Shown: in pieces, positions 1 to 64,000 of the stretch | Layout: every line of letters starts with the position of its first letter | Position numbering within the stretch: the stretch's first letter is position 1 | Origin: a bacterium | GTDB taxonomy: Bacteria; Patescibacteriota; Andersenbacteria; UBA10190 | Length of the DNA: 64,000 nt | Assembly (NCBI GenBank): GCA_043811915.1 | Contig: JBDRMS010000006.1 | Span: 22,870 to 86,869, forward strand | Direction of reading: 5' to 3' | Made by a program: the position numbers and the translations under genes | The notes under the pieces: model-generated | What the model was told of the DNA's origin: nothing | The model's database searches: none | Seen by the model: the letters and a program-made list of their open reading frames with translations, nothing else

Positions 1-30
1 GGTGCACCTGGGTGTGGTGAAGAAGTAGAT

Positions 31-759
31 ATGGTGCGGCGGGAAAAATTACGAGCGTTGATACTATCACGACGCAGTGTAGGCGAGGCTGATCGGCTGG
101 TGACGATGTTGACGCGGAATTATGGTTTGTTACGCGTGCTAGCAAAAGGAGTGCGCAAAATACCATCACGTCGAGGTGGACATATGGAGTCTTTGACACA
201 GGCTGTAGTGCTTATCTCGGTTAGTGCAGGCAGGTACTTTTTGCAGGCGGTGGAGACAGAGAATTATTTTAAGGCGTTGCATGATGACCATGAGGCATTA
301 GTGCGAGTGCAACGCTTGTCTAAGGCTTTGGTTTGTATATTTGAGGAAGAGGTGGCTTATGCCAATCTTTATGATGCTTTACTTCAGGCTTGTGCGGTGT
401 TGCCGGAGGTGTCGTATGCCAAAAGATCGCTTATGGAAACGGCCATTGCTTTGCTGGTATTGCGGGAGGGGGGAATTATGCCGTTATTGGGGAGATGCCA
501 GTGTTGTGGAAGGCGACGACCAGAGGAGGCAGTGGTGCTGGATGCTGAACAGGGTGGCTGGACCTGTTTATCCTGCGTGTCATCTATGGCTAAGGCTCGG
601 GCATCTTTGACTCCCCGCATGCTGGCGGTTTTACGTTATTTAGCTGTTCATCCCGATAAGGCCTTGAGGTTATCTGTGAGTGAAGAGGAGGCGCGGCAAC
701 TATTGGGCGCGGTATGGCTATATGTATCGACTTTGGCCATGCGTGAGATGGCTACTTGA
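31..759 (+). CDS. recO: DNA repair protein RecO
   Basis: 242 aa. N-terminal OB-fold-like region (LRALILSRRSVGEADRLVTMLTRNYGLLRVLAKGVRK) and C-terminal Cys4 cluster (CQCCG...CLSC) typical of RecO. Confidence 0.7.
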   Translation: MVRREKLRALILSRRSVGEADRLVTMLTRNYGLLRVLAKGVRKIPSRRGGHMESLTQAVVLISVSAGRYFLQAVETENYFKALHDDHEALVRVQRLSKALVCIFEEEVAYANLYDALLQACAVLPEVSYAKRSLMETAIALLVLREGGIMPLLGRCQCCGRRRPEEAVVLDAEQGGWTCLSCVSSMAKARASLTPRMLAVLRYLAVHPDKALRLSVSEEEARQLLGAVWLYVSTLAMREMAT

Positions 760-776
760 GGTATTATTAGAGGAAT

Positions 777-2735
777 ATGGTGAATGAAGAAGAAAAAGAC
801 GACCTGGGGGTGATTCGCCGTCGTTTGTATGCTCGGGAGGAATCGGAAGAGTTGCAACAACGAGGGGAGGAGTTGCATCGCCTGGGCGTTACGCGGCGTT
901 CGATAATTGAGCGGCCTAAATCGAGAGAAATATTGTCGGCGCTCAAATTCAAAAATTTAGCGTTACTTAGAGCTAAAAAATGGGGGCGAGTGTTGAGGTT
1001 TTCTGGCCTACTGGCCTTTGGGATAGTAGTAGTGCTGATAATGGTGGCTTTGACTGTATGGTATCGGTCGACCAGGACGGTTACTGAATCTCAAGTGGCC
1101 CTGTCTATTGAGGCGCCGGGTGAGTTAACGGCTGGGGAAGAGATAATTTACCGAATTCCATATGGCAATGAAAGCCGGGTTGATTGGGAAAACGTGGAAT
1201 TGGTGGTGAATGTACCGAGGGGTTTTACTTTTCGGGGTAGCAATCAGGAGGTAGAGAAGCTGGGGAAACAGTTAGTGGTGAAGTATGGGAAGCTGGCCAG
1301 TGGAGAATCAGGCGAGCTGCACGTGAGGGGGCAGCTGATTGGTGAACAAAACGAGACGGCCACGGTTTTGGCGGAGTTGGTTTTGACGCCGGAAAATTTT
1401 CCCAGTGGTCGGTTTACCAAACAGGCGGTGCGGGCTACGACTATCACGGCCTTGCCGCTGGATGTATCGCTGAATATTCCGGATGATGCGGCCAGTGGCG
1501 AGCGGGTGATGGCCAGTGTGACAGTACGGAACTTGAGTAACAATACTCTGGAGGGTGTGTATTTGCAGCTAAATATGGCAGCGGGCATGCAGCTGGCCGT
1601 GGAGGACGGCGGGTTTACCCCCGGTTTTTCAGTGCCGGCTGCTGGCTGGCAGTTGTCGAGCCTGGACTCTTTACAGGAAGAAGAGCTGACGGCAGTGTTT
1701 TATGTTGAGGGACAGCCGGGCGAAAAGCGGGTGATTGATATTAAGGCGGGCATCAGGCAGGGCGAAGAGGATTTTATACAGCGTGAGTTGACTCATGTGG
1801 TAACTGTTTCGGCTTCAGAAGTGGTGGTGGACCAGTTGTATAATGGGAGTTCAAACCCCCTAACGGTGCGGGCGGGAGAGCGGGTAATGGGAGAGGTACA
1901 TTATGGCAACGTGGGGACGGTTGGTTTAAAAGATGTGATAATTGAAGTGCAGTTTGAGGGTACCAGCTTTGATCCGGCGTCTATTGATTTGGAAGCGGGG
2001 TCTTATGACCCAGAGAAAAGAACTATTGCGTGGTCGGCGGCCACGGTACCTGAATTGGCAGTATTGCAACCACAGCAGGAAGGCGTGCTAAAGTACTCTT
2101 TTAATATTTTACCTATTGGCCAGTTTCCTACGTCAGGCGAGGCGACTAAAAATCATGTGTTGGTGACGACGGCTACCATTAGCAGTCCTGACCTGCCGGC
2201 GCCGGTAGGACAGCCGCGAAAAGTTATATCGGATAGAGCTGTGCTGTCGGCGCGTACAGACTTGATTCTTGACGCCACGGCGTTATTTGATGATGGCCGG
2301 CTGGGATTGACCAGTTCGGGGCCGGTACCACCGGAAGCGGGGAAAACTACTTCCTATACAGTGCGCTGGCGAATTGGTTCGACGCTTAATGATGTGGCTG
2401 ACGTGCGACTGATAGCTGTGTTGCCGGACGGGGTTACTTATACAGATCAGATGTACAAGACGGGCGGTGAATTTGCTTTTAATGATCGAACGGGCGAGAT
2501 AGTGTGGACGCTACCGATTATGAATGGACTGGTGGGAAGGGCGGCGCCTTATCAGGAATTGCATGTGCAGGTGTCGATTAAGCCGGGGGAGGACAAACGA
2601 GGGCAGAATGTGTTGTTGTTGAATAGAACGGAATTATCGGCCGTAGACCAGTTTACGGATGAGGCAGTGGAAGTGAATTTGGCAGAATTTCCTGATACGG
2701 GGACGGCTGTACCTGGGAAAGGCGTGGTACAGTAG
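777..2735 (+). CDS. hypothetical large membrane-anchored extracellular protein (DUF11-like repeat surface protein)
   Basis: 652 aa. Single N-terminal TM helix (LLAFGIVVVLIMVALTVWY) followed by a long beta-rich, Thr/Val-rich ectodomain. No catalytic motifs recognised. Confidence 0.45.
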   Translation: MVNEEEKDDLGVIRRRLYAREESEELQQRGEELHRLGVTRRSIIERPKSREILSALKFKNLALLRAKKWGRVLRFSGLLAFGIVVVLIMVALTVWYRSTRTVTESQVALSIEAPGELTAGEEIIYRIPYGNESRVDWENVELVVNVPRGFTFRGSNQEVEKLGKQLVVKYGKLASGESGELHVRGQLIGEQNETATVLAELVLTPENFPSGRFTKQAVRATTITALPLDVSLNIPDDAASGERVMASVTVRNLSNNTLEGVYLQLNMAAGMQLAVEDGGFTPGFSVPAAGWQLSSLDSLQEEELTAVFYVEGQPGEKRVIDIKAGIRQGEEDFIQRELTHVVTVSASEVVVDQLYNGSSNPLTVRAGERVMGEVHYGNVGTVGLKDVIIEVQFEGTSFDPASIDLEAGSYDPEKRTIAWSAATVPELAVLQPQQEGVLKYSFNILPIGQFPTSGEATKNHVLVTTATISSPDLPAPVGQPRKVISDRAVLSARTDLILDATALFDDGRLGLTSSGPVPPEAGKTTSYTVRWRIGSTLNDVADVRLIAVLPDGVTYTDQMYKTGGEFAFNDRTGEIVWTLPIMNGLVGRAAPYQELHVQVSIKPGEDKRGQNVLLLNRTELSAVDQFTDEAVEVNLAEFPDTGTAVPGKGVVQ

Positions 2736-2738
2736 GTT

Positions 2739-3254
2739 ATGGTTCAAGGAATGCTTTCTCGGTTGCTGGGGGGTTCATCGTCGCGGAATAAACGACGGGA
2801 AGAGAGTTGGGGCCGGGCGCAAAAAGCTGGCCCGCCCGATGCGCTGCAGAGTTTAAACCCGCTGGCTCGCGGAGGAAGTGATTATGAGTTGGAGAGAAAG
2901 AGGCGACGGAATGAAATACAGCAGAAATTTTACAGTCCCGGTCGGAAGAGGTTGGTGAGAAGGCGCCAGCAGGCGGAACGGAGTTTTAGAGATAGTTTGC
3001 GAAGACAGCAGGAGAAAATTGAGGGGTATTACAGGTGTAAGGAAAAGAGTCTGGGTGAGGAGCGGGCCCAGGAGAAGGTAAAAGAGAGATTTAGGCGGGA
3101 AGAGAGGGAGATGACCAGAAAGTTTCGCAAAACGTGGCAGGACCAGGAAAGTGATTTAAAGCGCCAGCGCGACAGAAAATACAGGCAGATTACCAAAGAA
3201 ATGCATAAAGAATCGCGGGAGGCGAGGGGGCTGCCCGATCGAACGCAATGGTAG
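2739..3254 (+). CDS. hypothetical Arg/Glu/Lys-rich low-complexity protein
   Basis: 171-aa ORF tightly packed between neighbours, highly charged (RRNEIQQKF..RRQQEKIEGYY..RFRREEREMTRKFRK). Coding status uncertain. Confidence 0.35.
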   Translation: MVQGMLSRLLGGSSSRNKRREESWGRAQKAGPPDALQSLNPLARGGSDYELERKRRRNEIQQKFYSPGRKRLVRRRQQAERSFRDSLRRQQEKIEGYYRCKEKSLGEERAQEKVKERFRREEREMTRKFRKTWQDQESDLKRQRDRKYRQITKEMHKESREARGLPDRTQW

Positions 3255-4561
3255 ATCTGGAAACAATTGTGGGATTGGCGAAGAGACGGGGCTTTGTTTT
3301 CCCCGGCTCCGAGATTTACGGCGGCCTGGCCAACAGCTGGGACTACGGTTTGCTTGGAGTGTTGCTGAAAAATAATATTAAACGGGCCTGGTGGGACAGG
3401 TTTGTGCGAGGGCGATTAGATATGGTGGGGATTGATTCGGCTTTAATTATGAATCCAAAGGTATGGGAGGCCAGTGGCCATTTGGCCGAGTTTAGCGATC
3501 CTTTGGTTGAGTGTAAAAGTTGTCACGCCAGAGTACGTGCTGACGAGGTTGATTTAAGTGCGCCATGTCGGGAGTGCGGACAGAGAAGCAATTTTACTGA
3601 ACCGGCCCAGTTCAATATGATGTTTAAAACTTTTGTGGGGCCAAAAGAGGACGCGGCGGCGGTGGCTTATCTGCGTCCGGAGACGGCGCAGGGTATGTTT
3701 GTTAATTTTGCGCAGGTGCTAAACACTAGCAGGAAGAGAATACCGTTTGGTATTGCACAAATTGGCAAGGCTTTCAGGAATGAAATAACGCCGGGTAACT
3801 TCATATTTAGGACGCGCGAGTTTGAGCAAATGGAAATTGAGTATTTTGTGCATCCGGACGCGTGGCAGGAGTATTTTGGAGCTTGGCTTAAAGAGATGCA
3901 TGCTTGGACGGAGTTTTGCGGAATCGCACGGGATAGACTGCATGATTGTGAATGTAAGCCGGAGAATCGCTCTCACTATTCCAGTAAGACAGTGGATATA
4001 GAGTTTGACTGGCCTTTCGGCCGCAAAGAACTGTACGGCATAGCTTATCGGGGCGACCATGACCTGAATTTGCATGCCAGACATTCCGGCAAGCCCATGA
4101 ATTACACAGATCCGATTACGGGTGAGATGTACGTTCCCCACGTGGTGGAGCCAACTTTTGGCGTGGATCGGACTTTGTTGGCTATGATGTTCTCTGCCTA
4201 CCATGAAGAAGAAGTTAAGGGAGAGAAGCGGGTAATAATGAAGTTTCCGGCTGCTTTGGCGCCGTATCAGGTGGCGGTGTTGCCGTTGTCGCACAAAGAT
4301 GAACTGGAAAAGGTGTCCAGACCCCTGGCGCAGGAGCTGGCTGGGCAATTTAGCTGCGATTATGACGTGACACAGTCAATTGGCAAGCGATATCGTCGTC
4401 AGGATGAAATTGGCACACCTTATTGTATAACGGTCGATTTTGAAAGTCTGGAGGATAAAGCCGTGACAATAAGAGACAGGGATAGTATGGAGCAGGAGAG
4501 GATATCGATTGGCGAAGTGGCAGAACGAATAAAATCCAAAGTCCAAAATCCAAATGACTAA
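3248..4561 (+). CDS. glyQS: glycine--tRNA ligase (alpha2 homodimeric type)
   Basis: 437 aa. N-terminus IVGLAKRRGFVFPGSEIYGGLANSWDYGLLG and class II aaRS motifs (FRNEITPGNFIFRTREFEQMEIEYF) match the dimeric GlyRS family. Confidence 0.85.
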   Translation: MVDLETIVGLAKRRGFVFPGSEIYGGLANSWDYGLLGVLLKNNIKRAWWDRFVRGRLDMVGIDSALIMNPKVWEASGHLAEFSDPLVECKSCHARVRADEVDLSAPCRECGQRSNFTEPAQFNMMFKTFVGPKEDAAAVAYLRPETAQGMFVNFAQVLNTSRKRIPFGIAQIGKAFRNEITPGNFIFRTREFEQMEIEYFVHPDAWQEYFGAWLKEMHAWTEFCGIARDRLHDCECKPENRSHYSSKTVDIEFDWPFGRKELYGIAYRGDHDLNLHARHSGKPMNYTDPITGEMYVPHVVEPTFGVDRTLLAMMFSAYHEEEVKGEKRVIMKFPAALAPYQVAVLPLSHKDELEKVSRPLAQELAGQFSCDYDVTQSIGKRYRRQDEIGTPYCITVDFESLEDKAVTIRDRDSMEQERISIGEVAERIKSKVQNPND

Positions 4562-5843
4562 AAGGGCGTCGTTTCCTCTTGTTAAAAAAGAATTGTCTTC
4601 TGGTTTGCGTGTCTTGTTGTTACCGAGGTCTGAAGGCGAGACGGTGACGCTGCTGGTTCTAATTGGCGTGGGCTCGCGTTATGAGGCGAAGAAGCAAAGT
4701 GGACTGTCCCACTTTCTGGAGCATATGTTTTTCAAAGGAACGAAAACGCGTCCTGATAAGCGTGAAATTGCAGAGGCGATGGACAATATTGGGGCGGAAT
4801 TTAATGCTTTTACTGGTGAAGAAGTGACGGGGTACTACGTCAAGGCGGCCAGGGAACACCTGGATTTGGGGGCTGACGTGGTGTCAGATATATTGTTGCG
4901 TTCCTTGTTTCCGGCGGAGGAGATAGAGCGGGAGCGAGGGGTGATTAAGGAGGAGATAAAAATGTATACTGATTCGCCCATGCAGCACGTTCATCATTTG
5001 TGGCGTCGTGCTTTGTTTGGTAAGCAGCCGTTGGGGCGTCGCATTGATGGTTCGGCGAAGACAGTATCTGCTTTTCAGCGGAGTGACTTTGTGTCTTATA
5101 CGAAGAAGCATTACCACACGGGCAATGCGGTGGTGGCCCTGGCGGGAAATTTTGACAGTGATGAAGCATTAGACAAGATGCAGTTGCTGTTTAAGGAATT
5201 GCCGCAAGGCGAGGAAACCGAGCCCGAGGCGGCACGGGAAGGACCGGCCGAGCGGCTGGTGCATGAGCGCAGGGAATCACTGGATCAAACACATTTAGTG
5301 GTCGGTGTGCCAGGCGTGTCGCTGGACGATGACCGGCGTTTCGCCGCTAACTTGCTGGCTATTATTTTGGGCGGGGGAATGAGCAGCAGATTGTTTATGA
5401 AAGTGAGAGAGAAAGAGGGCTTGGCTTATGCTATTCGCAGCTCAATTGACAATTTTGTCGACACCGGCAGCCTGGAAACGCAGGCTGGTTTGCGCACGGA
5501 TAGGGCAGATTTTGCGCTAAAATTAATTTTACAAGAGTATGACAGAGTGATGCAGGAGGTTGTGCCGGCGGCCGAAATTAATAAAGTTAAACAGATGGTG
5601 CGCGGCCACATGGTATTGGAACTGGAGGAAACAAATTCTCTGGCCATGTTTGCCGGAGTGCAGGAGCTGTTGCAGAATAAGGTTATGACGCCGCATGAAC
5701 TGTGGCAGCGCACTCAAGCTGTGACGGCACAGGATATTCAGCGAGTGGCACAGGATTTACTTAGTCCGGGGCGGAGGGCAGCCGCATTGCTTAGTCCGCA
5801 CGAGTCGGTGAATGCCTTTGAACAACAGCTTAAGACAGAGTAG
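4554..5843 (+). CDS. M16 family zinc peptidase (insulinase-like, inverted HxxEH motif)
   Basis: 429 aa. HFLEHMFFKGT inverted zinc-binding motif near the N-terminus, plus a second inactive-half-like domain. Confidence 0.75.
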   Translation: MTKRASFPLVKKELSSGLRVLLLPRSEGETVTLLVLIGVGSRYEAKKQSGLSHFLEHMFFKGTKTRPDKREIAEAMDNIGAEFNAFTGEEVTGYYVKAAREHLDLGADVVSDILLRSLFPAEEIERERGVIKEEIKMYTDSPMQHVHHLWRRALFGKQPLGRRIDGSAKTVSAFQRSDFVSYTKKHYHTGNAVVALAGNFDSDEALDKMQLLFKELPQGEETEPEAAREGPAERLVHERRESLDQTHLVVGVPGVSLDDDRRFAANLLAIILGGGMSSRLFMKVREKEGLAYAIRSSIDNFVDTGSLETQAGLRTDRADFALKLILQEYDRVMQEVVPAAEINKVKQMVRGHMVLELEETNSLAMFAGVQELLQNKVMTPHELWQRTQAVTAQDIQRVAQDLLSPGRRAAALLSPHESVNAFEQQLKTE

Positions 5844-5854
5844 TATGCAGGGGT

Positions 5855-6904
5855 ATGGATAATAACGGCCAGACAGCGAAAATAGATATTTCGACGGGCA
5901 CCATATTCAGGGCTGTTTTGATTCTGATTAGCTTCTGGTTTCTATACGTAATTTTTGATTTTTTGCTGATGTTGTTTGCCTCGGTGGTAGTAGCCAGTGC
6001 AATCAGGCCGGTGGCTGATAGACTGGAGAGGTACCGTGTGCCGCGGGCATTATCGGTTGTCCTGGTATATATTGTAGTCCTGGTTTTGTTGTCGGTGGTG
6101 GTGTCGTTGATTGTTCCGCCGCTGGCGGAGCAGGTAACTCAATTAGCCCATGCGTTGCCGGCACTGGTGGAGTATTTGAGCAATCAGGGCCTGGTTCCGT
6201 CGTCGGGAGCAGTTAAGGGGACAGTCAGTGCGTGGCAGCAGGCACTAGCCGGAGTGGGAAATAACCTGGCCAATGTGGGAGCGGGGTTGTTTCGCCAGAC
6301 GCGGACGGTGTTTTCGGGGGTGTTCACTCTGGTTTTTATGTTTGTGATTGCATTGTACCTGGTGGTGGACAAAGATGTCATAAAGAAGCCTTTTCAGATT
6401 GTGGTACCGGCCAGGCATATGCCGTATGTGGAGATGGCGATTAACCGGGCTCAGAAGAAGATCGGACGCTGGATGTTGGCGCAATTGACTTTGGGAGTGA
6501 TTATTGGCGTGGTGGTGTCGGTAGGCTTGTGGTTGATGGGAGTGCCGTACTCTTTACTGTTGGGCCTGGTGGCGGGGGTGCTGGAGATGGTACCGATTAT
6601 CGGGCCGATTGTCGCGGCGGTGCCGGCTGTACTAGTTGGCTTTACACAATCCTGGATGTTAGGACTGGGAATAATATTATTTTATTTGCTGGTACAACAG
6701 GCGGAAAACCACTTGTTGATTCCATTTATAATGCGGAAAGCTACGGGCTTGAACCCACTTGTTATTATATTGGCGATATTGCTGGGTGCGCGGTTAGTTG
6801 GTGTGGTGGGAGTATTGCTGGCAGTGCCGGCAGCGGTGGTGATATGCGCTTTTGTTAATGATTTGGCATCGGCGTCTGAAACTAATGATGAACTAGCGGG
6901 CTAA
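5855..6904 (+). CDS. AI-2E family transporter (UPF0118/PerM-like)
   Basis: 349 aa, about 8 TM helices. Length and hydropathy pattern are typical of the AI-2E family. Confidence 0.65.
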   Translation: MDNNGQTAKIDISTGTIFRAVLILISFWFLYVIFDFLLMLFASVVVASAIRPVADRLERYRVPRALSVVLVYIVVLVLLSVVVSLIVPPLAEQVTQLAHALPALVEYLSNQGLVPSSGAVKGTVSAWQQALAGVGNNLANVGAGLFRQTRTVFSGVFTLVFMFVIALYLVVDKDVIKKPFQIVVPARHMPYVEMAINRAQKKIGRWMLAQLTLGVIIGVVVSVGLWLMGVPYSLLLGLVAGVLEMVPIIGPIVAAVPAVLVGFTQSWMLGLGIILFYLLVQQAENHLLIPFIMRKATGLNPLVIILAILLGARLVGVVGVLLAVPAAVVICAFVNDLASASETNDELAG

Positions 6905-7351
6905 AACCAGGGTGAGGGCCAGGGCGACGAGAGTAATTTGAAAAACAAGGCCGCGGGGGATGTTGTTTGTCTCGCGCTGGATGTGGTTGTGGAAATGGAA
7001 TAATGGTTTAAGCCAATTGAGATATTTGGTGTGCGTGACAGGGCCAAGGAGATTGTAGAGGGTGTGAATGATGTCCGGAGTGTTACTGCCGATCATGGCA
7101 ATAACAGCCGGCCGCAGGGGCAGGCGATTTATGGTAATTAGCAGGGCCAGCGTAATTCCTCCCAATACGTCGATGGCGACCAGTGTATACGGGTAGGGGC
7201 GTTTATTGGGATCTATGTTCCAGTGGAGGATTGAATCGGCGAGCAGGTGGAGGAGAAAAGCGGCGGCGAAGATTAAGAAAGGATTTTGCAAATAAACGCC
7301 AAGAGGCAGGCTGATAATGGTGTGGGTAGCGGACAGCACATAAGCTATCAT
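6893..7351 (-). CDS. hypothetical membrane protein (His-rich, possibly membrane-bound metal-dependent hydrolase-like)
   Basis: 152 aa, 4 predicted TM helices, several conserved-looking His (HLLADSILHW, HFHNH). Family assignment is tentative. Confidence 0.35.
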   Translation of the reverse strand: MIAYVLSATHTIISLPLGVYLQNPFLIFAAAFLLHLLADSILHWNIDPNKRPYPYTLVAIDVLGGITLALLITINRLPLRPAVIAMIGSNTPDIIHTLYNLLGPVTHTKYLNWLKPLFHFHNHIQRETNNIPRGLVFQITLVALALTLVLAR

Positions 7352-7359
7352 ACCCTTAT

Positions 7360-8124
7360 ATGATAGATAGTCACGCGCATGTCATGTTTTCCCAGTTTGA
7401 CGAGGATCGGGAAGAGGTTATGGGAAGAGCCCGGGAAGCAGGTGTTGAAGGATGGATTGAAGTGGGGACAGATGTGGAGCAGAGCAAAAAGGCTATTGCC
7501 CTGGCTCGGAGGCATGATAGGGTGTTTGCCGCGGTTGGCGTTCATCCGAGCGAGGTGGAAACTCTGAACGAGGAGGACTGGGGGACATTAAAGAAATTGG
7601 CAAAAGGGAAAGAAGTGATAGCTATAGGCGAAGTGGGAATTGATTTGTACAGAGGTGGATCTTTGCAGAAGCAACTTGAGGCATTGCGGCGATTTATTGG
7701 ACTGGCCGGGGAAAGGAATTTGCCAATTGTTTTTCATGTGAGAGGCAGCGAGGAAGTGGACGCGCATGACCAAGTATTAAAGTTATTGAGCGCCCCAGCC
7801 TTAGGTGTAATGCATTCATTTAGCGGTACGTGGCGGCAGGCGGAAAAATATATGGAATTAGGTATGTACCTTGCTTTTAACGGCGTAGTGACGTTCAAGA
7901 ATGCGGGAGAGATAGCGGAGATAGCGCGCCGGGTACCATTGAATAGAATATTGATAGAGACGGACTGTCCATATCTTGCGCCGGAGCCGCATCGGGGAAA
8001 GCGCAACGAACCGGCCTATGTGAAGTTGGTGGCAGAAAAAATCGCGGAGTTGAGAGGAATGACGGTGAGCGAAGTTGTTGAGGCTACTTCTGATAATACT
8101 GAAAGATTATTTGGCCTAAAGTAA
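7360..8124 (+). CDS. tatD: TatD family metal-dependent DNase/hydrolase
   Basis: 254 aa. MIDSHAHV start, HxH metal-binding motif and ETDCPYLAP motif characteristic of TatD. Confidence 0.8.
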   Translation: MIDSHAHVMFSQFDEDREEVMGRAREAGVEGWIEVGTDVEQSKKAIALARRHDRVFAAVGVHPSEVETLNEEDWGTLKKLAKGKEVIAIGEVGIDLYRGGSLQKQLEALRRFIGLAGERNLPIVFHVRGSEEVDAHDQVLKLLSAPALGVMHSFSGTWRQAEKYMELGMYLAFNGVVTFKNAGEIAEIARRVPLNRILIETDCPYLAPEPHRGKRNEPAYVKLVAEKIAELRGMTVSEVVEATSDNTERLFGLK

Positions 8125-8144
8125 TTGCGTGTATACTTGATGTT

Positions 8145-9404
8145 GTGCGAACTGAAAACGGAAATTTTAGTGTAATTATGCCGCTGGCGGCACGGGTCAG
8201 GCCCAGTAGCTTGGAAGATTTTGTGGGGCAGGAGGAGGTGTTGGGAAAGGGCACGGGGCTGCGGCGAGCCATTGAACAGGGCGTGGCGGGATCATTGATT
8301 TTGTGGGGGCCGCCGGGAGTGGGTAAAACGACGCTGGCATATATTATAGCGGGCAGAATGGATGCGGCACTAGAGCGCATTAGTGCAGTGACGGCAGGCG
8401 TGAAGGATTTGCGGGAAGTAATTGTCAGAGCGCACGAGTGGCAAAAAGTGAGCAAAAGAACGGTGCTGATAGTGGACGAGATTCATCGGTTTAATAAAGC
8501 GCAACAAGATGTGTTATTGCCATCCGTGGAAGAGGGCTTGATAACTCTGATCGGGGCGACAACGGAAAATCCATATTTTGAAGTGATAAAGGCTTTAGTA
8601 TCACGGGCGGAGGTGGTGCGATTAGAAAGATTGAAGGAGAAAGATATTCGAAAGATTGTGCGGCGAGGCTTGTCGTTTGTGGATGCTAAAATTAGTTTGT
8701 CGGGGGCGGCTGAAGAGAGCTTGGTGATTCTGGCGGGCGGTGATGCCAGAAGGGCATTGAACATTCTGGAGCGGTCGTTGCTGGTTGCTCAAGGGAGAGA
8801 GATTAGTAGAGAAGATGTTGAGTCAGCGGCACAGCAGTCGATAGTGCAGTATGACAAGGCGGGCGACGCGCATTACGATACAATATCGGCCTTTATTAAG
8901 AGTATGCGGGGATCTGATCCGGATGCGGCGTTGTTTTACATGTTTCGCATGTTAGTGGCGGGCGAGGACCCGAAATTTATTGTGCGGCGGATGCTGATTT
9001 TTGCTTCGGAAGACGTTGGCAATGCCGACCCGCATGCTTTGATGGTGGCAAATTCAGCGGCTCATACTCTGGACTGGGTGGGCTTGCCGGAAGCAGAGTA
9101 TGCCTTGGCGCAGGCGGCGACATATTTGGCGGCAGCACCGAAGAGTAACAGTGTGAAAAAGGCTATGGCGGCGGTAAAACGGGATGTCGAGCGGTATGGT
9201 AATGCTGTGCCGCCGAGGCATATCATAAATACTCCGGGGGTGAATTACCGGTATCCGCATGATTTTCCGGGCCACATAGTGGCGCAACAATATAGACCGG
9301 AAGAAGTGCGGGACAATATTTACTACGAGCCGGGTGAAGAAGGTTTTGAGAAGGAGGTAAAAAGACGCCTGGATGCAGCGCGGAGGGTTTTACGCCGGCG
9401 ATAG
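8145..9404 (+). CDS. rarA: replication-associated recombination protein A (AAA+ ATPase RarA/MgsA)
   Basis: Walker A (LILWGPPGVGKTTLA), Walker B (LIVDEIHRFNK), sensor and C-terminal MgsA helical domain. The true start is probably the internal Met (MPLAARV, ~8178). Confidence 0.85.
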   Translation: MRTENGNFSVIMPLAARVRPSSLEDFVGQEEVLGKGTGLRRAIEQGVAGSLILWGPPGVGKTTLAYIIAGRMDAALERISAVTAGVKDLREVIVRAHEWQKVSKRTVLIVDEIHRFNKAQQDVLLPSVEEGLITLIGATTENPYFEVIKALVSRAEVVRLERLKEKDIRKIVRRGLSFVDAKISLSGAAEESLVILAGGDARRALNILERSLLVAQGREISREDVESAAQQSIVQYDKAGDAHYDTISAFIKSMRGSDPDAALFYMFRMLVAGEDPKFIVRRMLIFASEDVGNADPHALMVANSAAHTLDWVGLPEAEYALAQAATYLAAAPKSNSVKKAMAAVKRDVERYGNAVPPRHIINTPGVNYRYPHDFPGHIVAQQYRPEEVRDNIYYEPGEEGFEKEVKRRLDAARRVLRRR

Positions 9405-9413
9405 AGTATACTG

Positions 9414-11864
9414 TTGATTATGGCGGCAACGTACGACTTCAAAACTATTGAGACCAAGTGGCAGCAGAAGTGGCTGGAAGAACGATTATTTGCGGTGCGG
9501 GCGCGATCGGCGAGGGGGAACATGTATGTGCTTGATATGTTTCCTTATCCCTCGGGGGATGGTTTGCATGTTGGTCATGCAAAAATATATACCGCTTCAG
9601 ATGTAATCAGTCGCTATTTGCGGATGAAAGGGTTTAATGTGTTGCATCCCACTGGCTGGGATGCCTTTGGGCTGCCAACGGAGAACACTGCGATAAAGAA
9701 GGGTATCCGCCCGGCCTCTCTTACAGCAACAAATATTGAACGATTCAGGAAACAGATGCGCATGATGGGTTTTTCCTATGACTGGGAACGGGAAATCAAC
9801 ACAACGGACCCAAAATATTACAAATGGACGCAGTGGATTTTTCTGAAGTTGTTTCAGATGGGACTGGCTTACCAGGATACGGTATCGATCAACTGGTGCC
9901 CCGGTTGCAAGACGGGGCTGGCAAATGAGGAAGTTGAAGACGGGAAATGTGAGCGTTGCGGTACGGCGGTGGAGCAAAAACCTATGCAGCAGTGGATGCT
10001 GAAAATTACCAAGTACGCGGATCGTCTGTTAGCTGGTCTGGACGGCTTGGATTGGCCTGATTTCATTATTGACCTGCAACGCAACTGGATTGGCAGAAGT
10101 GAAGGCACGGAAATCGACTGGCAACTGACTGGTTCCGGAGAGGTTGTCAAAATTTTCACGACGCGGCCGGACACAATATTTGGAGCTACTTTTATGGCGA
10201 TGTCTCCGGAACACCCGTATGTCGTTTCCCTCCAGAAATCTAAAAAAGTGGAGGAGTATGTGGCGCGGGCAAAAGAAAAGACTGACCTGCAGCGAACGGC
10301 GGCGGGGAAAGACATAACTGGTGTTCAGCTTGAGGGAGTTATGGCTATTAATCCTATGACAGGGGAGGAAGTGCCTGTCTGGGTGGCTGATTATGTGCTC
10401 AAAGGGTATGGCACGGGCGCCATTATGGCGGTGCCGGCACATGATGAGCGTGATTTTGCTTTTGCCCAGAAGTACAAACTGCCGGTTATTCAGGTAATTC
10501 AGCCAACTCTGGCTGTGGGTAGTCTGGAGCTGCCATACGTGGGAGATGGCGTGCTGATAAATTCTGGAGACTACAGTGGTGTCAAAGTTCAACAAGCCAG
10601 CCAGGCGATTAGCGAGGCGTTGCAGTTGAGGGGTCTGGGGCGCAGGAAGGTTCATTTTAAACTGCGGGATTGGGTATTTTCCCGCCAGCGCTATTGGGGA
10701 GAGCCGATACCGATTATTCATTGTGATAACTGTGGAGCTGTGCCGGTGCCGGAGGAGGAGTTACCGGTGGAGCTGCCGGAAGTTGATAAGTACGAGCCGA
10801 CGGGGACGGGCGAGTCGCCGTTGGCACTGGCTAAGGCATGGGTGAATGTTAAGTGCCCGACTTGTTCTCGAGCTGGCCGGCGAGAGACAGATACCATGCC
10901 GCAGTGGGCTGGCTCTTCATGGTATTGGTTGCGTTATGTCGATCCGATTAATGAAAAATCTTTAGTTGGCGAGGGTCCTGCTGCTGAATGGCTGCCGGTC
11001 GACTTGTATGTGGGAGGCGCCGAACATGCGGTATTGCATTTATTGTACGCGCGCTTTTGGAACCTGGTGTTGTTTGACAATGAAGTGGTGGCAAACGAGG
11101 AGCCATTTAAGCGTTTTCGGAGTGTAGGGTTGTTGTTGGGGAACGACGGTCAAAAAATGAGCAAATCGCGGGGCAATGTTATAACTCCTGACGAGGTGGT
11201 GAAAAGACTGGGGGCGGACGCTCTGCGTGTGTATGTGATGTTTATGGGCCCCTTTGATCATGCCATGGCCTGGAGTGAGGCTGGTCTGAATGGGGCATCG
11301 CGCTTTTTACAAAGAGTGAAGCAGGTGTTCGATAAATTATCACAATTTGGGGAAAAGGATAGTCCGGAGCTGGAGTTGCGAGTGCACCAGACCATTCGGC
11401 GAGTGTCGGAGGGAACCGAACAGTTTCGATTTAACACAGCGGTAGCGGCATTGATGGAATTGCTTAATGAGCTGGAAAAATGTCAGGCGGTAACGCGCTT
11501 AACTCTGGAGACATTTGTGTTGTTATTAGCTCCTTATGCGCCGCATATGGCTGAGGAATTATGGTCGCAGTTAGGGCATGCGCAGACGTTGATGTATCAG
11601 GATTGGCCCAAGTTTGACCAGGCTTTGTTAGCCGGAGCACGGGTGACGTTGCCGGTACAGGTAAATGGAAAGGTGCGGGGAGAGCTGTTGATGTCGGCAA
11701 AGAGCACAAAAGCGCAGGCAGAGGTGGCGGCGAAGGAGTTGGCTAACGTAAAACAATATCTGGCTCTAGGAGAGATTACTAAGATCATTTATGTGGAGGG
11801 GCGCATGATTAATTTTGTAGTGGGGAAGAATAATAGTAAGTCCGGTGCGTCGAGCAGCAGCTAA
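9414..11864 (+). CDS. leuS: leucine--tRNA ligase
   Basis: 816 aa. HVGHAKIY (HIGH motif), KMSKS motif and an editing-domain insertion; N-terminus matches LeuRS. Confidence 0.9.
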   Translation: MIMAATYDFKTIETKWQQKWLEERLFAVRARSARGNMYVLDMFPYPSGDGLHVGHAKIYTASDVISRYLRMKGFNVLHPTGWDAFGLPTENTAIKKGIRPASLTATNIERFRKQMRMMGFSYDWEREINTTDPKYYKWTQWIFLKLFQMGLAYQDTVSINWCPGCKTGLANEEVEDGKCERCGTAVEQKPMQQWMLKITKYADRLLAGLDGLDWPDFIIDLQRNWIGRSEGTEIDWQLTGSGEVVKIFTTRPDTIFGATFMAMSPEHPYVVSLQKSKKVEEYVARAKEKTDLQRTAAGKDITGVQLEGVMAINPMTGEEVPVWVADYVLKGYGTGAIMAVPAHDERDFAFAQKYKLPVIQVIQPTLAVGSLELPYVGDGVLINSGDYSGVKVQQASQAISEALQLRGLGRRKVHFKLRDWVFSRQRYWGEPIPIIHCDNCGAVPVPEEELPVELPEVDKYEPTGTGESPLALAKAWVNVKCPTCSRAGRRETDTMPQWAGSSWYWLRYVDPINEKSLVGEGPAAEWLPVDLYVGGAEHAVLHLLYARFWNLVLFDNEVVANEEPFKRFRSVGLLLGNDGQKMSKSRGNVITPDEVVKRLGADALRVYVMFMGPFDHAMAWSEAGLNGASRFLQRVKQVFDKLSQFGEKDSPELELRVHQTIRRVSEGTEQFRFNTAVAALMELLNELEKCQAVTRLTLETFVLLLAPYAPHMAEELWSQLGHAQTLMYQDWPKFDQALLAGARVTLPVQVNGKVRGELLMSAKSTKAQAEVAAKELANVKQYLALGEITKIIYVEGRMINFVVGKNNSKSGASSSS

Positions 11865-14800
11865 TTTGAAGATTAGCCGGCGAACATCGCCCTGGGCGGC
11901 GGTTTTGCCTTTTGGACGGGCACTGGTGTTAACTGGCCTGGTACTGGCTTTAATAGTGGGAGGGATTAGATTTTTATCTTTGCCGCAGCCGGCGGGGGCA
12001 CTTGGTTTTACCTCGCACATTATTGGGGTGGAGACAGGGGCGGTCGGAGTGCTGGGCATGGCGGCGGCTGACCTTGACGACGATAATGATATTGATGTGG
12101 TGACGGCAGGATCGGATGGGTTAAAGGTGTATATAAACAATAACGATGGAACTTTTGCGCCCAAAATAGTGGATGATATACGCGGGCAGCGGGTACAGAT
12201 TATCGACTTGGATATGGATGGGGCGCAAGATCTGTTGGTGACGACAAGGGACTCTACGTCCAGTGTGCGGTGGTATCGTAATACGGGAGGAATAGAATTT
12301 TCGGGGACAATTATTGGTGTAAACGGCAATGGGAAAGCTTATGCGGGTGATATTGATGCCGACGGGGCGCCGGATATAATAACGGCTACCACAGCCGGTG
12401 ATAGTGTGACATTGCAGCGCTGGATGAATAATGGCACTGGTACGTTTGCTTCAATAACGCTGGCAACTAATGCAGGAGTGACGGCGATTACCATCGCTGA
12501 TGTCAATAACAATGGCTTTAACGATATTGTTACAGGAGGCAGTGCGGGATTGCAGCGCTGGGATACTTCAGATGGCTATAGCTGGTCGCGGATTGACATT
12601 GATGACAGCAATACGGATCAGGAGTATCTAGTGGTAGCTGATGTTAACGAAGATGGTAAACAGGATATTGTGGCGGCGGAGCCGGCTGGTAATCTTGTGC
12701 TGTTATATCGCAATGTTGACCTGACCGTTTTTCAGAGAGGCGAGGTGGGGACTGAAGTGGACGCGATGACGGTGGTGCCGGTGGATTTGGATGAAGACGG
12801 TGATGAGGACATTGTAGTGGCGGCACAGGATAATAATAGTGTTTATTGGTATGACAATAACGGCAGTGAAGAATTCACCAGAACGACGATTACCAACTCG
12901 CTACAAAGTGTTTTTGGAGTGATTGTAACCGACGTGGATAATGATAATGACTTTGATGTACTGGCCGGAGATCATTATAGGGGTAATGTGTATTGGTATG
13001 AAAGGATAGCGGCCAAGCCTGTTGCTACGGAGCCGGAGGAAATAACCCAGAGCACTGATGGCCAGGGACTGGTTACGTTTACCACAAAAATTTCTGATGG
13101 TGATCGTGACCCGACACGGCTGCGAGTGCAATATTCGGTGGATGGGGTTAATTGGTATAAACCCTGGCTTACCTCGGCTAGGGCCGACACGGGTTCAGTG
13201 GATTTGAAAAATAGCAACGGGTATCAGATTGGGACGTCTAATCGTATTGATACAAATGCCAGTGATAGCGTAAAACTGACTATGGTGTGGGATACCCAAT
13301 CGGTATCGAACACAGGGGGGCCGATTGTGGGGGATATAACGACGGTACGACTGCGGTTTATTCCACGGGACGATGTGGGAAATGGCGGCACTATTACCGG
13401 TGATAGTTTTCAGGTGGATAATGAGGCGCCGCATTTGGCTACAATGCAGGTGGGAGAAGTGGGGGAGAACCAGGTTGTGTTTACCTGGGATAAGGCAACT
13501 GACAGCAACCTGTTTGATTATGCTTTATATTACGGCACTAGCCACACGGCCGTATTGGATAAAACATCTGCGGTTTGGGACGTGAGTGATGATGCGACTA
13601 TGGGTGACGAAGAAACGACGGGAGTGACAGTGATGGGACTGGCAGATGGTCTAAAGTATACCTTTAAGCTTTTTGTAACAGATATTTTTGGTAATGAGAC
13701 TGGGGTGCAAAGTGTGCGTGTGACAACGGGGCAGGCAGCGGAAACACTAACTTCGACCGGGGAGGCTAGCCCTACAACTTTGGTGACACCAACGGCAACT
13801 TCAACGCCAGAGCCGACGACTAGCGAGCCAATAGTACCGGAGAATTTACCGCCAGTGGCGCAAGCGGGAAAAGATCAGGTTGTCAATTCGGAAGCACTGG
13901 TTATTTTGGATGGAACTAATTCTTATGATCCGGAGGGGGGATCGCTTAGCTATACCTGGCGTCAGTTGAAGGGAAGAGAGGCTAAACTATCATCGGCTTA
14001 CGCTGCCACTTCCTCCTTTACGGCGATGGGTGAAAGTGAGGTATACATATTCAGTTTGGCAGTGCGTGATTTTTCGGGCCTGACGGCTACCGACACAGTA
14101 ACAATAGTGACCAGAGCGTTGCCGGAAGCGGCGGTCACCGAGCCAGCTCCCGCAGAAGTAATAAGGATAGAGGAGAAAAAAAGGGAAGTACCGGCTATTG
14201 TGTCACTAATATTGCGCCCATTGGACATATTCCTGTTTGTATTGGCACTTTTGGCCACAATAGTTTCTTTACTGGACCGTGTTTTGCATTCTGTCGGGCG
14301 CAAGCACGTAGAACAGGTTGCGTCGTTCTTACGGGGTCGGCGAGGGCCGGTGCACAGAGGGCGAGTGGTTCAGTATAAGACGGGTGAGCCGATTGCTGGA
14401 GTACAAGTGCTTATTTATGGCAGAGACAAGAGAGTTAAGCATAAATTGCGTACCAATGCTCGCGGCGTATTTGCCACACCACTGGTGCCGGGTGACTATA
14501 CCATAGCTATTAAGGCGGAGGGTTTTGTTTTTTCTCCGGCGGCGGCGACGTTTGAGCCCGGGGAAGGGGAAATAATATATACGGGGGGTACTTTAACCAT
14601 TGTTGACCAGACTAGGGTTGTTAATTTTGTTATCCCCATGAAGCCAACAGGCGAGGCCTTAAGCTCCTGGCGCATTCGTACGTTGCGCTGGTGGCAAATT
14701 GCGCAGCGTAGGGGGCACGTGTTGTCGTGGCCGGTTTTCATTAGTGGGTCCCTCTTGAACACAGCGTTGTTGCTTATGGCGTCGAATGGTTTGTTTTTGA

Positions 14801-15159
14801 TGCTGGAGATATTTTACGTGGGCCTAGTGGCGGTGAAGGTTGTCTTAGAGATACGGTTACGTCCTTCTTATGGGCTGGTGCGGGATGCTATAACGCACGT
14901 GCCGTTGGATTTGGCGGTAGTGCGACTATACGAACAGGGCACTAATCGTCTGGTAATGACGCGAGTGGCTGACGGTAGTGGCCGGTTCTTTGCTCTGCCA
15001 CCGCCAGGGCGATATGTAGTGACAATAACCAAGCCGGGTTATGCGTCCTTTACGCGGGAAGGCGTGGAGATTACCTCGACGCATGATTCTAAATTACAGA
15101 TGAAAGCTGATTTGATGCCGGTGGCTCCCCAGCTGGGCATGGCAACGGCGGGGATTTGA
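11845..15159 (+). CDS. giant mosaic surface/membrane protein (FG-GAP/VCBS repeats, PKD-like domain, CarboxypepD_reg-like domains, internal TM cluster)
   Basis: 1104 aa. Signal anchor, then repeated Dx[DN]xDGxxD[IL]VV FG-GAP-like units. A PKD-like segment (LDGTNSYDPEGGSLSYTWRQL) precedes a TM helix. Two CarboxypepD_reg-like beta-sandwich segments (GRVVQYKTGEPIAGVQVLIYG; GLVRDAITHVPLDLAVVRLYE) flank additional TM helices. Confidence 0.6.
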   Translation: MRRAAANLKISRRTSPWAAVLPFGRALVLTGLVLALIVGGIRFLSLPQPAGALGFTSHIIGVETGAVGVLGMAAADLDDDNDIDVVTAGSDGLKVYINNNDGTFAPKIVDDIRGQRVQIIDLDMDGAQDLLVTTRDSTSSVRWYRNTGGIEFSGTIIGVNGNGKAYAGDIDADGAPDIITATTAGDSVTLQRWMNNGTGTFASITLATNAGVTAITIADVNNNGFNDIVTGGSAGLQRWDTSDGYSWSRIDIDDSNTDQEYLVVADVNEDGKQDIVAAEPAGNLVLLYRNVDLTVFQRGEVGTEVDAMTVVPVDLDEDGDEDIVVAAQDNNSVYWYDNNGSEEFTRTTITNSLQSVFGVIVTDVDNDNDFDVLAGDHYRGNVYWYERIAAKPVATEPEEITQSTDGQGLVTFTTKISDGDRDPTRLRVQYSVDGVNWYKPWLTSARADTGSVDLKNSNGYQIGTSNRIDTNASDSVKLTMVWDTQSVSNTGGPIVGDITTVRLRFIPRDDVGNGGTITGDSFQVDNEAPHLATMQVGEVGENQVVFTWDKATDSNLFDYALYYGTSHTAVLDKTSAVWDVSDDATMGDEETTGVTVMGLADGLKYTFKLFVTDIFGNETGVQSVRVTTGQAAETLTSTGEASPTTLVTPTATSTPEPTTSEPIVPENLPPVAQAGKDQVVNSEALVILDGTNSYDPEGGSLSYTWRQLKGREAKLSSAYAATSSFTAMGESEVYIFSLAVRDFSGLTATDTVTIVTRALPEAAVTEPAPAEVIRIEEKKREVPAIVSLILRPLDIFLFVLALLATIVSLLDRVLHSVGRKHVEQVASFLRGRRGPVHRGRVVQYKTGEPIAGVQVLIYGRDKRVKHKLRTNARGVFATPLVPGDYTIAIKAEGFVFSPAAATFEPGEGEIIYTGGTLTIVDQTRVVNFVIPMKPTGEALSSWRIRTLRWWQIAQRRGHVLSWPVFISGSLLNTALLLMASNGLFLMLEIFYVGLVAVKVVLEIRLRPSYGLVRDAITHVPLDLAVVRLYEQGTNRLVMTRVADGSGRFFALPPPGRYVVTITKPGYASFTREGVEITSTHDSKLQMKADLMPVAPQLGMATAGI

Positions 15160-15201
15160 GAAGATGAGAGGAACGTAGTATAATGTAGTATAATAGGGTT
15201 A

Positions 15202-16290
15202 ATGATTAGAGACGGGATGAAGGGTCACAACAAAGAAAAAAGTGATGTTTTTGGTTTACCGCTGGTGCTGGTTATTTTTTTCGTAGTTTTGTTAGTGGCG
15301 ATAGCGTTTCTAGCTAGTCAGGCGGGTTTACAGGGAGAGTTGAGGACAGCGGCGGAGCCAAGTGGTGCCACGAGTTGCAGTAATAAAGGAGTCCCTAATG
15401 CGTTTTTGGAGGTGGAATTGACGGGAAAGCCGGGAGAAACCAGGAGTAAGATTACAGGTGAGGCTATTCAGCTTGCAGTCGATGCCTTGCATCAACAGAT
15501 CAGAAGTGCGAGTTCTTCCGATGCTGAAAAAGACTTGGCTGACGGGTTCTGTACACTAAAGGCAAATGAAGCGGTAAATGAAAGCAGACTTTTATGTGAT
15601 TATCCGAATATAACTAATGATGACGGATGCCTACCAAAGGAAGTTGATGAAAGTGGAGGTCAATATAATCCTTATTCCAGTGCAATATCGACTCGAGTGT
15701 TTTCAGGAGGAGCTGATTGCAAAGATCTTGATTCTCACCCGATTAAAGTGCAGTGGCAGTGCACAGGCAAGGCCTTCTTGGGCTGTAGGGGTAACCTAAT
15801 ATGCCTTCCGTCATCCCCTAAGCCGTGCAAAGAAAAAGGAGGGAAGTTTGTTTTGTGGGCAAGCGGTTTAAAAGAGAGAAGAGGTGAGAACAAGGATGTT
15901 GTAAAAGCAGAGGCTATAGCAGAGACACTAATTAGCATTAACGATAAAGCAAAGGCGGAAGGAGTGAGCGTTCCTCTGTCTCAAAGCGGTGTTGATAAAG
16001 CCTGTAGAGATAAAGCCGGTCCGACAAAGGTAAACTGCGGCACCGGATGTTGGTTTGGCTATGGCGAAGGACAATATACCGGGATAATACCGCAGGCCAG
16101 CAACGAAGGCGAATTTGTCGTTAAATGCACGGAGGTTTATGTTAATACTCTCGAGCCATCTCCCTCAGGTACGCCTCTCCCGAAACAGTGGAAATGCGAG
16201 GCTAGCTCTTCTGTGGATTGTGAGTGGGTAGGGGCTTGTTTGGATAGTAATCCCTCATCATCAGGCTCAAATCTGCCTTCTCCCAGTTAG
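15202..16290 (+). CDS. hypothetical secreted Cys-rich protein
   Basis: 362 aa. N-terminal TM/signal anchor, about 18 Cys in paired patterns, Ser/Pro-rich C-terminal tail. Confidence 0.45.
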   Translation: MIRDGMKGHNKEKSDVFGLPLVLVIFFVVLLVAIAFLASQAGLQGELRTAAEPSGATSCSNKGVPNAFLEVELTGKPGETRSKITGEAIQLAVDALHQQIRSASSSDAEKDLADGFCTLKANEAVNESRLLCDYPNITNDDGCLPKEVDESGGQYNPYSSAISTRVFSGGADCKDLDSHPIKVQWQCTGKAFLGCRGNLICLPSSPKPCKEKGGKFVLWASGLKERRGENKDVVKAEAIAETLISINDKAKAEGVSVPLSQSGVDKACRDKAGPTKVNCGTGCWFGYGEGQYTGIIPQASNEGEFVVKCTEVYVNTLEPSPSGTPLPKQWKCEASSSVDCEWVGACLDSNPSSSGSNLPSPS

Positions 16291-16317
16291 GTGTTCGGTT
16301 TAGTGTAATTTTTTGTT

Positions 16318-17001
16318 ATGCAGGCGGTGGTTTTAATGGCGGGGAAGGGGACGAGGATGGCCAGGTATTATGAGGGTCCCAAGCAACTTTTGCCGATTAA
16401 GGGAAAGCCGGTGGTGGAGCACGCCCTGGATATGTTACCAGAAGAGGTGGGTGAGCTGATTTTTGTGGTAGGAGGACCCCACGAAAAGACAATCAGAGAA
16501 TATTTTAAATCGGGTGAATATAAAGGGCGACCGATTACATTTGTTGTTCAGAAGGAACAACTGGGATTAGCGCACGCGTTTGCGGCGGCCAAGGACTTAA
16601 TAAAGGGTCGTTGGCTTGGCATGGTGGGGGACGATATTTTTGGGCCGGAGGGTATGAAGGAGTTGGTGAGGCATGACTTGTCGGTGTTATCTTCAAAAGT
16701 GGAACATCCGGAGAATTGGGGAATATTGGTGACGGACGAGGAAGGATATCTGATTAAATCAGTTGAGAAGCCAAGAGAATTTGTGTCGGATCTGGCCTGG
16801 AACGGAGCCATGGTGATGGATGAGAGTTTTTTTGAAGTGAAGGTTGTACCATCGGCTCGGGGAGAGTATGAGACGCCGGATGTCTGGATGAAGCTAATTA
16901 GTGGAAAGGGAAAGAGAATAAAGGTAGTTATGGCGGACTGGTGGCTGCCGGTTAACGATAAGGAGCAGTTAGAGGAGGCAGAACGGGTGCTTGGCAAGTA
17001 A
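16318..17001 (+). CDS. sugar-phosphate nucleotidyltransferase (NTP_transferase family)
   Basis: 227 aa. N-terminal MAGKGTRM glycine-rich nucleotide-binding signature of sugar nucleotidyltransferases. Confidence 0.6.
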   Translation: MQAVVLMAGKGTRMARYYEGPKQLLPIKGKPVVEHALDMLPEEVGELIFVVGGPHEKTIREYFKSGEYKGRPITFVVQKEQLGLAHAFAAAKDLIKGRWLGMVGDDIFGPEGMKELVRHDLSVLSSKVEHPENWGILVTDEEGYLIKSVEKPREFVSDLAWNGAMVMDESFFEVKVVPSARGEYETPDVWMKLISGKGKRIKVVMADWWLPVNDKEQLEEAERVLGK

Positions 17002-17004
17002 CCC

Positions 17005-17025
17005 TATTTACACCTACGAGGTGTA
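17005..17025. repeat. left copy of 21-bp hairpin repeat (TTACACCT-acg-AGGTGTAA stem-loop)
   Basis: Perfect direct repeat of 17719-17739. Contains an 8-bp-stem/3-nt-loop palindrome. Confidence 0.7.
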
Positions 17026-17031
17026 ATGAGG

Positions 17032-17703
17032 TTACTCAAGTGTCAGCTTTCTAATCTTTGCTAGTTCGCGTTGGTAGCTAATTTGGTCGTCGACAAATTT
17101 CTTATACTCATTGGATTGGACTTCTAATAGGTTGTTGTAAGAGCACAAGTTTTCACTGCTGTGGCTTATGGATAAGTATTCTTTATAGGACGAGTACTTC
17201 CAGTCCTGTGGTCGGTCTACTAAGCTTGCTGTAACTGGATTAAGGTGGAGATAACGAGTGAGGTGTAATAATTGTTCATCAGATTTTACTGGAACGTTCT
17301 TGAACCTACCTTCCCATAAGGGCCCTCGTCTCTTGTGTTTGGTATTAAAGTAGCGTGTGTAGCTATTCAATGAGTTGCTTAGATGGCTTGATACGCCGTT
17401 GTTCCGTAGTTGTTTTACGATTAGATGAAAATGGGTTGGCATGAGGCAATAGGCGATTATTTGTGTTAGACGCGCCTGATTATCGGTAAACTTAGTAAAG
17501 TACAGCTCGAACCCATTCTCCCTTGTGTTTTTAAGGTTAAGAAACTGCGAGAATTTTGGTAGTGGTCCTACAACAGAGAAAAAACTTATCATGCGCTTCA
17601 TTCTCAGATAGTCCCGGTCGGAGTTAAAAATTTTGAAACCAGCAATGCTTTTGTTCATCACATGGTGCACGTCGCCAGTTACTATGGGGTGTTTTCGTGG
17701 CAT
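17032..17703 (-). CDS. tnpA: IS200/IS605-family Y1 (HuH) transposase / RAYT-like
   Basis: 223 aa. HuH motif (YCLMPTHFHLIV) and downstream catalytic Tyr region (LHLNPV...YSSY) typical of Transposase_17 / REP-associated tyrosine transposases. Confidence 0.7.
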   Translation of the reverse strand: MPRKHPIVTGDVHHVMNKSIAGFKIFNSDRDYLRMKRMISFFSVVGPLPKFSQFLNLKNTRENGFELYFTKFTDNQARLTQIIAYCLMPTHFHLIVKQLRNNGVSSHLSNSLNSYTRYFNTKHKRRGPLWEGRFKNVPVKSDEQLLHLTRYLHLNPVTASLVDRPQDWKYSSYKEYLSISHSSENLCSYNNLLEVQSNEYKKFVDDQISYQRELAKIRKLTLE

Positions 17704-17718
17704 GGTGTAATTTTACCA

Positions 17719-17739
17719 TATTTACACCTACGAGGTGTA
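17719..17739. repeat. right copy of 21-bp hairpin repeat
   Basis: Identical to 17005-17025. Its 7-bp stem is one base pair shorter because of the flanking base. Confidence 0.7.
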
Positions 17740-17746
17740 GATTGGT

Positions 17747-19042
17747 TTAGCCGCGTCCTACGCTGTGGTATACAAAGCCTTTTTTCTCCATTTCCTTGCG
17801 GTCGTACATGTTGCGGCCATCAATGATAATAGGGTTGTTTAGCAGGGAGGCAACTTTTTTCCAGTTGGGCTCTAAAAATTCATCCCAGTCGGTAACAATA
17901 ACCAAAGCGTCGGCTCCTTTGAGGGCTTCATACATGTTTTTTTTGTAGCGCGCTTTATTGGCTAGTACGGCACGAGCGGTTTGGGAGGCTTTTGGATCAT
18001 AGGCTTGGATAATGGCTCCATCTTCGTGTAATTGATTGACGATATTTACGGAAGGGGCATTGCGCATATCGTCGGTGTTAGGTTTGAAGGCTAACCCCCA
18101 CAGGGCAATAGTCTTGCCTTTAGTGATCCAAAGAGCCTGCTCGATTTTGCGCAGAAAAATGCGTTGGGCCTGATTGTTAATTTTTTCTACTTCTTTTAGC
18201 AAGCCGAAATCATAGCCGAGTTCTTTGGCGATGGAAATAAAAGCAGAGACGTCCTTAGGGAAGCAGCTGCCGCCATAGCCAACGCCGGCTTTAAGGAAAT
18301 GCCCGCCGATGCGTTTGTCCAGTCCCATGCCTTTGACAACCTGGTCAATATTGGCGCCGGAAAGTTCACAAATATGGGCCAGGGCGTTAGTGAAAGAGAT
18401 TTTGGCAGCCAGGAAAGAGTTACTGGCATGTTTGATGAGTTCGGCACTTTTAACATCAGTGACAATAAAAGGAGCTTTGAGGGGACGGTAAATGTCGCGC
18501 ATAATTTTTTCCGCGCGCTTGTTAGCTACGCCAACGACGATGCGGTCTGGCTTAAGAAAATCATCGACGGCATTCCCTTCACGTAGAAACTCGGGGTTGC
18601 TGACGACGTCAACATCGATAGATCTCTTGTTGTGTTGCTTGATCGTGGCTAGTACTCGCTCGCCGGTTTGTACAGGCACCGTACTTTTATCGACGATTAC
18701 TTTGTAAGAGTCGGCGGCCTCGGCTATTTGGCGGGCAGCACCAGCCACGTAGGACAGATCAGCCTGACCGTCGGGCAAGGGCGGGGTGTTAACGGCAATG
18801 AAAATAACGTCGGATTTTTTGACGGCGGCTGGCAAATTAGTGGTAAAGGTGAGACGATGGGCCTTAACGTTTTTTTGTATGAGTTTGTCCAGGCCCGGTT
18901 CGTAGATGGGGATAGTGCCATGTTTTAGTTTGGCTATTTTTTCGCGGTTATTGTCGACTAAAATGACGTTATGGCCAATTTCAGCCAGACAGGTACCTGA
19001 AACCAGGCCTACGTAGCCAGCGCCAATAAAGGTTAAATTCAT
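17747..19042 (-). CDS. ugd: UDP-glucose/GDP-mannose family nucleotide-sugar 6-dehydrogenase
   Basis: 431 aa. N-terminal Rossmann GxGxxG (FIGAGYVGLVSG), central catalytic Cys region (GGSCFPKD) and C-terminal UDP-binding domain. Confidence 0.8.
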   Translation of the reverse strand: MNLTFIGAGYVGLVSGTCLAEIGHNVILVDNNREKIAKLKHGTIPIYEPGLDKLIQKNVKAHRLTFTTNLPAAVKKSDVIFIAVNTPPLPDGQADLSYVAGAARQIAEAADSYKVIVDKSTVPVQTGERVLATIKQHNKRSIDVDVVSNPEFLREGNAVDDFLKPDRIVVGVANKRAEKIMRDIYRPLKAPFIVTDVKSAELIKHASNSFLAAKISFTNALAHICELSGANIDQVVKGMGLDKRIGGHFLKAGVGYGGSCFPKDVSAFISIAKELGYDFGLLKEVEKINNQAQRIFLRKIEQALWITKGKTIALWGLAFKPNTDDMRNAPSVNIVNQLHEDGAIIQAYDPKASQTARAVLANKARYKKNMYEALKGADALVIVTDWDEFLEPNWKKVASLLNNPIIIDGRNMYDRKEMEKKGFVYHSVGRG

Positions 19043-19072
19043 GGGGGTAACATTAGCAGAATGTTATACTGA

Positions 19073-20230
19073 ATGGCAATGAACATTTTGTATAGATTTT
19101 TTGCCATACACCCGCGGCAGTCGCTTAAAGAAATGTACATGTTTTCCGTGCTATTTTCTTTTGCTAGTGCATTGATCTTAATCTTTGAGCCCGTTTTCTT
19201 CTATCAGGAAGGATTTAGCTTGTCGAAAATAGCCTTGTACTACGCATTGCATTATTCATTATACGTAATATTACTGCCCCTGGGAGGAAAATTTGCCGGG
19301 CGGTTTGGTTTGGAACGATCATTGGCGCTGTCGATGCCGCTTTTTGTGGTGTACTTTGTTACGCTGGCGGCTATTCCTCTGGCGCCTGGTCTTTTCTGGT
19401 TGGCTTGGGTACTGCTGACGGTGTTCAAGATATTTTATTGGCCGGCCTATCACACGGAGATTTGCCGTTTCGGAGACGCGGCTAATCGGGGGACCGAGTT
19501 GTCATGGTTGATCGCGCTGACGAGCGGCGCGGGAGCTATCGGGCCGATTGTCGGCGGTTTTGTGGCGGCTTACTTTGGATTTTCCGTGTTGTTTGTGTCG
19601 GCAGCCTGCCTGGCATTGCTGGCGACCTTTCCTTTGTTGTTGACCAAAGAACGTTATCGACCGCAGACATTTCCCTACTCCCTGCCGTGGCGGATGATGG
19701 GTATGCGCCGTTACCGAGGCATGGTGTTGACTATGGTGGGCTGGGGCGAAAATCTGATTGACTTGGTGTTTTGGCCAATCTTTATGTTTATTATCCTGGG
19801 CGGGACGCAGAAATTAGGGCTGGTGGCTTCGATTAACGTGTTGGTGATGAGTATATTAGGATTCTTTGTTGGTGAAATTAGTGACCGTTTCTCACGCCGG
19901 CAGATTATTCGATTGCACATTCCTTTTATGATTCTGGGCTATTTGTTTCGGCCGCTGGCCTCGACGTCGCTGCGGGTTTTCCTGACGGATACGTTGTCGA
20001 AGGCGGCACTGATCGGGGTCAGAATACCGATGTGGCATATTCTGTACCAGCGGGGCAGGCGGGAAGGGGCGCTCCGGTACGCGGTGACTTTTGAGATGGT
20101 GCTGGCCGTGTCGAAAGCCGCCGTGGCTTTTGTGCTGGTCGGAGTGTTTGCCGTATCGCTGCCTTACACAGGGTTCACGCTGGCCTGGATGATGGCGGCA
20201 GCTTTAACGCTGTTGTATGTATTTTTGTAA
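19073..20230 (+). CDS. polytopic membrane protein, MFS-transporter-like
   Basis: 385 aa, about 10-12 TM helices with a central loop. No diagnostic motif beyond topology. Confidence 0.45.
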   Translation: MAMNILYRFFAIHPRQSLKEMYMFSVLFSFASALILIFEPVFFYQEGFSLSKIALYYALHYSLYVILLPLGGKFAGRFGLERSLALSMPLFVVYFVTLAAIPLAPGLFWLAWVLLTVFKIFYWPAYHTEICRFGDAANRGTELSWLIALTSGAGAIGPIVGGFVAAYFGFSVLFVSAACLALLATFPLLLTKERYRPQTFPYSLPWRMMGMRRYRGMVLTMVGWGENLIDLVFWPIFMFIILGGTQKLGLVASINVLVMSILGFFVGEISDRFSRRQIIRLHIPFMILGYLFRPLASTSLRVFLTDTLSKAALIGVRIPMWHILYQRGRREGALRYAVTFEMVLAVSKAAVAFVLVGVFAVSLPYTGFTLAWMMAAALTLLYVFL

Positions 20231-20236
20231 AATTAG

Positions 20237-20319
20237 TGCCGGAGGTGGGACTCGAACCCACATGAGCTAAGCTCACACGATTTTGAGTCGTGCGCGTCTC
20301 CCGATTCCGCCACTCCGGC
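20237..20319 (-). tRNA. tRNA-Leu (anticodon CAA), type II with long variable arm
   Basis: Reverse complement GCCGGAGTGGCGGAATCGGGAGACGCGCACGACTCAAAATCGTGTGAGCTTAGCTCATGTGGGTTCGAGTCCCACCTCCGGCA. Has a 7-bp acceptor stem, an anticodon stem CACGA/TCGTG with loop CTCAAAA, a long variable hairpin and a GGGTTCGAGTCCC T-arm. Confidence 0.8.
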
Positions 20320-20437
20320 TGGTAGCACCATACAGAAAAAGAACAAAATAACAAGTGTGTACAGAAATTATTCTATACTCTACACTGGTAGTATGTTGAT
20401 TAGTATAGCGACGAATTCCTTCTAAGGCTAAAGCATT

Positions 20438-21202
20438 ATGGCTGAAGTTGTAGCAATTACTAATCAGAAAGGGGGAGTAGGAAAAACTACCACCAGTATT
20501 AATCTGGGAAGTTATTTGGCATCCAATGGCCGGCCGACGGTGATCATTGATCTTGATTCGCAGGCGAATGCTACTTGCGGGTTGGGAATTGAGCTCGGGG
20601 CTGATACGCCGACTTTGTATGAAGTGCTAACTGGTCGAGTGGGTGCCCTGGATGCTTTGCAGCCGACGGCTCACGAGAATCTTAATATTATAGCTTCGAC
20701 GCCTAATTTAGCTGGGGCGGCCATTGAATTGATGCAGCAGCCGTATCGGGAATACAGGTTGCGGCGGGCAATTAAGCCACTCAAAGAGCATTTTGATTTC
20801 GTTTTGATTGATTGTCCGCCCAGCTTGGGGTTGCTCACTATAAATGGACTGGTGGCGGCAGATCGCTTGTTGATACCAGTACAGTGTGAATATTTGGCTT
20901 TAGAGGGCTTAGGGCAGCTGTTGGAGACGGTGGAGTTGGTGCGGGCGCATCTTAACCCTCGTTTGCAGGTGCTGGGGGCTTTGCTTACTATGTACGATCG
21001 GCGAGTGGCCATGGCACGCAGGATAGTGCGCGAGGTGAGAAAGACGTTTCCGGGGCATGTGTTTGAGAGTGTTATTCCGCGTAATACCGAGTTAGCCGAA
21101 GCGCCAAGTTGCGGACAATCAATAATTAACTATGCTGGTGCGTCACGGGGGGCTAAGGCGTACGAGTATCTGGCAGATGAACTCTTAAATTTATATTCAT
21201 GA
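20438..21202 (+). CDS. parA: chromosome partitioning ATPase ParA/Soj
   Basis: 254 aa. Deviant Walker A (NQKGGVGKTTTSINLG). Confidence 0.85.
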   Translation: MAEVVAITNQKGGVGKTTTSINLGSYLASNGRPTVIIDLDSQANATCGLGIELGADTPTLYEVLTGRVGALDALQPTAHENLNIIASTPNLAGAAIELMQQPYREYRLRRAIKPLKEHFDFVLIDCPPSLGLLTINGLVAADRLLIPVQCEYLALEGLGQLLETVELVRAHLNPRLQVLGALLTMYDRRVAMARRIVREVRKTFPGHVFESVIPRNTELAEAPSCGQSIINYAGASRGAKAYEYLADELLNLYS

Positions 21203-22410
21203 AAAAAAATATTCTCAAAGGAGGAATTATGTCTCTTATCCCGAAGCGGGATGTAGAGGATGCGGACGATGTACTCGATCGCATAGAAGAAGAAGAGGTG
21301 GTAATACCGGAAAAACCATTAGTTACGCCATTAACAATTGATGTTGATGAGGACGACGTTGAAGAAGAGAAGAAAGAGAAGAAAGAGAAAGTTTCAGTGA
21401 TAACAGTCGAGGAGTCGGAGGAAGAAGAGATCGAAGAACCCGAGGAGGAGGTCAAAGAGTTAGGGGGAATTGAGGAGCAAGAAGAAGCTGAAGAGTCTGG
21501 GGTAAAGCCAGGGGCAACCCTCGAAGCCGCTGCAATGTGGGATAAGCATGAGGGGGATGTGCAGCACGTTGCTATTGATGACATTCAAATTAATCGTTCC
21601 CAGCCGCGGAGAAAGTTTGAAAAGGTGGAGATGCAGGAGCTGACGGATTCTGTTGCTCAACACGGTATTTTACAACCATTGGTAGTGCGGCGGGGAAAGA
21701 GTGGCAGTTATGATTTAGTGGCTGGTGAGCGGCGGCTCCGGGCGGCGAAAAGCCTGGGGTGGGAACGCGTGCCTTGTGTGGTGCGGCGTGATGTTCGCTC
21801 GGAAGCGGCCAGGATTGAGATGGCTTTGATCGAGAATATTCAGCGCGAGGACTTAAACCCAATAGAAGAGGCGCTCGCTTACCAGCAGCTTAATGAAGAA
21901 TATGGCATGACGCACGAAGAGATCGGGCAAAGAGTGGGGCGGAGCAGGGTTGGTATAACTAATACTATTCGAGTATTACAATTGCCGGACGAGGTGCGCC
22001 GGGGATTGATTGATGGTACAATATCGGCTGGTCATGCCCGAGCTATCCTGATGATTCCTGACGAGGAGAAGCAAAAACGCTTTTATAGCCATTTGGTGGC
22101 GGAGGGTTTAACGGTGCGCAAGGCAGAAACACGGGCACGGCGTATTCAACGCAGTATGAATTTGGATGATCCGCTCAGGCGCAAGCGGCGGGGACGAACG
22201 GCATTTGAAGTTGAATATAGTGGAAAACTAGAGGATACGTATGGCTTTGACACCAGATTGCGGTTTAATGAGGACAAGAACCGGTTTGAGATTATGTTTA
22301 AATGTCATAGCCAGAGGGACATTGAAGAACTGCTTGGACGGTTGCTCGGGACTAGACCCTTACCGGACAAAGTCGACAAAGACGTAATCGAAAACAAAAA
22401 AGCTAGTTAG
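21199..22410 (+). CDS. parB: chromosome partitioning protein ParB/Spo0J with ~110-aa acidic N-terminal extension
   Basis: ParB box (VAGERRLRAAKSLGWERVPCVV) and HTH region. The N-terminus is a Glu/Asp-rich low-complexity extension. Confidence 0.8.
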   Translation: MKKNILKGGIMSLIPKRDVEDADDVLDRIEEEEVVIPEKPLVTPLTIDVDEDDVEEEKKEKKEKVSVITVEESEEEEIEEPEEEVKELGGIEEQEEAEESGVKPGATLEAAAMWDKHEGDVQHVAIDDIQINRSQPRRKFEKVEMQELTDSVAQHGILQPLVVRRGKSGSYDLVAGERRLRAAKSLGWERVPCVVRRDVRSEAARIEMALIENIQREDLNPIEEALAYQQLNEEYGMTHEEIGQRVGRSRVGITNTIRVLQLPDEVRRGLIDGTISAGHARAILMIPDEEKQKRFYSHLVAEGLTVRKAETRARRIQRSMNLDDPLRRKRRGRTAFEVEYSGKLEDTYGFDTRLRFNEDKNRFEIMFKCHSQRDIEELLGRLLGTRPLPDKVDKDVIENKKAS

Positions 22411-24604
22411 TGCTGAAATTGCATTCTTTACTAGAGCAGCGAGAAGTGTTTTTGGCGCCGAAGACGAGCAGACTTTGGCACCGGGGACATTTTTCTCCCG
22501 TGGGCTTGCTCCAGTAGGCATTGGCGCAGTCTGGATACCGGTTGCAGGCGAAAAAAGTGCGACCGCGCCTGGAGCGCTTTTCCACTATTTCACCTTTGTT
22601 GCATTTAGGGCAGGTGAGGCCGGTAGTTTTCTCAATTTTTTTAATATGTTTACAGTCCGGGTAGCCGGAACAACCCATAAATGGGCCAAAGCGGCCGCGT
22701 TTGACTGCCAGGTCTTTGCCGCAGTCGGGGCACTTTTCTCCACCATTTTTTTCCTGCAGCTCCTTTTCCTCACCTACGGGCTCGGTGTGCTTGCAGTCGG
22801 GGAAGCCGGTGCAGGCTTTGAATTTGCCGAAGCGGCCCAGTTTGATAACCATTTCTTTGCCGCAATCCGGGCATGACTCGCCTGTCTTTTCCTGGGTTAA
22901 CTTCTTTTTACTAATTTCCTGCTCTTTTTTCTCGAGGTTGGAGTGAAATGGTCTGTAGAACAATTCAATAACGGGTTGCCATTCTTTGTCGCCTGTGGCG
23001 ATGAGGTCCAGGTCAGCCTCCATATTGGCAGTAAACTCGGTGTCCACAATATTGGGGAAGTGTTCCTTGAGTAGATTAGTCACCAGAGTGCCAATTTCAG
23101 ACGGGGCGAATTTTTTGTCGTCGTTTTTGGACACGTATTCGCGGCGCTGAATGGTGTCAATAGTGGGGGCATAAGTGCTGGGGCGGCCGATGCCGTACTC
23201 TTCCAGAGACTTGACCAGAGTAGCTTCGGAGTAGCGGGTAGGTGGCTGGGTGAAATGCTGTTCGGGCAGTAGTTTAGTCAGGCTGGGCGTGTCATTTTCT
23301 TTTAACAGAGGTAAAACAGTTTCTTTGAAGGCGGCTTTTTCTCCGAGAACTTTGACATAGCCGTCGAACAGAACGGTGGTACCAGTGGCACGGAAAGTGT
23401 AATTGGCGGCCTTAAGATCGGCGATGACGTTTTGTAATTTCGCATCGGCCATTTGAGAGGCAATCATGCGTTGCCAAATAAGGCGGTAGAGTTTTAGTTG
23501 TTCGGGCGAGAGGTAGTCTGTTATTTGATCTGGTGTGCGGCCGGGGTTGGTGGGACGAATGGCTTCGTGGGCCTCTTGGGCGCCCTTGGACTTCTTTTTA
23601 TAAACTCTGGGTCGGGATAAGGAATAGTCCGGTCCAAACTTATCGGTAATAGTCTGCCTGGCTTTAGTAGTAGCTTCACTGGCCAGATTGGTGGAGTCGG
23701 TACGCATATAGGTAATGAGACCGGTAGGGCCTTTCTCTCCCAGACTGATACCTTCATATAGTTGTTGGGCGACTATCATAGTGCGCCTGGCGGGAAAGCC
23801 AAGCTGGTGGGCGGCGGCTTGTTGCAGGGTGCTGGTAGTGAAAGGCGGCGGCGGGGTGCGTTTTCTTTCTTTGGTGGTAACGGCGGTGACGGTAAACACC
23901 TGGCTGGTTAAATCTTTGACAATTTTATCCATGGCGGACCGGGATGGAATGCCAAGCCTGGAAATCTTTTTGCCGTCCTCGGCATACAGGGCGGCGTCAA
24001 ATTCATGACCGTTGTGTTTTAGCCGGGCTTTCAAATTCCAATATTCCTGGGATTTGAAGGCGGCGATTTCTTCCTCGCGTTCGACGATTAAGCGGACGGC
24101 TACTGATTGTACCCGGCCGGCAGAAAGTCCGCGCCGCACTTTTTTCCAGAGCAGGGGAGAGAGCTCATAGCCGACCAGACGATCAAGTATGCGGCGAGCT
24201 TGCTGGGCGTCGACGCGGTGCTGATCAATTTTGCGCGGGTGAGCTACGGCGTGTTTAATGGCACTTTTAGTGATTTGGTCGAAAGTAATGCGTTTAGCCT
24301 TGGAAGCCGGGGTCTTAAGAACCTCTTTTAAATGCCAGGCGATGGCTTCTCCTTCACGGTCTTCATCAGTGGCGAAGTACACTTCATCGGCCTGGCCGGC
24401 TGCCTTTTTCAGTTCAGCGACATTTTTTCTGGCCTTGGCGGGAATAACATATTTGGGCTGAAAGTTTTTAGCTGTATCGACGCCCAGCACGCTTTTGGGC
24501 AAGTCACGGACATGACCGTAGCTGCTTTTGACAACAAAGCCAGCCCCCAAATATTTTTGAATGGTCTTGGCCTTGGCCGGCGACTCGACGATGACAAGCT
24601 TCAT
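22403..24604 (-). CDS. topA: DNA topoisomerase I
   Basis: 733 aa. Toprim N-terminus (MKLVIVESPAKAKTIQKYLG), catalytic Tyr region and three C-terminal C4 zinc ribbons. Confidence 0.9.
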   Translation of the reverse strand: MKLVIVESPAKAKTIQKYLGAGFVVKSSYGHVRDLPKSVLGVDTAKNFQPKYVIPAKARKNVAELKKAAGQADEVYFATDEDREGEAIAWHLKEVLKTPASKAKRITFDQITKSAIKHAVAHPRKIDQHRVDAQQARRILDRLVGYELSPLLWKKVRRGLSAGRVQSVAVRLIVEREEEIAAFKSQEYWNLKARLKHNGHEFDAALYAEDGKKISRLGIPSRSAMDKIVKDLTSQVFTVTAVTTKERKRTPPPPFTTSTLQQAAAHQLGFPARRTMIVAQQLYEGISLGEKGPTGLITYMRTDSTNLASEATTKARQTITDKFGPDYSLSRPRVYKKKSKGAQEAHEAIRPTNPGRTPDQITDYLSPEQLKLYRLIWQRMIASQMADAKLQNVIADLKAANYTFRATGTTVLFDGYVKVLGEKAAFKETVLPLLKENDTPSLTKLLPEQHFTQPPTRYSEATLVKSLEEYGIGRPSTYAPTIDTIQRREYVSKNDDKKFAPSEIGTLVTNLLKEHFPNIVDTEFTANMEADLDLIATGDKEWQPVIELFYRPFHSNLEKKEQEISKKKLTQEKTGESCPDCGKEMVIKLGRFGKFKACTGFPDCKHTEPVGEEKELQEKNGGEKCPDCGKDLAVKRGRFGPFMGCSGYPDCKHIKKIEKTTGLTCPKCNKGEIVEKRSRRGRTFFACNRYPDCANAYWSKPTGEKCPRCQSLLVFGAKNTSRCSSKECNFSTN

Positions 24605-24644
24605 ACTGGGAGTTAACTAGTAATGCAAATTTAAGTCAAGAAAA

Positions 24645-25517
24645 CTACTTCTTGATGTAGCGCATGCCGCCGGTGTTGAGGGCGATTTCCATCAGCTCCA
24701 GTTCGGTTAGGGCGACAGCCAGGACGGTGGAAGGCAGCTTGGTTTGTTCAACTAATTCATCGATGTGCAGGGGCTGACTTCCCAGGGCAGCGGCGACGGT
24801 TTTCTGGTCGCGGGTTAATTTTGCCTGGTTGATCTCTGCGATATCAGGAGAGGATAGGCCATATAAATTCAGAATATCCTCGGCACTTATTACTGGGGTG
24901 GCGCCTTGTTGAATGAGAAAGTTGACGCCAGCTGCCAGGGAGTCGGTGATAGCACCGGGGACGGCTAACACTTCGCGGCCGGACTCCAGGGCCAGGCGGG
25001 CAGTGATAAGCGAGCCAGAGCGCTGGGCGGCTTGCACGACAAAGGTAGCCTGGCAGAGTCCGGCGATAATTCGGTTGCGAACAGGAAATTGTCCCAGGTG
25101 AGGAGGGGTGCCGGCGGGGTATTCGGATATAATAGACCCCCCGGCGTCGATAATTTGGTGCAGCAGTCCGGCGTGAATCTTGGGATAGATGGACCCGTCG
25201 TCTAAGCCGGAGCCAAGGACGGCTATGGTCGGTGTGCCAAATTCGAGGCACAGGCGGTGGGCCATGGAGTCGATGCCATAGGCTAAACCGGAAACCAGTG
25301 GCAGGCTGACCTGGACAACGGGAGTCAGTATTTTGGAGACGCACTGCCTGCCGTAAGAATTGGGCCGGCGGCTGCCGACCACGGCTAGAAGCTGGGGAGA
25401 ACTTAAGACGGCAGGATCGCCGCGCAGATAGAGCACTGGCGGCGGATCATGAATCTCCCGCAGCAGCGAGGGGTAATTTTTGCTGTTTATACTGATGGTC
25501 TGAATGTCGGGAGACAC
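24645..25517 (-). CDS. dprA: DNA processing protein DprA/Smf
   Basis: 290 aa. Rossmann-like DprA core (LAVVGSRRPNSYG...AQRSGSLITA) and C-terminal winged-helix-like tail. The ORF start overlaps the mfd 3' end by 71 nt, so the true start may be an internal Met. Confidence 0.75.
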   Translation of the reverse strand: MSPDIQTISINSKNYPSLLREIHDPPPVLYLRGDPAVLSSPQLLAVVGSRRPNSYGRQCVSKILTPVVQVSLPLVSGLAYGIDSMAHRLCLEFGTPTIAVLGSGLDDGSIYPKIHAGLLHQIIDAGGSIISEYPAGTPPHLGQFPVRNRIIAGLCQATFVVQAAQRSGSLITARLALESGREVLAVPGAITDSLAAGVNFLIQQGATPVISAEDILNLYGLSSPDIAEINQAKLTRDQKTVAAALGSQPLHIDELVEQTKLPSTVLAVALTELELMEIALNTGGMRYIKK

Positions 25518-28458
25518 GTTCTAATTCTAGCAGTAATTGTCGGACAAGACGGGGTGTTATATTGGCCGTCTTTAAAATCAGGGTATTGCCCTGCATTTGC
25601 CAGGGGGCAGACCTGGCCAGAAAGGGCAGTATTTTAGATAGGTTACTTCCTTTGATGGATAGTCGCTGGAAAGGAATTTTGCCCGGAGGCGAAATGGTAA
25701 TTGAGCCTAACCCGGTTATGCCGAGCTGGGCAGCTACTTGTCGGAGTTTTAATTGCAGGATAAAATTAGCAGCTTCTAGGGGTAATGGACCGTATGTCCG
25801 GGCAAGTTTTTGAGTATGTTCGGCAAGTTGCTCCGGGCTTCGGGCGCGAGTGAGGCGTCCGTACCAGCCCGTGCGTTCGGTGAGATCGGGTATGTAGTCG
25901 GTGGGGATAGCAGCGGCAAGCGGCAGGTGGATGTCAACTTCATGTTGAGAAACAAAATCCCCTTGTTCTTTTTGAGTGGCTTCTTTGACCAGATCGAGGT
26001 ACAGAGCCAGGCCTACTCCCTGAATGGCACCGGATTGTTCGGCGCCCAGGAGATTGCCGGCCCCGCGCAGCTCCAGGTCGCGGCGCGCCAGCTGCCAACC
26101 GGAGCCAAGGCGGGAAGCTTCGGTTAAGGCGGTGAGACGGTGTCGTTGCAGAGGAGTGAGTCGTTGTGAGCTGTACAAGAAGTAGGCATGCCCCTGGCGC
26201 TCACGGCGTCCAATGCGTCCTCGCAACTGATACAGATCGGACAAGCCGAAATGGGTGGCGTTGACTACAATTATGGTATTGGCGTTTGGCAAATCCAGGC
26301 CACTTTCGATGATGGTTGAGGTAACTAAAACATCAATTTGTCCGGTGTCGAACCGGTGCATGGTGGCGGCCAGGTCGGCATCTGGCATTTGTCCGTGGGC
26401 AACAGAGAGGCGGGTGTTCGGTAGCAGGGCGCGCAGACGTTCTTGTAGAGATGGTAGCTGCCTGACTCGAGGAGCGACTACATAGACCTGGCCATGGCGA
26501 GACAGTTCGTATCGGATGGCTTTGACGATGATGGCGTCATTGTCATGGCTGACTGTGATGGTAACACCTTTGCGTCCGGCCGGCGGAGTGGAGATAATAG
26601 ATAAAGTTTTAAGGTTGGATAGAGCCAGGGACAAAGTGCGGGGAATGGGAGTAGCGGAAAGAGAAAGAATATCGATACTGGCGCGTAGTTTTTTGAAGGA
26701 TTCTTTTTGCTCTACGCCGAAGCGTTGTTCTTCGTCGATAATAGCCAGGCTCAAGGCTTGCCATTTGATGTGAGGTGAGATTAGGCCGTGAGTGCCAACG
26801 ACAATAGCGATGGTGCCATCAGCCATACCCTGACGGACGCGGGCCTGTTCGGTGGGAGTGGAAAAACGTGACAGCAAGGCTATTTTATTGGCCAGATGAG
26901 GCAGGCGGCTTTTCAGAGTATCGAAATGTTGCTGGACAAGCAGAGTGGTTGGGGCGAGCAAGGCCACTTGTCGGTTGTTAGTGGCGGCCAGGTAGGCGGC
27001 TCGGATAGCTATTTCTGTTTTACCAAAACCAACATCGCCGACCAGAAGGCGGTCCATAGGTTGGGCTTGAATGAAGTCATGCTGAACGTCCTGCCAGGTC
27101 TGTATCTGATCGGGAGTGAGAGTGTAAGGAAAATTTTTGTCAAGGGTAGTGTTGGTAGCCCAATCTATGATGTAGCGGGGGCGAGTAGCCTTATGGCGTT
27201 TGCGCGCCAGGTGAAGTAGTTCACGAGCCAGGAGGGCGGCATTAACGCTAGCTTTGCGCTTAGTGGTTTTCCAGGCGGTATCGGACAAACGACCTAAGGG
27301 GGGTTTGCCCTGGCCGATGTAGGCCGTGACCTTGTGAGCAAAAGTAACGGGAACGGACAGGGAATCGCCTTCGGCGTAGCGCAGGACGAGGTATTCCCGG
27401 GTTATGCCGCCGATATTGCGTTGAATTAATCCTTCGTAAATACCGATGCCGTGGTCGCTATGGACGGCGGGTTGCTCAACGGTCAGGGATTGAATAAGCT
27501 CCAGGCCGCGTTGATATGTGATGGGGCTGGGTGGCTGTGATTGCGAAGGGAGAAGATCTTCGGAGATAAGATTAGTTATGCTATTGGGGAAGAGAATATC
27601 GGGGTGAAGGGCGTCGTCGATTATTGTGTAATGGGCAGTAATGTTTGTTAGGTGGGAAGGCCGGATAGCCAGGCTATTTTTTAGCAGGGTGTCCCAGGTG
27701 GTGGTGTTACGGGGAAAGCCAAGGGGGGGCAGGGTAATCTGATTGATGATTTTATTGCGCTTGCCCACCCGGATAATTTGTTCAATAGTTCGGCGGTGAA
27801 AAGTTAGAGCGTGGCGTTGGGGCCGATAGGGATGATTGATGATTATATTTTCTCCTTTGATGACGAAGGTGCCAGGTTCTGCCTGGCGGTGTTGTCGCAG
27901 ATAACCCAGGTTAATAAGCTTTTTTGTTAGCTGCTGGATAGAGTGATCTTCGCCGACAGTCAGAGTTATATGTTGCTGCCGGTATTGAATAGGGTCTGGC
28001 AGGGAAGTGTTCAGGAGAGATGCCGGCAGGACGAAGTGATGATTGCGGTGGCGGGAGTCAAGCAGGGCATGCAGAGCACGGCTCAGGCTGGTGGTGATTT
28101 GGCCGGACGTTTCCTGGGCTGATAACTGGCCGGAAATGAGGTGCCAGTGCTGGTCAAGGTCCAGCTGCTTGTTCCAGGTGGAGATATTGTTGAGTAGTTT
28201 TTGTGCCTGGGCAGGAGAGGCGTCTACAATAACTATTTTTCTGATGTTTGGAGCAGGCCAGTAGGCGGCCAAAAGAGCTTTTTGCCGGCGGGAAAGGTTT
28301 AGAGATAAGGTATTATGACTTTGGGCAGCTTTTTTATTGAGGACGTCGCAGAACCGTGCCAGCGATTGTTTTACAGAAGATGTTTTATTTGACATACAGA
28401 TAGGTGATGTATACACTTTCTGACAGTCAAATTCTATGGCATTTGAGAAAGAACTCAA
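25447..28458 (-). CDS. mfd: transcription-repair coupling factor Mfd (shortened N-terminus)
   Basis: 1003 aa. SF2 helicase motifs (GDVGFGKTEIAIRAAYLA, DEEQRFGV, LRGRIGRRERQGHAYFLY), an RNAP-interacting-like region and a C-terminal TRCF-like domain. Length favours Mfd over RecG. Confidence 0.7.
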   Translation of the reverse strand: MSSFSNAIEFDCQKVYTSPICMSNKTSSVKQSLARFCDVLNKKAAQSHNTLSLNLSRRQKALLAAYWPAPNIRKIVIVDASPAQAQKLLNNISTWNKQLDLDQHWHLISGQLSAQETSGQITTSLSRALHALLDSRHRNHHFVLPASLLNTSLPDPIQYRQQHITLTVGEDHSIQQLTKKLINLGYLRQHRQAEPGTFVIKGENIIINHPYRPQRHALTFHRRTIEQIIRVGKRNKIINQITLPPLGFPRNTTTWDTLLKNSLAIRPSHLTNITAHYTIIDDALHPDILFPNSITNLISEDLLPSQSQPPSPITYQRGLELIQSLTVEQPAVHSDHGIGIYEGLIQRNIGGITREYLVLRYAEGDSLSVPVTFAHKVTAYIGQGKPPLGRLSDTAWKTTKRKASVNAALLARELLHLARKRHKATRPRYIIDWATNTTLDKNFPYTLTPDQIQTWQDVQHDFIQAQPMDRLLVGDVGFGKTEIAIRAAYLAATNNRQVALLAPTTLLVQQHFDTLKSRLPHLANKIALLSRFSTPTEQARVRQGMADGTIAIVVGTHGLISPHIKWQALSLAIIDEEQRFGVEQKESFKKLRASIDILSLSATPIPRTLSLALSNLKTLSIISTPPAGRKGVTITVSHDNDAIIVKAIRYELSRHGQVYVVAPRVRQLPSLQERLRALLPNTRLSVAHGQMPDADLAATMHRFDTGQIDVLVTSTIIESGLDLPNANTIIVVNATHFGLSDLYQLRGRIGRRERQGHAYFLYSSQRLTPLQRHRLTALTEASRLGSGWQLARRDLELRGAGNLLGAEQSGAIQGVGLALYLDLVKEATQKEQGDFVSQHEVDIHLPLAAAIPTDYIPDLTERTGWYGRLTRARSPEQLAEHTQKLARTYGPLPLEAANFILQLKLRQVAAQLGITGLGSITISPPGKIPFQRLSIKGSNLSKILPFLARSAPWQMQGNTLILKTANITPRLVRQLLLELERVSRHSDHQYKQQKLPLAAAGDS

Positions 28459-29239
28459 GAAATTAGGGATGAAAGATAAAGAGGCGGCGGTCTACCTGGC
28501 GGCTTTGCAACTGGGTCCATCGCCGGCGCAGTTGATTGGCCGTGAGGCCGATGTGGTACGGGCGACTACGTATGTAATCTTAGAGGGGCTAATGAAACAG
28601 GGACTGGTGACGAAATTCAGGGAAAAAAAAAGGACGTTGTTTGCGGCAGAGCCGCCGCGATTGCTGATGAGCCTGCTGGAAAAACAGGAGGAGGCGGTGG
28701 AAGAAAAGAAGCAGGAATTGGAGGAGTTGTTACCAGGTCTGCAGATGTTGATGAAAACGGCCGGAGGAGAGCCGACGGTGAGATATTTTGATGGAGTGGA
28801 GGGGCTGCGGACTATCAGGCGAGAGATGTTGATGTACAGCCATCCGGGTGACACTTGGTATAGTTTTACGCCTATTGATCATCTTAATGCGGTGTTAGGT
28901 ATGGACGAGGAGAACTATTACCAGCAGCGTATTGCTAAGGGGATACGAACCAATACTATCTTTTCGACCAGATCGCCGAAGGTTAAAAAAGAGCTGCTTT
29001 CCGCTCACAAAGATGAGTTGACGCAAAGGAGGTTTGTTTCATCGAAGGTATTTCCAAGTCCTAGCGGTACGACCATCTTTCGAGATAGAATTGCTATCGG
29101 GTCGTATACAGGAAAGATTGGCGGGGTGATTATTGAGAGTGCAGAAATGGCAGATATGATGCGGCGTCTGTTTGAGCTGGCTTGGCGGGGAATAATTGAG
29201 AAGAGCGGGGAGGTCAAAAAAACGGCTCCTCTCAATTAA
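28436..29239 (+). CDS. TrmB-like HTH transcriptional regulator
   Basis: 267 aa. N-terminal winged-helix resembling TrmB (KEAAVYLAALQLGPSPAQLIGREADVVRATTYVILEGLMKQGLV) plus a C-terminal sensor-like domain. Confidence 0.45.
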   Translation: MAFEKELKKLGMKDKEAAVYLAALQLGPSPAQLIGREADVVRATTYVILEGLMKQGLVTKFREKKRTLFAAEPPRLLMSLLEKQEEAVEEKKQELEELLPGLQMLMKTAGGEPTVRYFDGVEGLRTIRREMLMYSHPGDTWYSFTPIDHLNAVLGMDEENYYQQRIAKGIRTNTIFSTRSPKVKKELLSAHKDELTQRRFVSSKVFPSPSGTTIFRDRIAIGSYTGKIGGVIIESAEMADMMRRLFELAWRGIIEKSGEVKKTAPLN

Positions 29240-29265
29240 CTGTGCTACCGGAACCACTCGTGATT

Positions 29266-29357
29266 CCCTCTCCCCTCATGGGGAGAGGGAAGGGTGAGGG
29301 GTGTCTGGGGCCGTTTTGACCCTCACCCCCGCCCTCTCCCTAGCCAGGGAGAGGGGG
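29266..29357. repeat. nested GC-rich palindromic element (GGGAGAGGG / CCCTCTCCC x3, GGGTGAGGG / CCCTCACCC)
   Basis: Contains hairpin CCCTCTCCCC-tcat-GGGGAGAGGG. A longer hairpin GGGAGAGGGAAGGGTGAGGG...CCCTCACCCCCGCCCTCTCCC follows, then a third GGGAGAGGGGG. Multiple mutually exclusive stem-loops can form. Confidence 0.5.
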
Positions 29358-30161
29358 TAGTAATAAGGATTATCATCACAGTGCTTTATTGAGCTAAAAA
29401 GTTGGGTTTTGCACCACACTAAAGTGAGAGAAGCCAAAAAAACTTGACCTGGTTGGGATTGTGCCTATACTGGTTGTTACAAGGAAGTTTGTACTTTAAA
29501 CAGGATATCTCTAGTTCCACTTTTCCCAATCGGGAGGAGGTTTGTGAGATGCAGGGCGATTAACATCTTCCATGGATGTTACAGGACCTGCCGGTGGTTG
29601 TTCGTTTGTAGTCCAGTGATAGGGGAGAGTTCAAATGACTCGAGAGGAGTTTTCGGAGGAACAGAGAGGCGATAACGGAAGTGATAAGAGTCACTCGCTA
29701 TCACGCCAAATGTCCCTGTAGGTTTTGCTTTGCAATTATTGCGTATGTTTCTTTCGTACTCTATGCAAAGCCTGCAGGGACGCTTTTCTATTGAGATACG
29801 AATCTCTTGACTGCGTTTTTTATTGTTTATACACTGGGTTGAGCGGGGTAGGATGTTCCTTCTTGTATTGTTTTTGCAAAACAACAACCACCGGCTGATT
29901 TGGCTGAGTGACCTTTTGGATTAAGGTGGCCAAATCTAACCAGGCCCGTTGGCTGCCGGCAGGAGTCTTGGATGTAAAAGCGACAATCATTCACAAAACT
30001 TGAATTGCGCGCTTTGACAAACAAAACTTCCAGCCTGGCATGCCAACGGGCCCTTTTTTATTTGACAGGCTTTGCCTTGCTGGATTAGCTTTACGAGTTC
30101 TCCTTAGAACCCCACGTGGCGAGGCGGTGCTTACAAGAGCAACCCCTCCAACGCTCTAGCA

Positions 30162-30701
30162 TCACTCGTCGGTGGGGTTGTGAGGAGAACTTTTTTCTTG
30201 AGCAAACTCGGTCAGTATTTTGCCAGCTCGAGGGAGTAGCTGAACTATTATTTCTTCTTCACCCGGCGTAAATTTAGACAAAACGAATTCTTCGGTGAGG
30301 CCGATAACTGGTCCGACGCCTAGCAGGAGACGAGCAATATCTTGAGTGCCGAGGGCTTCGTGGATGGAACGTACGCCTCTGTGGCCGCGGGCGCTGCCGG
30401 AGAGTTTTATCTTGAAATCGCCGAGTGGCAGCTCAATATCGTCGTGGATGATGAGGGTTTTTTCCGGAAGATGGTTGAAGCTGGCCACGGCCTGCCCCGA
30501 TAAGTTCATGGAAGCGGCAGGAAAAAGGCAGGTAATCTTGGTGTTAGCTAGTGTAACTGTGGCGATTTCGGCCTGGTGCTTTGCGCTGGGCTGCCACTTA
30601 GCATCAGCCCAGATGCGCAAGAGACGGATGCCAAAATTGTGACGAGTGCGATTAAATTGTTTACCCGGGTTGCCCAGGCCGACGAAGAGCAGATGATTCA
30701 T
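30162..30701 (-). CDS. pth: peptidyl-tRNA hydrolase
   Basis: 179 aa. N-terminus LFVGLGNPGKQFNRTRHNFG and catalytic His match Pth. Confidence 0.85.
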   Translation of the reverse strand: MNHLLFVGLGNPGKQFNRTRHNFGIRLLRIWADAKWQPSAKHQAEIATVTLANTKITCLFPAASMNLSGQAVASFNHLPEKTLIIHDDIELPLGDFKIKLSGSARGHRGVRSIHEALGTQDIARLLLGVGPVIGLTEEFVLSKFTPGEEEIIVQLLPRAGKILTEFAQEKSSPHNPTDE

Positions 30702-32240
30702 TTATTCGCTGGTGTCGTCGGAATCGGTACCCAGGATAACAAGAACTTCAGCCTCGGTTTGTGCTTCTTCTTCGGGCAGATCACTGGCTAGTTTTGCACC
30801 GAGCGTTTCTGCCAGAACGGTGGCGCCGGCAGTGTGGTCGGGAGAAATTGCATAGACATAGGTTTGTGTTTGACCGTGTTTGGCGGCATTGGCGACGTCG
30901 GTTATGTCATAACCTTGTTGCTTGAGATTTTCAGCTGTGCGCCCGGCCAGACCGGTTATAGTAGTGCCGTTACGTATGGCAAGTGATGGTAGGACGGGGG
31001 TGACTGATGGTGAGGGCTCCGGCGGCTGCGCGGTTGGAGTGGGTAATACTGTTTCAGTAGTGAGAATATTCCGGGCAATTTTTTGGATTTCGCTGTAGTC
31101 GCCCGTGCGTGGTCGGAGAATAGATGCTGGCACGCCGCCTAAGACTTCGGTGCCGCCGGTTAGTATCCCTTTGGGTTCAGTGGAAAGGACAACGGATTGG
31201 ACTTGAGACTGGTCAACGAGCCGGGCTAACTCGTAAAAACGCTTCATTTCCCATAGTTGCATGTCGGTGCGTATATTGTTGGATAAAGAAGAAAGAATAG
31301 CGTTGACTTTGGTGAAATCCAGAGCGGTTTGGACGGAGAAAACTTTATCGCGTAGAGACAACAATACTTGTTGTTGACGGGCGGCGCGTTTAAAGTCTCC
31401 TCCTTCAGGACCTTCAATATAGCGGGCGCGAACATAGGCTAGCGCTCGTTCACCACTCATTTTTTCGGTACCGGCCGGGAAGGATATTTTGTGCCAATAA
31501 TCGTAGAAAGAATTATCGATGGTTATATTGATACCGCCAATGCCATCAATAATGTTTTTGAAGGCGGTAAAGTCAACGCGCACGTAGTAATGCATGGGGA
31601 GAGACGTGATATTCTGGACGAGGTCACGAAGTAATTCCGGTCCCCGGTCTTGTTTTTGTGATTCACCAAAAGCGTGCACAGCATTAATTTTGCTGAAGTA
31701 TTCCTGATCAGGTAATTGCACATAGAGATCGCGGGGGATGGAAAGTAAGGCAGCCTTGTTGTTACTGGGCTGATAGCTGATAACCATAATGGTGTCAGCT
31801 AGATCTTCACCTTTGTGTCCTTCCCCGCCGATGGCAATCAATAGAATGTTAATGCGATCCTGTGATTCGCCTTCTAAAAGTGAGTCACCCAGGAAGAGGA
31901 GGTCTTTGAGCTGGCCGAGAATGGAACGATCGGCGGCGCTGATGTTGTCGCTGGCGGCAATTACCTTATAGCCAAAAATGCCGCCACTAATGATGACGAT
32001 AAGGACAATAACGAACAAAACGCGGCGAACCCAGAGGCGGGGGGCTGCTTTGCGCCGGGGAGGTTTTTGTGGCGATAATTTGCCCGGGAATGCAAGCTTA
32101 ATTGGTCTTGTTTGCTGGTTAGACAGGTTGCCGACGCCATAACGGCGACGAGCTGCAAGGAGTGCCCGTCTTTCGGCTTCGCTGCTTGATTTATCTGGCA
32201 TGCTGGTAGGAGTATACAACAGTCGAAAATTGTCGTACAA
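30702..32240 (-). CDS. LytR-CpsA-Psr (LCP) family cell-envelope phosphotransferase with C-terminal LytR_C-like domain
   Basis: 512 aa. N-terminal TM, LCP core (NILLIAIGGEGHKGEDLADTIMVISY...LLSIPRDLYV) and a C-terminal extra domain. Confidence 0.75.
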   Translation of the reverse strand: MYDNFRLLYTPTSMPDKSSSEAERRALLAARRRYGVGNLSNQQTRPIKLAFPGKLSPQKPPRRKAAPRLWVRRVLFVIVLIVIISGGIFGYKVIAASDNISAADRSILGQLKDLLFLGDSLLEGESQDRINILLIAIGGEGHKGEDLADTIMVISYQPSNNKAALLSIPRDLYVQLPDQEYFSKINAVHAFGESQKQDRGPELLRDLVQNITSLPMHYYVRVDFTAFKNIIDGIGGINITIDNSFYDYWHKISFPAGTEKMSGERALAYVRARYIEGPEGGDFKRAARQQQVLLSLRDKVFSVQTALDFTKVNAILSSLSNNIRTDMQLWEMKRFYELARLVDQSQVQSVVLSTEPKGILTGGTEVLGGVPASILRPRTGDYSEIQKIARNILTTETVLPTPTAQPPEPSPSVTPVLPSLAIRNGTTITGLAGRTAENLKQQGYDITDVANAAKHGQTQTYVYAISPDHTAGATVLAETLGAKLASDLPEEEAQTEAEVLVILGTDSDDTSE

Positions 32241-32827
32241 TGGGCCGCATTATGATGCAACTTAGAGTTATGGCGGGTTTCTTTTGGGAACTGACTAAAG
32301 TATTTTTGCTGGCCATGGCAATAATAGTGCCTGTGCGCTACTTTTTAGTACAGCCCTTTTTTGTGCGAGGTGCCTCAATGCAGCCGAACTTCATAGATGG
32401 AGAGTATCTGGTTGTTGATGAGTTGTCGTATCGGTTACGTGAGCCGCGTCGGGGCGAGGTAATAGTTTTTCAGTACCCGGGCGATCCGTCACAGTTTTTT
32501 ATTAAACGATTAGTTGGTTTGCCGGGCGAGACGGTGGAAATTGGCCAAGGCCAGGTGCTGATAAAGAATAGTGTTTATCCCGAGGGCGTGTTGTTAGACG
32601 AATCTCAATATCTGTCGGGGGAAGTGCGCACGGGCGGGACGTTATCGATTACTCTGGGGGAGGATGAGTATTTTGTGTTGGGCGATAATCGTCCGTCTAG
32701 CTCTGATTCCAGAAGTTGGGGCTTACTGACGGAAAAGGCTATTGTGGGCCGGGCATGGATTCGGGCTTTTCCGGTTAATCGATTGGGGCCCGTTCCACTA
32801 ACGCGACCGGGTTTTTTAGGAATATAA
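32240..32827 (+). CDS. lepB: signal peptidase I
   Basis: 195 aa. Catalytic Ser box (RGASMQPNF), Lys box (FFIKRLVGLPGE) and GDNRPSSSDSRSWG box. Confidence 0.8.
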   Translation: MGRIMMQLRVMAGFFWELTKVFLLAMAIIVPVRYFLVQPFFVRGASMQPNFIDGEYLVVDELSYRLREPRRGEVIVFQYPGDPSQFFIKRLVGLPGETVEIGQGQVLIKNSVYPEGVLLDESQYLSGEVRTGGTLSITLGEDEYFVLGDNRPSSSDSRSWGLLTEKAIVGRAWIRAFPVNRLGPVPLTRPGFLGI

Positions 32828-32836
32828 ACTTTTCTT

Positions 32837-34153
32837 ATGGCCACTAAAAAAAAGGAGAGAGGAAGAGATAGAATATTTCCTGTGCAAAAGCCTCGAGGGA
32901 CGCAGGATATTTTGCCGAGAGAACAGAAGTACTGGGAGTATGTGCTGGAAACCGGCAAAATAGTTTTAAGAGGTTGGGACTTTAGACGCATCGACACGCC
33001 TATTTTTGAGGAGACAGATCTTTTTAGTCGGGCGGTGGGCAAAGAAACAGACATTGTGTCTAAAGAGTTGTTTGAATTAAAAGCCAGAGGCAGCGGCGCG
33101 CGTTACAGCTTGAGGCCGGAGGGAACGGCGCCGACGGTGAGGGCTTATATCGAGCACGGCATGCGTTCCTGGTCTAAGCCGGTCAAACTTTTTTATGTTG
33201 GTCCGCTCTTTCGTTATGATCGTCCACAGGCCGGGCGCTGGCGGCAATTTCATCAGCTTGGTTTAGAGGTATTTGGCTCGAGGGCGCATGTTACTGATGT
33301 AGAGGTTATGTATGTGGTGCATGCGATTTTGCAGCAGTTGGGGTTAGAGGAGTACACTTTCCGGGTCAACACATTGGGTGGCACGGAAGATCGAAGCGAA
33401 TATGTTAAGGTGTTAAAAGAACATTATCGGCGCAATCGCCATAGGTTGTGTCGGGAGTGCAAGCAGCGACTAACTACTAATCCTCTGCGAGTGTTGGATT
33501 GCAAAGAAGATAAATGCCAGCAGGTGGCCAATACGGCGCCGCGAATATTTGACCATTTAACGAATGAGTCGAAGGATGGTTTTGAACGGGTACTGGCAAT
33601 GTTGGAGGAACTGGAGGTGCCGCATGAGACCCAGTCTTCGTTGGTGCGTGGTTTAGACTATTACACCGGGGTGGTGTGGGAAGTGCAGTCGAAGGAAGAA
33701 GAAGGGTCACAGATTAGCCTGGCGGGAGGAGGACGTTATGACGGATTAGTTAAAGAGCTGGGCGGCAGGGATACCCCGGCGGTGGGAGGCTCCATTGGCA
33801 TAGAGCGGATTATTGAACGATTAGAGAATGAGGGGATCGAGCTTACCACCACGGATGCCCCGCATGTTTTTGTGGCTCAGCTGGGAGAGGCGGCTAAGCT
33901 GGCGGCTCTGAAGATAATGCGTAATTTGCAGGAGTCTCAAATTAATTTTGCCGAGAGTATAGATCGTGAGGGTATGGAGCATCAACTGAAGCTTGCTTCC
34001 CGCCTGGGGGTTAAGTGGGTAATCATTATCGGACAGAAGGAAGTTTTGGATAAATCGGTTATTTTAAGAAATATGGCTAGCGGTATGCAGGAAGTTGTGG
34101 CACAGGAAGATTTGGTTGAGGAGCTGACCAGGCGGCTAAGTTTGCCTGAATAG
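32837..34153 (+). CDS. hisS: histidine--tRNA ligase
   Basis: 438 aa. Class II aaRS motifs and a HisRS-specific N-terminus (GTQDILPREQKYWEYV). The C-terminal anticodon-binding domain is present. Confidence 0.85.
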   Translation: MATKKKERGRDRIFPVQKPRGTQDILPREQKYWEYVLETGKIVLRGWDFRRIDTPIFEETDLFSRAVGKETDIVSKELFELKARGSGARYSLRPEGTAPTVRAYIEHGMRSWSKPVKLFYVGPLFRYDRPQAGRWRQFHQLGLEVFGSRAHVTDVEVMYVVHAILQQLGLEEYTFRVNTLGGTEDRSEYVKVLKEHYRRNRHRLCRECKQRLTTNPLRVLDCKEDKCQQVANTAPRIFDHLTNESKDGFERVLAMLEELEVPHETQSSLVRGLDYYTGVVWEVQSKEEEGSQISLAGGGRYDGLVKELGGRDTPAVGGSIGIERIIERLENEGIELTTTDAPHVFVAQLGEAAKLAALKIMRNLQESQINFAESIDREGMEHQLKLASRLGVKWVIIIGQKEVLDKSVILRNMASGMQEVVAQEDLVEELTRRLSLPE

Positions 34154-34171
34154 TGTTATACTAAAAGGGAG

Positions 34172-34516
34172 ATGGAAAAGTGTATTTTTTGCGAGATAGT
34201 TGAGGGGAGTACGCTGGCGGACGTGGTGTATGATGGCGGGGATACTTTATTTTTCCGGGATATTTCTCCGAAAGCTAAAGTGCATGTGGTAGGTATTCCT
34301 AAAAAGCACATTGTTTCGCTGGCTGATGTGGTAGCTGATGACCAGGCGATGATCGGTAAATTGTTGCACGATATTGTGCATGTGGCTGGAGAGATGGGTA
34401 TTGTGGAGAGCGGTTATAGGGTAATCACAAATGTGGGACAGGATGCGGGGCAGGAAATAAAACATTTGCACTTTCATATTTTAGGGGGCGAGGGAATAGG
34501 GCCGTTGAAATGTTAA
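34172..34516 (+). CDS. HIT family (histidine triad) nucleotide hydrolase
   Basis: 114 aa. CIFCEIV N-terminus and HLHFHILGG histidine triad. Confidence 0.8.
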   Translation: MEKCIFCEIVEGSTLADVVYDGGDTLFFRDISPKAKVHVVGIPKKHIVSLADVVADDQAMIGKLLHDIVHVAGEMGIVESGYRVITNVGQDAGQEIKHLHFHILGGEGIGPLKC

Positions 34517-34908
34517 AACTACTGACGCTGTTATTGATTTTTGGTTTGCTGGTGCCGCTGCCGGCGCGGCAGCAGCCGTTTGTTTATTGTTCGGGGAATG
34601 ATCCTCTTAAGTGCACGTTGGATGATTTGCTGGCGGTGCCGGTGAATATTTTCAACTTTTTGTTGGGCCTGGCGGCGGTTGTGTTGCTGGCCGTCATAAT
34701 ATGGGCGGGGATGAGAATGATACTGTATCATGCGTCGGAAATGCCGGAGCAGGAGCTGGCGAGTGCCAAAATGACGCTGACCAGAGGTATTATGGGGTTT
34801 CTTATTATTGCTTTTTCATATGTACTGGTGAATTTGCTGGTGTATACTTTGCTGGGGCTTGATACGAATTCAGGGGTGGCAAAAATATTGAAGGACTTTG
34901 GACTGTAG
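34510..34908 (+). CDS. small secreted 2-TM protein, possibly TrbC/VirB2-type (T4SS) pilin-like
   Basis: 132 aa. Signal peptide followed by two hydrophobic helices separated by a short polar loop. This resembles the conjugative pilin-like small proteins common in small-genome bacteria. Assignment is weak. Confidence 0.3.
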   Translation: MLKLLTLLLIFGLLVPLPARQQPFVYCSGNDPLKCTLDDLLAVPVNIFNFLLGLAAVVLLAVIIWAGMRMILYHASEMPEQELASAKMTLTRGIMGFLIIAFSYVLVNLLVYTLLGLDTNSGVAKILKDFGL

Positions 34909-35014
34909 TTGACTTACTGCACGCGGCATGGCAGGCTGTGAGTAGTCTTTCTTAAATTAATTTTGACGGGAGGTGTCGTTTTTGGCCCGGTGTAAACTGG
35001 GCGTACAACAACCT

Positions 35015-35296
35015 ATGGTGGAAGTAAGGAAACGTGATAACGAAAGCACTGACAGTCTTTTGCGGCGCTTTAGCCGTAAAGTGCAACAAAGTGGAGTGTT
35101 GTTGCAGGCAAGAAAAGTACGTTTTTATGAGCGGAAGAAGGCAAAAAGAAAGTTGCGTGAGGATGCTATGCGCAAAGTGCGTTTTATGGAGGAACGTGAA
35201 CGTTTGATAAAATTAGGGGAGTTAGATGAGTTTGCAGGTCCCCAGCAGAATCGTTCGCGCCCGACAGTACGGCGGACAAATATGCCTCGACGGTAA
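35015..35296 (+). CDS. rpsU: 30S ribosomal protein S21
   Basis: MVEVRKRDNESTDSLLRRFSRKVQQSGVLLQARKVRFYERKKAKRKLRED matches the S21 pattern (V.VR..E..D.ALRRF.R....G.L...R.R.FYEKP...RK). The six-frame ORF extends to 34973, but the internal Met fits S21 length. Confidence 0.65.
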   Translation: MVEVRKRDNESTDSLLRRFSRKVQQSGVLLQARKVRFYERKKAKRKLREDAMRKVRFMEERERLIKLGELDEFAGPQQNRSRPTVRRTNMPRR

Positions 35297-35323
35297 GATT
35301 ATTATTGTTGTATACTGCTTGGC

Positions 35324-36055
35324 ATGATAGCGCAGGGAGTTCCCCCACCAGATTTACCGCTGTCGTCTGATACGGCGGGGCAGGCGCCGAAGCCGCCGGT
35401 TGCCAAAGAGCCTGGCGGTGGTTTTGATGCTCCGGATCCGTTTATGGCGGGAGAAAAGGGAGGGAGTGAAAAGCCGGAGAGCATGGTTCAAAATACACCA
35501 CCACCGAGTATTGCTGAAGCGTCTCCGCTTGCCCCAACCACCTTTCGTCAACCGGAGAAGCCGCACCGGACTCGTCGCCGCATTGTGCTGGCAATTGGCG
35601 GCTTGGTGGTATTGATTTTGATTTCTGCCTTGGTGGTAGTGGCTGTCCGTTTCTTTTTAGCCACTGAAGATGCTCTTCTGCCGGAGGAGGAACCTGTTTT
35701 ACCGATGGAGGAAGAGAATACACCGCCGGCACCGACGAGTGATTCTGAAAATGCCGTGCTGGACGATGATGGTGACGGCTTGACGGCGGCAGAGGAAAGT
35801 TTTTATGGGACGGATCCGGACGTAGCTGATACGGACGGTGATGGGTTCAACGATGGCGAGGAAGTGCGAGCTGGTTTTGACCCATTAGGGCCCGGGAAGC
35901 TTGATTCCGATAACGATGGTTTTCCTGATCCTGATGAAAGAGAGTTTGGCTCTGATCCGTTTAACCCTGATACCGATGGGGATGGTTACAGTGATGGTGA
36001 TGAAATTCAAAATGGGTTTAATCCATTAATACCATCACCGGGCGACAAACTTTAA
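35324..36055 (+). CDS. secreted/membrane-anchored protein with Pro-rich linker and thrombospondin type-3-like Ca-binding Asp repeats
   Basis: 243 aa. TM helix ([22 protein letters not shown]) followed by four DxDxDGxxDxxE units ([48 protein letters not shown]). Confidence 0.5.
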
Positions 36056-36453
36056 TGCCGGTGACAATACAATGTCGGGAGTTTTCTTTAACCGGAGAAG
36101 AGGCGGAGAAGCTTTGGTTAAAAGTAGTGGTGCTATGTGGATGTCCGGATGAGATAGTGACAGTCAGGTGTGTTGGTGAGCGAGAGATAAAGCGATTAAA
36201 CAAGCGGTATCGGGGGAAAGACAAAGTAACGAATGTTTTAACTTTTTCGTATCAAAATGAGCCCCGCAAAGCTTCGCCGCGGGGCGAGCACGACGTGGCT
36301 ATATGTTTGTCTGTAGTTGCGGAGAAAGATGTGGCTTGGCTGCTGGTACATGCTTTTTTGCATGTGGCGGGCATGGATCACGAAAAATCGGCAGAGGAAG
36401 CAAAGAAGATGGAGCAGGCGGAAGCGGCGGTTCTGAAAGACCGCGGTTTTTAG
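36055..36453 (+). CDS. ybeY: rRNA maturation endoribonuclease YbeY
   Basis: 132 aa. Zinc-binding H..LH..G.DHE motif (HAFLHVAGMDHE). Confidence 0.8.
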   Translation: MPVTIQCREFSLTGEEAEKLWLKVVVLCGCPDEIVTVRCVGEREIKRLNKRYRGKDKVTNVLTFSYQNEPRKASPRGEHDVAICLSVVAEKDVAWLLVHAFLHVAGMDHEKSAEEAKKMEQAEAAVLKDRGF

Positions 36454-36478
36454 AGATTTATGTTAAACTTAGGGCAAT

Positions 36479-36868
36479 ATGGAAGAGAGGCGATTGTGGC
36501 GAAAACGAGACACGTTTAGTGATGCTTGTCGGCATGCATGGCGCGGGGTGGTGCTGGGTTGGCAGGCGGAACGTAACACCAAAGCCCAATTTGGGGTCGC
36601 TTTGACGGCGGTGTTGGCGGCGGTACTACTTGGGTTGCCAGCCAGTCAGGTAGCAGTGGTGATTTTAGTTTCCGCGGTGGTTATAATTTCTGAATTTTTC
36701 AACACAGCTATAGAGGAATTAAGTGATGTGGTGAGTCCTGAATATGATGAGGCGGTCGGAGAAGTAAAAGACATTGCGGCAGGAGCAGTATTACTGGTGA
36801 GTTTGGCAGCGATTATTGTTGGTTTTTTGTTGTTGGGTCCGCCAATGGTCGCGCTAGTAGTCAGCTAG
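36479..36868 (+). CDS. dgkA: diacylglycerol kinase / undecaprenol kinase (DgkA family)
   Basis: 129 aa, 3 TM helices. Conserved EFFNTAIEEL...EYDEAVGEVKDIAAGAVLL core aligns with E. coli DgkA. Lies in the typical ybeY-dgkA arrangement. Confidence 0.7.
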   Translation: MEERRLWRKRDTFSDACRHAWRGVVLGWQAERNTKAQFGVALTAVLAAVLLGLPASQVAVVILVSAVVIISEFFNTAIEELSDVVSPEYDEAVGEVKDIAAGAVLLVSLAAIIVGFLLLGPPMVALVVS

Positions 36869-36885
36869 GATTATAATGTGATAGT

Positions 36886-38124
36886 ATGGCGCAGCCTGTA
36901 TATCTAACTGGCGTTGATGTAGGATCTTCCGCGGTGCGAGTGGCGGTAGCCCAAATAGAAAAAGAGGGGCAGACACCGGTTGTCTTGGGTGTGGGGGTAG
37001 TTCCTATGGAGGGTATGCAAAAGGGAGTGGTGACGGATGTGGAGGATGCGGTGAAGTCGCTGGGGGCGGCTCTTGATATAGCAGAGCGGGTGGCGGGAGT
37101 GTCGGTAGAGCGAGGTTACGTTAGTATCAATGGTTCACACATCTCTTCGCAGAACTCACGGGGTGTCATCGCTGTCAGCCGGGCGGATGGAGAGATTACG
37201 GCTGACGACGTAGCTCGGGTTATTAACGCGGCGCAGGCAGTGTCGCTACCGAACAATCGTGAAGTGCTGCATGTGTTGCCGCAAAATTATATTGTAGATG
37301 GTCACGAGAATATTCATGATCCAGTTGGCATGACTGGTGTCAGGCTGGAGGTAGAAACGCATATTATCGAAGGCTCGACGCCTTTTGTAAAAAATATCAC
37401 CAAGGTGGTTAATCAGGCAGGGGTTCACATTGAGGACTTTGTGTTTTCGCCCCTGGCGGCGGCGACGGCTGTGCTTGATAAGAGACAGAAGGAGCTGGGT
37501 GTGGTTTTGGTTGATCTGGGGGCAGGGACCAGTAGTATGGTTGTTTATGAAGAAAATGTGCTGTTACACACAGCTGTACTGCCGTTGGGCTTTTCGCATA
37601 TTACTAATGATATTGCTATTGGTCTGCGTACTTCCATAGAAGTGGCGGAGGAAATAAAGCAGCAGTATGGCACGGCCTTGATAGATAACGTTAAGAATTC
37701 AGAGACAATTATGGTGGAGGGAGACGAAGAACAAGAACCTGTCTCGCGCAAGGAAGTAGCGAACATTATCAGTGCTCGGCTGGATGAGATATTTTCTTTT
37801 GTCGATCAAGAATTAAAACAAGTCGGCCGGTCCGGATTATTACCAGCCGGTATTATATTAACAGGGGGCGGAGCGCATTTGCCGGGAGTGGTTGAAATGG
37901 CTAAAAAGAAATTGCGCTTACCAGCTCGTGTTGGAAGACTGCAGGCGTTTGAGGGAGTAACAGAGCAAACTACTGACCCATCTTATGCTGTTGTGTTGGG
38001 TTTAATAATGTGGGCGCTTGAACAAGAGGCCGGGGTGGCGGGGCGTCGGGTATCTTTGTCCATGCCGGATGTAAGAGCAATAGCGGGTAAGCTGAAGGGC
38101 TGGTTTAAGACTTTTTTACCGTAA
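36886..38124 (+). CDS. ftsA: cell division protein FtsA
   Basis: 412 aa actin-like ATPase. N-terminus VYLTGVDVGSSAVRVAV with phosphate-1/2 and adenosine motifs. Lies upstream of ftsZ. Confidence 0.85.
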   Translation: MAQPVYLTGVDVGSSAVRVAVAQIEKEGQTPVVLGVGVVPMEGMQKGVVTDVEDAVKSLGAALDIAERVAGVSVERGYVSINGSHISSQNSRGVIAVSRADGEITADDVARVINAAQAVSLPNNREVLHVLPQNYIVDGHENIHDPVGMTGVRLEVETHIIEGSTPFVKNITKVVNQAGVHIEDFVFSPLAAATAVLDKRQKELGVVLVDLGAGTSSMVVYEENVLLHTAVLPLGFSHITNDIAIGLRTSIEVAEEIKQQYGTALIDNVKNSETIMVEGDEEQEPVSRKEVANIISARLDEIFSFVDQELKQVGRSGLLPAGIILTGGGAHLPGVVEMAKKKLRLPARVGRLQAFEGVTEQTTDPSYAVVLGLIMWALEQEAGVAGRRVSLSMPDVRAIAGKLKGWFKTFLP

Positions 38125-38140
38125 AAATACTAGTTTTGTT

Positions 38141-38177
38141 GCACACAAAGTGTGTTCATAATGAACACACTTTGTGC
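38141..38177. promoter_or_regulatory. perfect 37-bp palindrome abutting a TTGACA -35-like hexamer upstream of ftsZ
   Basis: The palindrome GCACACAAAGTGTGTTCAT-A-ATGAACACACTTTGTGC is followed immediately by TTGACA (38178-38183) and a T-run. It could be an ftsA terminator, an ftsZ operator, or both. Confidence 0.4.
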
Positions 38178-38214
38178 TTGACAGTTTTTTTCACTGGTTT
38201 AATCTTTAATAGAA

Positions 38215-39426
38215 ATGCCATTAAAGAAGCCAACTATCGAAAACGTTGCCAACATCAAAGTAATTGGTGTGGGAGGTTCCGGAAATGCGGCTTTGAATCG
38301 AATGGTGGAGGCAAAGATTAAAGGGGTGGAGTTTATAGCTGTTAATACTGATGCTCAAGCACTGCATTATTCTGGTGCGCAAACGAAGTTGCATATTGGG
38401 CAAAACCTGACGCGAGGTCTGGGAGCGGGAATGAATCCGGCTATCGGCCAGCAAGCGGTGGAGGAGAGCAGGGAAGAAATCCACGATATGATAAAGGGGT
38501 CAGATATGGTGTTCGTTACCTGTGGTTTTGGCGGCGGAACGGGCACAGGTGGAGCACCGCCGGTGTGTGAGATTGCCAAGGAAACCGGGGCATTGACAGT
38601 GGCGGTAGTCACAAAGCCTTTTTCTTTTGAAGGGCAGCAGCGCATGACGGTAGCTGAAGAAGGACTGGCGGAGTTAAATGATCGGGTTGATGCGGCAGTG
38701 ATTATTCCCAATGATCGCCTGCTGCAGATTATCGATAAGAAAACAAGTTTGTTGGACGCGTTCAAGGTGGTGGATGATGTTTTACGCCAGGGTGTACAGG
38801 GTATCTCTGACCTGATTACGCAGCACGGCATGGTTAATGTGGACTTTGCTGATATTAGGGCAATTGTTGAAAATGCGGGATCTGCGTTGATGGGCATTGG
38901 ACGGGCTGCCGGGGAGAATCGAGCGGTGGAAGCAGCGCGGGCGGCTGTGGAAAGTCCCATGTTGGATGTAACGGTGGACGGGGCCAAGGGAGTTATTTTT
39001 AATATCACGGCGGGGAATGACTTGCGCATGTATGAAGTAGAAGAGGTGGCTCGTGTTATTACTGAAAATGTTGATCCTAACGCCAAGGTTATATTTGGAG
39101 CGGTTATTGATCCGAATCAGGTGGAAGAGGGGGAACTGAAAATAACGGTGGTGGCCACCGGGTTTGATAAGCCGGAGGTGATGCGGGGCGGACAGCAGCG
39201 GTACAGCGGGGCGGTGCAGTTTGGTTCGCCCTTTTCAGGATCGGCGGAAGCGCCGGAAGAACCAATGCATAAGGTGGAGAGACGTATGGTACAGCCCGGA
39301 AGCGAACGGACGACGACGACAGAGCCGGCTGCCGAAGAGGAAGACCTGGATGTGCCGACTTTCATCCGGCGGAAGATGCGGGAGCAGCGTGAAGCGCGGA
39401 TAAAGAAAAAAGGGACTGGTAATTAG
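38215..39426 (+). CDS. ftsZ: cell division GTPase FtsZ
   Basis: Tubulin signature [12 protein letters not shown], an [14 protein letters not shown]-terminus and a C-terminal conserved peptide ([11 protein letters not shown]). Confidence 0.9.
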
Positions 39427-39459
39427 TAATCGGCGTGTTGCTCGTATTAATATTTGTAG

Positions 39460-40866
39460 GTGCGAGCTTTTTTAGTGGTTTTATTGTTGGCCTGGTTGGT
39501 TGGCGTTGCGTTGGGGATAGCGGGACTATCTGTGGTAGTGATGTTATTGGCGGCGGCGGCGTTTGGTTTGGGAGCCGTGCGGCATTGCTTTCAACTAGCT
39601 ATAACTACTGCGTTGTTGATCTGTTTGGGGTATGTGTGGGGCGGTTACGCGGGCATTTCCGGAATAGGCGATTGCAATTTTGAGCCGGGGGCGACAGGCG
39701 GGATTATCGGTCAGCCGCGAATTGAGGCAGAGAGAGTTTTGGTAGTAATACAAAGTGAACATAGTTGTCGGGCGCTGGTTACGACTGGTCGCTTTAGTGA
39801 ACTGGAAGAAGGAGATGTGCTCGAACTAACTGGCGGGCAGGTGCAATCACTTCAGGAAGTGCGGGATTATTCTGCGGGTTATGCTGGATATTTGGAGCGG
39901 CGGGGGATTAGTGCGACGTGGAGATACCCAAATATTAATGTGGCTCAGCCAAGCAGTAATTGGACAAATATGTTGCATGACAGAGTGCGAGAGCGGGTCA
40001 CATCATTGTTCATAGAGCCAGACGCCAGCGTAGTGCTGGCGGTGTTGCTGGCCGAGAAGGGCACGTTGCCGGATCAGTTGGTGGAACAGTTTAGGACGAC
40101 TGGCGTCAGCCATGTCTTAGCTATTTCCGGCCTGCATATATCGTTATTAACCGGTATGTTGCTGGCGGTGTTGATGGCGTTGCCGCTGGCACCACGGGTG
40201 CGGACGGTCGTGGTACTTGCCTGGTTGTGGTCCTATGTTGTTTTTATTGGATGGCCGACTTCGGCGACCCGGGCGGCTGCTTTCTGGACTATTGCGCTGG
40301 TGGCGTTACAACTGCACGTTTTGGTTAGCCTGCCGACAATTTTGTTGCTGGCGGCAACTGTGCTGGTTTCTTTGGATCCCTTGTTTTTATTAGATGTTGG
40401 TTTTCAGCTTTCGATTAGTGCAGTGGCGGGGATTTTTATAGTGTTGTTTTTAACGCGTGATTTGCCTAAGCGGAGCTGGGTTCTTGATTTAACATTGGTT
40501 TCCCTGGGGGCCTGGTTAGCCACGGGCCCAGTGATTGCCTATCATTTTGGCAATGTTGTTTTGTCAGGCGTAATGACGAACTTGCTAGTTGTACCTCTAG
40601 TGCCGGCGTTGTTGGTGTTGGCTGTGGTGGCGCTGCTGCTGTCGCTAGTATTTATGCCAGCGGCAATGCTGATGACCTGGTTGACGCATGGCGTTATCGG
40701 TTGGATTGATTGGGCTACTAGCCTTATTTCCGCCCAGCCTGGCCTTTTTTATGAAGGAGTAAATGTGCCGGTGTGGTCGGTGTTTGTCTATTATCTAGTT
40801 ATGATCGGTCTAGGCGGAGTGGTTTTGCGGTATCAGAAGCGTAACTGGCGGGAGATATGGCAATGA
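39460..40866 (+). CDS. comEC: ComEC/Rec2 DNA-uptake channel, membrane competence domain
   Basis: 468 aa polytopic. Competence-domain signature TGVSHVLAISGLHISLLTG. Confidence 0.75.
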   Translation: MRAFLVVLLLAWLVGVALGIAGLSVVVMLLAAAAFGLGAVRHCFQLAITTALLICLGYVWGGYAGISGIGDCNFEPGATGGIIGQPRIEAERVLVVIQSEHSCRALVTTGRFSELEEGDVLELTGGQVQSLQEVRDYSAGYAGYLERRGISATWRYPNINVAQPSSNWTNMLHDRVRERVTSLFIEPDASVVLAVLLAEKGTLPDQLVEQFRTTGVSHVLAISGLHISLLTGMLLAVLMALPLAPRVRTVVVLAWLWSYVVFIGWPTSATRAAAFWTIALVALQLHVLVSLPTILLLAATVLVSLDPLFLLDVGFQLSISAVAGIFIVLFLTRDLPKRSWVLDLTLVSLGAWLATGPVIAYHFGNVVLSGVMTNLLVVPLVPALLVLAVVALLLSLVFMPAAMLMTWLTHGVIGWIDWATSLISAQPGLFYEGVNVPVWSVFVYYLVMIGLGGVVLRYQKRNWREIWQ

Positions 40867-41777
40867 AAGAGCAGAGGGCAGAGATTAAAGATAAAAGTTA
40901 CGGGCTGGAAGCTGGGGTCTTGATTTTGATTATTATTTTGCTGCTGCTGGCAGTGGTGCCGGGGGTGGAGGATAAAGTGGTTTTTCTGGATGTGAGGCAA
41001 GGAGACTCTATTCTTTTGCAAAGTAAAACTAATCAAGTATTGATTGACGGTGGACCGGGGATGACGGTATTGCGTCGGCTGGGGGAAGAAATGCCGTGGT
41101 TCGACAGAAGAATTGAGGTGGTGGTACTAACTCATCCCCAACGAGATCACATGGAAGGGTTGTTGCATGCGCTGGACAGATATGAAGTGGGAATGGTGCT
41201 GCTACCAAAAATTGCTCATACCTCGCAAATGCAGGAGGCGTGGCTGAAGAGAATTACCAGTAAGGGAATTGCTTATCGTTTTGCCTGGGCAGGCGAAAAG
41301 ATTGTTGCGGGAGATATGATGATGACAATATTGGGGCCGTTTGACACTGAAGCGGCCAGGGCAGCAGCGCGAGCCAATTTGAATAATGTGGCAGTGGTGG
41401 CGCGAGTGGACTATGGCGGGATGTCTTTCCTGCTAACGGGGGACATTGAGAAGCGGATGGAGAGGATGTTGGTGTTGGAGTATGCGCGCGCCTCCTCACC
41501 AAGGGTTTTCCCGGCACGCGCTGCGAATGTCCTCGACGTTGATGTTTTGAAGGCCGGGCATCACGGCAGTAAGACTTCTACTAATGAGATATTGATTGAC
41601 AAGGCGAAGCCGGCGGCGGCGGTAATATCGGTGGGGGCTGATAATAAGTTTGGCCATCCTCATCCGGATGTACTGGCGCGTCTGGGCGATATACCGGTTT
41701 GGCGGACGGATGAAGCGGGATCGATTGGTTTTAAGTTGATGGATGATGGGCGGTGGATAATTGATGTTGACGGGTGA
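40857..41777 (+). CDS. ComEC C-terminal metallo-beta-lactamase-fold domain encoded as a separate overlapping ORF
   Basis: 306 aa. VLLQSKTNQVLIDGGPG...VVVLTHPQRDHMEGL HxHxDH-type MBL motif. Overlaps the upstream ComEC ORF by 10 nt in a different frame. Confidence 0.7.
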   Translation: MAMKEQRAEIKDKSYGLEAGVLILIIILLLLAVVPGVEDKVVFLDVRQGDSILLQSKTNQVLIDGGPGMTVLRRLGEEMPWFDRRIEVVVLTHPQRDHMEGLLHALDRYEVGMVLLPKIAHTSQMQEAWLKRITSKGIAYRFAWAGEKIVAGDMMMTILGPFDTEAARAAARANLNNVAVVARVDYGGMSFLLTGDIEKRMERMLVLEYARASSPRVFPARAANVLDVDVLKAGHHGSKTSTNEILIDKAKPAAAVISVGADNKFGHPHPDVLARLGDIPVWRTDEAGSIGFKLMDDGRWIIDVDG

Positions 41778-41798
41778 GGAGAATTTGTTAATGTTAGT

Positions 41799-41925
41799 AA
41801 CCGGTAGATGTTGTTTTTAAAGTTTGATCAAAAGGGATAAGTGAAGTGGGTGTAACTCCCACGCTGTGCCGCAACGGTAACCCCGCCTTTAGGCGGGGGA
41901 GTCCGATCCTTATCCGGTGTGTTAA
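41799..41925 (+). ncRNA. candidate cobalamin (B12) riboswitch
   Basis: Matches the remembered cobalamin-riboswitch core: GGGATAAGTGAAGTGGGTGTAACTCCCACGCTGTGCCGCAACGGTAA (GGTG.AA.TCC...GCTG.CCGCAAC.GTAA). A GC hairpin CCCCGCC-ttta-GGCGGGG and an AGTCCG B12-box-like segment follow. ACCGGT at both ends can close a P1 helix. The element sits directly upstream of the DUF4430 gene. Confidence 0.55.
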
Positions 41926-42004
41926 TTATTATTTAGCTTCCGAGCAGGGGCGCAAAGAAAGAATATTTGTCTCCTTGCTCTGGAAAATCAAGAAAGGAGA
42001 TTTT

Positions 42005-42472
42005 TTGTTAAAAGAGAAAAAAATTTATCGGGTGCGGGTTGAGATAGTAACGCTGTTGATATTGGTGCCGCTGGTGCTGGTGCTGGGGGCGGTGTTGAGT
42101 AGTTGGCCGCAAGACGCTGAAGAAAGTAAGCCGGCTGTTGCAGGCGAGGCACGACAAGTAGTGACGCTGAATATTCAGGGTCCTGGGGAAGTTATGGTGT
42201 ATGAGGTGGCTGTTGAGGGTGAAGCAACTGTTCGGGAGGTGTTAGAGGGGGCAGTTGTGCGAAGCGGCCTACTGCTTGACGTAAAGGACTACGGAGAGGA
42301 GTTGGGAATTTTTGTGGAAGCGATTAACGGGGTAGCAGGAGATGCCGGTCGCGGCACTTACTGGCATTTGTATATCAACGACGTATTGTCGCCGGTGGGG
42401 GCATCAACGGCCAAAGTGATGCCGGGCGACAGGATAACCTGGAAATATGAAAAACAGCATGAAGAAAATTAG
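42005..42472 (+). CDS. membrane-anchored DUF4430 (transcobalamin-like beta-domain) protein
   Basis: Start chosen at TTG 42005, preceded by AAAGGAG (41993-41999). The six-frame ORF start at 41846 would run through the riboswitch and hairpin. Has a signal anchor, then VTLNIQGPGEVMVYEVAVEGEATVREVL...GIFVEAINGVAGDAGRGTYWHLYINDVLSPVGASTAKVMPGDRITWKYE, which fits the DUF4430 pattern (G.FV..ING......W.Y.VN........Y.L..GD.I.W.Y). Confidence 0.55.
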   Translation: MLKEKKIYRVRVEIVTLLILVPLVLVLGAVLSSWPQDAEESKPAVAGEARQVVTLNIQGPGEVMVYEVAVEGEATVREVLEGAVVRSGLLLDVKDYGEELGIFVEAINGVAGDAGRGTYWHLYINDVLSPVGASTAKVMPGDRITWKYEKQHEEN

Positions 42473-44321
42473 TTTACTGGTAGTTTGTGTAGTGGGAATA
42501 GCCTGGGGCGCGTTGACGTTACAGGCGGCCGGGGAAGCAACTGTTGATTTAAGAATAGAGGGGAGCGAGAGCACAGTGTTTGCAAGGCCGGTTACAGTGT
42601 CGGATTGCAGTATTGCAGATGTAGGAGGAGTTGAGCACGAAATGTCAGGGGTGGCAGCGTGCGCTCTGGCAAAGGCGGCGGAGCAGAGCAGTTTCGAGAT
42701 GGAATTCAAGGATTTTGGCTTCGGTTTGTTTCTGGACAGAATTGGTTCGGATAGTACACCGGATGACTTTTCACAGAGCTGGTCTTTTTGGACCAATGAC
42801 AGCCCGGCCAGCGTGGGAGTTGACACCTACGAGGTGGAAGAAGGGGATAACTTATTACTGGCTTTTTCCGCCTGGCCGGCAGTGCCGCTGCGAGTGACGG
42901 GACCGGATGCGGCCGAGGCCGGCGAGACCATTACTTTTCTGGTAGAGAAGCGTGTAGGGGAATATGACGATAGCTTTATCTGGCAGGGCGGGTGGCAGGC
43001 GGCAGAAAATGCGATTTTGGATGTGGGAAGTAATGAATACCAGGTACCCGCTGACGGCGTGGTTAGAGTGACACTGGATAGCCCAGGGACAATAGCAGTG
43101 CAGGCGCGGGGAGAGGGACTGGTGCGCAGCAGCAGGCATGTAGTAGAAGTGGCGGCAGTGGTGGCGAGTCCGAGCGCGGAACCGACTGTGTCGCCAAGTC
43201 CGAACCCTAGTCCTTCATCCAGCAATAGCTCATCACCAAGCCCAAGCGTGGTGCCGGTTAGTGTTAATATGCGGCAAGACAGCGCGGGGCGGGCGCTTGT
43301 CTATCTGCGCGGGCAGCAAAGCAGTGATGGCACCATTGGCGGCTCAATGACGTCGGCCTGGAGCGCGATGGCTTTTGGGGCTGATTATCAGAGGGCACAA
43401 AATATTATGAAAGGCGGCGCTTCTTTGCTGGATGGATTAGAACAGGCTGTCTTGAGCAGTGCCACTGATGTGGAGCGGCAAATAATGGCGGTGCGGGCGG
43501 CGGGCATTAACCCAAGGTCATTTGCTGGCAGTGATTTGGTTATGGAATTAAAAAGTTATTATCGACAAGGTCAATTTGGTGAGGAGAGCCTGATTAATGA
43601 TGATGTGTTTGGTATATTGGCACTGTTGGCTGCCGAAGAGCCGATAGAATCGCCGGAAATAAGGGGGGCAGTAAAGACTGTGCTGTCTGCCCAGAAGTTT
43701 GACGGATCGTGGGATAACATTGATATGACGGCGGCGGCGGTGCAGGCGTTGAATGTTTATGCGAAACGGGGGGGCAGTATAGCAGTCGGTGGTGCAGTAA
43801 TCAGGGCGCGTGATTATTTACGTAATAGTCAGGACAAGTATGGTGGCTGGGGAGAAAATTCGGCCACGACGGCCTGGACTATTCAGGCGGTGGTGGCGCT
43901 GGGGGAGAAGGTGGATAGTTGGAAAAATAATGATGGCATGACGCCATGGCAGGCCTTGCTTCGTTATCGGAATAATAACGGTGGTTTTGGCTGGAGAGAA
44001 AAGAATGATGTGTCGGCATTTATGACGGCATACGCGGTGCCGGCGTTGCTTGGCCGGGCATGGCCGATTACTTTATTGGAATTGGAGACATCCTTGGCCA
44101 CATCTCCATTGCCGGCGGTGGCTGGTGCTGTGACGGCGATAGCTACCGTGGCGCCGGTAAGTTCTCTAGTGCCAGAGGTGGTATCGGAAGAGGTGGCTAA
44201 TGTTAATGTTGGTGATGATTTTGTTGCGCCCAGGGCGGTGGACCGTAACTTTGCGATTACTTTATTTGGTTTAGCTAATTTGGGTATTGGGGTGGCGGTG
44301 GCTAGAATGATTTTGATATGA
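42447..44321 (+). CDS. secreted DUF4430 + alpha/alpha-toroid (prenyltransferase/terpene-cyclase-like repeat) protein with C-terminal membrane anchor; transcobalamin-like architecture
   Basis: 624 aa. Signal peptide, N-terminal DUF4430-like beta domain (TVDLRIEGSESTVFARPVTV...SWSFWTNDSPASVGVDTYEVEEGDNLLLAFS) and a Ser/Pro linker. Repeated aromatic/Gly-Trp motifs of alpha/alpha-toroid repeats follow (SDGTIGGSMTSAWSAMAF, KYGGWGENSATTAWTIQAV, NNGGFGWREKNDVSAFMTAYAVPAL), then a C-terminal hydrophobic anchor. Confidence 0.55.
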   Translation: MKNSMKKISLLVVCVVGIAWGALTLQAAGEATVDLRIEGSESTVFARPVTVSDCSIADVGGVEHEMSGVAACALAKAAEQSSFEMEFKDFGFGLFLDRIGSDSTPDDFSQSWSFWTNDSPASVGVDTYEVEEGDNLLLAFSAWPAVPLRVTGPDAAEAGETITFLVEKRVGEYDDSFIWQGGWQAAENAILDVGSNEYQVPADGVVRVTLDSPGTIAVQARGEGLVRSSRHVVEVAAVVASPSAEPTVSPSPNPSPSSSNSSSPSPSVVPVSVNMRQDSAGRALVYLRGQQSSDGTIGGSMTSAWSAMAFGADYQRAQNIMKGGASLLDGLEQAVLSSATDVERQIMAVRAAGINPRSFAGSDLVMELKSYYRQGQFGEESLINDDVFGILALLAAEEPIESPEIRGAVKTVLSAQKFDGSWDNIDMTAAAVQALNVYAKRGGSIAVGGAVIRARDYLRNSQDKYGGWGENSATTAWTIQAVVALGEKVDSWKNNDGMTPWQALLRYRNNNGGFGWREKNDVSAFMTAYAVPALLGRAWPITLLELETSLATSPLPAVAGAVTAIATVAPVSSLVPEVVSEEVANVNVGDDFVAPRAVDRNFAITLFGLANLGIGVAVARMILI

Positions 44322-44878
44322 AGAAGGATTACTTGCTCTGGTTTTTCCTGGCGGCATTGATAGCGGGAGCGGCAATGGTGCGGGTGGGTAGTCATTTTCC
44401 CAACGCCACGCCGGTGGCGGCTGTTGCCTTATTGGCTGGAGCTGGTTTGAAGACGCGCTGGGCGGCGGCGGTGCCGCTGATAGCGATGGCTGTATCTGAC
44501 GTGTTTATTGGTTTTTCTCCATGGCCGATTACGGTGGCGGTTTACGGGTCGTTTGCCTTGATAGCATTGTTGGGCCGCTGGCTTGAGAACAATAGAGCGG
44601 CGGGGCGGGTAGTCGCGGCGGCGCTAGCTTCGTCTATATTATTTTATCTGATTACTAATGGGGCGGTGTGGTGGTTCAGCGGTCTTTATGCGCACACGGT
44701 GGATGGGCTTATCCTTTGTTATTACCTGGCCATACCATTTTTCCGCAATACGATGCTGGGAGACCTGGCTTATACGGGCGGCTTGTTCCTGGTGGTGGAA
44801 TATGTGCCGACGTTAGCGAACCTTTTCCACAATTTTCACAACAAAATTAAAATTCACTATGGTACACTGGTCGGATGA
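44318..44878 (+). CDS. small polytopic membrane protein, candidate vitamin-transporter substrate-binding (ECF-S / BtuM-like) component
   Basis: 186 aa, about 5-6 TM helices. Size and topology are typical of energy-coupling-factor S components. The functional call rests on gene context only. Confidence 0.35.
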   Translation: MKKDYLLWFFLAALIAGAAMVRVGSHFPNATPVAAVALLAGAGLKTRWAAAVPLIAMAVSDVFIGFSPWPITVAVYGSFALIALLGRWLENNRAAGRVVAAALASSILFYLITNGAVWWFSGLYAHTVDGLILCYYLAIPFFRNTMLGDLAYTGGLFLVVEYVPTLANLFHNFHNKIKIHYGTLVG

Positions 44879-47193
44879 ATTATTTTAAAACACTGCAGAA
44901 AGTAAACATCAGGTTTTCGCTTAGTGAGGGAGACGTGGCGAATATTCCTTCAATTCGTAAGCGGGATGGCCGAGTGGTGTCGTTTTCTCTGGACAAAATA
45001 TCGCAGGCAGTGTTGAAGGCGTTGAAAGTGACAAAAGAGGGGGATGAGTCGGATGCTGACTTTATTGCCAAGAAGGTGGCACGAGATGTATTGAAATTGA
45101 GGCGAGCCAGCCACAGTGAGCGGTTTGTGCCGGATGTGGAAATGATTCAGGATCTGGTAGAGGAAGAGTTGATGTTGCAGGATTTTGTCAAAACGGCCAA
45201 GGCTTACATTTTATACAGGGAGAAACATGCGGAGCTGCGGGAGATTAAGGGAGTGGTGCCGGCTCGAGTGAAGGATCTGGTGGCCAGGAGTAGAAAATAT
45301 TTCCGAAACCCGTTGGCCGAGTTTATTTACTTTCGCACTTACGCGCGCTGGATTGATGAAGAAGGACGGCGCGAGACCTGGATTGAAACGGTGGATCGCT
45401 ACCTGGACTTTATGAAGGAGAATATAGGTGATCGTTTGAGTGAAGAGGAATACAGCGAAGTGCGCCAGGCTATTTTGAATCATGAGGCGATGCCTTCCAT
45501 GCGGTTGATGCAGTTTGCGGGTAAGGCGGCGCGAAATACCAACGTATGCACCTATAATTGTTCTTACATTGCCCCTTCCAATTGGCAGGATTTTGCTGAG
45601 GTAATGTATGTGTCGATGTGCGGGACAGGAGTCGGTTTCTCAGTAGAGAGTCAAAACATACAGGCCCTGCCTCAGATTAAGAAACAGACGGGAGAGCAGC
45701 TGCCGAAACAGGTGGTGGATGACAGCAAGGAAGGCTGGGCTGATGCGCTGGCGCTGGGCTTAAACACGTGGGCTGACGGCAAAGACATTAAGTTTGATTT
45801 ATCAGGACTAAGGCCAGCCGGAGCCAGATTGAAAACGATGGGCGGCAAAAGTTCCGGTCCGGAGCCGCTGCGCCAGCTGCTGGAGTTCACGCGCAGCAAA
45901 ATGTTGAATAAACAGGGCAAGCGGCTGTCGAACATCGATGCCCACGACATCCTGTGTAAGATTGGTGATTGTGTGGTGTCTGGCGGAGTGAGACGCAGTG
46001 CTTTGATTTCTCTGTCTGATCTGGATGATACCGATATGCGTGATGCCAAGAAGGGACAGTTTTATGTGCAGGAGCCGCAGCGAAGTCTAGCTAATAATTC
46101 GGCGGTGTATCATGAGAAGCCGCTAACCACCGACTTTATTGATGAGTGGGTGGCGCTGATGAAGAGCGGCAGCGGTGAGCGGGGTATATTTAACCGGGGA
46201 AATTTATCGCAGACGCTGCCCAGGCGTCGGTTGGAACGGCTGGTCAAGGGTGAGGAGCCGCAGTGGGGCACAAACCCGTGCGGAGAAATTATCCTGAAGT
46301 CGAAGCAGTTTTGTAACTTAACGGAAGTAGTGGCGCGGCCGAAGGATACATTGGAAAACTTGAAGCACAAGATAAAAATAGCGTCGATTCTAGGTACCTA
46401 CCAGGCGACACTGACTAACTTTCCTTATTTGTCCAAAGAGTGGCAGGAGAACTGTGAGACGGAACGGTTACTGGGTGTTTCTATCACGGGGCAGTGGGAC
46501 TGTGAGACGGTGAGGGATAAAAAAGTATTGCAGCAGTTGCGGGAAGAGGCGGTGGCGACAAACAAAGAATACGCGGAGAGGTTTGGTATTCCTCAGGCAA
46601 CTTGCGTGACCTGTGTCAAGCCTTCCGGCACGGTATCGCAGGTGGTGGACTGTGCTTCGGGTATGCACCCGCGGCACGCCAGGTATTACATTCGCCGGGT
46701 CCGTATTTCGGCTACGGACGCACTGTTTATGATGTTGAAAGATCAAGGCGTGCCTTATTATCCGGAAGTTGGTCAGTCGGTGGAAGATGCCAGCACATAC
46801 GTGTTTGAGTTTCCGGTTAAGGCACCGGAAGGAGCGGTGGTGAAGGATGACCTCACGGCGTTGGAGCAGCTTTTGCACTGGAAAATGGTCAAGGAAAACT
46901 TTACGGAGCATAATCCGTCGGTAACTATTTCGGTGGGAGACGATGAGTGGATTCGAGTGGCTGACTGGTTGTATGATAATTGGGAGTTGGTGGGAGGACT
47001 GTCATTCCTGCCGCGGACAGACCACGTGTATCAGCTGGCGCCCTATGAGGAGATAGACAAGGAACGTTACGAAGAGTTGCTGAAAGGAATGCAAGACATA
47101 GACTATGCCAAAATCGTTACTTATGAAAAAATGGATGACACGGATGTGAAGATGGAACTGGCCTGTGCGGCGGGGGTGTGTGATATAGGGTGA
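44875..47193 (+). CDS. nrdJ: class II adenosylcobalamin-dependent ribonucleotide reductase with N-terminal ATP-cone
   Basis: 772 aa. ATP-cone (VVSFSLDKISQAVLKALKV), catalytic NPCGEI motif (WGTNPCGEIILKSKQFCNLTEV), a thiyl-radical Cys loop and C-terminal redox cysteines (ACAAGVCD). Confidence 0.85.
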   Translation: MNYFKTLQKVNIRFSLSEGDVANIPSIRKRDGRVVSFSLDKISQAVLKALKVTKEGDESDADFIAKKVARDVLKLRRASHSERFVPDVEMIQDLVEEELMLQDFVKTAKAYILYREKHAELREIKGVVPARVKDLVARSRKYFRNPLAEFIYFRTYARWIDEEGRRETWIETVDRYLDFMKENIGDRLSEEEYSEVRQAILNHEAMPSMRLMQFAGKAARNTNVCTYNCSYIAPSNWQDFAEVMYVSMCGTGVGFSVESQNIQALPQIKKQTGEQLPKQVVDDSKEGWADALALGLNTWADGKDIKFDLSGLRPAGARLKTMGGKSSGPEPLRQLLEFTRSKMLNKQGKRLSNIDAHDILCKIGDCVVSGGVRRSALISLSDLDDTDMRDAKKGQFYVQEPQRSLANNSAVYHEKPLTTDFIDEWVALMKSGSGERGIFNRGNLSQTLPRRRLERLVKGEEPQWGTNPCGEIILKSKQFCNLTEVVARPKDTLENLKHKIKIASILGTYQATLTNFPYLSKEWQENCETERLLGVSITGQWDCETVRDKKVLQQLREEAVATNKEYAERFGIPQATCVTCVKPSGTVSQVVDCASGMHPRHARYYIRRVRISATDALFMMLKDQGVPYYPEVGQSVEDASTYVFEFPVKAPEGAVVKDDLTALEQLLHWKMVKENFTEHNPSVTISVGDDEWIRVADWLYDNWELVGGLSFLPRTDHVYQLAPYEEIDKERYEELLKGMQDIDYAKIVTYEKMDDTDVKMELACAAGVCDIG

Positions 47194-47729
47194 TGTTGTA
47201 TACCAGGCAGGGGGACAGTGGTGCGACGTTCACCTGTCCGGCCGGGTCCAGAGTGTCGAAGCGGTCTAAATTAATTGAGGCGCTGGGGGCTCTGGATGAA
47301 ATAAATTCCTGGCTGGGGTTTTGTAAGGCGCGGTTGCCGGAAGAGGTCGGGTCGCTAAAAGATATCATTCATGGATTGCAGGAGGATTTGTTTATAGTGC
47401 AGGCGGAGCTGGCCGGGGCGGACAAGACAATAACGGCTGACAAAGTAAAAAGGATGGAGGTTCTGACGGATCAAATAGAACAACAGTTGCCGAAGATAAA
47501 TACTTTTTTTATCGCGGGGGAGACGGAGATATCTGCGTCTCTGGATGTGGCGCGGGCGCTGGCGCGCCGGGCCGAGCGGCGGGTGGTTGACGCAGTGGAG
47601 GCAGGGGAAGCGCAGGTGGGGAATGACACGAAAGCTTTTCTCAATCGCCTGTCCAGTGTGCTGTACGTCTTGGTTCGCTTCGCTAACCACAAACTAGGCG
47701 TCACCGAAAAATCACCAACCTACAGATAA
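47190..47729 (+). CDS. pduO: PduO-type ATP:cob(I)alamin adenosyltransferase
   Basis: 179 aa. N-terminal YTRQGDSGATF..GSRVSKRSKLIEALGALDEINSWLG matches the PduO/MMAB-type adenosyltransferase signature. Confidence 0.8.
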   Translation: MMLYTRQGDSGATFTCPAGSRVSKRSKLIEALGALDEINSWLGFCKARLPEEVGSLKDIIHGLQEDLFIVQAELAGADKTITADKVKRMEVLTDQIEQQLPKINTFFIAGETEISASLDVARALARRAERRVVDAVEAGEAQVGNDTKAFLNRLSSVLYVLVRFANHKLGVTEKSPTYR

Positions 47730-47789
47730 TAGCCCTAGGTGGCTTGTAGAGGTAATTCCGAAGATAATCTTCGGAATTGGTGTTACAAT

Positions 47790-47822
47790 AAAAAAGCCCG
47801 ACTTACCTCTTAATCGTCGGGC
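47790..47822 (-). terminator. Rho-independent terminator for the convergent minus-strand operon (GCCCGAC...GTCGGGC hairpin + U-run)
   Basis: On the minus strand, the stem GCCCGAC/GTCGGGC with a 13-nt loop is followed by TTTTTT. A second perfect 10-bp hairpin (AATTCCGAAG-ataat-CTTCGGAATT, 47754-47778) lies just downstream of pduO on the plus strand. Confidence 0.55.
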
Positions 47823-47862
47823 GTGTTGATGGTTTGAATGTGCATGTCAGTGTACGAACGAG

Positions 47863-48699
47863 CTACTTTACCTCTAGCCTGTCACCGAGAATGGCGTCGA
47901 TCTCCGCGACAGTTTCGGCCGGTTCCTTCAGGTCTTGGAGGAGGGTATCCACGGAACTGATGTCGTTTTCTACAGCCGCCTCGTCCCATTTTTCCCCCTC
48001 TACCCTAAGTTCAGTTTCGACATTCACCAGCAGTGCTTCGATTTTTTCCTCAATACCAGCCAGCTGGTTGGACAGTGAAGTGCTGTTGCCTACGGCGTAG
48101 GAAGACTGGAGAGCTTTCAAAGCCACAGATTTGGCATCGATAGCCGCCAGCTGTGACTTGAACCGTTCTACTTTGTCCCGGGCAACTATCTGTTTTTGGC
48201 CAAGTCCTTCGGCTGTCTTTTGCATAACCAGCTGTGCCTCCTGCAATCCGGAAATACTCCCTGCCTTGTTTTTCCTGAGAGTAATCAATCGGTCAGACGT
48301 TCTTTGAATGTCATCCACGGAGTAGGTTCTACCCGCTATCTCGACCGGTGCAGACCCGGTAAGTTTTGTGCGCAGTCTACTTAGTGTCTGATCTATCTGC
48401 TGCACCGACTCCTCCAGAGACTTAATTTCTCTGTCCAGACGCTCCGCTTTGACTGTCGTCTGGATTCTTGTTCTGCGCATGGCTTCAATATCGCTCTTGA
48501 CTTTCTCCATCGCCAAGGTGATTGCCTTGCGCTCCACGGCTAACTTGCCCAGAACCCTATCAATTCGTTCCAGAAAACTGTCAGCCACCAACTCGCCGCG
48601 GGCACCGAGATCCTTGACGAAAAAGGCGGCGCCCAAGGCGAGCAACGCAACAATAACCAGCACGATTACCAAGACTCTCATTTTAGTGTCTCCTAACAA
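47863..48699 (-). CDS. membrane-anchored long coiled-coil protein (PspA/IM30-like?)
   Basis: 278 aa. N-terminal TM (VLVIVLVIVALLALGAAFFV) followed by about 230 aa of heptad-rich helix. Confidence 0.4.
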   Translation of the reverse strand: MLGDTKMRVLVIVLVIVALLALGAAFFVKDLGARGELVADSFLERIDRVLGKLAVERKAITLAMEKVKSDIEAMRRTRIQTTVKAERLDREIKSLEESVQQIDQTLSRLRTKLTGSAPVEIAGRTYSVDDIQRTSDRLITLRKNKAGSISGLQEAQLVMQKTAEGLGQKQIVARDKVERFKSQLAAIDAKSVALKALQSSYAVGNSTSLSNQLAGIEEKIEALLVNVETELRVEGEKWDEAAVENDISSVDTLLQDLKEPAETVAEIDAILGDRLEVK

Positions 48700-48807
48700 G
48701 AGGAAGAAAGTGGTACTAGATACGTCAGTCCGTTTTGCCAGGGTTCCAGAGTTGTCTTTTACATCTTATTACCTCCTTCTCATAAACTGTTGTGGTCTTT
48801 TAGGAAA

Positions 48808-49731
48808 CTACCGTTTGAGTTCTTGCTCGAGGATGGCTTCGACGTTGAGGCCGCGCACCACGTTGTTACCTGATAACAACTGTGTCATCTGCTCGTCCAC
48901 TTCTGCCAGAATCGTTTCAATTTCCTGAACATCAGACTCTGACAGCTCCGTCCCTGCCAAGCCCTCGCGACGTTTCAAGCGACGTTCCGCCGACTCCAGT
49001 TGGCTGATCATGACAGTGTAACTGGCGTGCCTTTCTTCTGCCTCGCTAATTTGCTGTACCAGCTCGGTCAGCTCATTGGCCAGAGGCCGGGCGGAGGCCA
49101 GAGGCCGGGCGGAAGGAGAGCGTTGCAGGTCTGATGCCGACTTAACGCCCAAGAAACGTAGACCGCTAACGAGATTACTGCGGTCTTTCTTAAATCTCTC
49201 CAGACGGGACACTATGTTCTCGTCTTTCTGGCGGATTTCGGCCAGACGAGCATCAAGACGACCGGAAGATTGAGCGATATTGTTGTTTGGTGACTGTAGT
49301 GGAGTGTAGCGTCCCTCGAGCCGTTTAATGATAGTCTCATCTCTGTGATGACCTTCAGAACGGACTAGCAAGAGTTCACCGGAGGGCAATATTTCTTTAG
49401 AGAAACAATGTGAATAGAAACTATCATAGCTGCCCGGCTCGAGATGCACCCCCAAGTTCTTAACGCGGACCGAAATACCTGATCTCGTGGTTGAGTAGGT
49501 TGTTCTGTAAGTGTCGGAGCCAGCGGTGACAATCAGATGTCCCCCCGCGGTGAAATCTAAAACAGTTGATGAGTCGCCCGTTTTTTTCCATTGTCTGCAG
49601 AGAACGTCCCGTCGCCCTTCTATGTCGGGATCATCGTAGACACCGAGCAGATAACCACAGATGGCAAGGTAGGGTGCTGAAATTATAAATATCCTAAACC
49701 ATCTTTTCTCGAGCCAATCCAACCAACTCAT
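48808..49731 (-). CDS. hypothetical membrane-anchored protein with C-terminal coiled coil and internal tandem repeat
   Basis: 307 aa. N-terminal TM, a globular middle domain and a C-terminal coiled coil. Contains an in-frame 18-nt tandem duplication at ~49080-49116 encoding SARPLASARPLA. Confidence 0.4.
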   Translation of the reverse strand: MSWLDWLEKRWFRIFIISAPYLAICGYLLGVYDDPDIEGRRDVLCRQWKKTGDSSTVLDFTAGGHLIVTAGSDTYRTTYSTTRSGISVRVKNLGVHLEPGSYDSFYSHCFSKEILPSGELLLVRSEGHHRDETIIKRLEGRYTPLQSPNNNIAQSSGRLDARLAEIRQKDENIVSRLERFKKDRSNLVSGLRFLGVKSASDLQRSPSARPLASARPLANELTELVQQISEAEERHASYTVMISQLESAERRLKRREGLAGTELSESDVQEIETILAEVDEQMTQLLSGNNVVRGLNVEAILEQELKR

Positions 49732-50025
49732 TTTTATGTCTCCAGTTTGAGGTAGGCGGTGGAAAAAACGTGTTTGTTACGTTCTCATATTCAATTGTGA
49801 AGAGAACAACACGGACGAAACGACTATTCATTTAAGCACGAATAAAGATGCTCTGTCAAGGTCTTTATTATGTCTAAGCGCTGGGGGCTTGCTTGAGCTT
49901 GTTAAGGCTTCTAGTGGCATTTCTAAAGCTAAGGTTTAGAAATGCGTCTAGGCGGCGTGTGGAGGTTGTATTTTGCGATTGACTTGTTGGCGAAAGAGTA
50001 ATAAAAAGAGGGGTGTTGTTCTTTT

Positions 50026-50118
50026 GGGGACGTAGATCAATTGGGAGATCACTCCAGCTGGCCGCAAATGTGCACTATGCGGCAGGAGAGGTTAGGGGTT
50101 CGATTCCCTTCGTCTCCA
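50026..50118 (+). tRNA. aberrant tRNA-like element (~92 nt): canonical acceptor, D- and T-arms but an expanded bulged hairpin in place of a standard anticodon arm
   Basis: Acceptor GGGGACG/CGTCTCC (one G.U) with discriminator A. D-arm GATC-AATTGGGA-GATC. T-arm AGGGG-TTCGATT-CCCTT. The central 43 nt form CTCC..GCCGCA-aatgtgcacta-TGCGGC..GGAG rather than a 5-bp/7-nt anticodon arm. Confidence 0.4.
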
Positions 50119-50187
50119 TTTCCCCTGCGGGGGATTTTTTCTTGCTTGATACTGAAGTGAAAGTAGAGTATTAATGAAAGTATTACT

Positions 50188-50769
50188 ATGATTGAAAGGA
50201 CTTTAGTCATCGTGAAGCCGGACGGGGTGCAGCGCGGTTTGCTGGGAGAAATAATCGGTCGTTTTGAAAGGGCCGGTTTGAAGGTTGTGGGCATGAAAAT
50301 GGTGTGGCCCAACGAAGAGCTAGTAGGCCGGCATTATACTGGTGATGAGGAATACTTAGAGAGTGTGGGGGAGAAGGCGCTCGCCAGTGCCAGGGAGAGG
50401 GGAGCGGAGTTGAAGGAAACGGCGCTGGAAATTGGCCGGCGGGTAAGAGAGACCAACATGAAATATATTTCAACCGGCCCGGTACTGGCTTTTGTGTTGG
50501 AGGGGAATACGGCGGTGCAGACGGTGCGCAACATGATCGGTGGCACAAACCCGCTAAGTGCGGATATCGGTACAATCCGGGGCGACCTGACGATTGATGA
50601 CTTTACTCAAGCGGACAGCGAGGAAAGATCAGTGCGGAACCTGATGCATGCTTCAGGAGATTTGGCAGAGGCCGAGCGGGAGATAAAACTTTGGTTTGAA
50701 GAGAGTGAGTTGCATAATTACCAGACGGTGATGGATAAAGTGTTGCACGATCCAAGTTGGGGCAAATGA
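50188..50769 (+). CDS. ndk: nucleoside diphosphate kinase with ~35-aa internal insertion
   Basis: 193 aa. N-terminus TLVIVKPDGVQRGLLGEIIGRFE and an active-site His region (NLMHASGDLAEAEREIKLWF). Has an extra segment between the HY and GPV motifs. Confidence 0.8.
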   Translation: MIERTLVIVKPDGVQRGLLGEIIGRFERAGLKVVGMKMVWPNEELVGRHYTGDEEYLESVGEKALASARERGAELKETALEIGRRVRETNMKYISTGPVLAFVLEGNTAVQTVRNMIGGTNPLSADIGTIRGDLTIDDFTQADSEERSVRNLMHASGDLAEAEREIKLWFEESELHNYQTVMDKVLHDPSWGK

Positions 50770-52160
50770 GAAAAATAGGGCTGGCGGAGTATGGTCTGAT
50801 GTTTGCGCTGGGGGTGTTTGTGTTGTTGAAAATTATATATTCTTTTCCCCGCTTCTCTGACGGTAATGCTTATATGTACATGGCGAAGCTGGTAGCAGGC
50901 GGGGCTGTCCCCTATCGGGATTTTTTTCTGGCTTCCCCGCCGTTGATTGTCTACGTTTTTGCTCTATTCGGTAAAATATTTGGCTTTAGCTGGAGAACAT
51001 TTAATTACTTGCCAGTATCTTTTTCAGTCGTTGATGGCCTGGTTATTTACACGTTATTTCGAAATGTTTTTGGTAAGCTGGCCAGGCTATCGGCAGTGAT
51101 AGTGTACTTGTTTTCTTTTACAGTACTGTCCACGACAGATTTTTATAGCGGTATTCATTTGGCACTGACACTGGCACTACTGGGAGTTTTGGCTATGGTA
51201 CGCCGCTGGCCGCTGTTGGCCGGGCTGCTGTTTAGTTTAGCGGTATTGGGGAAGCTATACATGATTGTTATTATTGGCGCGTTGGTAGTATACATGTTGT
51301 TCAGACAAAAGTGGCTGGAGACGCTGAAAATACTAATAGGTTTTGTGGCGGTGACAGGAGTGGTGTATCTAATCTTTTGGGCCTTGGCTGGCTCGCAGTT
51401 TTGGAATGATATCTTTTTGAATCATTTGGACAAGGTGGAGGGAATACCCAAGGGACGGGTGATAAAGTTTTTTGTACTGCACGATTGGTGGTTGTTGCTG
51501 GCAGTACCGCTCTCTCTTTACTGGCGGCGGTGGATGTTGGGATTGATAGCGCTGCCGATTATATTTTGGGGCATCTTTTTAATGGTGTTTCCGAATATAT
51601 ATTATGTACACTTCAAGTTATTGGTGGTGTGGCTGGCGTTGCTATGGGGTTGGAACATAATGCAGATGTGGAAGCGATGGCCGGGGCTGAGAACAGCAAC
51701 AGTCGCAGTGTTGCTACTGGCGGCAATTGCAGGGACGGGTGTGTGGCAGTGGCGGGGACAACAAGCAGAAGCGGCGGTGATTACAGATGTGGGTGACATG
51801 GTAAAGTCGATTGCCAGGCTGACAGAAGGAGAAAAGCCTGTTTATGGCGACTATACCCTGGTTCCTCTGCTGGCACTGGAGGCAAACCGGCCTATATTTG
51901 GAGATTACATTGATGTGAACCCGATGTATTTTGATGCGGGCATATTTGATTACGCCAGGCGGGGGGAGGAACTCAAGGAAGCAGGAGTAAATACAATCAT
52001 CACTAAAGGTTTGGTGAATGAGAGTGGCCGCCTGCTAACGGGGCCGGAGACGGTTTTGCCGTTGGATTTTTTTAGTAAATACTGTCGGATGGCGCGGACT
52101 TGGCCGATTGCGAGAGACTATTCGCACAATGCGGTGATAATCTGGCGGTGTGAATATTAG
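50757..52160 (+). CDS. polytopic membrane protein, GT-C-fold glycosyltransferase-like (ArnT/PMT-like)
   Basis: 467 aa, about 11-12 TM helices, with a periplasmic C-terminal globular region. Topology resembles GT39/GT83 enzymes. No motif confirmed. Confidence 0.4.
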   Translation: MGQMRKIGLAEYGLMFALGVFVLLKIIYSFPRFSDGNAYMYMAKLVAGGAVPYRDFFLASPPLIVYVFALFGKIFGFSWRTFNYLPVSFSVVDGLVIYTLFRNVFGKLARLSAVIVYLFSFTVLSTTDFYSGIHLALTLALLGVLAMVRRWPLLAGLLFSLAVLGKLYMIVIIGALVVYMLFRQKWLETLKILIGFVAVTGVVYLIFWALAGSQFWNDIFLNHLDKVEGIPKGRVIKFFVLHDWWLLLAVPLSLYWRRWMLGLIALPIIFWGIFLMVFPNIYYVHFKLLVVWLALLWGWNIMQMWKRWPGLRTATVAVLLLAAIAGTGVWQWRGQQAEAAVITDVGDMVKSIARLTEGEKPVYGDYTLVPLLALEANRPIFGDYIDVNPMYFDAGIFDYARRGEELKEAGVNTIITKGLVNESGRLLTGPETVLPLDFFSKYCRMARTWPIARDYSHNAVIIWRCEY

Positions 52161-52810
52161 GGAATAAAGGGCACAAAGACGAAGCCGGGGAACTCCTCTT
52201 TGGTGAAACCGTCTTTTTCTTTAATGATGAGTACCAGGCTGTGGCCGACGGGGGCGACCAGGCGGCCGTTGGTTTTTAATTGATCCAGCCAGGCCGAAGA
52301 AACTTCTTTAAGGGCGGCGGCGGCGATTATTTTGTCAAACGGTCCTTGAGCGGGCAGGCCGTCGGCGGCGCTTTGACATTGCATTTGGACGATACCCTTT
52401 TTGATAAAGTTATATTTGGAGATGTTGGTAATGCTTTGTCTGTGCAGTTCGAGTACTAATTCCAAGCCATATATTTTGCCTTGAGGACCGACGATATGGG
52501 CCAGGAGCGCTGTTTGCCAGCCAGAACCGGAGCCGATGTCCAGAATTTTTTCGCCGGGGGCAGGTTGCAACAGTTCCAGCATGAAAGCTACGGTCAGGGG
52601 TTGGGAGATGGTTTGACTGTGGCCCAGGGGCAGAGGGGCATTGATGTAGGCCTGGCCCTTCAGGTTTGTTGGAACAAAGTCGGCGCGGTCGATATTTTTG
52701 AAGGACTTAATTATGCGTGGACTCTTTAGTATTCCTTTGGTGATGAGTTGTTCAACTAATTGCTGGCTAGACATGTATTGTAATATTGATAAATTTACGG
52801 TAACTTGCAA
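52157..52810 (-). CDS. pcm: protein-L-isoaspartate O-methyltransferase
   Basis: 217 aa. SAM-binding motif LDIGSGSGWQTALLA and a PCMT-specific pre-motif (GHSQTISQPLTVAFMLELL). Confidence 0.8.
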   Translation of the reverse strand: MQVTVNLSILQYMSSQQLVEQLITKGILKSPRIIKSFKNIDRADFVPTNLKGQAYINAPLPLGHSQTISQPLTVAFMLELLQPAPGEKILDIGSGSGWQTALLAHIVGPQGKIYGLELVLELHRQSITNISKYNFIKKGIVQMQCQSAADGLPAQGPFDKIIAAAALKEVSSAWLDQLKTNGRLVAPVGHSLVLIIKEKDGFTKEEFPGFVFVPFIP

Positions 52811-52860
52811 ATTCTGCGAGAGGGTGGTTTGTTCGTTGACAATTTATTAACGCCTGTTAA

Positions 52861-54816
52861 GTGGAGAAAAGAGAGATGATAGCTCAAGGCCTGGAGAGAG
52901 TGGAAGTTATTCTGATTAAACTGACGCATTATGATGACGATGGCTTTCCTTACTGCTATGCCAGGGGAGTGCAGCCGCCTAATACATTGGCGGTGATGGA
53001 AAATCTTGTGAGCCAGGCAATGATGCACATTCTGCCGGCAGAGGTGTCCTGTCGCGTGAGAGTGTTTGATGAAAGTGTGTGGCGTGATCTGCGTGGTCAT
53101 AAGGCGCTGGAAAGATCGCCAAAGATGTGGCAGGAAAACACTATGGTAATTGTGTGCCTGGTGGGCGTGCAGTCATCGCAGTTTCCGCGAGCGTGCGACC
53201 TGATTCTTCGGTGGCAGAGAAGAGGAGCGGTTTGTGCTATTGGTGGAGCCCATGTCAGCGGGACTATTGCCACCATGCTGGACGGGATCAAAGACAAGGA
53301 TCGTCCGGATGTGCCGTGTCCTCACATTATGCCGCCGGAGCTGAATGCGTTAATGGCAAGTGGCGTGACGGTGTTCGAGGGCGAGGCGGAGCCGCACGCT
53401 GATGGCAGCAGCGTTTTGCAGCAAATGTTGGCTGATATGACACATGGCAGGCAGCTGGGCTTGTATCGTGGCGGGCGGCCGGATTTGACAAGTGCTGGTC
53501 TGCCGATGGTTTCACCCGATCGTTTCGGTGGATACGTGACGTGCACTGACACTGTTGGTCTCGGCCGTGGTTGTCCGCACAAATGTAGTTTTTGCTGCGT
53601 GATTAACTTTCAGGGAAGGAAGATTCGCAGTCGGGAACCCAATGTTGTTTTGGCTTATGTCAGGGAGGTATGTGAACGGGAAGGAAGAATATTGTTCTTT
53701 CTATACGATGACAACTTTGGGTGTAACCCGAGACGCGAGCAGTTGCTGGGCGGCTTAACTGCTTTGAGGAATCAGGGATTTAACATCCGGTTTATGGTTC
53801 AGATAGATTCCAGAGCATTGGGGAGAACGGGGTTTATTGAGAAGCTGGCTGCAGCAGGATGCGGACAAATATTTGTAGGTATCGAATCGCTGGATGATGG
53901 AAATCTTGCCGCGGCTGGCAAAGGGCATAACCGTAGAGCTGACTATGAAGCTATCTTTGTCAGGTGTCACAGATATGGCATCATCGTTCATGCTTCCATG
54001 ATGGTTGGTATGCAGCATGATACACCAGAGTCGGTGTCGGCAGAGATGGATCGATTGGCCGAGCTGGGCGCCGATGTGATGAGCCTGTATATATGTATGC
54101 CGGTGCCGGGCAGTGAGGACCATGTGCGTTTGTACTGTGAAGGCGGCCTTGGGGAAGTTGATTTAAATGCCATGGGTGGATATATCCCCACAGTTGATCA
54201 TCCCCTCATGTCGCGCGAGGAGCTGGTGCAGTTGTATCGGAAATCGTGGTTGCAGTTTCATCGTGTTCGCAACATGGTTGCCGCCTTAAAGCGATTCAGC
54301 AATCGGGAGGACCGCTGGCGCTTACTGCGTGTGTATATGTGGTATCGCTGGGCCATGAAGGTAGAGCATACTCACGCCATGAACGCCGGGCTTTATCGGG
54401 TGAGACCGTACTTTGAGCGGCGGCCGATTAGTCCTAAATTGTCGTTTGCTCTCTACTTGCTGCAGGAAGCGTGGCGCCATATGCGATACCTGGGCCTGTT
54501 TCTGGCGGAGTTCTATGTTTTCCAGCACGTGTATCTGGAGACAGAGTTCGCGCCGAAGCTGGCCGAACAGCGGGGTAAGGTGATCGACCGGGTGAGTGGA
54601 TTCCGCGACTGGTGGCGCCTGACGTTCGGCGACATCATGACCCGCGCCTGGCTCAACAACTTCTGGAAAAATTATGGGCGCAACCGCTGGAAGCTACTCG
54701 TGCCATGGCATTGGTGGAAACACCTGGTGGCTGTCCCGCACGCTTTTTCCGAGATAGTCTATACTATCCGGGTCGCGGCGTTGTTTCGGCGGCTCTTCAA
54801 AATGGCGAATTTGTGA
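52861..54816 (+). CDS. B12-binding domain radical SAM protein
   Basis: 651 aa. N-terminal Rossmann-like cobalamin-binding domain, a CxxxCxxC cluster (GCPHKCSFCCV) and an extended C-terminal helical region. Confidence 0.7.
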   Translation: MEKREMIAQGLERVEVILIKLTHYDDDGFPYCYARGVQPPNTLAVMENLVSQAMMHILPAEVSCRVRVFDESVWRDLRGHKALERSPKMWQENTMVIVCLVGVQSSQFPRACDLILRWQRRGAVCAIGGAHVSGTIATMLDGIKDKDRPDVPCPHIMPPELNALMASGVTVFEGEAEPHADGSSVLQQMLADMTHGRQLGLYRGGRPDLTSAGLPMVSPDRFGGYVTCTDTVGLGRGCPHKCSFCCVINFQGRKIRSREPNVVLAYVREVCEREGRILFFLYDDNFGCNPRREQLLGGLTALRNQGFNIRFMVQIDSRALGRTGFIEKLAAAGCGQIFVGIESLDDGNLAAAGKGHNRRADYEAIFVRCHRYGIIVHASMMVGMQHDTPESVSAEMDRLAELGADVMSLYICMPVPGSEDHVRLYCEGGLGEVDLNAMGGYIPTVDHPLMSREELVQLYRKSWLQFHRVRNMVAALKRFSNREDRWRLLRVYMWYRWAMKVEHTHAMNAGLYRVRPYFERRPISPKLSFALYLLQEAWRHMRYLGLFLAEFYVFQHVYLETEFAPKLAEQRGKVIDRVSGFRDWWRLTFGDIMTRAWLNNFWKNYGRNRWKLLVPWHWWKHLVAVPHAFSEIVYTIRVAALFRRLFKMANL

Positions 54817-54902
54817 GGTACTTTCAACCTGCCGGGGACGGCAGGTTTTTTTGTAGGCTTGGCGTAGGCGGGTATTTGTGCAACGATTGGGGCGGAGTAG
54901 AA

Positions 54903-54973
54903 CGGGGTGTAGTATAGTGGTAGTACGCAAGGCTGGGGGTCTTGTAGTCCGGGTCCGATTCCCGGCACCCCGA
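54903..54973 (+). tRNA. tRNA-Pro (anticodon GGG)
   Basis: Sequence CGGGGTG-TA-GTAT-AGTGGTA-GTAC-G-CAAGG-CTGGGGG-TCTTG-TAGT-CCGGG-TCCGATT-CCCGG-CACCCCG-A. All four arms are canonical and the anticodon loop CTGGGGG gives GGG. Confidence 0.75.
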
Positions 54974-54981
54974 CAGATGAT

Positions 54982-55167
54982 TTATGCAACTTTCTTGGTG
55001 GCGGTTTTGATGCACTTGACGCAGGCTAATATAGTACTGCCCTGGTAAGTGGTTTTTTGCAGGTTGGGTTTGAATGATCGCTTGGCGGTGATGTTGCGGT
55101 GGCCACGCAGAAGTTTCCGGTGGTGACCGATCGATTTAATTTTTCCGCAAATTGCGCAGCTTCTTGC
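54982..55167 (-). CDS. rpmB: 50S ribosomal protein L28
   Basis: MARSCAICGKIKSIGHHRKLLRGHRNITAKRSFKPNLQKTTYQGSTILACVKCIKTATKK fits the L28 pattern (C..CGK...G......H..N.TKR.F.PNLQ). The start is the internal Met of the longer ORF. Confidence 0.7.
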   Translation of the reverse strand, partial: ARSCAICGKIKSIGHHRKLLRGHRNITAKRSFKPNLQKTTYQGSTILACVKCIKTATKKVA

Positions 55168-55344
55168 CATGGGAAGAAGAATAAAGAAAAAGAGAAAAAT
55201 AAGCAATAGCTTGTAGTAACTGCTCGCTTAAGTTGAAAGCACCCGTCATGGGAGCATCTAACCCGCTCATTTTAACCGTCGTTTATATAAAAAAGAGCTC
55301 GGAGCATAAGCTTCGAGCTAAAGTGCCAGAAGAAATCAGACGTG

Positions 55345-55578
55345 TCACTTTAAGGCAACCTTCTTTCGCTTCAGCAACTTCGCTGCCTCTTCAAGATTGT
55401 CCTCATACCTCGCTTCTTCCAGAGCCTGACCGATGGTATTGCCTGGCTTCAGATTCTTTTTGGCTATCAAAAGCAAGGCAACCGTGTAGAGCTCTGGGTC
55501 TTCCGCGAAGAATTCTTCAGCTTCCAGTTTTAGGGCAATCTGCTCCACGATAGGGTAAACCACGTCATTCAGTTTCAT
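55345..55578 (-). CDS. small acidic helical hypothetical protein (possible partner of upstream 278-aa ORF)
   Basis: 77 aa, predicted all-helical and acidic. Lies immediately downstream of, and co-oriented with, the 278-aa ORF. Confidence 0.35.
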   Translation of the reverse strand: MKLNDVVYPIVEQIALKLEAEEFFAEDPELYTVALLLIAKKNLKPGNTIGQALEEARYEDNLEEAAKLLKRKKVALK

Positions 55579-55630
55579 AGCGGCTCTCCTTGTTGGTTAG
55601 GGTACTACAGATACCATAACAAATTAGGGG

Positions 55631-56467
55631 CTACTTGCCAGGTTTAAGCACATTGATGCCAGCGTTAAAGAAACTGGTTACCCAAATTTCATCCTCTCTT
55701 CTGCCAACCTCGGCCACCCTCCTCCAGAATCGCCTGGTCAGGTAACCGAAAGTAAACAATACACAGTCATCAAACCACTTCAATATTTCGGTGGCTATGG
55801 TTGGGTAATTGTTATTGATGTAGACGAGCTCCTGTTCTGAAAAAGAAGGGTGCCCGATAACAAACTGCTGTATTTGTGTTTTGCCATAGGGAGGTAGTGC
55901 TACCCGGTGGTAGTAGTTCATCAACAGCCAAGAGGTTATCCCCTGGACAATGCGTTCAGCCCCTTTCTCCCTGGCGATTTCCAGTTCACTTTCAAAACGG
56001 AAGACGACTCGGACGACTTGAGTAAGCTCATCTTGAAGCTCGCCGACTTCAGTGTTGAGAAATGCCCCTTCCACACTGTATGAAGACCAGCCGAAGAAGG
56101 GATTCTTATACATCTCAACTCGCTTTTTGATGTCCTCTGCGCCCATGGTTTCCGTTCTTCTGCCGGCGTATCGCTGGGGGTCAAGCACGTAGGGATAGGC
56201 GGCCAACTCTTCGAGCAGTTCACGGGCATACATTGAAAGATACTTCTTGACCTTTATTCCCTCAATTCCATCTTGTAGTGCTTTAACGATCTCGGATTGA
56301 TACACAATCCTCTTAGGAAAGTAGAACTCGGCAAACAGTCCCGGATGCCGGAGAGTGTACAAATAGGTGCGAGCTACCCTGACTGGAGACATTGGTTTCT
56401 CCTTTGCTTTGGTAAAGAACACGAAACTACTGCCTAGACTCCTAATATATTTTGTGAGATAAGTCAA
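55631..56467 (-). CDS. hypothetical protein, no recognisable family
   Basis: 278-aa ORF rich in aromatic residues with no known motif. Forms a two-gene unit with the 77-aa ORF. Confidence 0.45.
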   Translation of the reverse strand: MTYLTKYIRSLGSSFVFFTKAKEKPMSPVRVARTYLYTLRHPGLFAEFYFPKRIVYQSEIVKALQDGIEGIKVKKYLSMYARELLEELAAYPYVLDPQRYAGRRTETMGAEDIKKRVEMYKNPFFGWSSYSVEGAFLNTEVGELQDELTQVVRVVFRFESELEIAREKGAERIVQGITSWLLMNYYHRVALPPYGKTQIQQFVIGHPSFSEQELVYINNNYPTIATEILKWFDDCVLFTFGYLTRRFWRRVAEVGRREDEIWVTSFFNAGINVLKPGK

Positions 56468-56488
56468 ACAGTCCCGGCTCTGCTTTCT

Positions 56489-57193
56489 TTGCGGATAGCG
56501 AGCTGGGTTGGTAGACTAAAGGGCAGTATGTTGTCTTTGGTACCAGGTTTAGTGGCGGCGCCGGCGGGGCTGCAGATCGGGGCGATGATTCTGGGATTGG
56601 CCGTGGCAATTATTTTGCATGAGGTGGCGCATGGCTACGCCGCGCTGCGGCTGGGTGATCCCACGGCCTACTACGCGGGGAGATTGTCGTTAAACCCAAT
56701 CAAGCACGTAGACCTGTGGGGGACTATTCTGATCCCCGCCTTTCTTATTTTATCGGGCACGGGTTTTGTGTTCGGCTGGGCCAAGCCGGTGCCGGTGAAC
56801 TATTATAATTTACGACATGGCAAATATGGGCCTTTGCTGGTGGCTTTGGCGGGACCGGCGACAAATTTTGTCATGCTGGCGGTGTTTGGCATGCTGGCGC
56901 GGATTTCTCCGGTTGGCACTGCCCTGCCATTTTTGTTTGTGACCATGGCGATGATTAATGGCGTGCTAATGTTGTTTAACCTCATTCCGCTGCCGCCGCT
57001 GGACGGATCGAAAGTGCTGTATGTGTTTTTAGAGAGACGGCCGGATGTTGTCCGTTGGCTGGAGAGATACAGTTTGTTTTTGCTGATTGCCGTTTTGTTG
57101 TTTGGCGGCGGGCTGCTGGCGGCGGTTGTTTTTTATCCGGCGATGGCCTTGACCCAATTCTTTGCCGGCGCGGGCGTTTTCTTTTCTAATTGA
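56489..57193 (+). CDS. site-2 protease family (peptidase M50) membrane metalloprotease
   Basis: 234 aa polytopic. HExxH inside a TM helix (ILHEVAHGYAA) and a downstream LDG motif region (PLPPLDGSKVL). Confidence 0.75.
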   Translation: MRIASWVGRLKGSMLSLVPGLVAAPAGLQIGAMILGLAVAIILHEVAHGYAALRLGDPTAYYAGRLSLNPIKHVDLWGTILIPAFLILSGTGFVFGWAKPVPVNYYNLRHGKYGPLLVALAGPATNFVMLAVFGMLARISPVGTALPFLFVTMAMINGVLMLFNLIPLPPLDGSKVLYVFLERRPDVVRWLERYSLFLLIAVLLFGGGLLAAVVFYPAMALTQFFAGAGVFFSN

Positions 57194-57261
57194 TTTTTTA
57201 TTGATATTGCGTATAATCATGTCAGCGCCGCATGAGCGGTGCGTTTAGTAATCAGTAATTT

Positions 57262-57681
57262 ATGCCGACAGTGAATCAACTGGTCCGCCAGGGCCGCAGA
57301 CAGAAAACGAAGAAATCAAGGGCGCCGGCTTTGCTGCGAGGTTTTAATGTGTTGAAAAATCGCCCCGTGGAGTTCAAAAAAGGCTCACCTTTTAAAAGAG
57401 GAGTTTGTTTGCAGGTGAAAACCATGACGCCGAAAAAGCCGAACTCGGCTTTGCGCAAGGTGGCTAGGGTGCGCCTGACCAACGGGATGGAGGTAACGGC
57501 TTTTATTCCCGGGGAAGGACACAATTTACAGGAACACTCAATAGTGCTGGTGCGAGGCGGCCGGCGGAAGGATTTGCCGGGCGTGCGTTATCAAGTAGTG
57601 CGGGGAGTACTGGATACCGCCGGAGTGGAGGGTCGCACCAGGGGAAGAAGCCGATATGGCACTAAAAAACCAAAGAAATAA
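57262..57681 (+). CDS. rpsL: 30S ribosomal protein S12
   Basis: [14 protein letters not shown]...[19 protein letters not shown]: a near-universal S12 sequence. Confidence 0.95.
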
Positions 57682-57683
57682 TA

Positions 57684-58163
57684 ATGCCTAGAAAAAAGCG
57701 CGTATATAAGAATAAAAGATATTTAAAACCGGATCCAAAGTTTGGTAATTTGTTGTTGGCTAAATTTGTCAATCATATAATGTCCAAGGGCAAGAAAAGC
57801 AAAGCACAGGGCATTGTTTATGGAGCGCTCAACATAGTTTCAGAAAAAACCAAGAATGACCCGTTGGTTGTTTTTGATATGGCTATCCGAAATGTAACGC
57901 CGGCCCTGGAAGTAAAAGGGCGGCGAGTGGGCGGGGCTAACTACCAAATTGCTCTTGAGGTGCGGGGCGAGCGCAAAGAAGCCCTGGCCATGCGCTGGTT
58001 GAAGGAAGCGGCACTGAAGCGTTCGGGTAGAGGAATGGCGGAAAAGCTGGCAGACGAGCTGATTGACGCAGCGAAGAAAGAAGGCGGGGCGATGAAGAAA
58101 AGAGAAGAAGTTCATCGTATGGCAGAGTCCAATCGGGCCTTCTCGCATTTTGCCCGCCAGTAA
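57684..58163 (+). CDS. rpsG: 30S ribosomal protein S7
   Basis: 159 aa in the S12-S7-EF-G order. Matches S7 conserved blocks ([37 protein letters not shown]). Confidence 0.9.
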
Positions 58164-58183
58164 TCGGGGGGAGTGAAGGCGAT

Positions 58184-60301
58184 ATGGAGACCGCGGACAA
58201 ATTTCTTCAAGTACCAATAGAAAAAGTACGCAACTTTGGTATTATCGCGCACATTGATGCCGGTAAGACAACCATGACGGAGCGGGTGTTGTTTTACACC
58301 GGGTTGACTCACAAAATTGGTGAAGTGCACGAAGGAGAGGCTGTGATGGACTGGATGGAGCAGGAGCAGGAGCGGGGCATTACTATTACCTCGGCTACCA
58401 CGACGGCATTTTGGCGGGAACATCGTTTGAATTTAATTGATACACCCGGACACGTTGATTTTACTGTTGAAGTGGAGCGCTCCCTGCGGGTATTGGACGG
58501 AGCGGTGGTAGTGTTCGATGGCGTGGCCGGGGTGGAGCCGCAAAGTGAGACGGTGTGGCATCAGGCAGAACGTTATGGGGTGCCGTGCATGTGTTTTATA
58601 AACAAGCTGGACCGAACCGGGGCTGATTTCTGGAAAGCAGTAGAATCAATTCATGAACGGTTGACTAAAAATACGGTGATTATGACTTTGCCGATCGGAA
58701 TGGAGGACAAATTGGAGGGAATAGTGGATTTACTGACGCAAAAGGCCTGGTACTTTGAAGGGGAGATGGGTGAGAAAGTGGTTATTAGGGAAATACCGGG
58801 TGAATTGCTGGCAGAGGCTAAACAGCGACGTGAAGAGACGGTTGAGAAAATATCGGGAACTGATGATATTTTGACAGAGAAGTTTCTGAAGGGAGGAGAA
58901 ATAACAAATGAAGAGCTGGTGGCGGCGTTGCGGAAAGCGGTTATTGCTAATCAACTGGTACCCGTGTTTTGCGGCTCGGCTTTGAAGAATAAGGGAGTGC
59001 AAAGAGTGCTGGATGCGGTGGTAGATCTGTTGCCGGCGCCGACTGATTTGCCGCCGGTGGAAGGAACTCACCCGGCTGACCCGGAAACCAGGCTGACTCG
59101 AGAGCCTAGGGATAGCGAACCATTTTGTGCATTGGCATTTAAGGTGTTGACTGATTCCTACGTGGGCCAGCTGACATACTTCAGAGTGTATTCAGGCAGA
59201 CTAAAAGCGGGATCTTATGTGCTGAATGCGTCAAATGGCAAGAGAGAAAGAATCGGACGGATTTTACGGATGCATGCCAATGATCGTGAAGAGGTAGCAG
59301 AAATCGGGGCGGGCGGTATTGGTGCGCTGGTGGGAATGAAAAATACTACTACGGGTGATACCCTGTGTGACGAGGACGAGCCGATTGTGCTGGAGCGAAT
59401 CACCGGAGTGGATCCGGTTATTGCTATTGCGGTTGAGCCGAAAACAAAAGCAGACCAGGAAAAAATGGGGCAAGCCCTGAAGGCGTTAATGGATGAGGAT
59501 CCGACTTTTCATGTACGGACGGATGAGGAAACTATGCAGACAATAATGGAAGGCATGGGTGAGCTGCACCTGGATATTAAGGCGGACAGATTAAGGCGGG
59601 AGTTTAATGTAGAAGTGAATATGGGTAAACCCCAAGTGGCTTACAAGGAAACTATTACTGACACAGTTGAGGTAGAAGGCAAGTACATTAAGCAAAGTGG
59701 CGGGCGCGGTCAGTATGGGCATGTGTGGCTGCGGCTGGAACCTTTGGAACGAGGAAGCGGAACGGAGTTTGTTGATGAAATCAGAGGCGGTGTTATTCCC
59801 CATGAATATATTCCGGCCATTGGCAAAGGTTTTAAAGAAGCGGTGGAGGGTGGTGTAATAGCGGGGTATCCGGTGGTGGATGTGAGAGCAGTTGTATTCG
59901 ACGGCAGCTTCCATGAAGTGGACAGCTCGGAGATTGCTTTTAAAATTGCGTCTATTATGGCTTTTAAAGAAGGGGTTAGAAGAGCCAAGCCAATTTTACT
60001 TGAACCTATTATGAGGGTAGAAGCTATTGTGCCGGAGCAGTACATGGGTGACGTGGTGGGAGATTTGAACTCACGTCGCGGCCGGGTGGAGAATATTGAA
60101 GACAGGGCACAGGTTAAGATAATAACGGCACTGGTGCCGCTGGCAGAGATGTTTGGTTACGCCACGGCGCTGCGCTCGCTAAGCTCGGGGCGAGCTAATT
60201 ATTCCATGCAGTTTGATCATTATCTGGAAGTGCCCCGCAACATTCAGGAAGAAATAGTCGGCATTAAAGCCGCGGAAAAGGGAAAAGGGAAGAAAGAGTA
60301 G
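58184..60301 (+). CDS. fusA: elongation factor G
   Basis: 705 aa. G-domain motifs [17 protein letters not shown] and NKLD, with EF-G domains III-V. Confidence 0.95.
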
Positions 60302-60342
60302 TGGGTTTGACTTACTGATTTGTCAAGGGGTAGAGTTAACTG

Positions 60343-60705
60343 ATGCGTAAAAAAGATTTAAGCCAGGCTTTGGTGAGCTTAAGAGAACTGGGAGGGTACT
60401 TTGTATTTAAGGACGAAGTGGGGGAGGAGTACGTGCTTTTGAGCAAGCGGGAGTTTGACGGGCGGCAGGCATCGGACGAGCCGGAGGTGCAGCTGTCGTT
60501 GGCTGATGCCCCTAAACTGGAAACAGAGGCGCGGGCAGACTATGTGCTGGAACGGATAAACAGGGAAATTGCTTTGTATCAGTTGCGGCAACAGGAGGAC
60601 GAGATGGCAGAGATGACGGATGAGGAAGCGGAACAGCTGGAGAGAGGAGCCAGGGTGCGCTTTGAGCCGCTGCGAGGAGACTTGCCGCCGGAGTTGCAGG
60701 AGTAG
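60343..60705 (+). CDS. hypothetical acidic protein inserted between fusA and tuf
   Basis: 120-aa Glu-rich ORF with its own spacing. No family recognised. Confidence 0.4.
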
Positions 60706-60799
60706 GCTTTTTGACATTCCGTGAAGGAAATGCTACAAAGGTCTTATCCTCATTATTAGGAGGGGTTTTATTGTTAAGATTAAATAAACCATTAGAACT

Positions 60800-61993
60800 A
60801 TGGCAGAAAAATTTGAGCGAACAAAGCCGCACGTTAACGTCGGAACCATTGGTCACGTTGACCACGGCAAAACGACTTTGACGGCAGCTATATTGCACGT
60901 CATGGGCATGAAGGGCGGTGCCAAAAAGGTGCTGTCCGTTGACGAGATTGATAATGCTCCGGAAGAAAGGGAGCGAGGCATTACTATCGCCACAACCCAC
61001 TGTGAGTATGAGTCTGACAAGAGACATTATGCGCACGTTGATTGTCCGGGACACGCAGACTACATAAAGAACATGATTACGGGTGCCGCCCAAATGGACG
61101 GAGCCATTCTGGTGGTGTCGGCGGCAGATGGTCCTATGCCCCAGACCAGGGAGCACATTTTGCTGGCGCGCCAGGTGGGCGTGCCGCAGATTGTGGTGTT
61201 TTTAAACAAGGTGGATCAGGTTGATGACGAGGAGCTGGTTGACCTGGTGGAGGAGGAAATCAAAGACCTTTTGAAAAAGTACGAGTACGACGCTGAAAAA
61301 ACACCGATTATTCGAGGCAGTGCCCTGAAAGCGCTGGATACTAAAAGCCCGGATGACGAGGCGGCCAAGCCGATTGTGGCGTTGGTGGAAGCTTTGGATG
61401 TGGCTATTCCGGAGCCGGTGCGCGATGTTGACAAACCTTTCCTGATGCCGGTGGAAGATGTGTTTTCCATTGAGGGGCGGGGTACGGTGGTAACTGGCAG
61501 AATTGAGCGAGGTAAAGTTAACTTAAATGAAGAAGTCGAAGTGGTTGGGTTGCGAGAGACACAGAAGACGGTGGTAACGGGAATTGAGATGTTCAATAAG
61601 CAGCTGGATGAAGGCCAAGCTGGTGACAACGCCGGTTTGTTGTTGCGCGGTTTGAAGAAGGAAGATGTGGAGCGCGGCCAAGTACTGGCGGCTCCGGGCA
61701 GTATCACACCCCATACCAAATTTGAGGGCGAGGTGTATGTTCTGACTAAAGATGAAGGCGGCCGGCACACACCGTTTTTCAAGGGATATAAACCGCAGTT
61801 CTACATTCGTACAACTGATGTAACGGGAGCAGTGGAGCTGCCGGAAGGAACAGAGATGGTAATGCCTGGCGACACGATTAGCATCAAGGTGGAACTTGGA
61901 GCTCCGGTGGCTATGGAAGAAGGCATGCGCTTTGCCTTGCGCGAGGGTGGCAAGACAGTGGGAGCCGGGGTGGCGACGAAGGTTACAGAGTAA
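60800..61993 (+). CDS. tuf: elongation factor Tu
   Basis: 397 aa. [21 protein letters not shown] and NKVD motifs. Confidence 0.95.
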
Positions 61994-62003
61994 CTAGTAA
62001 GCG

Positions 62004-62363
62004 GTGGCGGCTAAAGCAAAAAAAGCGGAGCCTAAAAAAGAGGAAGAAACGTCGCCTCTGGCGCGTATTCGGATTAAGCTGAAGGCTTACGATTGTAAGG
62101 TAATCGACCAGTCGGCGCGGCAGATTGTGGAAGCAGTGGAGCGCGATGGCGCTAAAATTGCCGGCCCTGTGCCGCTGCCGGTCAGCAAAAAGAAATATAC
62201 GGTGAACCGCGCCTCTTTTGTGCATAAAAAATCACGTGATCAGTACGAGATCCGTATTCACAAACGCTTGATTGATATTGTTCAAGCTACACCGCGTACG
62301 GTGGATACCTTGATGAGTTTGAATCTTCCGGCCGGGGTGGACGTGTCGATGAAAACCGGCTAG
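62004..62363 (+). CDS. rpsJ: 30S ribosomal protein S10 (with ~18-aa Lys/Ala-rich N-terminal extension)
   Basis: [38 protein letters not shown]...RLIDI: the S10 core follows tuf as in the canonical order. Confidence 0.85.
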
Positions 62364-62485
62364 ACATCTGGAGGAATATAATATATTGTGCTTATAACCT
62401 GACACTATAGGTGGTGTAAAGGCTTTATTTTTTATAACGCATGCCGGTGCTTTAATTACCTGCCGGCCGCTGGTTAAAAACGACT

Positions 62486-63025
62486 GTGAAAGCAATACTG
62501 GCTGAAAAAATTGGAATGTCGCAGATGTTTTCTTCAGATGGAGGGGTGGTGCCGGTAACGCTGGTATCTGCCGAACCAAATGAGATAATGCTGCGGCGCG
62601 ATGAGAAGAAAGATGGATATACTGCTGTGCAGCTTCAGCATAACGATGTTCGCCGCGAGTTTAAAATTGACGTTGATGGAAAAACCAGTCATTTGACAGT
62701 GGAGCAGTTTGAGCCGGGGGATGTAGTAGAGGTGTCTGGCGTGTCGAAGGGTAAGGGTTATGCCGGAGTGGTGAAGCGACATGGTTTTGCCGGGGGCCCG
62801 GCCAGTCATGGCCATCGTCATGCTTTACGTAAGAGTGGCTCGATTGGTTCAGCTTTTCCGCAACATGTGCTGAAGGGTAAAAAGATGGCCGGACGGATGG
62901 GCAGTGACAAGGTTACGGTGAAGAATTTAACAGTAGTATGGACTGATAAAGAGAAGCATTTGCTGGCGATAAAAGGCGCGGTGCCTGGCAGGCGAGGCGC
63001 TATTTTGGAAATAACTGGTAATTAA
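62486..63025 (+). CDS. rplC: 50S ribosomal protein L3
   Basis: 179 aa. [15 protein letters not shown]... N-terminus and a [13 protein letters not shown] block. Confidence 0.9.
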
Positions 63026-63654
63026 TGATGACTAAAGCAGTAACAATGTTGGTACGGGAATTTGGCAGCAAAAACACAGAGGAGATGGAAGTGCCGGAGT
63101 ATCTAAGGATAAAAACTTCGCCGTACCTGTTGGCGCAGGCAATCAGAGTAAGTAGACAGCGCTCACGTATTCGGCGGGCGCATACTAAAGGGAGAGCCGA
63201 GGTGCGCGGGGGCGGGGCTAAGCCCTGGCGCCAAAAGGGTACGGGCAGGGCTCGTCATGGTTCGCGGCGGTCGCCATTGTGGGTGGGAGGAGGAGTAACT
63301 TTTGGGCCTCAATCGCGACGGGAGGAACGGGCGGTGATGCCGCAAAAAATGGCGCGTCGGGCTCTGGCTGGGGCATTGGGTGACCATGTGCGCCTTGGCA
63401 GCATTGAGGTGGTGCGTTTTGGTACCAATAATTTGACAAAGACAAAGGAAGTAGCCGCGGCCGCCCGCGGCCAGCGCGGCGTTTTGGTTATAGTGGCTGA
63501 AAAGAATAGCCTGGTTCGGGCAGCGCATAACCTTTCGTCGGTTAGAGTACGGCGGGTATCACAGTTAAGTGTGGCGGACGTGATGGCAGCGCAGCATGTC
63601 TGGATTGACGAGAAAGTTTTACCATTGCTAAAGAAACGAATAACAGCGAACTAA
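63025..63654 (+). CDS. rplD: 50S ribosomal protein L4
   Basis: 209 aa. [30 protein letters not shown] block. Confidence 0.85.
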
Positions 63655-63658
63655 CACT

Positions 63659-64000
63659 ATGGCATTATTTTCTTTTGGTAAAAAACAGAATAAAGGATCG
63701 GCCGAGAAGAAAGCGGCTGCGCCGGCGGCGACGGGTGTTGGTTTACGATTACTGATGACGGAAAAAGGAACAGGGTTGCAAGAGAAGAATGTGGTGACCT
63801 TTCGAGTAGCGCGGGGCGTCAGCAAAAACCAGATTGCCCGGGCTGTTAGGACGCGGTATGGTGTGGTGCCTAAAAAAATCAGGACGGTAACGATGTTGTC
63901 CAAGAAGCGGCGGCGAGGAAACACGGCGGGTAAAACAGCAGCCTGGAAAAAGGCTTATGTTGTGGTGGACGATATGCAGTCTTTTAATTTGGGAGTATAA
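63659..64000 (+). CDS. rplW: 50S ribosomal protein L23 (3' end beyond window; N-terminal extension)
   Basis: The LLMTEKGTGLQEKNVVTFRVARGVSKNQIARAVRTRYGVVPKKIRT core matches L23. It follows L4 as expected. The ORF runs off the window edge. Confidence 0.8.
   Translation: MALFSFGKKQNKGSAEKKAAAPAATGVGLRLLMTEKGTGLQEKNVVTFRVARGVSKNQIARAVRTRYGVVPKKIRTVTMLSKKRRRGNTAGKTAAWKKAYVVVDDMQSFNLGV

Follow-up and report, generated by a model that had tools for sequence, protein, structure and literature searches.

A RAYT-like Y1 gene bracketed by palindromic hairpins: a probable minimal REPtron/TIRtron-like unit in an Andersenbacteria-like CPR bacterium

The window analyzed here, by which we mean the whole stretch of 64 kb (64,000 nucleotides), contains an ORF of 223 aa that is read from the minus strand and sits between the convergent genes of an NTP_transferase and a UDP-glucose dehydrogenase. 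Together with two hairpins, this ORF makes up the interval between the two neighboring genes, as follows (window coordinates):

16318-17001, plus strand: NTP_transferase gene, neighbor of the Y1 ORF
16997-17036, no strand assigned: hairpin on the 3' side of the Y1 gene (fold dG -10.3, covariance model E 1.6e-8)
17002-17746, no strand assigned: inserted unit, hairpin-gene-hairpin, the 745-nt interval between two convergent stop codons
17032-17703, minus strand: ORF of 223 aa, predicted Y1 HUH endonuclease/transposase gene, RAYT-like (class 2 TnpA_Y1)
17710-17715, minus strand: -10-like hexamer TAAAAT, read directly, 6 nt before the ATG of the Y1 gene
17715-17746, no strand assigned: hairpin on the 5' side of the Y1 gene (fold dG -7.6, covariance model E 6e-8)
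17747-19042, minus strand: UDP-glucose dehydrogenase gene, neighbor of the Y1 ORF

The preliminary description of this DNA saw here an insertion between convergent sugar-nucleotide genes, and relatives of the window bear this out. Syntenic relatives (L185, L187/L188 and L189/L190) hold 16-42 nt at the insert site, with neither the Y1 gene nor any copy of the hairpin, and in L186 a variant is present at the same site as in the window. The insertion polymorphism can thus be observed directly, and, given the empty sites in L185, L187 and L189, the 745-bp unit is an insertion between the sugar-nucleotide genes. As an independent Logan assembly (L003) presents an arrangement identical to that of the window, the locus is not an assembly artefact. 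In the GC profile, the insert has a GC content of 0.40-0.42, compared with 0.46-0.53 in the flanking genes. According to the ORF list, no integrase gene lies within the 745-nt unit, and tnpB is likewise absent from it.

As was described earlier, two identical 21-mers in one orientation bracket the transposase gene. The sequence TATTTACACCTACGAGGTGTA is found in exactly two copies in the window (17005-17025 and 17719-17739), both on the plus strand, where 100 dinucleotide shuffles give an expectation of 0 matches with up to 3 mismatches permitted. The repeat stretches to 25 nt, ACC[C/A]TATTTACACCTACGAGGTGTA, over which the copies are 96% identical. Both copies fold as a two-tier hairpin when the DNA is single-stranded. 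In the left (3'-side) copy, the inner stem-loop (17008-17026, TTACACCT-ACG-AGGTGTAA) has a perfect stem of 8 bp and the loop ACG, in agreement with the stem-loop first proposed, and is surrounded by an outer stem of 7 bp (AGTAACC/GGTTACT), within which lie the stop codons of both genes that converge there (TAA at 16999-17001 and TTA at 17032-17034). In the right (5'-side) copy, the inner stem-loop spans 17722-17739, the feet are ACCA/TGGT and 16-19 nt separate the hairpin from the start codon of the Y1 gene. The right copy terminates in ...GTAG, as compared with ...GTAA in the left copy, and its final pair is therefore non-Watson-Crick. The left copy folds with a dG of -10.3 kcal/mol (z -5.6), the right copy with one of -7.6 kcal/mol (z -6.5), and on the complementary strand the values are similar; 0 of 200 shuffles folded as well as either copy. 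Across the whole window, the hairpin covariance model recognizes these two sites only (E about 1e-8), its next best match being at 42820, in coding sequence. A third near-match with 2 mismatches, at 42822-42838, was rejected as chance, being located inside a 624-aa ORF and having a covariance model E of 0.53. The Rfam scan of the window returned three tRNAs only, with no match at the hairpins.

The claim that the gene encodes a Y1 protein with the HUH and Tyr hallmarks agrees with the motifs, the profiles and the predicted fold, by all of which the window protein is a Y1 HUH enzyme. Its HUH motif reads T90-H91-F92-H93 and its W motif PLWE (W130), with W168-x-Y-S-S-Y as the motif of the tail; Y151, within RYLHLNP and helix 142-153 of the AF2 model, is the catalytic Tyr. 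Across 120 homologs, H91, H93, Y151 and N155 are invariant and P156 is conserved in at least 90%. When aligned, H91-F-H93 corresponds to HMH of PDB 4ER8 and to HVH of ISDra2, and Y151 falls in the YIYINP motif of 4ER8. Profile searches match the Y1 and REP_Tyr_transpos models, in each case below the curated cut-off: for Pfam Y1_Tnp (PF01797), the window protein reaches 22.9 bits against a cut-off of 23.0, with most homologs carrying a precomputed PF01797 match, and for NCBIfam REP_Tyr_transpos (NF047646) it reaches 64.2 bits, which is under the equivalog cut-off of 80. REP_Tyr_transpos was the sole NCBIfam match in 24 of the 24 family members tested (best E 1e-20). In the PDB, 4ER8 is the best match by sequence (E 0.002) and by profile (E 7e-6), the latter alignment covering the Tyr motif, and ISDra2 aligns in the HUH half only. 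In Foldseek searches with the AF2 model (pLDDT 93, obtained from the run with 120 sequences; a 24-sequence run with pLDDT 51.6 was set aside), 4ER8 came out on top (E 4e-7, TMt 0.67), above IS608 and ISDra2, and the best 30 matches were all Y1 transposases. The window protein also has additional N- and C-terminal parts. Pfam gave no match to a DnaA_C/HTH-like C-terminal domain at E<=0.01. By sequence, profile and predicted fold, the window protein is closest to the REP-associated tyrosine transposases (E. coli TnpA_REP). The element had been labeled as IS200/IS605-like or as a REP/RAYT unit; in view of Y-x3-NP, 4ER8 and REP_Tyr_transpos, the first label is too narrow, and the second fits better.

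Related elements keep the hairpin, although the 21-mer might have been unique to this locus. Of 85 homologous genes in Patescibacteria and Omnitrophota, about 70 lie between two matching hairpins, and the 141 hairpins found at related genes are placed 10-45 nt ahead of the start and 0-25 nt past the stop. The hairpins of one locus match each other, and different loci have different hairpins. This conservation is accompanied by stem covariation that is directly observed: 93% of cells are paired, as compared with 66.5% in shuffles, double changes occur in 9 of 9 pairs, and the covariation score is 0.705, as compared with 0.218 in shuffles (0 of 500 reach 0.705) and at most 0.154 in slid controls. 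Family hairpins are near-perfect palindromes with an apex consensus of CACC..GGTG and symmetric ACC/GGT feet, seen in the position profile of the 141 hairpins as ACC at -15..-13 and GG(T) at +13..+15. The GT[AG]G that canonical REPs have at the base of the hairpin is missing from this profile, and, the profiles being symmetric, the 141 hairpins present no strand-specific, guide-sequence-like foot motif. The same orientation of both ends holds in the window but is no rule of the family, as flanking hairpins are direct in 34 and inverted in 15 of 53 informative loci. The perfect identity of the ends was initially considered to suggest recent activity. However, the 19-nt cores of both hairpins are identical in 23 of 56 related loci, and perfect end identity is therefore no evidence of recent activity.

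Solitary hairpins, which would indicate REP behavior, are found outside the window but not within it. The 19-nt hairpin of the window has 123 occurrences in metagenome contigs, 104 of which are without a nearby Y1 gene. In addition, 46 extra copies of locus-specific hairpins are found in 30 of 82 related loci, either solitary or as REPIN-like doublets, inverted doublets among them, and dispersal in other genomes is thus a direct observation. Within the 64-kb window, neither the exact/mismatch search nor the covariance model returned a solitary copy, and REP behavior is therefore not demonstrated for the genome of the window. As to the earlier suggestion of a REP-like dispersed repeat, the covariance model saw no such spread in these 64 kb.

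We consider it probable that the locus is a minimal REPtron/TIRtron-like unit, namely a RAYT-like gene bracketed by its cognate palindromic repeats, that was acquired as an insertion of roughly 745 bp by an Andersenbacteria-like CPR bacterium. This kind of system is already known, and the window locus is a member of a large, little-described family. The family comprises 673 clusters at 50% identity (E<=1e-30) and 415 matches in species-representative genomes, its hosts being Patescibacteria and Omnitrophota with ultra-small, reduced genomes. In the literature on RAYTs with CPR or Omnitrophota, we found no description of this family. One preprint contains only a KEGG K07491 match near rbcL in an archaeon.

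In the proposed mechanism, the repeats would fold into two-tier hairpins in single-stranded DNA such as that of the replication fork, and the protein would bind the hairpin, with the CACC..GGTG apex and the ACC/GGT feet probably setting the specificity. The HUH-bound metal and Tyr151 would then cut nearby, form a 5'-phosphotyrosine link and allow the strands to be rejoined. In other genomes, such activity of the protein may have copied hairpins to new sites, giving rise to solitary REP-like copies and REPIN-like doublets. For the binding, the cleavage chemistry, the cleavage position and the present movement of the gene, we infer this mechanism from IS608, ISDra2 and E. coli TnpA_REP.

It is unlikely that the unit is instead an autonomous IS of the IS200 group, in which the hairpins would be the left and right ends of a 0.74-kb unit that excises as a single-stranded circle and reinserts (peel and paste). 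Such an IS would explain a compact unit with the hairpins as its exact bounds, the direct hairpins in the window and in 34 loci, the presence/absence polymorphism among close relatives, the GC content below that of the flanks and the fold common to the TnpA proteins of IS608 and ISDra2. Some Y1 pairs that are 71-92% identical also have no flanking genes in common. Nonetheless, the Tyr motif is Y-x3-NP and not the Y-x3-Q of class 1 (PMC6006769), and the best matches are to RAYT rather than to IS200. Near-identical multicopy elements were not seen: the window contains one copy, and among the contigs, which do not amount to a full scan of complete genomes, no identical copies in different contexts were found. 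Identical proteins always have a single context each, across 18 and 16 contigs, and paralogs that share a genome show 53-62% identity, each accompanied by a hairpin type of its own. Instead of a left and a right end that differ, the unit has the same palindrome at both ends; at 15 loci the hairpins are inverted, and hairpins spread without the gene. Full-length relatives were not found on plasmids or phages either, as the plasmid and phage collections gave distant partial matches only (25-43% identity) and the IMG/VR scan gave no relatives. Instead of the multicopy behavior implied by the IS200/IS605 label, what is observed directly is a family with few copies, with paralogs that have diverged and with a position that stays fixed within populations.

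We regard as quite unlikely the possibility that the hairpins act mainly at the regulatory or RNA level, as a promoter operator and as a 3' stabilizer or terminator, for a domesticated protein with a role other than repeat mobilization. The 5'-side hairpin does adjoin a -10-like box: the TAAAAT hexamer is located between this hairpin and the ATG, no Shine-Dalgarno is present, and in about 20 homologs from Patescibacteria the ATG is preceded, at a distance of 6-17 nt, by a hexamer resembling TATAAT. As TAAAAT lies 6 nt before the ATG and a Shine-Dalgarno is lacking, the sequence suggests that the Y1 gene has a leaderless transcript with its promoter adjoining the 5'-side hairpin. The downstream hairpin, moreover, lies 0-25 nt past the stop at most loci and overlaps the stop in the window, the orthologs are syntenic and conserved better than the adjacent genes, and the gene keeps a fixed single locus in populations. 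However, the invariance of the catalytic HUH and Tyr residues across 120 sequences speaks for DNA cleavage chemistry, and solitary and doublet hairpin copies are found far from the gene. The consensus scan called neither a promoter nor a terminator at either window hairpin, the TAAAAT hexamer included, and no T-run is present. It should also be considered that regulation and being a substrate can coexist. As for the notion that an unrelated integration left the repeat behind as an att-type or target-site duplication, with the Y1 gene as a passenger, the identical direct repeats of 21-25 nt at the insertion borders do resemble attL/attR or a long target duplication, but we dismissed it as highly improbable because the relatives' empty sites lack the hairpin and the repeats are inverted at 15 loci, and the hairpin-gene-hairpin layout with covarying stems also recurs in about 70 unrelated contexts and the unit has no integrase gene.

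Taking the locus as a REPtron/TIRtron-like unit, one may go further and propose, tentatively and with considerable doubt, that the Patescibacteria/Omnitrophota family is transitional, with IS200-like elements on one side and domesticated RAYT/REPIN systems on the other. In such a state, the whole cassette might still move to new sites, its two identical hairpins serving for HUH-mediated excision and integration of a single strand, while it seeds solitary and doublet hairpins, and would be under strong purifying selection in most lineages. The logic of a relocating cassette resembles that of integron cassettes, but with a Y1 nuclease. That the cassette is conserved above neighboring housekeeping genes is a hint of a host function in reduced genomes.

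In this family, a Y1 nuclease under strong conservation goes together with non-GTAG hairpins that are almost perfect palindromes and covary with the protein. For the study of specificity, the family offers a compact series of naturally occurring, cognate pairs of protein and hairpin. The presence of both gene-bounded units and dispersed REPIN-like copies in one family bears on the origin of REPINs from transposase ends. In annotation, such CPR genes should be called RAYT-like, with cognate repeats on their flanks, and should not be taken as evidence of active IS200 elements.

To our knowledge, nearly all work on RAYT/REP systems concerns Proteobacteria and Cyanobacteria, and the GTAG foot is what defines their repeats. 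The reference is E. coli TnpA_REP (a RAYT; PDB 4ER8), which together with the REP/BIME repeats forms a REPtron, and on which Nunvar in 2010, Ton-Hoang in 2012 and Messing in 2012 have reportedly worked. Like this system, the window family has the HUH and Y-x3-NP motifs, cognate hairpin repeats that flank the gene, solitary and inverted-doublet repeats dispersed in some genomes, and a low copy number with divergent paralogs that have their own repeat types at a stable locus. The family hairpins differ in having no GT[AG]G foot, being near-perfect palindromes with ACC/GGT feet and the CACC..GGTG apex, and direct flanking repeats outnumber inverted ones, whereas the REPs of classical REPtrons are inverted. 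The window protein has 223 aa as compared with 165 aa, with about 30 aa inserted ahead of the HUH strand and a long helix at its C-terminal end; it has T rather than D/N before HUH and scores under the NCBIfam equivalog cut-off. The hosts here, moreover, are Patescibacteria and Omnitrophota. The E. coli REPtron is also treated in Corneloup 2021 (PMC8266576).

The Tyr motif is Y-x3-NP in class 2 TnpA_Y1 and Y-x3-Q in IS200 (class 1), and the Y-x3-NP, WE and SS motifs of the window family match class 2 (Quentin et al. 2018, PMC6006769). In the same study, subclass 2.1 has a median length of 238 aa and yielded no REP-like structures, and non-GTAG atypical structures were accepted for subclasses 2.6 and 3 (PMC6006769). 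TIRYT/TIRtron systems have non-GTAG, partly self-complementary flanking repeats and sometimes moderate repeat families (Di Nocera 2013, PMC3733652). Our comparator set was subclass 2.1 (Quentin 2018)/Bertels Group 1/TIRYT (Di Nocera 2013), with subclass 2.1 compared by motif description: YLHLNP, WE and SS are present, and T replaces N. The window protein is similar to this set in length and in its Y[IV]HLNP-type Tyr, W[EQ] and SS tail motifs, and the family genes, like TIRtrons, are flanked by non-GTAG repeats. It differs in the HUH context (T-H-u-H rather than the N-H-u-H of subclass 2.1), in having no Pfam-detected DnaA_C/HTH-like C-terminal domain, in the flank motif, where GGGGTG[TG] corresponds inexactly to the TIRYT motif GGGGWSAS, and in its hairpins, which are near-universal in the window family.

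With IS200/IS605 TnpA (IS608, ISDra2 and IS200; class 1), the family has the HUH/Y1 fold in common, the unit of about 0.7 kb is similar to IS200, and recognition of single-stranded subterminal hairpins is the model for the proposed mechanism. In contrast to these elements, the window protein has Y-x3-NP and 223 aa rather than Y-x3-Q and a core-only length of about 150 aa, the unit carries one palindrome at both ends where class 1 has differing left- and right-end subterminal hairpins on one strand, with a tetranucleotide target and guide, tnpB is absent, and the family has hairpins that spread without the gene and no multicopy identical elements. Lastly, the S. maltophilia REPtron Sm, whose RAYT belongs to Group 3, has as its repeat an 8-bp palindrome that pairs perfectly around a loop of 3 nt; GTAG stands immediately before this REP, and cleavage takes place at CT (PMC8266576). 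The inner hairpin of the window has the identical geometry of 8 bp and a 3-nt loop, but, unlike the Sm REP, it has no 5' GTAG foot; one of its strands does have a GTAG, though within the loop and the 3' arm (CGTAGG).

The two repeats that flank the Y1 gene are copies of the 21-mer TATTTACACCTACGAGGTGTA, which occurs exactly twice in the 64-kb window, where chance would give none, even at three mismatches. Both copies fold, in agreement with the preliminary description of two identical, same-orientation hairpin repeats around a transposase ORF, and the repeat reaches 25 nt when extended. The locus is composed of the following features:

16318-17001, plus strand, NTP_transferase-family gene, convergent neighbour of the insert
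17005-17025, plus strand, first copy of the 21-mer
17032-17703, minus strand, Y1 ORF (223 aa), between the two 21-mer copies
17719-17739, plus strand, second copy of the 21-mer
17747-19042, minus strand, UDP-glucose/GDP-mannose dehydrogenase gene, convergent neighbour of the insert

As single-stranded DNA, both hairpins are predicted to adopt a two-tier fold on either strand (dG -10.3 and -7.6 kcal/mol; z-scores -5.6 to -6.5), in which an inner stem of 8 bp, closed by a 3-nt loop, is joined through an internal loop to an outer stem of 4-7 bp. In the left hairpin (16997-17036), the outer stem AGTAACC/GGTTACT (TAACC/GGTTA) holds the stop codons of both convergent genes; in many homologs, the TAA stop of the Y1 gene likewise lies within a TAACC foot. 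The locus was found unchanged in an independent Logan assembly (L003), and the GC content of the inserted interval is 0.40-0.42, as compared to 0.46-0.53 in the flanks. The only Rfam matches in the window are three tRNA genes (20237-20319, 50026-50118 and 54903-54973), and parA and parB lie just past the MFS gene.

Similarity of the protein to Y1 transposases, as first proposed, was recovered by HMM searches: Pfam Y1_Tnp matched at 22.9 bits (cut-off 23) and REP_Tyr_transpos was the sole NCBIfam match (64 bits; cut-off 80), an outcome shared by all 24 of the family members tested. Among solved structures, E. coli TnpA_REP is the best match (PDB 4ER8; E 0.002 by single sequence, 7e-6 by family profile), with alignments covering both the HUH and Tyr motifs, whereas ISDra2 TnpA matches in the HUH half only. 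An AlphaFold2 model based on 120 homologs (pLDDT 93, pTM 0.89) returned 4ER8 as the top Foldseek hit in the PDB (E 4e-7), followed by the IS608 and ISDra2 transposases. H91, H93, Y151, N155 and W130 are invariant across the 120 homologs, and the family motifs are T-H-u-H, PLWE, Y-[LIV]-H-L-N-P and W-x-x-S-S-Y. In the TnpA_Y1 classification of Quentin et al. (2018), Y-x3-NP marks class 2, which is RAYT-like (REP-associated tyrosine transposase), and Y-x3-Q marks class 1, i.e., IS200. Judged by its motifs, the protein fits class 2 and not class 1, with subclass 2.1 (Bertels Group 1) the closest. Given these motifs and the 4ER8 match, the original heading of an IS200/IS605 element was too narrow, while the alternative then offered, a REP/RAYT unit, was right in kind.

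More than 2,100 homologs were found, 415 of them in species-representative genomes and mostly from Patescibacteria and Omnitrophota; all are about 220-226 aa long and 52-60% identical to the window protein, and a full HMMER scan yielded 673 clusters at 50% identity (E ≤ 1e-30). About 70 of the 85 gene copies examined present a strong hairpin 10-45 nt upstream of the start and a matching one 0-25 nt past the stop, with covarying stems, such that the hairpin is indeed conserved in related elements. The two hairpins of a locus are alike and those of different loci differ. As 23 of 56 related pairs are also identical over 19 nt, recent activity, once read from the identical ends, does not follow. 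Covariation was assessed on 118 distinct hairpins, aligned without gaps. In the 9-bp stem, 93% of cells were paired, as compared to 66.5% in shuffles, although this percentage is inflated by selection, since the hairpins were picked by a hairpin search; pair-type diversity is unaffected. Compensatory double changes were seen at 9/9 stem pairs, and the covariation score was 0.705, against 0.218 in shuffles (0/500 reached 0.705) and at most 0.154 in slid controls.

The consensus has the apex CACC-YC-N-GR-GGTG and feet ACC/GGT; the family profile is symmetric and contains no GT[AG]G foot. The two hairpins of a locus are direct repeats in 34 cases and inverted repeats in 15, with 4 undecidable, so the direct arrangement of the window is frequent without being universal. 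About one third of the hairpins have the apex CCTACG[A/C]GG or CC[T/G]CGTAGG (e.g., window 17016-17021, minus strand CGTAGG), so that one strand reads GTAG within the loop and 3' arm; the remaining hairpins have CCCC[N]GGGG, and the same stem can carry either apex class (the window and its relative L186). At one locus (L018, 61-1458), a tandem pair of family genes, only 53% identical, shares a hairpin between them and carries different hairpin types on the outer sides. Both gene flanks of L040 and L049 hold a 42-nt perfect double palindrome, ACCCATCCGACCTCGTAGGTCGACCTACGAGGTCGGATGGGT, which resembles a head-to-head fusion of two hairpin units, as in a REPIN-like dimer.

Solitary copies, i.e., REP behaviour, were encountered only outside the window. 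Locus-specific probes revealed 46 extra copies in 30 of 82 loci (chance about 2e-4 per locus), among them as many as five solitary copies within 20 kb (L077) and REPIN-resembling inverted doublets with 6-7-nt spacers (L053, L033, L037 and L015). Exact matches to the window's 19-nt hairpin, TTACACCTACGAGGTGTAA, number 123 and are spread over 101 metagenome contigs; just 19 of them flank a Y1 homolog, the remaining 104 being solitary. An extended palindrome, CCCCATTT-hairpin-AAATGGGG, is common to many copies, which come from a few samples. Many metagenome contigs (L090, L092, L101, L112, L129, L130, L134, L140, L149, L163, L167, L174 and L178) contain the compound repeat TTACACCTCnGCnC-TTACACCTACGAGGTGTAA-TACCCGAGGTGTAA, where the hairpin is nested in a second, related palindrome; on one of these contigs, L167, the compound repeat flanks a Y1 homolog that is more distant (37% identity). 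In the 64-kb window, the covariance model of the hairpin (R1) found the two flanking copies only (E about 1e-8; next best 0.53), and REP-like spread is thus seen in other genomes only. A further sequence, GACACCTACGAGGTGGA (42820-42846; R1 E 0.53), differs from the hairpin core at two positions and keeps its ACG loop, probably by chance; it lies within a 624-aa ORF (42447-44321) and codes for VDTYEVEE.

A 162-kb NCBI MAG contig, the relatives of which are named Candidatus Andersenbacteria, encodes an NTP-transferase 100% identical to that of the window. The compared relatives share the gene order FG-GAP protein, NTP-transferase, UDP-glucose dehydrogenase, MFS, and in several the site between the convergent genes holds neither a Y1 gene nor a family hairpin:

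L185, NTP-transferase identity 87%, 28 nt between the convergent genes, no Y1 gene
L187/L188, NTP-transferase identity 79%, 42 nt between the convergent genes, no Y1 gene
L189/L190, NTP-transferase identity 77%, 16 nt between the convergent genes, no Y1 gene

In L186 (NTP-transferase 85%), the stop codon is directly followed by TAACC-TTC-TTTACACCCCGGGGGTGTAAA-GAA-GGT and a Y1 C-terminus (ending in RELSTIKKLILE and a stop); the same site is occupied, by a different apex variant. The empty sites listed above, together with the low GC content, indicate that the unit is an insertion polymorphic among close relatives.

Two homologs, on 18 and 16 contigs from many samples, were always in one context each, and related Y1 genes are mostly syntenic. 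Intragenomic copies are only 53-62% identical, near the family median of 55%, each with its own hairpin type, and a few pairs (71-92% identical) have no common flanks. Beside alaS (L013/L020/L078), Y1 orthologs are 73-79% identical, as compared to 48-59% for the flanking proteins (PilM-like, AlaRS), a level of conservation that is uncommon for a gene with a transposase annotation. No full-length relatives were found in the viral, phage or plasmid collections searched. The observations point to a gene that is stable and for the most part inherited vertically but occasionally relocates, as described for RAYTs (Bertels et al. 2017). At the P0017 locus (L201-L210), the Y1 gene, encoding a C-terminally extended protein of 234 aa, stands in a same-strand gene row with a 4-nt overlap with the downstream maf, and looks operon-embedded rather than insertion-like.

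The models for the mechanism are IS608, ISDra2 and E. coli TnpA_REP (PMC8266576), and by analogy with them the structure most likely recognised by the protein is the hairpin folded from single-stranded DNA. Cleavage near the hairpin would proceed through a 5'-phosphotyrosine intermediate at Tyr151, followed by strand rejoining. Such a cycle would explain the copying of hairpins to new sites, and might possibly also move the whole hairpin-gene-hairpin unit. Because the hairpin is nearly perfectly symmetric, both strands offer almost the same structure. On the minus strand (17704-17715), a -10-like TAAAAT lies 6 nt upstream of the ATG. This start codon has no Shine-Dalgarno sequence, and an extra TTACACC half-site immediately adjoins it. 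About 20 Patescibacteria homologs carry a TATAAT-like hexamer 6-17 nt upstream of the ATG, while in Omnitrophota homologs GGAGG-like sites take its place. The hexamer and the lack of a Shine-Dalgarno sequence suggest that the window gene has a leaderless transcript from a promoter adjoining the upstream hairpin, which would make autoregulation plausible.

The kind of system is already known, yet the family is large and confined to poorly studied phyla, and its repeat is unusual in being palindromic and non-GTAG. The system appears to work like a REPtron (RAYT plus REP) or TIRtron (Di Nocera et al. 2013). It departs from canonical RAYT/REP in two respects, having no GT[AG]G foot and scoring below the NCBIfam equivalog cut-off. 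From IS200/IS605 it differs in that it lacks the Y-x3-Q motif, has no core-only protein of 150 aa and shows no multicopy identity; unlike GTAG-tagged REPs and IS200/IS605 ends, the family hairpins have a near-identical structure on both strands. The system is best regarded as a new member of the class-2 TnpA_Y1 systems and may form a subclass of its own.

Follow-up and report, generated by a model that had tools for sequence, protein, structure and literature searches.

A probable vitamin B12 salvage-and-use operon with a DUF6580 candidate corrinoid transporter in a Patescibacteria-type bacterium

Results

Six co-directional elements form a coupled array

The window, by which we mean the whole 64-kb stretch of DNA analysed, contains a leader followed by five genes, here called g1 to g5. 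All six elements lie on the + strand, and an ORF check found the genes where they had first been placed. The genes overlap by 26 nt (g1/g2) or by 4 nt (g2/g3, g3/g4, and g4/g5), and are translationally coupled. A preliminary description of this DNA had proposed six co-directional elements with a single B12 theme, and every one of them was found: a probable cobalamin-clan riboswitch, two DUF4430 proteins, one of which also carries a toroid, a small membrane protein, a class II ribonucleotide reductase (RNR), and a PduO-type adenosyltransferase. As that description had also stated, no cobalamin biosynthesis genes are visible, since no cob/cbi gene turned up when 54 ORFs in the 64 kb were surveyed. 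The same survey of 54 ORFs revealed no ABC ATPase, and no cobinamide-salvage genes were found in the window. The call of B12 auxotrophy rests on these 64 kb of the genome, and B12 synthesis genes or an ECF module could sit elsewhere.

The leader resembles a divergent AdoCbl riboswitch

The leader contains a predicted divergent AdoCbl-type cobalamin riboswitch aptamer (41815–41967, + strand), delineated with RF01482, custom models, and covariation. Scanning with Rfam at gathering thresholds gave no riboswitch match. In a permissive scan, RF01482 (AdoCbl) aligned over its full length (model positions 1–149 of 149) to 41815–41962 with an E value of 8e-7 and a score of 44.6 bits, which falls below the gathering cut-off of 50 bits. 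The leaders of four orthologous operons gave matches to the same family, also sub-threshold. Two custom models, R1 and R2, scored 111 and 96 bits at 41827–41967. Among 44 aligned relatives, paired cells amounted to 89.7% versus 36–54% with slid partners, double changes occurred in 18 of 23 pairs, and the covariation score was 0.45 compared with at most 0.10 for slid controls, all on an alignment fitted to the riboswitch model, which qualifies these pairing figures. The full-length match and the covarying helices suggest that the leader is a member of the cobalamin riboswitch clan CL00101. The candidate cobalamin riboswitch proposed earlier is thus retained as a conserved, covarying leader, albeit one that matches RF01482, below its cut-off, and not RF00174. 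The aptamer ends about 40 nt ahead of the g1 start on the + strand, and the interval from 41938 to 42007 (+ strand) holds a putative expression platform, consisting of a stable hairpin (41938–41985; −25.4 kcal/mol, z −2.6), the Shine-Dalgarno sequence AAGGAG (41994–41999), and the TTG start codon of g1 at 42005.

The distal genes encode predicted B12-dependent and B12-modifying enzymes

The product of g4 (44875–47193, + strand; 772 aa) is a predicted class II (RTPR-type) RNR with an N-terminal ATP-cone. Pfam detected the ATP-cone (73 bits) and RNR_Alpha (44 bits), with RNR-II_ins_dom borderline at 25.4 bits versus a cut-off of 27, and TIGR02505 scored 309 bits, under its equivalog cut-off of 340. 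The protein matched the RTPR of L. leichmannii (PDB 1L1L) with an E value of 2.9e-51, and aligned over its full length with a Lactobacillales NrdJ at 27% identity, the C-terminal Cys pair included. Homology places g4 in the RTPR-type class II family. The last gene, g5 (47190–47729, + strand), encodes a predicted PduO-type cob(I)alamin adenosyltransferase of 179 aa, with 150.3 bits for PF01923 (Cob_adeno_trans) and 141.5 bits for TIGR00636 against a cut-off of 108.45. The match to 1L1L and the TIGR00636 score agree with the initial assignment of an AdoCbl-dependent class II RNR followed by a PduO-type adenosyltransferase. That assignment had been extended to a B12-radical-SAM gene at 52861–54816, of which the radical-SAM part stands: Radical_SAM was the only match at E ≤ 0.05, the B12-binding domain PF02310 was not detected, and the best NCBIfam matches were to class-B families, far under their cut-offs and mostly covering the SAM core.

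Two DUF4430 proteins precede the membrane protein

The first gene, g1 (42005–42472, + strand), encodes a 155-aa DUF4430 protein (transcobalamin-beta-like and CbrS-like) that is predicted to be anchored in the membrane by an N-terminal TM helix. Its PF14478 score was 57.8 bits against a cut-off of 23.8, and it shares 31% identity over 45 aa with a Lactobacillales protein in the CbrS position. The second, g2 (42447–44321, + strand), encodes a 624-aa protein that, from Pfam, AF2, and Foldseek analyses, is predicted to be secreted and anchored at its C-terminus. On the + strand, a signal peptide is followed by a DUF4430 beta domain (42537–42872), an Ig-like domain (42882–43154), a P/S linker, an alpha/alpha toroid (43263–44066), a second linker, and a TM anchor (44235–44315). 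Its DUF4430 score of 23.7 bits is borderline, 0.1 bit under the cut-off of 23.8, and was accompanied by a weak match to SQHop_cyclase_C; many of its orthologues carry a precomputed PF14478 match. The AF2 model (pLDDT 87) contained the signal peptide, the beta and Ig-like domains, the alpha/alpha toroid, and the C-terminal TM helix. The inter-domain geometry is uncertain (pTM 0.52), and the model does not establish a transcobalamin-like sandwich. The Pfam scores and the AF2 fold bear out the earlier reading of a membrane-anchored DUF4430 protein followed by a secreted DUF4430-toroid protein with a C-terminal anchor.

Near-full-length orthologues of g2 numbered 45, with 38–71% identity, and the named ones came from Patescibacteria-type MAGs. 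In their alignment C54 and C72 are invariant, with invariant Cys confined to the beta domain, N384-D385-D386 is conserved, and the thioester motif CxEQ is absent. Source names of these orthologues include 'terpene cyclase/mutase family protein' and 'peptidase domain protein'. Assignment of g2 by sequence to the transcobalamin/intrinsic factor family (PF01122, Cobalamin_bind) was rejected, because the Pfam search gave no PF01122 match in g2 and its beta domain comes first, followed by Ig and toroid, whereas the family has alpha then beta. One orthologue, P0137, matched PF01122 weakly.

Transcobalamins have DUF4430 as their C-terminal domain (PMC4350170; PMC1796856), and the literature searched yielded no DUF4430 protein from bacteria whose B12 binding had been measured. 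In Foldseek searches, the g2 toroid matched squalene-hopene cyclase (1.5e-8), complement TED domains, and transcobalamin (2bb5_A; 3.1e-6, TM(target) 0.47), the first two outscoring transcobalamin; drimenyl-diphosphate synthase was also among the best matches. The transcobalamin likeness proposed earlier for the two products holds for the beta domain (DUF4430, clear in g1, borderline in g2); for the toroid, the transcobalamin fold match is significant, but other toroids score better and PF01122 is absent. The toroid might instead be a terpene-cyclase, prenyltransferase, or alpha2-macroglobulin-like envelope module, leaving only g1 and g3 to handle B12. The ranking of the fold matches, the orthologue names, and the conserved N384-D385-D386 speak for this, as does the toroid protein being present in just 17 of 80 species loci of DUF6580, the family of g3. 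However, the toroid is fused to DUF4430 within an operon that appears to be riboswitch-controlled, and in several loci (L007, L032, and L086, for example) a riboswitch lies immediately 5' of the toroid gene. Moreover, g2 is predicted to be extracytoplasmic, its family has no CxEQ and no invariant Cys outside the beta domain, and transcobalamin is among the significant fold matches. We thus regard a g2 that does not bind B12 as improbable. Because it occurs in only those 17 loci, the toroid protein is an accessory and not a core part.

g3 is a DUF6580 protein with the fold of an ECF S-component

The 186-aa membrane protein encoded by g3 (44318–44878, + strand) is a candidate corrinoid transporter. 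PF20221 (DUF6580; 148.8 bits) was its sole Pfam match, and no NCBIfam model matched. It has the six-helix ECF S-component fold seen in BtuM and CbrT, with BtuM as the best structural match. When PDB sequences were searched with the DUF6580 profile, 6FNP_A (CbrT; E 5.7e-5) was the only one returned at E ≤ 10, and the relationship to CbrT is remote (E about 1e-5). Two closer assignments were rejected. Membership by sequence family in the CbrT-type S-components (PF12822) failed in that only PF20221 matched, whereas a CbrT fragment matches PF12822; and homology to BtuM failed in that the profile found no BtuM sequence at E ≤ 10 and there is no conserved cysteine. In 56 DUF6580 proteins, the conserved residues were R22, H26, N29, P32, D61, N114, and Y124, and no cysteine occurred in any column that was invariant or nearly so. 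The preliminary description had offered a small 5-6-TM membrane protein as an uptake candidate. The six-helix fold and the B12-linked context are in keeping with that role, and the protein's identity proves to be DUF6580. Since this family is uncharacterised and S-component-like, not an unrelated well-characterised one, the transport reading is strengthened.

DUF6580 loci are linked to B12 across phyla

The association with nrdJ and pduO, on which the earlier proposal leaned, recurs in relatives. Locus L009 has a gene order identical to that of the window, L007 carries the full gene set in rearranged form adjoining ftsAZ, and L001–L004 and L008 retain the triad of DUF4430, DUF4430-toroid, and DUF6580 genes. 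Across the 80 DUF6580 species loci, a cobalamin-clan riboswitch was found in 59, in 57 of them 5' of DUF6580 and on its strand (median distance 820 nt). DUF4430 was present in 57 loci, immediately 5' of DUF6580 in 45, and RNR and PduO in 24 and 14, respectively. Loci from Ignavibacteria, Bacteroidota, Chlorobiaceae, and Omnitrophota run from RF00174 (70–99 bits) through a TonB-dependent receptor and, in some of them, a BtuF-like protein to DUF6580. In L074, MetH follows DUF6580. DUF6580 is thus B12-linked across phyla.

This linkage bears on what is imported. In place of finished B12, the cargo of the capture and transport genes could be another tetrapyrrole (heme) or a precursor of corrinoids, for instance cobinamide, given that a transcobalamin-like/ECF operon of L. 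sakei (lsa1836-1840) has been proposed for heme (bioRxiv 10.1101/864751) and that ECF-CbrT also carries cobinamide (PMC5997447). Against such cargo stand the AdoCbl-type leader, the translational coupling to genes for an AdoCbl-dependent RNR and an adenosyltransferase, the position of DUF6580 elsewhere after RF00174 and BtuB-like genes and before MetH, and the lack of cobinamide-salvage genes in the window, so that we consider this very improbable.

How the transporter would be energized is a separate matter. DUF6580 might be a conventional S-component that docks on a shared ECF module (EcfA/A'/T) whose genes lie in another part of the genome, as in group II ECF transporters such as ECF-CbrT, and not a solitary carrier. 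The S-component fold of g3 and its remote homology to CbrT, which needs the ECF module (PMC5997447), are compatible with docking, and the visible genome is 64 kb. On the other hand, the window holds no ABC ATPase ORF, and among 88 loci searched only L003/L004 and L022 have an ABC ATPase within 3 kb of DUF6580. The best structural match, BtuM, functions without the module, and DUF6580 is common in diderm phyla beside BtuB-like receptor genes. A shared module therefore seems unlikely to us, though less so than heme or cobinamide as cargo. As we see neither an ECF ATPase gene nor one for a T-component in the window or beside DUF6580 in relatives, g3 is probably solitary or borrows a module.

Discussion

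The B12 reading of the operon is well supported by homology and gene context. We consider it likely that B12 represses the operon, that the operon serves salvage and use of the vitamin in a small, uncultured and B12-auxotrophic host of CPR/Patescibacteria type, and that it is the counterpart of the Lactobacillales nrdJ-cbrS-cbrT-pduO cluster. When AdoCbl is plentiful, the divergent AdoCbl riboswitch in the 5' leader would turn the operon off. Under B12 shortage, the operon would yield two extracytoplasmic proteins: g1, a membrane-tethered transcobalamin-beta-like (DUF4430/SLBB) domain, and g2, secreted and C-terminally anchored, in which a g1-type beta domain is joined through an Ig-like spacer to an alpha/alpha toroid, so that it may hold both halves of transcobalamin in permuted order. 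Fold, domain content, gene context, and a prediction made in 2007 suggest that corrinoid is bound outside the cell by g1/g2 and passed to g3. Its fold and the strong comparative context suggest that g3 carries corrinoid across the membrane, probably on its own like BtuM, or else with a module encoded elsewhere. In the cytoplasm, going by the families of the two enzymes, g5 would adenosylate cobalamin, and g4 would use the AdoCbl to supply dNTPs.

On the basis of these comparisons, we tentatively propose that DUF6580 may form a widespread class of B12 transporters in the cytoplasmic membrane that has so far gone unrecognised, S-component-like and working without an ECF ATPase module, which is fed in CPR by a membrane-tethered, transcobalamin-beta-like (DUF4430) binding protein and in diderms by BtuB, sometimes joined by a BtuF-like protein. 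If so, B12 would enter CPR/Patescibacteria mainly through DUF6580.

This way of capturing and taking up B12 had initially been taken as undescribed, a view that the precedents do not sustain. Lactobacillales carry the nrdJ-cbrS-cbrT-pduO cluster (PMC5997447), and we find that cbrS there encodes DUF4430 proteins. The CbrT-like loci that we inspected contain RNR-II, DUF4430, DUF4430, ECF_trnsprt, and Cob_adeno_trans, in agreement with that report. The theme is thus known from lactobacilli, and what is new here is a membrane transporter candidate from an unstudied family, DUF6580. The window operon shares with this cluster and with ECF-CbrT (Rodionov 2009; Santos et al. 2018, PMC5997447; PDB 6FNP) an RTPR-type RNR, one or two small DUF4430 proteins, a membrane protein of six-helix S-component fold, PduO, and a presumed B12-auxotrophic host that requires B12 for dNTP synthesis, the likeness to CbrS being to a never-characterised protein. 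It differs in that the membrane protein is DUF6580, remote kin of CbrT, and not PF12822, that Ig and toroid domains and a C-terminal anchor are added to one DUF4430 protein, and that the gene order is another, the host is CPR, and the 64-kb window has no ECF module.

A second precedent is that of Burroughs, Balaji, Iyer, and Aravind in 2007, who predicted B12 scavenging for bacterial surface proteins that combine a transcobalamin-like beta-grasp with toroid and Ig domains, whose operons contain a second paralogue and whose hosts do not make B12 (PMC1796856). Their secreted or anchored SLBB proteins, with the toroid N- or C-terminal, resemble g2, and the second SLBB paralogue and the host without B12 synthesis (here, in the 64 kb surveyed) have their equivalents. 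Those operons, however, had CbiO/CbiQ (an ECF module) and were viewed as a Gram-positive innovation, whereas here we find DUF6580, no ABC gene in the window, and a CPR host. In the L. sakei operon lsa1836-1840, an S-component is likewise encoded with extracellular beta-like (DUF4430) and alpha-like (toroid) proteins, there as separate proteins. Unlike the window operon, it has EcfA, EcfT, and an experimental link to heme, with a reported effect on heme and not on B12 uptake (bioRxiv 10.1101/864751), and has no riboswitch, nrdJ, or pduO context.

Mammalian transcobalamin, intrinsic factor, and haptocorrin also combine an alpha/alpha toroid with a DUF4430 beta domain, and the g2 toroid matches 2BB5 with an E value of 3e-6. 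In g2, by contrast, the two domains come in the opposite order and are separated by an Ig-like domain and a long linker, a membrane anchor is present, PF01122 is missing, and the toroid is nearer to terpene cyclases. Finally, BtuM, which in Proteobacteria transports B12 as a solitary S-component-type protein (PMC6072759; PDB 6FFV/8OVV), shares with g3 the six-helix S-component fold. The cysteine that serves BtuM as axial cobalt ligand (PMC6072759) has no conserved counterpart in DUF6580, which also gives no sequence match to BtuM. Unlike BtuM, DUF6580 is paired in CPR with an extracellular DUF4430 protein, which, if the proposed role is correct, would be a new kind of partnership between a solitary S-component and an extracellular binding protein.

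A single operon of five genes led by a riboswitch

The six-element B12 locus proposed in the preliminary description was observed as such, in position and in family: a riboswitch match is followed by five ORFs, here g1 to g5. The product of g1 (42005-42472) is a DUF4430 protein (57.8 bits) that has a single TM helix at its N terminus. g2 (42447-44321) matches DUF4430 at 23.7 bits, marginally below the cut-off of 23.8, and SQHop_cyclase_C weakly. The membrane protein gene g3 (44318-44878) belongs to DUF6580 (148.8 bits). g4 (44875-47193) encodes a class II ribonucleotide reductase (RNR) with ATP-cone and RNR_Alpha domains, matching the L. leichmannii RTPR (1L1L) with an E value of 2.9e-51, and g5 (47190-47729) a PduO-type adenosyltransferase (Cob_adeno_trans), which exceeds the Pfam and TIGRFAM cut-offs. 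The expected Pfam assignments therefore held for g1 and g5, with g2 at the border. Because the five ORFs, all on the plus strand, overlap by 26 nt (g1/g2) or 4 nt (g2/g3, g3/g4, and g4/g5), they are arranged as a single translationally coupled operon. The start of g1 is best set at TTG 42005, five bases downstream of the Shine-Dalgarno sequence AAGGAG, since the longer ORF from GTG 41846, which we rejected, would traverse the leader RNA. A scan for promoters and terminators gave no signal exceeding chance.

The g2 product is identical to database protein ABIH36_02120 from a MAG labelled 'bacterium'; for both g2 and g3, the closest relatives that carry a taxon name are from Parcubacteria, Andersenbacteria, and other lineages of Patescibacteria. 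Among 54 window ORFs surveyed with Pfam, we found the housekeeping set typical of Patescibacteria-type (CPR) genomes, and no cob/cbi genes.

The plus strand carries nearly all genes of the window. GC skew, measured per 2 kb, is very strong and near-uniformly positive (from +0.14 up to +0.34); only around the minus-strand genes at 48-50 kb does it fall to near 0. Two minus-strand ORFs lie directly 3' of the operon (47863-48699, 278 aa; 48808-49731, 307 aa), for which the family search gave no credible match. Shortly before ndk lies a 93-nt tRNA match (50026-50118, plus strand; Rfam 47.3 bits) for which ARAGORN makes no call; it may be a tRNA of unusual form or with an interruption. A radical-SAM gene (52861-54816, plus strand, 651 aa) had been thought to add to the demand for B12, which is unproven: the core of its product is nearest to class-B (B12-binding) families, but with scores far under their cut-offs, and the searches detected no B12-binding domain. 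Its first ~230 residues have no family match. A 1104-aa FG-GAP/PKD/CarboxypepD_reg surface protein (11845-15159, plus strand) and a small T4SS-pilin-like protein (34510-34908, plus strand) are cell-surface features.

A divergent cobalamin-clan riboswitch

At gathering thresholds, Rfam found only tRNAs in the whole window, and likewise no riboswitch in loci L001-L004 from relatives; detection needed permissive scans and custom covariance models. A permissive scan of 41500-42300 gave a full-length match to RF01482 (AdoCbl) at 41815-41962, with 44.6 bits against a gathering threshold of 50 (E 8e-7). The predicted riboswitch was thus recovered at the level of the cobalamin clan, but by RF01482 and below threshold. 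The same model matched orthologous leaders, also sub-threshold (45.8 bits in L008, 40.8 in L001, 33.8 in L003, and 32.2 in L007), and the core sequence is nearly invariant in close relatives. A first-generation covariance model (R1), built from five leaders, gave 44 matches among the fetched loci. In their alignment, which is itself fitted to the model, 89.7% of cells were paired versus 36-54% with slid partners, compensatory changes occurred in 18 of 23 pairs, and the covariation score was 0.45 compared with at most 0.10 in slid controls. Since orthologous leaders match, the core is kept, and the pairs covary, we accept the element, on this comparative evidence, as a real, divergent riboswitch of the cobalamin clan. 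A stable hairpin at 41938-41985 (-25.4 kcal/mol, z -2.6) sits before the ribosome-binding site.

Two or three riboswitch copies, some in tandem, are present in L016, L024, L012, L039, and L043. A scan with the second-generation model (R2) placed them at 6132-6239, 6274-6395, and 11013-11132 (minus strand) in L016, and at 7841-7961 and 8482-8601 in L024. The duplicated riboswitches stand before different genes of the B12 set. Because the CPR variant scores below the Rfam threshold, automated pipelines are likely to miss part of the B12 regulation in CPR genomes.

Predicted structures of the g2 and g3 products

The AF2 model of g2 (pLDDT 87, pTM 0.52) consists of a signal peptide (residues 2-24), a beta domain (31-142), an Ig-like sandwich (146-236), a disordered P/S linker, an alpha/alpha toroid (273-540), a second disordered linker, and a C-terminal TM helix (597-623; window 44235-44315). 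When searched against the PDB with Foldseek, the toroid did match transcobalamin (2bb5_A, E 3.1e-6, TM 0.47) as anticipated, but squalene-hopene cyclase was the better match (1.5e-8), and drimenyl-diphosphate synthase and the TED domains of complement and alpha2-macroglobulin were also matched. Since cyclases and TED domains are matched besides transcobalamin, the modelled fold is of the right superfamily, though not specifically transcobalamin. The g2 family profile retrieved terpene cyclases and no transcobalamin from PDB sequences, so that the likeness to transcobalamin is at the fold level only. A phmmer search of PDB sequences with g1 gave no useful match. An alpha2-macroglobulin-like thioester protein was considered for g2 and rejected, as the toroid has neither the CxEQ motif nor a conserved Cys. 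In the C-terminal anchor, N611, G613, G615, and R620 are conserved across 43 orthologues; rather than a plain TM helix, this segment may be a sorting or anchoring signal particular to the lineage. The genomic context of a toroid-bearing protein, P0171 ('ECF S-component' per JGI), was uninformative.

The AF2 model of g3 (pLDDT 92) has the ECF S-component fold. Among PDB sequences the DUF6580 profile matched a single chain, CbrT of ECF-CbrT (6FNP_A, E 5.7e-5), and hhalign aligned DUF6580 with a CbrT homologue at 80% probability over 112 columns. NCBI labels the family 'DUF6580 family putative transport protein', and our literature searches found no paper on DUF6580, on bacterial DUF4430 function, or on B12 uptake in CPR. 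The leading question for the mechanism is the mode of transport: g3 may act as a solitary carrier or, somewhat less probably, rely on an ECF module encoded elsewhere; no ABC ATPase was present among the 54 window ORFs surveyed, and BtuM is a precedent for an S-component functioning without an ECF module (PMC6072759).

DUF6580 genes in riboswitch-led loci of distant bacteria

One degenerate peptide pattern retrieved DUF6580 genes from no fewer than 571 GTDB species genomes, and the best 80 loci were fetched. Most are from many lineages of Patescibacteria, and others are labelled Ignavibacteria, Bacteroidota, Chlorobiaceae, Omnitrophota, and Nanoarchaeia. Searching the ORFs of these 80 loci with the window proteins revealed a DUF4430 gene in the flank of 57; in 45 it immediately precedes DUF6580 in the same orientation. 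A toroid protein was found in 17 flanks, an RNR-like gene in 24, and a PduO gene in 14. The gene order does recur: L009 reproduces it exactly, and L007 has the same B12 genes rearranged (FtsA-FtsZ-NrdR-RNR-PduO-DUF4430-DUF6580); 1.5 kb beyond these lies a toroid gene headed by a riboswitch. Window 35324-39426 and L007 1-3754 share one gene order, namely TSP3-repeat protein, YbeY, diacylglycerol kinase, FtsA, and FtsZ. In L007, FtsZ is directly followed by the genes from NrdR to DUF6580, and in the window it is separated from the operon by ComEC and a gene of metallo-beta-lactamase fold.

When R2 and RF00174 matches were combined, a cobalamin-clan riboswitch was present in 59 of the 80 loci, in 57 of them on the strand of DUF6580 and 5' of it (median distance 820 nt); the first gene 3' of it was DUF4430 in 34 cases. 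In seven of the nine loci not labelled Patescibacteria, a canonical RF00174 element (70-99 bits) heads the operon. Where checked, these loci contain a TonB-dependent receptor gene with DUF6580 after it, and some a BtuF-like Peripla_BP_2 or DUF5074 protein before DUF6580. In L074 MetH lies immediately 3' of DUF6580, and in L005 RF00174 (75.5 bits) immediately 5'. Because DUF6580 shares RF00174-led operons with TonB-dependent receptor, BtuF-like, and MetH genes, it fills the slot of the inner-membrane B12 transporter in unrelated phyla. BtuF-like genes adjoin DUF6580 without BtuC or BtuD in L060 (6983-7981) and L005 (6779-7642, minus strand), which hints at a periplasmic binding protein feeding an S-component-like carrier in diderm loci. 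Diphthami_syn_2 (PF01902) recurs within or right after the diderm riboswitch-led operons (L005 8528-9262, L006 3156-3890, L060 6231-6923).

A proposed route of B12 capture and use

The B12 capture and use function proposed in the preliminary description is largely borne out by the families, folds, operon structure, riboswitch conservation, and cross-phylum context established here, from which we infer binding, transport, and regulation. Most likely, the operon would be repressed in response to AdoCbl; g1 and g2 would capture B12 outside the cell; g3 would receive it by hand-off and import it, by energetics likewise presumed; g5 would adenosylate the imported cobalamin; and the class II reductase g4 would use the resulting AdoCbl. 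A related L. sakei operon has been linked to heme (bioRxiv 10.1101/864751). With a riboswitch in front and nrdJ and pduO coupled to the capture genes, two alternatives are less probable: heme or cobinamide as the substrate, and a g2 toroid that has no part in B12 handling.

The main interest lies in DUF6580 as a widespread, riboswitch-linked candidate B12 transporter, uncharacterised so far, and in the sub-threshold CPR riboswitch variant. According to the BtuM paper (PMC6072759), BtuCDF is predicted to be missing from roughly half of the bacteria auxotrophic for B12. BtuM and ECF-CbrT account for only part of these. DUF6580 is tied to cobalamin riboswitches in dozens of phylogenetically distant species and present in at least 571 species genomes; it is a specific candidate for this missing transporter, notably in CPR bacteria, for which reliance on neighbouring cells for cofactors is a central trait. 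The operon also suggests a function for the never-characterised CbrS/DUF4430 proteins, and g2 would be a bacterial, domain-permuted relative of transcobalamin.

Comparison with known B12-uptake systems

To call this uptake route undescribed was an overstatement, as earlier reports precede it. Burroughs et al. (2007, PMC1796856) described bacterial transcobalamin-like beta-grasp (SLBB) proteins, fused N- or C-terminally with an alpha/alpha toroid and also with Ig domains, with a second SLBB paralogue within the same operon, in hosts without B12 synthesis; a B12-scavenging role was predicted for them, beside CbiO/CbiQ genes. CbrT was found in the nrdJ-cbrS-cbrT-pduO cluster of the B12 auxotroph L. 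delbrueckii (Santos et al., PMC5997447). Among the CbrT-like loci that we fetched, L089 and L090 have the order RNR-II, DUF4430, DUF4430, ECF_trnsprt, Cob_adeno_trans, and L091 and L092 the order DUF4430, CbrT, PduO. Since these loci carry DUF4430 genes, cbrS encodes DUF4430 proteins, and the window operon is the CPR counterpart of nrdJ-cbrS-cbrT-pduO. Both contain a class II RNR, DUF4430, an S-component-fold protein, and PduO, whereas the membrane protein belongs to PF12822 in the case of CbrT and to DUF6580 in the window.

Follow-up and report, generated by a model that had tools for sequence, protein, structure and literature searches.

The 64,000-nt window (the whole stretch of DNA that we analyzed) very probably carries a class II-type cobalamin riboswitch of Rfam clan CL00101, closest to family RF01482, which would act as an OFF switch in the leader of a B12-acquisition operon in a member of the Candidate Phyla Radiation (CPR)/Patescibacteria. 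From conservation and folding we infer, with good support, a genuine cobalamin riboswitch that works through a kissing loop, an antiterminator and a hairpin serving as terminator and as sequestrator of the Shine–Dalgarno (SD) sequence. The element spans about 41801 to 42007 and is thus larger than the preliminary description had it: the aptamer does end near 41918, but the element does not stop some 80 nt before the ribosome-binding site (RBS), as the expression platform continues unbroken to the RBS and start codon. The features are collected in Table 1.

Table 1. Features of the riboswitch locus and the genes downstream of it. Loci of the comparative set are labeled L; R1 and R2 are covariance models described in the text.
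Feature	Position	Strand	Basis
Promoter-like element: −35 TTGACG (41767-72), 16-nt spacer, extended −10 TGtTAATGT (41786-94)	41767-41794	+	
Cobalamin aptamer domain, four-way junction	41827-41918	+	R1 41828-41920; R2 41827-41977; RF01482 core alignment 41835-41915
Possible ancestral outer-helix extension AUC/GGU, across AAAAG bulge	41827-29/41916-18	+	Contiguous helix in L161, L086, L007
Outer helix GGAUAAG/CUUAUCC	41835-41/41909-15	+	8/8 pairs changed on both sides, 55 loci
P4 (GUGGG/CCCAC), 7-nt L4 UGUAACU	41846-41862	+	5/5 pairs co-vary; 97% of cells paired
P5 (UGU/GCA) with L5 UGCCG (41867-71)	41865-41873	+	P5 pair changes
P6 (CGG 41875-77/CCG 41903-05), hairpin extension and B12-box-like segment	41875-41908	+	P6 and AGUCCG nearly invariant
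P6 extension CCCCGCC/GGCGGGG, loop UUUA	41881-87/41892-98	+	4/4 modelled pairs co-vary
B12-box-like segment AGUCCGAUC	41900-08	+	
P13 hairpin, CUUC/GGGG stem, loop L13 CGAGCA (41941-46)	41937-41950	+	Conservation, stem covariation
Antiterminator/anti-sequestrator helix, 41939-41956 with 41966-41984	41939-41984	+	MFE fold
Terminator-like/SD-sequestering hairpin, GUCUCCUU 41969-76/AAGGAGAU 41994-42001, then U6 (42001-06)	41969-42006	+	Folding, conservation
First regulated gene: 155-aa DUF4430 protein, N-terminal hydrophobic segment	42005-42472	+	Pfam DUF4430, 57.8 bits
Second gene: 624-aa protein; DUF4430, beta-sandwich, alpha/alpha toroid, terminal TM helices	42447-44321	+	Pfam, AlphaFold
Third gene: DUF6580 membrane protein	44318-44878	+	Pfam
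AdoCbl-dependent class II ribonucleotide reductase (NrdJ), RTPR-like, ATP-cone	44875-47193	+	Pfam, NCBIfam
PduO-type cobalamin adenosyltransferase	47190-47729	+	Pfam, NCBIfam

Family assignment and homologous elements in CPR genomes

When the whole 64-kb window was scanned with Rfam 15 at curated gathering scores, three tRNA matches were the only hits and no match to the cobalamin clan was reported. A permissive scan of 41650-42100 placed RF01482 (AdoCbl, clan CL00101) at 41815-41962 with 44.6 bits and E = 4.5e-7, or roughly 6e-5 when scaled to the whole window; the match spans the full model (positions 1-149) and lies under the curated cut-off of 50 bits, and two weaker CL00101 matches were masked behind it. 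The element thus matches a known family below threshold: its covariance-model match to the clan is significant, yet no member family's gathering score is reached. With the core alone (41830-41920), RF01482 is again the best clan member at 33.3 bits, so that RF01689 falls below this score and under its own 36.5-bit cut-off. A cobalamin riboswitch of family RF00174 had been proposed from the sequence. The clan assignment stands, on the sub-threshold RF01482 match, model R2, covariation and homologues that pass Rfam cut-offs, but the family does not: RF01482 scores best, and RF00174, masked by clan filtering in the local scan and unreported at gathering threshold, gave no window match at its cut-off.

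Model R2 was built from nine CPR elements that pass the Rfam RF01482 cut-off, with P13 included and the window and its clade excluded. It found a single match in the 64 kb, at 68.9 bits and E about 2e-18 (rough calibration), covering the aptamer and CGAGCA. The full-length RF01482 match at the E-value given above, together with this independent single match, excludes a chance match. The core string GGGATAAGTGAAGTGGGTGTAACTCCCACGCTGTGCCGCAACGGTAA lies at 41834-41880 as first described, followed by the GC-rich hairpin that we now assign to the P6 extension and by the B12-box-like AGTCCG (41900-05); the segments GGUGUAACUCC, CUGUGCCGCAACGGU and AGUCCGAUC have counterparts in the RF01482 consensus and vary little or not at all across 55 loci.

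Homologues of the 624-aa protein occur in Parcubacteria, Andersenbacteria and other CPR genomes, and the protein is identical to one from an uncultured "bacterium" MAG. From a 43-homologue alignment of this protein we assembled 80 species-representative genome loci and 80 metagenome loci. The leader of the window gave significant nhmmer matches in dozens of these, in every case 5′ of the genes and in their orientation. We then imposed the canonical cobalamin architecture on the 15 closest sequences, aligned with MAFFT, to obtain covariance model R1, which, being self-trained, matches the window once. By nhmmer and R1, 54 of the 80 genome and 51 of the 80 metagenome loci have the element immediately 5′ of the DUF4430/toroid genes and on their strand; where enough upstream DNA is available, it is present in 50/68 (genome) and 32/51 (metagenome). 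Homologues therefore occupy the equivalent position in about 100 CPR loci.

At Rfam curated cut-offs, four of the closest loci are called (L083 and L090 as RF01689, L091 and L092 as RF00174), and there is no call in the 13 other closest loci, which have the P6 extension. Sixteen more distant loci yielded ten calls of RF01482 (50.1-58.8 bits) and one of RF01689; L042 passes the RF01689 cut-off. Judged by these sequence comparisons, the window element belongs to a CPR-wide set of CL00101 riboswitches, in which its own sub-clade sits just under the Rfam threshold. A literature search on DUF4430 with riboswitches, on DUF6580 and on riboswitches in the Candidate Phyla Radiation found nothing relevant.

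Covariation in the aptamer

The preliminary description had named covariation in homologous upstream regions as a check, and it is indeed found: pairs of the outer helix, P4, P5 and the P6 extension change on both sides, and this supports the four-way junction P3-P6. In the 55-sequence genome alignment 88.7% of cells are paired, as against 39-54% when the partners are slid; both partners change in 19 of 23 pairs, and 500 shuffles all fell short on each of five measures. The canonical structure on the 15 closest sequences gives 92.6% of cells paired versus 38-51% with slid partners. The 55-sequence alignment was fitted to covariance model R1; the results obtained with MAFFT are free of such fitting. 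RNAalifold on a plain MAFFT alignment of 38 sequences recovered three helices (outer helix, P4 and P6 extension), 11 of the 17 predicted pairs being compensatory.

The core motif GGUGnAAnUCC is carried by P4/L4. In P5 (55-locus alignment) a U:A pair becomes A:U in nine sequences and a G:C pair becomes A:U in two; P6 itself is invariant and hence uninformative for covariation. P5, P6, L5 and L13 are almost invariant, so that most tertiary and core claims rest on conservation and not on covariation. The P6 extension is a 7-bp, 19-nt hairpin in the window and ranges among relatives from absent (L161, L083, L090, L142) to about 50 nt, a variability which suggests that the extension probably makes no ligand contact.

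Closure of the aptamer probably differs from what had been proposed, namely a P1 formed by ACCGGT tracts at 41800 and 41914. The second tract actually reads TCCGGT (41913-18), and in L161, L086 and L007 the bases aligned to 41800-05 are neither conserved nor complementary. Comparison thus lends no support to this P1 (ACCGG 41800-04 with CCGGU 41914-18), which would compete with the last two pairs of the outer helix (41914-15); the 41800 tract coincides with the predicted transcription start. In L161, the closest relative, and in L086 and L007 the outer helix is continuous, AUC-G-GGAUAAG with CUUAUCC-GAU, interrupted by a 1-nt bulge as against 5 nt in the window. Proximal P1 pairing in the window is degraded relative to these relatives. 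Folding of the window preferred a 3-bp ACC:GGU closure around a weak leader hairpin (41803-29, which appears only in folding of the window) at −38.0 kcal/mol, with −35.2 kcal/mol for the full 5-bp P1 and −34.4 kcal/mol for the ancestral pairing. No conserved stem between P1 and P3 (a P2 module) was found in the relatives.

A putative L5-L13 kissing loop

A kissing loop between L5 and L13 that links aptamer and expression platform is common to all cobalamin riboswitch classes (PMC7367189). In the window L5 is complementary to CG-A-GC of L13 (41941-45) if A41943 bulges. L5 is GCC in 94 of 95 pattern-readable R1 matches, and 93 of 96 unique R1-positive loci have the exact CGAGCA 3′ of the aptamer, mostly at a distance of 5-10 nt. 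In locus L075, L5 changes from GCC to CCC together with a change in L13 from CGAGCA to CGAGGGA, the compensatory change expected for a G41868:C41945 pair, and the RF01482 consensus has the same combination (L5 CcC with L13 CGAGGc). Kissing-loop covariation is seen in this single sequence, both loops being otherwise almost invariant. The evidence for an L5-L13 kissing loop in the window is suggestive, not statistical.

Genes downstream of the riboswitch

The riboswitch always lies directly 5′ of DUF4430/toroid/DUF6580 genes, and the commonest order across loci is riboswitch, DUF4430, toroid and, in some, DUF6580. Several observations are consistent with an uptake-like, B12-binding role for these genes, though circumstantially. 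Homologue P0017 of the 624-aa protein carries a precomputed match to Pfam PF01122, which we take to be the family of eukaryotic cobalamin-binding proteins. AlphaFold predicts for the 624-aa protein (pLDDT 87.3) a toroid and two beta domains along with terminal TM helices, and the toroid matches transcobalamin (2bb5_A, E = 3e-6, TM 0.47); we rejected this match as specific evidence of B12 binding, given that squalene cyclases and complement TED domains match as well or better. The DUF6580 protein marginally matches (E = 0.048) one membrane chain, 182 aa long, in 6FNP, the structure of the vitamin B12 transporter ECF-CbrT. DUF4430 is a domain family found at the C-terminus of transcobalamins (PMC4350170).

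The last three gene junctions are 4-nt overlaps each, and because the genes are joined in this way the transcript may cross DUF6580 into nrdJ and pduO, which would place uptake, ligand synthesis and a B12-dependent enzyme under one sensor. From gene order, nrdJ and pduO may thus share the riboswitch transcript, but we consider joint control by one sensor quite unlikely. Were it true, it would be the reverse of the textbook repression of a B12-independent ribonucleotide reductase (RNR): known RNRs under B12-riboswitch control are B12-independent class Ia enzymes (PMC12528414). To repress an operon with a B12-dependent RNR at high B12 is counter-intuitive. A position of nrdJ and pduO 3′ of the riboswitch is restricted to the window's clade (L001 and its near-duplicate L082, L002, L007) and L162; L044, L062 and L027 carry both genes directly 5′ of the riboswitch, beyond its control. 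A 50-63-nt gap follows the DUF6580 gene in L161 and L162, the next gene in L162 being nrdJ, and weak promoter-like matches at 44824-44863 in the window make an internal promoter before nrdJ possible.

Aptamer class and ligand

Class I cobalamin riboswitches (Cbl-I) have a P2 module and a long P6 extension; Cbl-IIa RNAs have a bulged J1/3 and a P6 loop and bind hydroxo- or methylcobalamin; Cbl-IIb RNAs bind adenosylcobalamin and combine a short P6 hairpin with a J1/3 that is paired or slightly mismatched (PMC7367189). The window element lacks both the P2 module and the long P7-P11 extension of Cbl-I, and its lack of P2, short J1/3 and short P6 hairpin are those of Cbl-IIb. By this comparison it belongs to class II, and its 7-bp P6 hairpin makes subtype IIb the best fit, though a tentative one, since the closest relative, L161, has no extension.

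We therefore regard adenosylcobalamin as the most likely ligand, but an aptamer that senses cobalamins with small upper ligands (hydroxo- or methylcobalamin, as in Cbl-IIa), or that is promiscuous and not AdoCbl-selective, is a possibility that we rate as rather unlikely and not negligible. The close relatives L161, L083 and L090 have no P6 extension, and relatives of this kind are called RF01689, the family that contains the env8-type RNAs. Furthermore, if AUC:GGU pairs in the window, AAAAG becomes a bulged J1/3-like segment, a bulged J1/3 being the hallmark of Cbl-IIa, and ligand selectivity has been argued to be a spectrum (PMC7367189). Against this, RF01482, whose name is AdoCbl, scores best in Rfam for the window and for most homologues; a short P6 hairpin next to a J1/3 with pairing or slight mismatch is how Cbl-IIb is described (PMC7367189); and the cluster encodes an adenosyltransferase and an AdoCbl-dependent enzyme. 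Since the P6 extension varies from absent to about 50 nt within the family, ligand preference is not readable from the sequence. The lineage-specific L5 UGCCG/L13 CGAGCA combination and the sub-threshold sub-clade could mark a distinct corrinoid selectivity.

Predicted promoter and start codon

Transcription is predicted to start near 41801. The promoter-like element upstream overlaps the stop codon (41775-77) of the preceding MBL/ComEC gene; a split ComEC lies upstream of the riboswitch. The window, L161, L086 and L007 all carry TTGACG without change, and all four fit TGnTA..T. Across the family, 29 of 93 loci have TTGACN-N15-18-TANNNT no more than 120 nt before the aptamer, compared with 0.8% of control windows. 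At the 3′ end of the leader the AAAGGAG RBS (41993-99) and in-frame TTG (42005) are both as previously reported, and L161, L086 and L007 have an ATG at or next to the position aligned with this TTG. We infer from the alignment that translation starts at TTG 42005, 5 nt after GGAG. The open reading frame start at 41846, already suspected to be an artefact, falls within P4; in the closest relatives the gene begins where the window has its TTG.

A predicted expression platform with OFF logic

Two mutually exclusive structures can be drawn 3′ of the aptamer. P13 and L13 align to the 3′ hairpin loop of RF01482 and to R2, and covariation is seen at the three inner stem pairs of P13, with seven sequences replacing C:G by U:A and six replacing U:A by C:G. 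The antiterminator is built from L13, the P13 3′ arm and the terminator 5′ strand; it is the minimum-free-energy fold of 41935-41985 (−21.6 kcal/mol) and so the default in the window. Pairing of the P13 region with the terminator 5′ strand is worth −19.1 kcal/mol in the window versus −7.3 kcal/mol when shuffled (z = −5.2); for the 73 loci in which a terminator was clearly called, the medians are −12.9 versus −6.6 kcal/mol (median z = −3.0), and the 5′ half and loop of the terminator have the consensus CYGCUCGG, complementary to the P13 region. Once P13 is held, the terminator hairpin forms at −10.8 kcal/mol. The terminator/SD arrangement is kept in L161, L086, L007 and L085, and the three or four closest loci share the segments CUUCCGAGCAGG and UCUCCUkGCUC and an SD AAGGAGA followed by the U-run and start codon.

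When the aptamer fold is imposed, the antiterminator state lies 9.3 kcal/mol below the P13/terminator state in free energy, so that switching would require the energy of ligand and kissing loop, or kinetic control. P13 and the terminator (41969-42001) have no bases in common, which argues for OFF logic, and from this OFF-logic layout and the predicted folds the best reading is that B12 would repress the DUF4430/toroid/DUF6580 genes.

We propose that a transcript begun near 41801 from the conserved TTGACG/extended −10 promoter would fold its aptamer into the P3-P6 four-way junction, with a continuous outer helix, a short P6 hairpin and no P2 module. Upon binding of a corrinoid, L5 would kiss L13 and P13 would be held closed, leaving strand UCUCCUUGCUC free to pair with AAGGAGAU; this hairpin and U6 would resemble an intrinsic terminator and bury the SD at the TTG start, and expression would fall. 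Without ligand, the more stable antiterminator would use up L13 and the terminator 5′ strand, and the operon would be transcribed and translated.

Because the 3′ strand of the terminator is the SD (GGAG, 41996-99) and the TTG overlaps the U-run, the hairpin can affect both transcription and translation. The same two facts would also suit purely translational control by the same aptamer, in which GUCUCCUU/AAGGAGAU masks the SD of the first gene, the U-run is incidental and NrdJ and PduO are little affected. Such control would resolve the NrdJ paradox, and it gains from the weakness of the hairpin as a terminator, which a generic terminator scan left uncalled because of its 17-nt loop, and from a few related loci (among them L043, L116, L138, L145 and L056) which by eye have no terminator and an ATG a few nucleotides after the GGA arm of P13, a layout that resembles direct masking of the SD. 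The window's terminator consists of 8 pairs around a 17-nt interior. However, 73 of 92 loci have a hairpin of −6 kcal/mol or below and a U-run before the start codon, mostly with no SD visible in the hairpin by eye, which points to termination as the main mode of the family, and in the window, as in its relatives, the hairpin stands directly before U6. We accordingly hold solely translational control to be unlikely and favor a hairpin that would act at both levels.

An activating riboswitch, by which B12 would turn on the uptake genes and the B12-dependent RNR, is highly improbable: it would suit NrdJ and PduO, and an activating corrinoid riboswitch is known from A. halodurans cobT, but in riboswitches of that type P13 and the terminator have bases in common (PMC10327014), whereas here none are shared, P13 competes with the antiterminator and the P13/terminator layout is the same across the family, a layout on which we rejected ON-switch logic. 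Equally improbable is a decaying, non-functional relic; the score of 44.6 bits against a cut-off of 50, the weak terminator and an eroded P1, with the outer-helix extension of relatives interrupted by AAAAG, would fit one, but all family-invariant core positions are intact in the window, all helices pair, L13 is intact, antiterminator/terminator complementarity is intact and above the family median, and the score shortfall is common to a whole healthy-looking clade.

Comparison with known systems

The riboswitch class and the kissing-loop/terminator mechanism are already well known, and the gain is in annotation and comparative detail, with no new concept. CPR organisms are thought to scavenge cofactors. 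The riboswitch provides a regulator, and by association a role in B12 acquisition, for a widespread uncharacterized CPR gene set (DUF4430, the DUF4430-toroid surface protein and DUF6580); it also reveals one cobalamin riboswitch sub-clade missed at Rfam curated cut-offs and corrects a spurious ORF start.

The closest known system is RF01482/Cbl-IIb, with which the window element shares the P3-P6 junction, GGUGnAAnUCC in P4/L4, GCCGCAACGGU in P5/P6, the AGUCCG segment, the lack of P2, a short P6 hairpin and a 3′ P13 whose loop may kiss L5. It differs from RF01482 in L13 (CGAGCA versus CGAGGcA in the model consensus), in L5 (UGCCG versus a reported consensus UCCCG, the L13 change being a matching one), in a P4 without the one-base bulge, in an outer helix that extends into the consensus J3/4-J6/3, and in its sub-threshold score and setting, in CPR and before DUF4430/toroid/DUF6580 genes. 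The minimal core is shared with RF01689 "AdoCbl-II" (formerly AdoCbl-variant; env8-type, Cbl-IIa), whose cut-off is passed by L083, L090 and L042, which have no P6 extension, unlike the window with its 7-bp hairpin. Cbl-I riboswitches (RF00174; E. coli btuB, T. tengcongensis) have the same conserved ligand-binding core and B12 box, a kissing loop like the putative one here, and control over B12 transport genes, as the window element probably has, but the window has neither their P2 loop-stem-loop nor their long P7-P11 extension.

In regulatory logic the element is like the Priestia megaterium metE corrinoid riboswitch (PMC10327014), for which the published model requires an antiterminator more stable than P13/terminator without ligand; in the window, too, the antiterminator is more stable than P13 absent the kissing loop. 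Whereas metE was tested experimentally, the logic in the window is drawn from conservation and folding. The two also differ in construction: P13 of the window has 3-4 pairs and a 6-nt loop, its antiterminator takes that loop and both P13 arms, and the 3′ strand of its terminator doubles as the SD.

Detection and predicted modes of action of the riboswitch

Among the homologous riboswitches that carry the P6 extension, a short hairpin on aptamer helix P6, the 13 closest (loci L001, L002, L003, L005, L006, L007, L082 and L084-L089) all went unreported by Rfam 15 when its gathering thresholds were applied. Relatives lacking this extension (L083 and L090) were reported, as were more distant relatives in the Patescibacteriota (CPR). 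The curated Rfam models thus have a lineage-specific sensitivity gap.

Inspection by eye of the sequence downstream of the aptamers at five other loci (L043, L116, L138, L145 and L056) revealed no terminator and, at each, an ATG a few bases past the 3' arm, GGA(A), of P13, the hairpin that with its loop L13 lies 3' of the aptamer. Judged from these sequences, a single P13/L13 module seems to be put to two uses: direct masking of the ribosome-binding site in some loci and terminator control in most others.

Genes and RNA features surrounding the riboswitch

Coordinates of the features described here, as positions in the window
Feature	Position	Strand	Remark
ComEC ORF with Competence domain	39460-40866	+	
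ComEC ORF with metallo-beta-lactamase domain	40857-41777	+	
624-aa protein	42447-44321	+	
Three overlapping sigma-70-like matches	44824-44863	+	Weak (9/12); within the DUF6580 gene, at its 3' end
NrdJ-PduO pair	44875-47729		
tRNA match	50026-50118	+	Rfam, 47.3 bits

ComEC (39460-41777) is encoded by two overlapping ORFs. Since L161, the closest relative, has its ComEC split in the same way, a natural split is probable, rather than a frameshift arising from sequencing.

The side of the riboswitch on which NrdJ (AdoCbl-dependent class II ribonucleotide reductase) and PduO (cobalamin adenosyltransferase) are encoded differs between CPR loci: the pair is directly upstream in some genomes (L044, L062 and L027), whereas in the clade of the window it lies downstream of the riboswitch-controlled genes. 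The sigma-70-like matches sit just upstream of the nrdJ start and could represent an internal promoter, which would free NrdJ and PduO from riboswitch control.

The tRNA reported by Rfam was not called by ARAGORN. The acceptor, D and T arms of this 93-nt sequence are all normal, and its anticodon-arm region has an insertion of about 29 nt that forms a hairpin of its own (GCCGCA...UGCGGC). It may be a tRNA that contains an intron or is atypical in another way.

Comparison of the 624-aa protein with transcobalamin

In the predicted structure (pLDDT 87) of the 624-aa protein, encoded by the second gene after the riboswitch, an N-terminal transmembrane or signal helix is followed by a DUF4430 beta-domain and a second beta-sandwich; a Pro/Ser-rich linker then leads to an alpha/alpha toroid, and a transmembrane helix forms the C-terminus. 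Transcobalamin is a significant fold match for the protein, yet not a specific one. According to this model, both domain types of transcobalamin would be present but in reversed order, and in a protein predicted to be surface-anchored.
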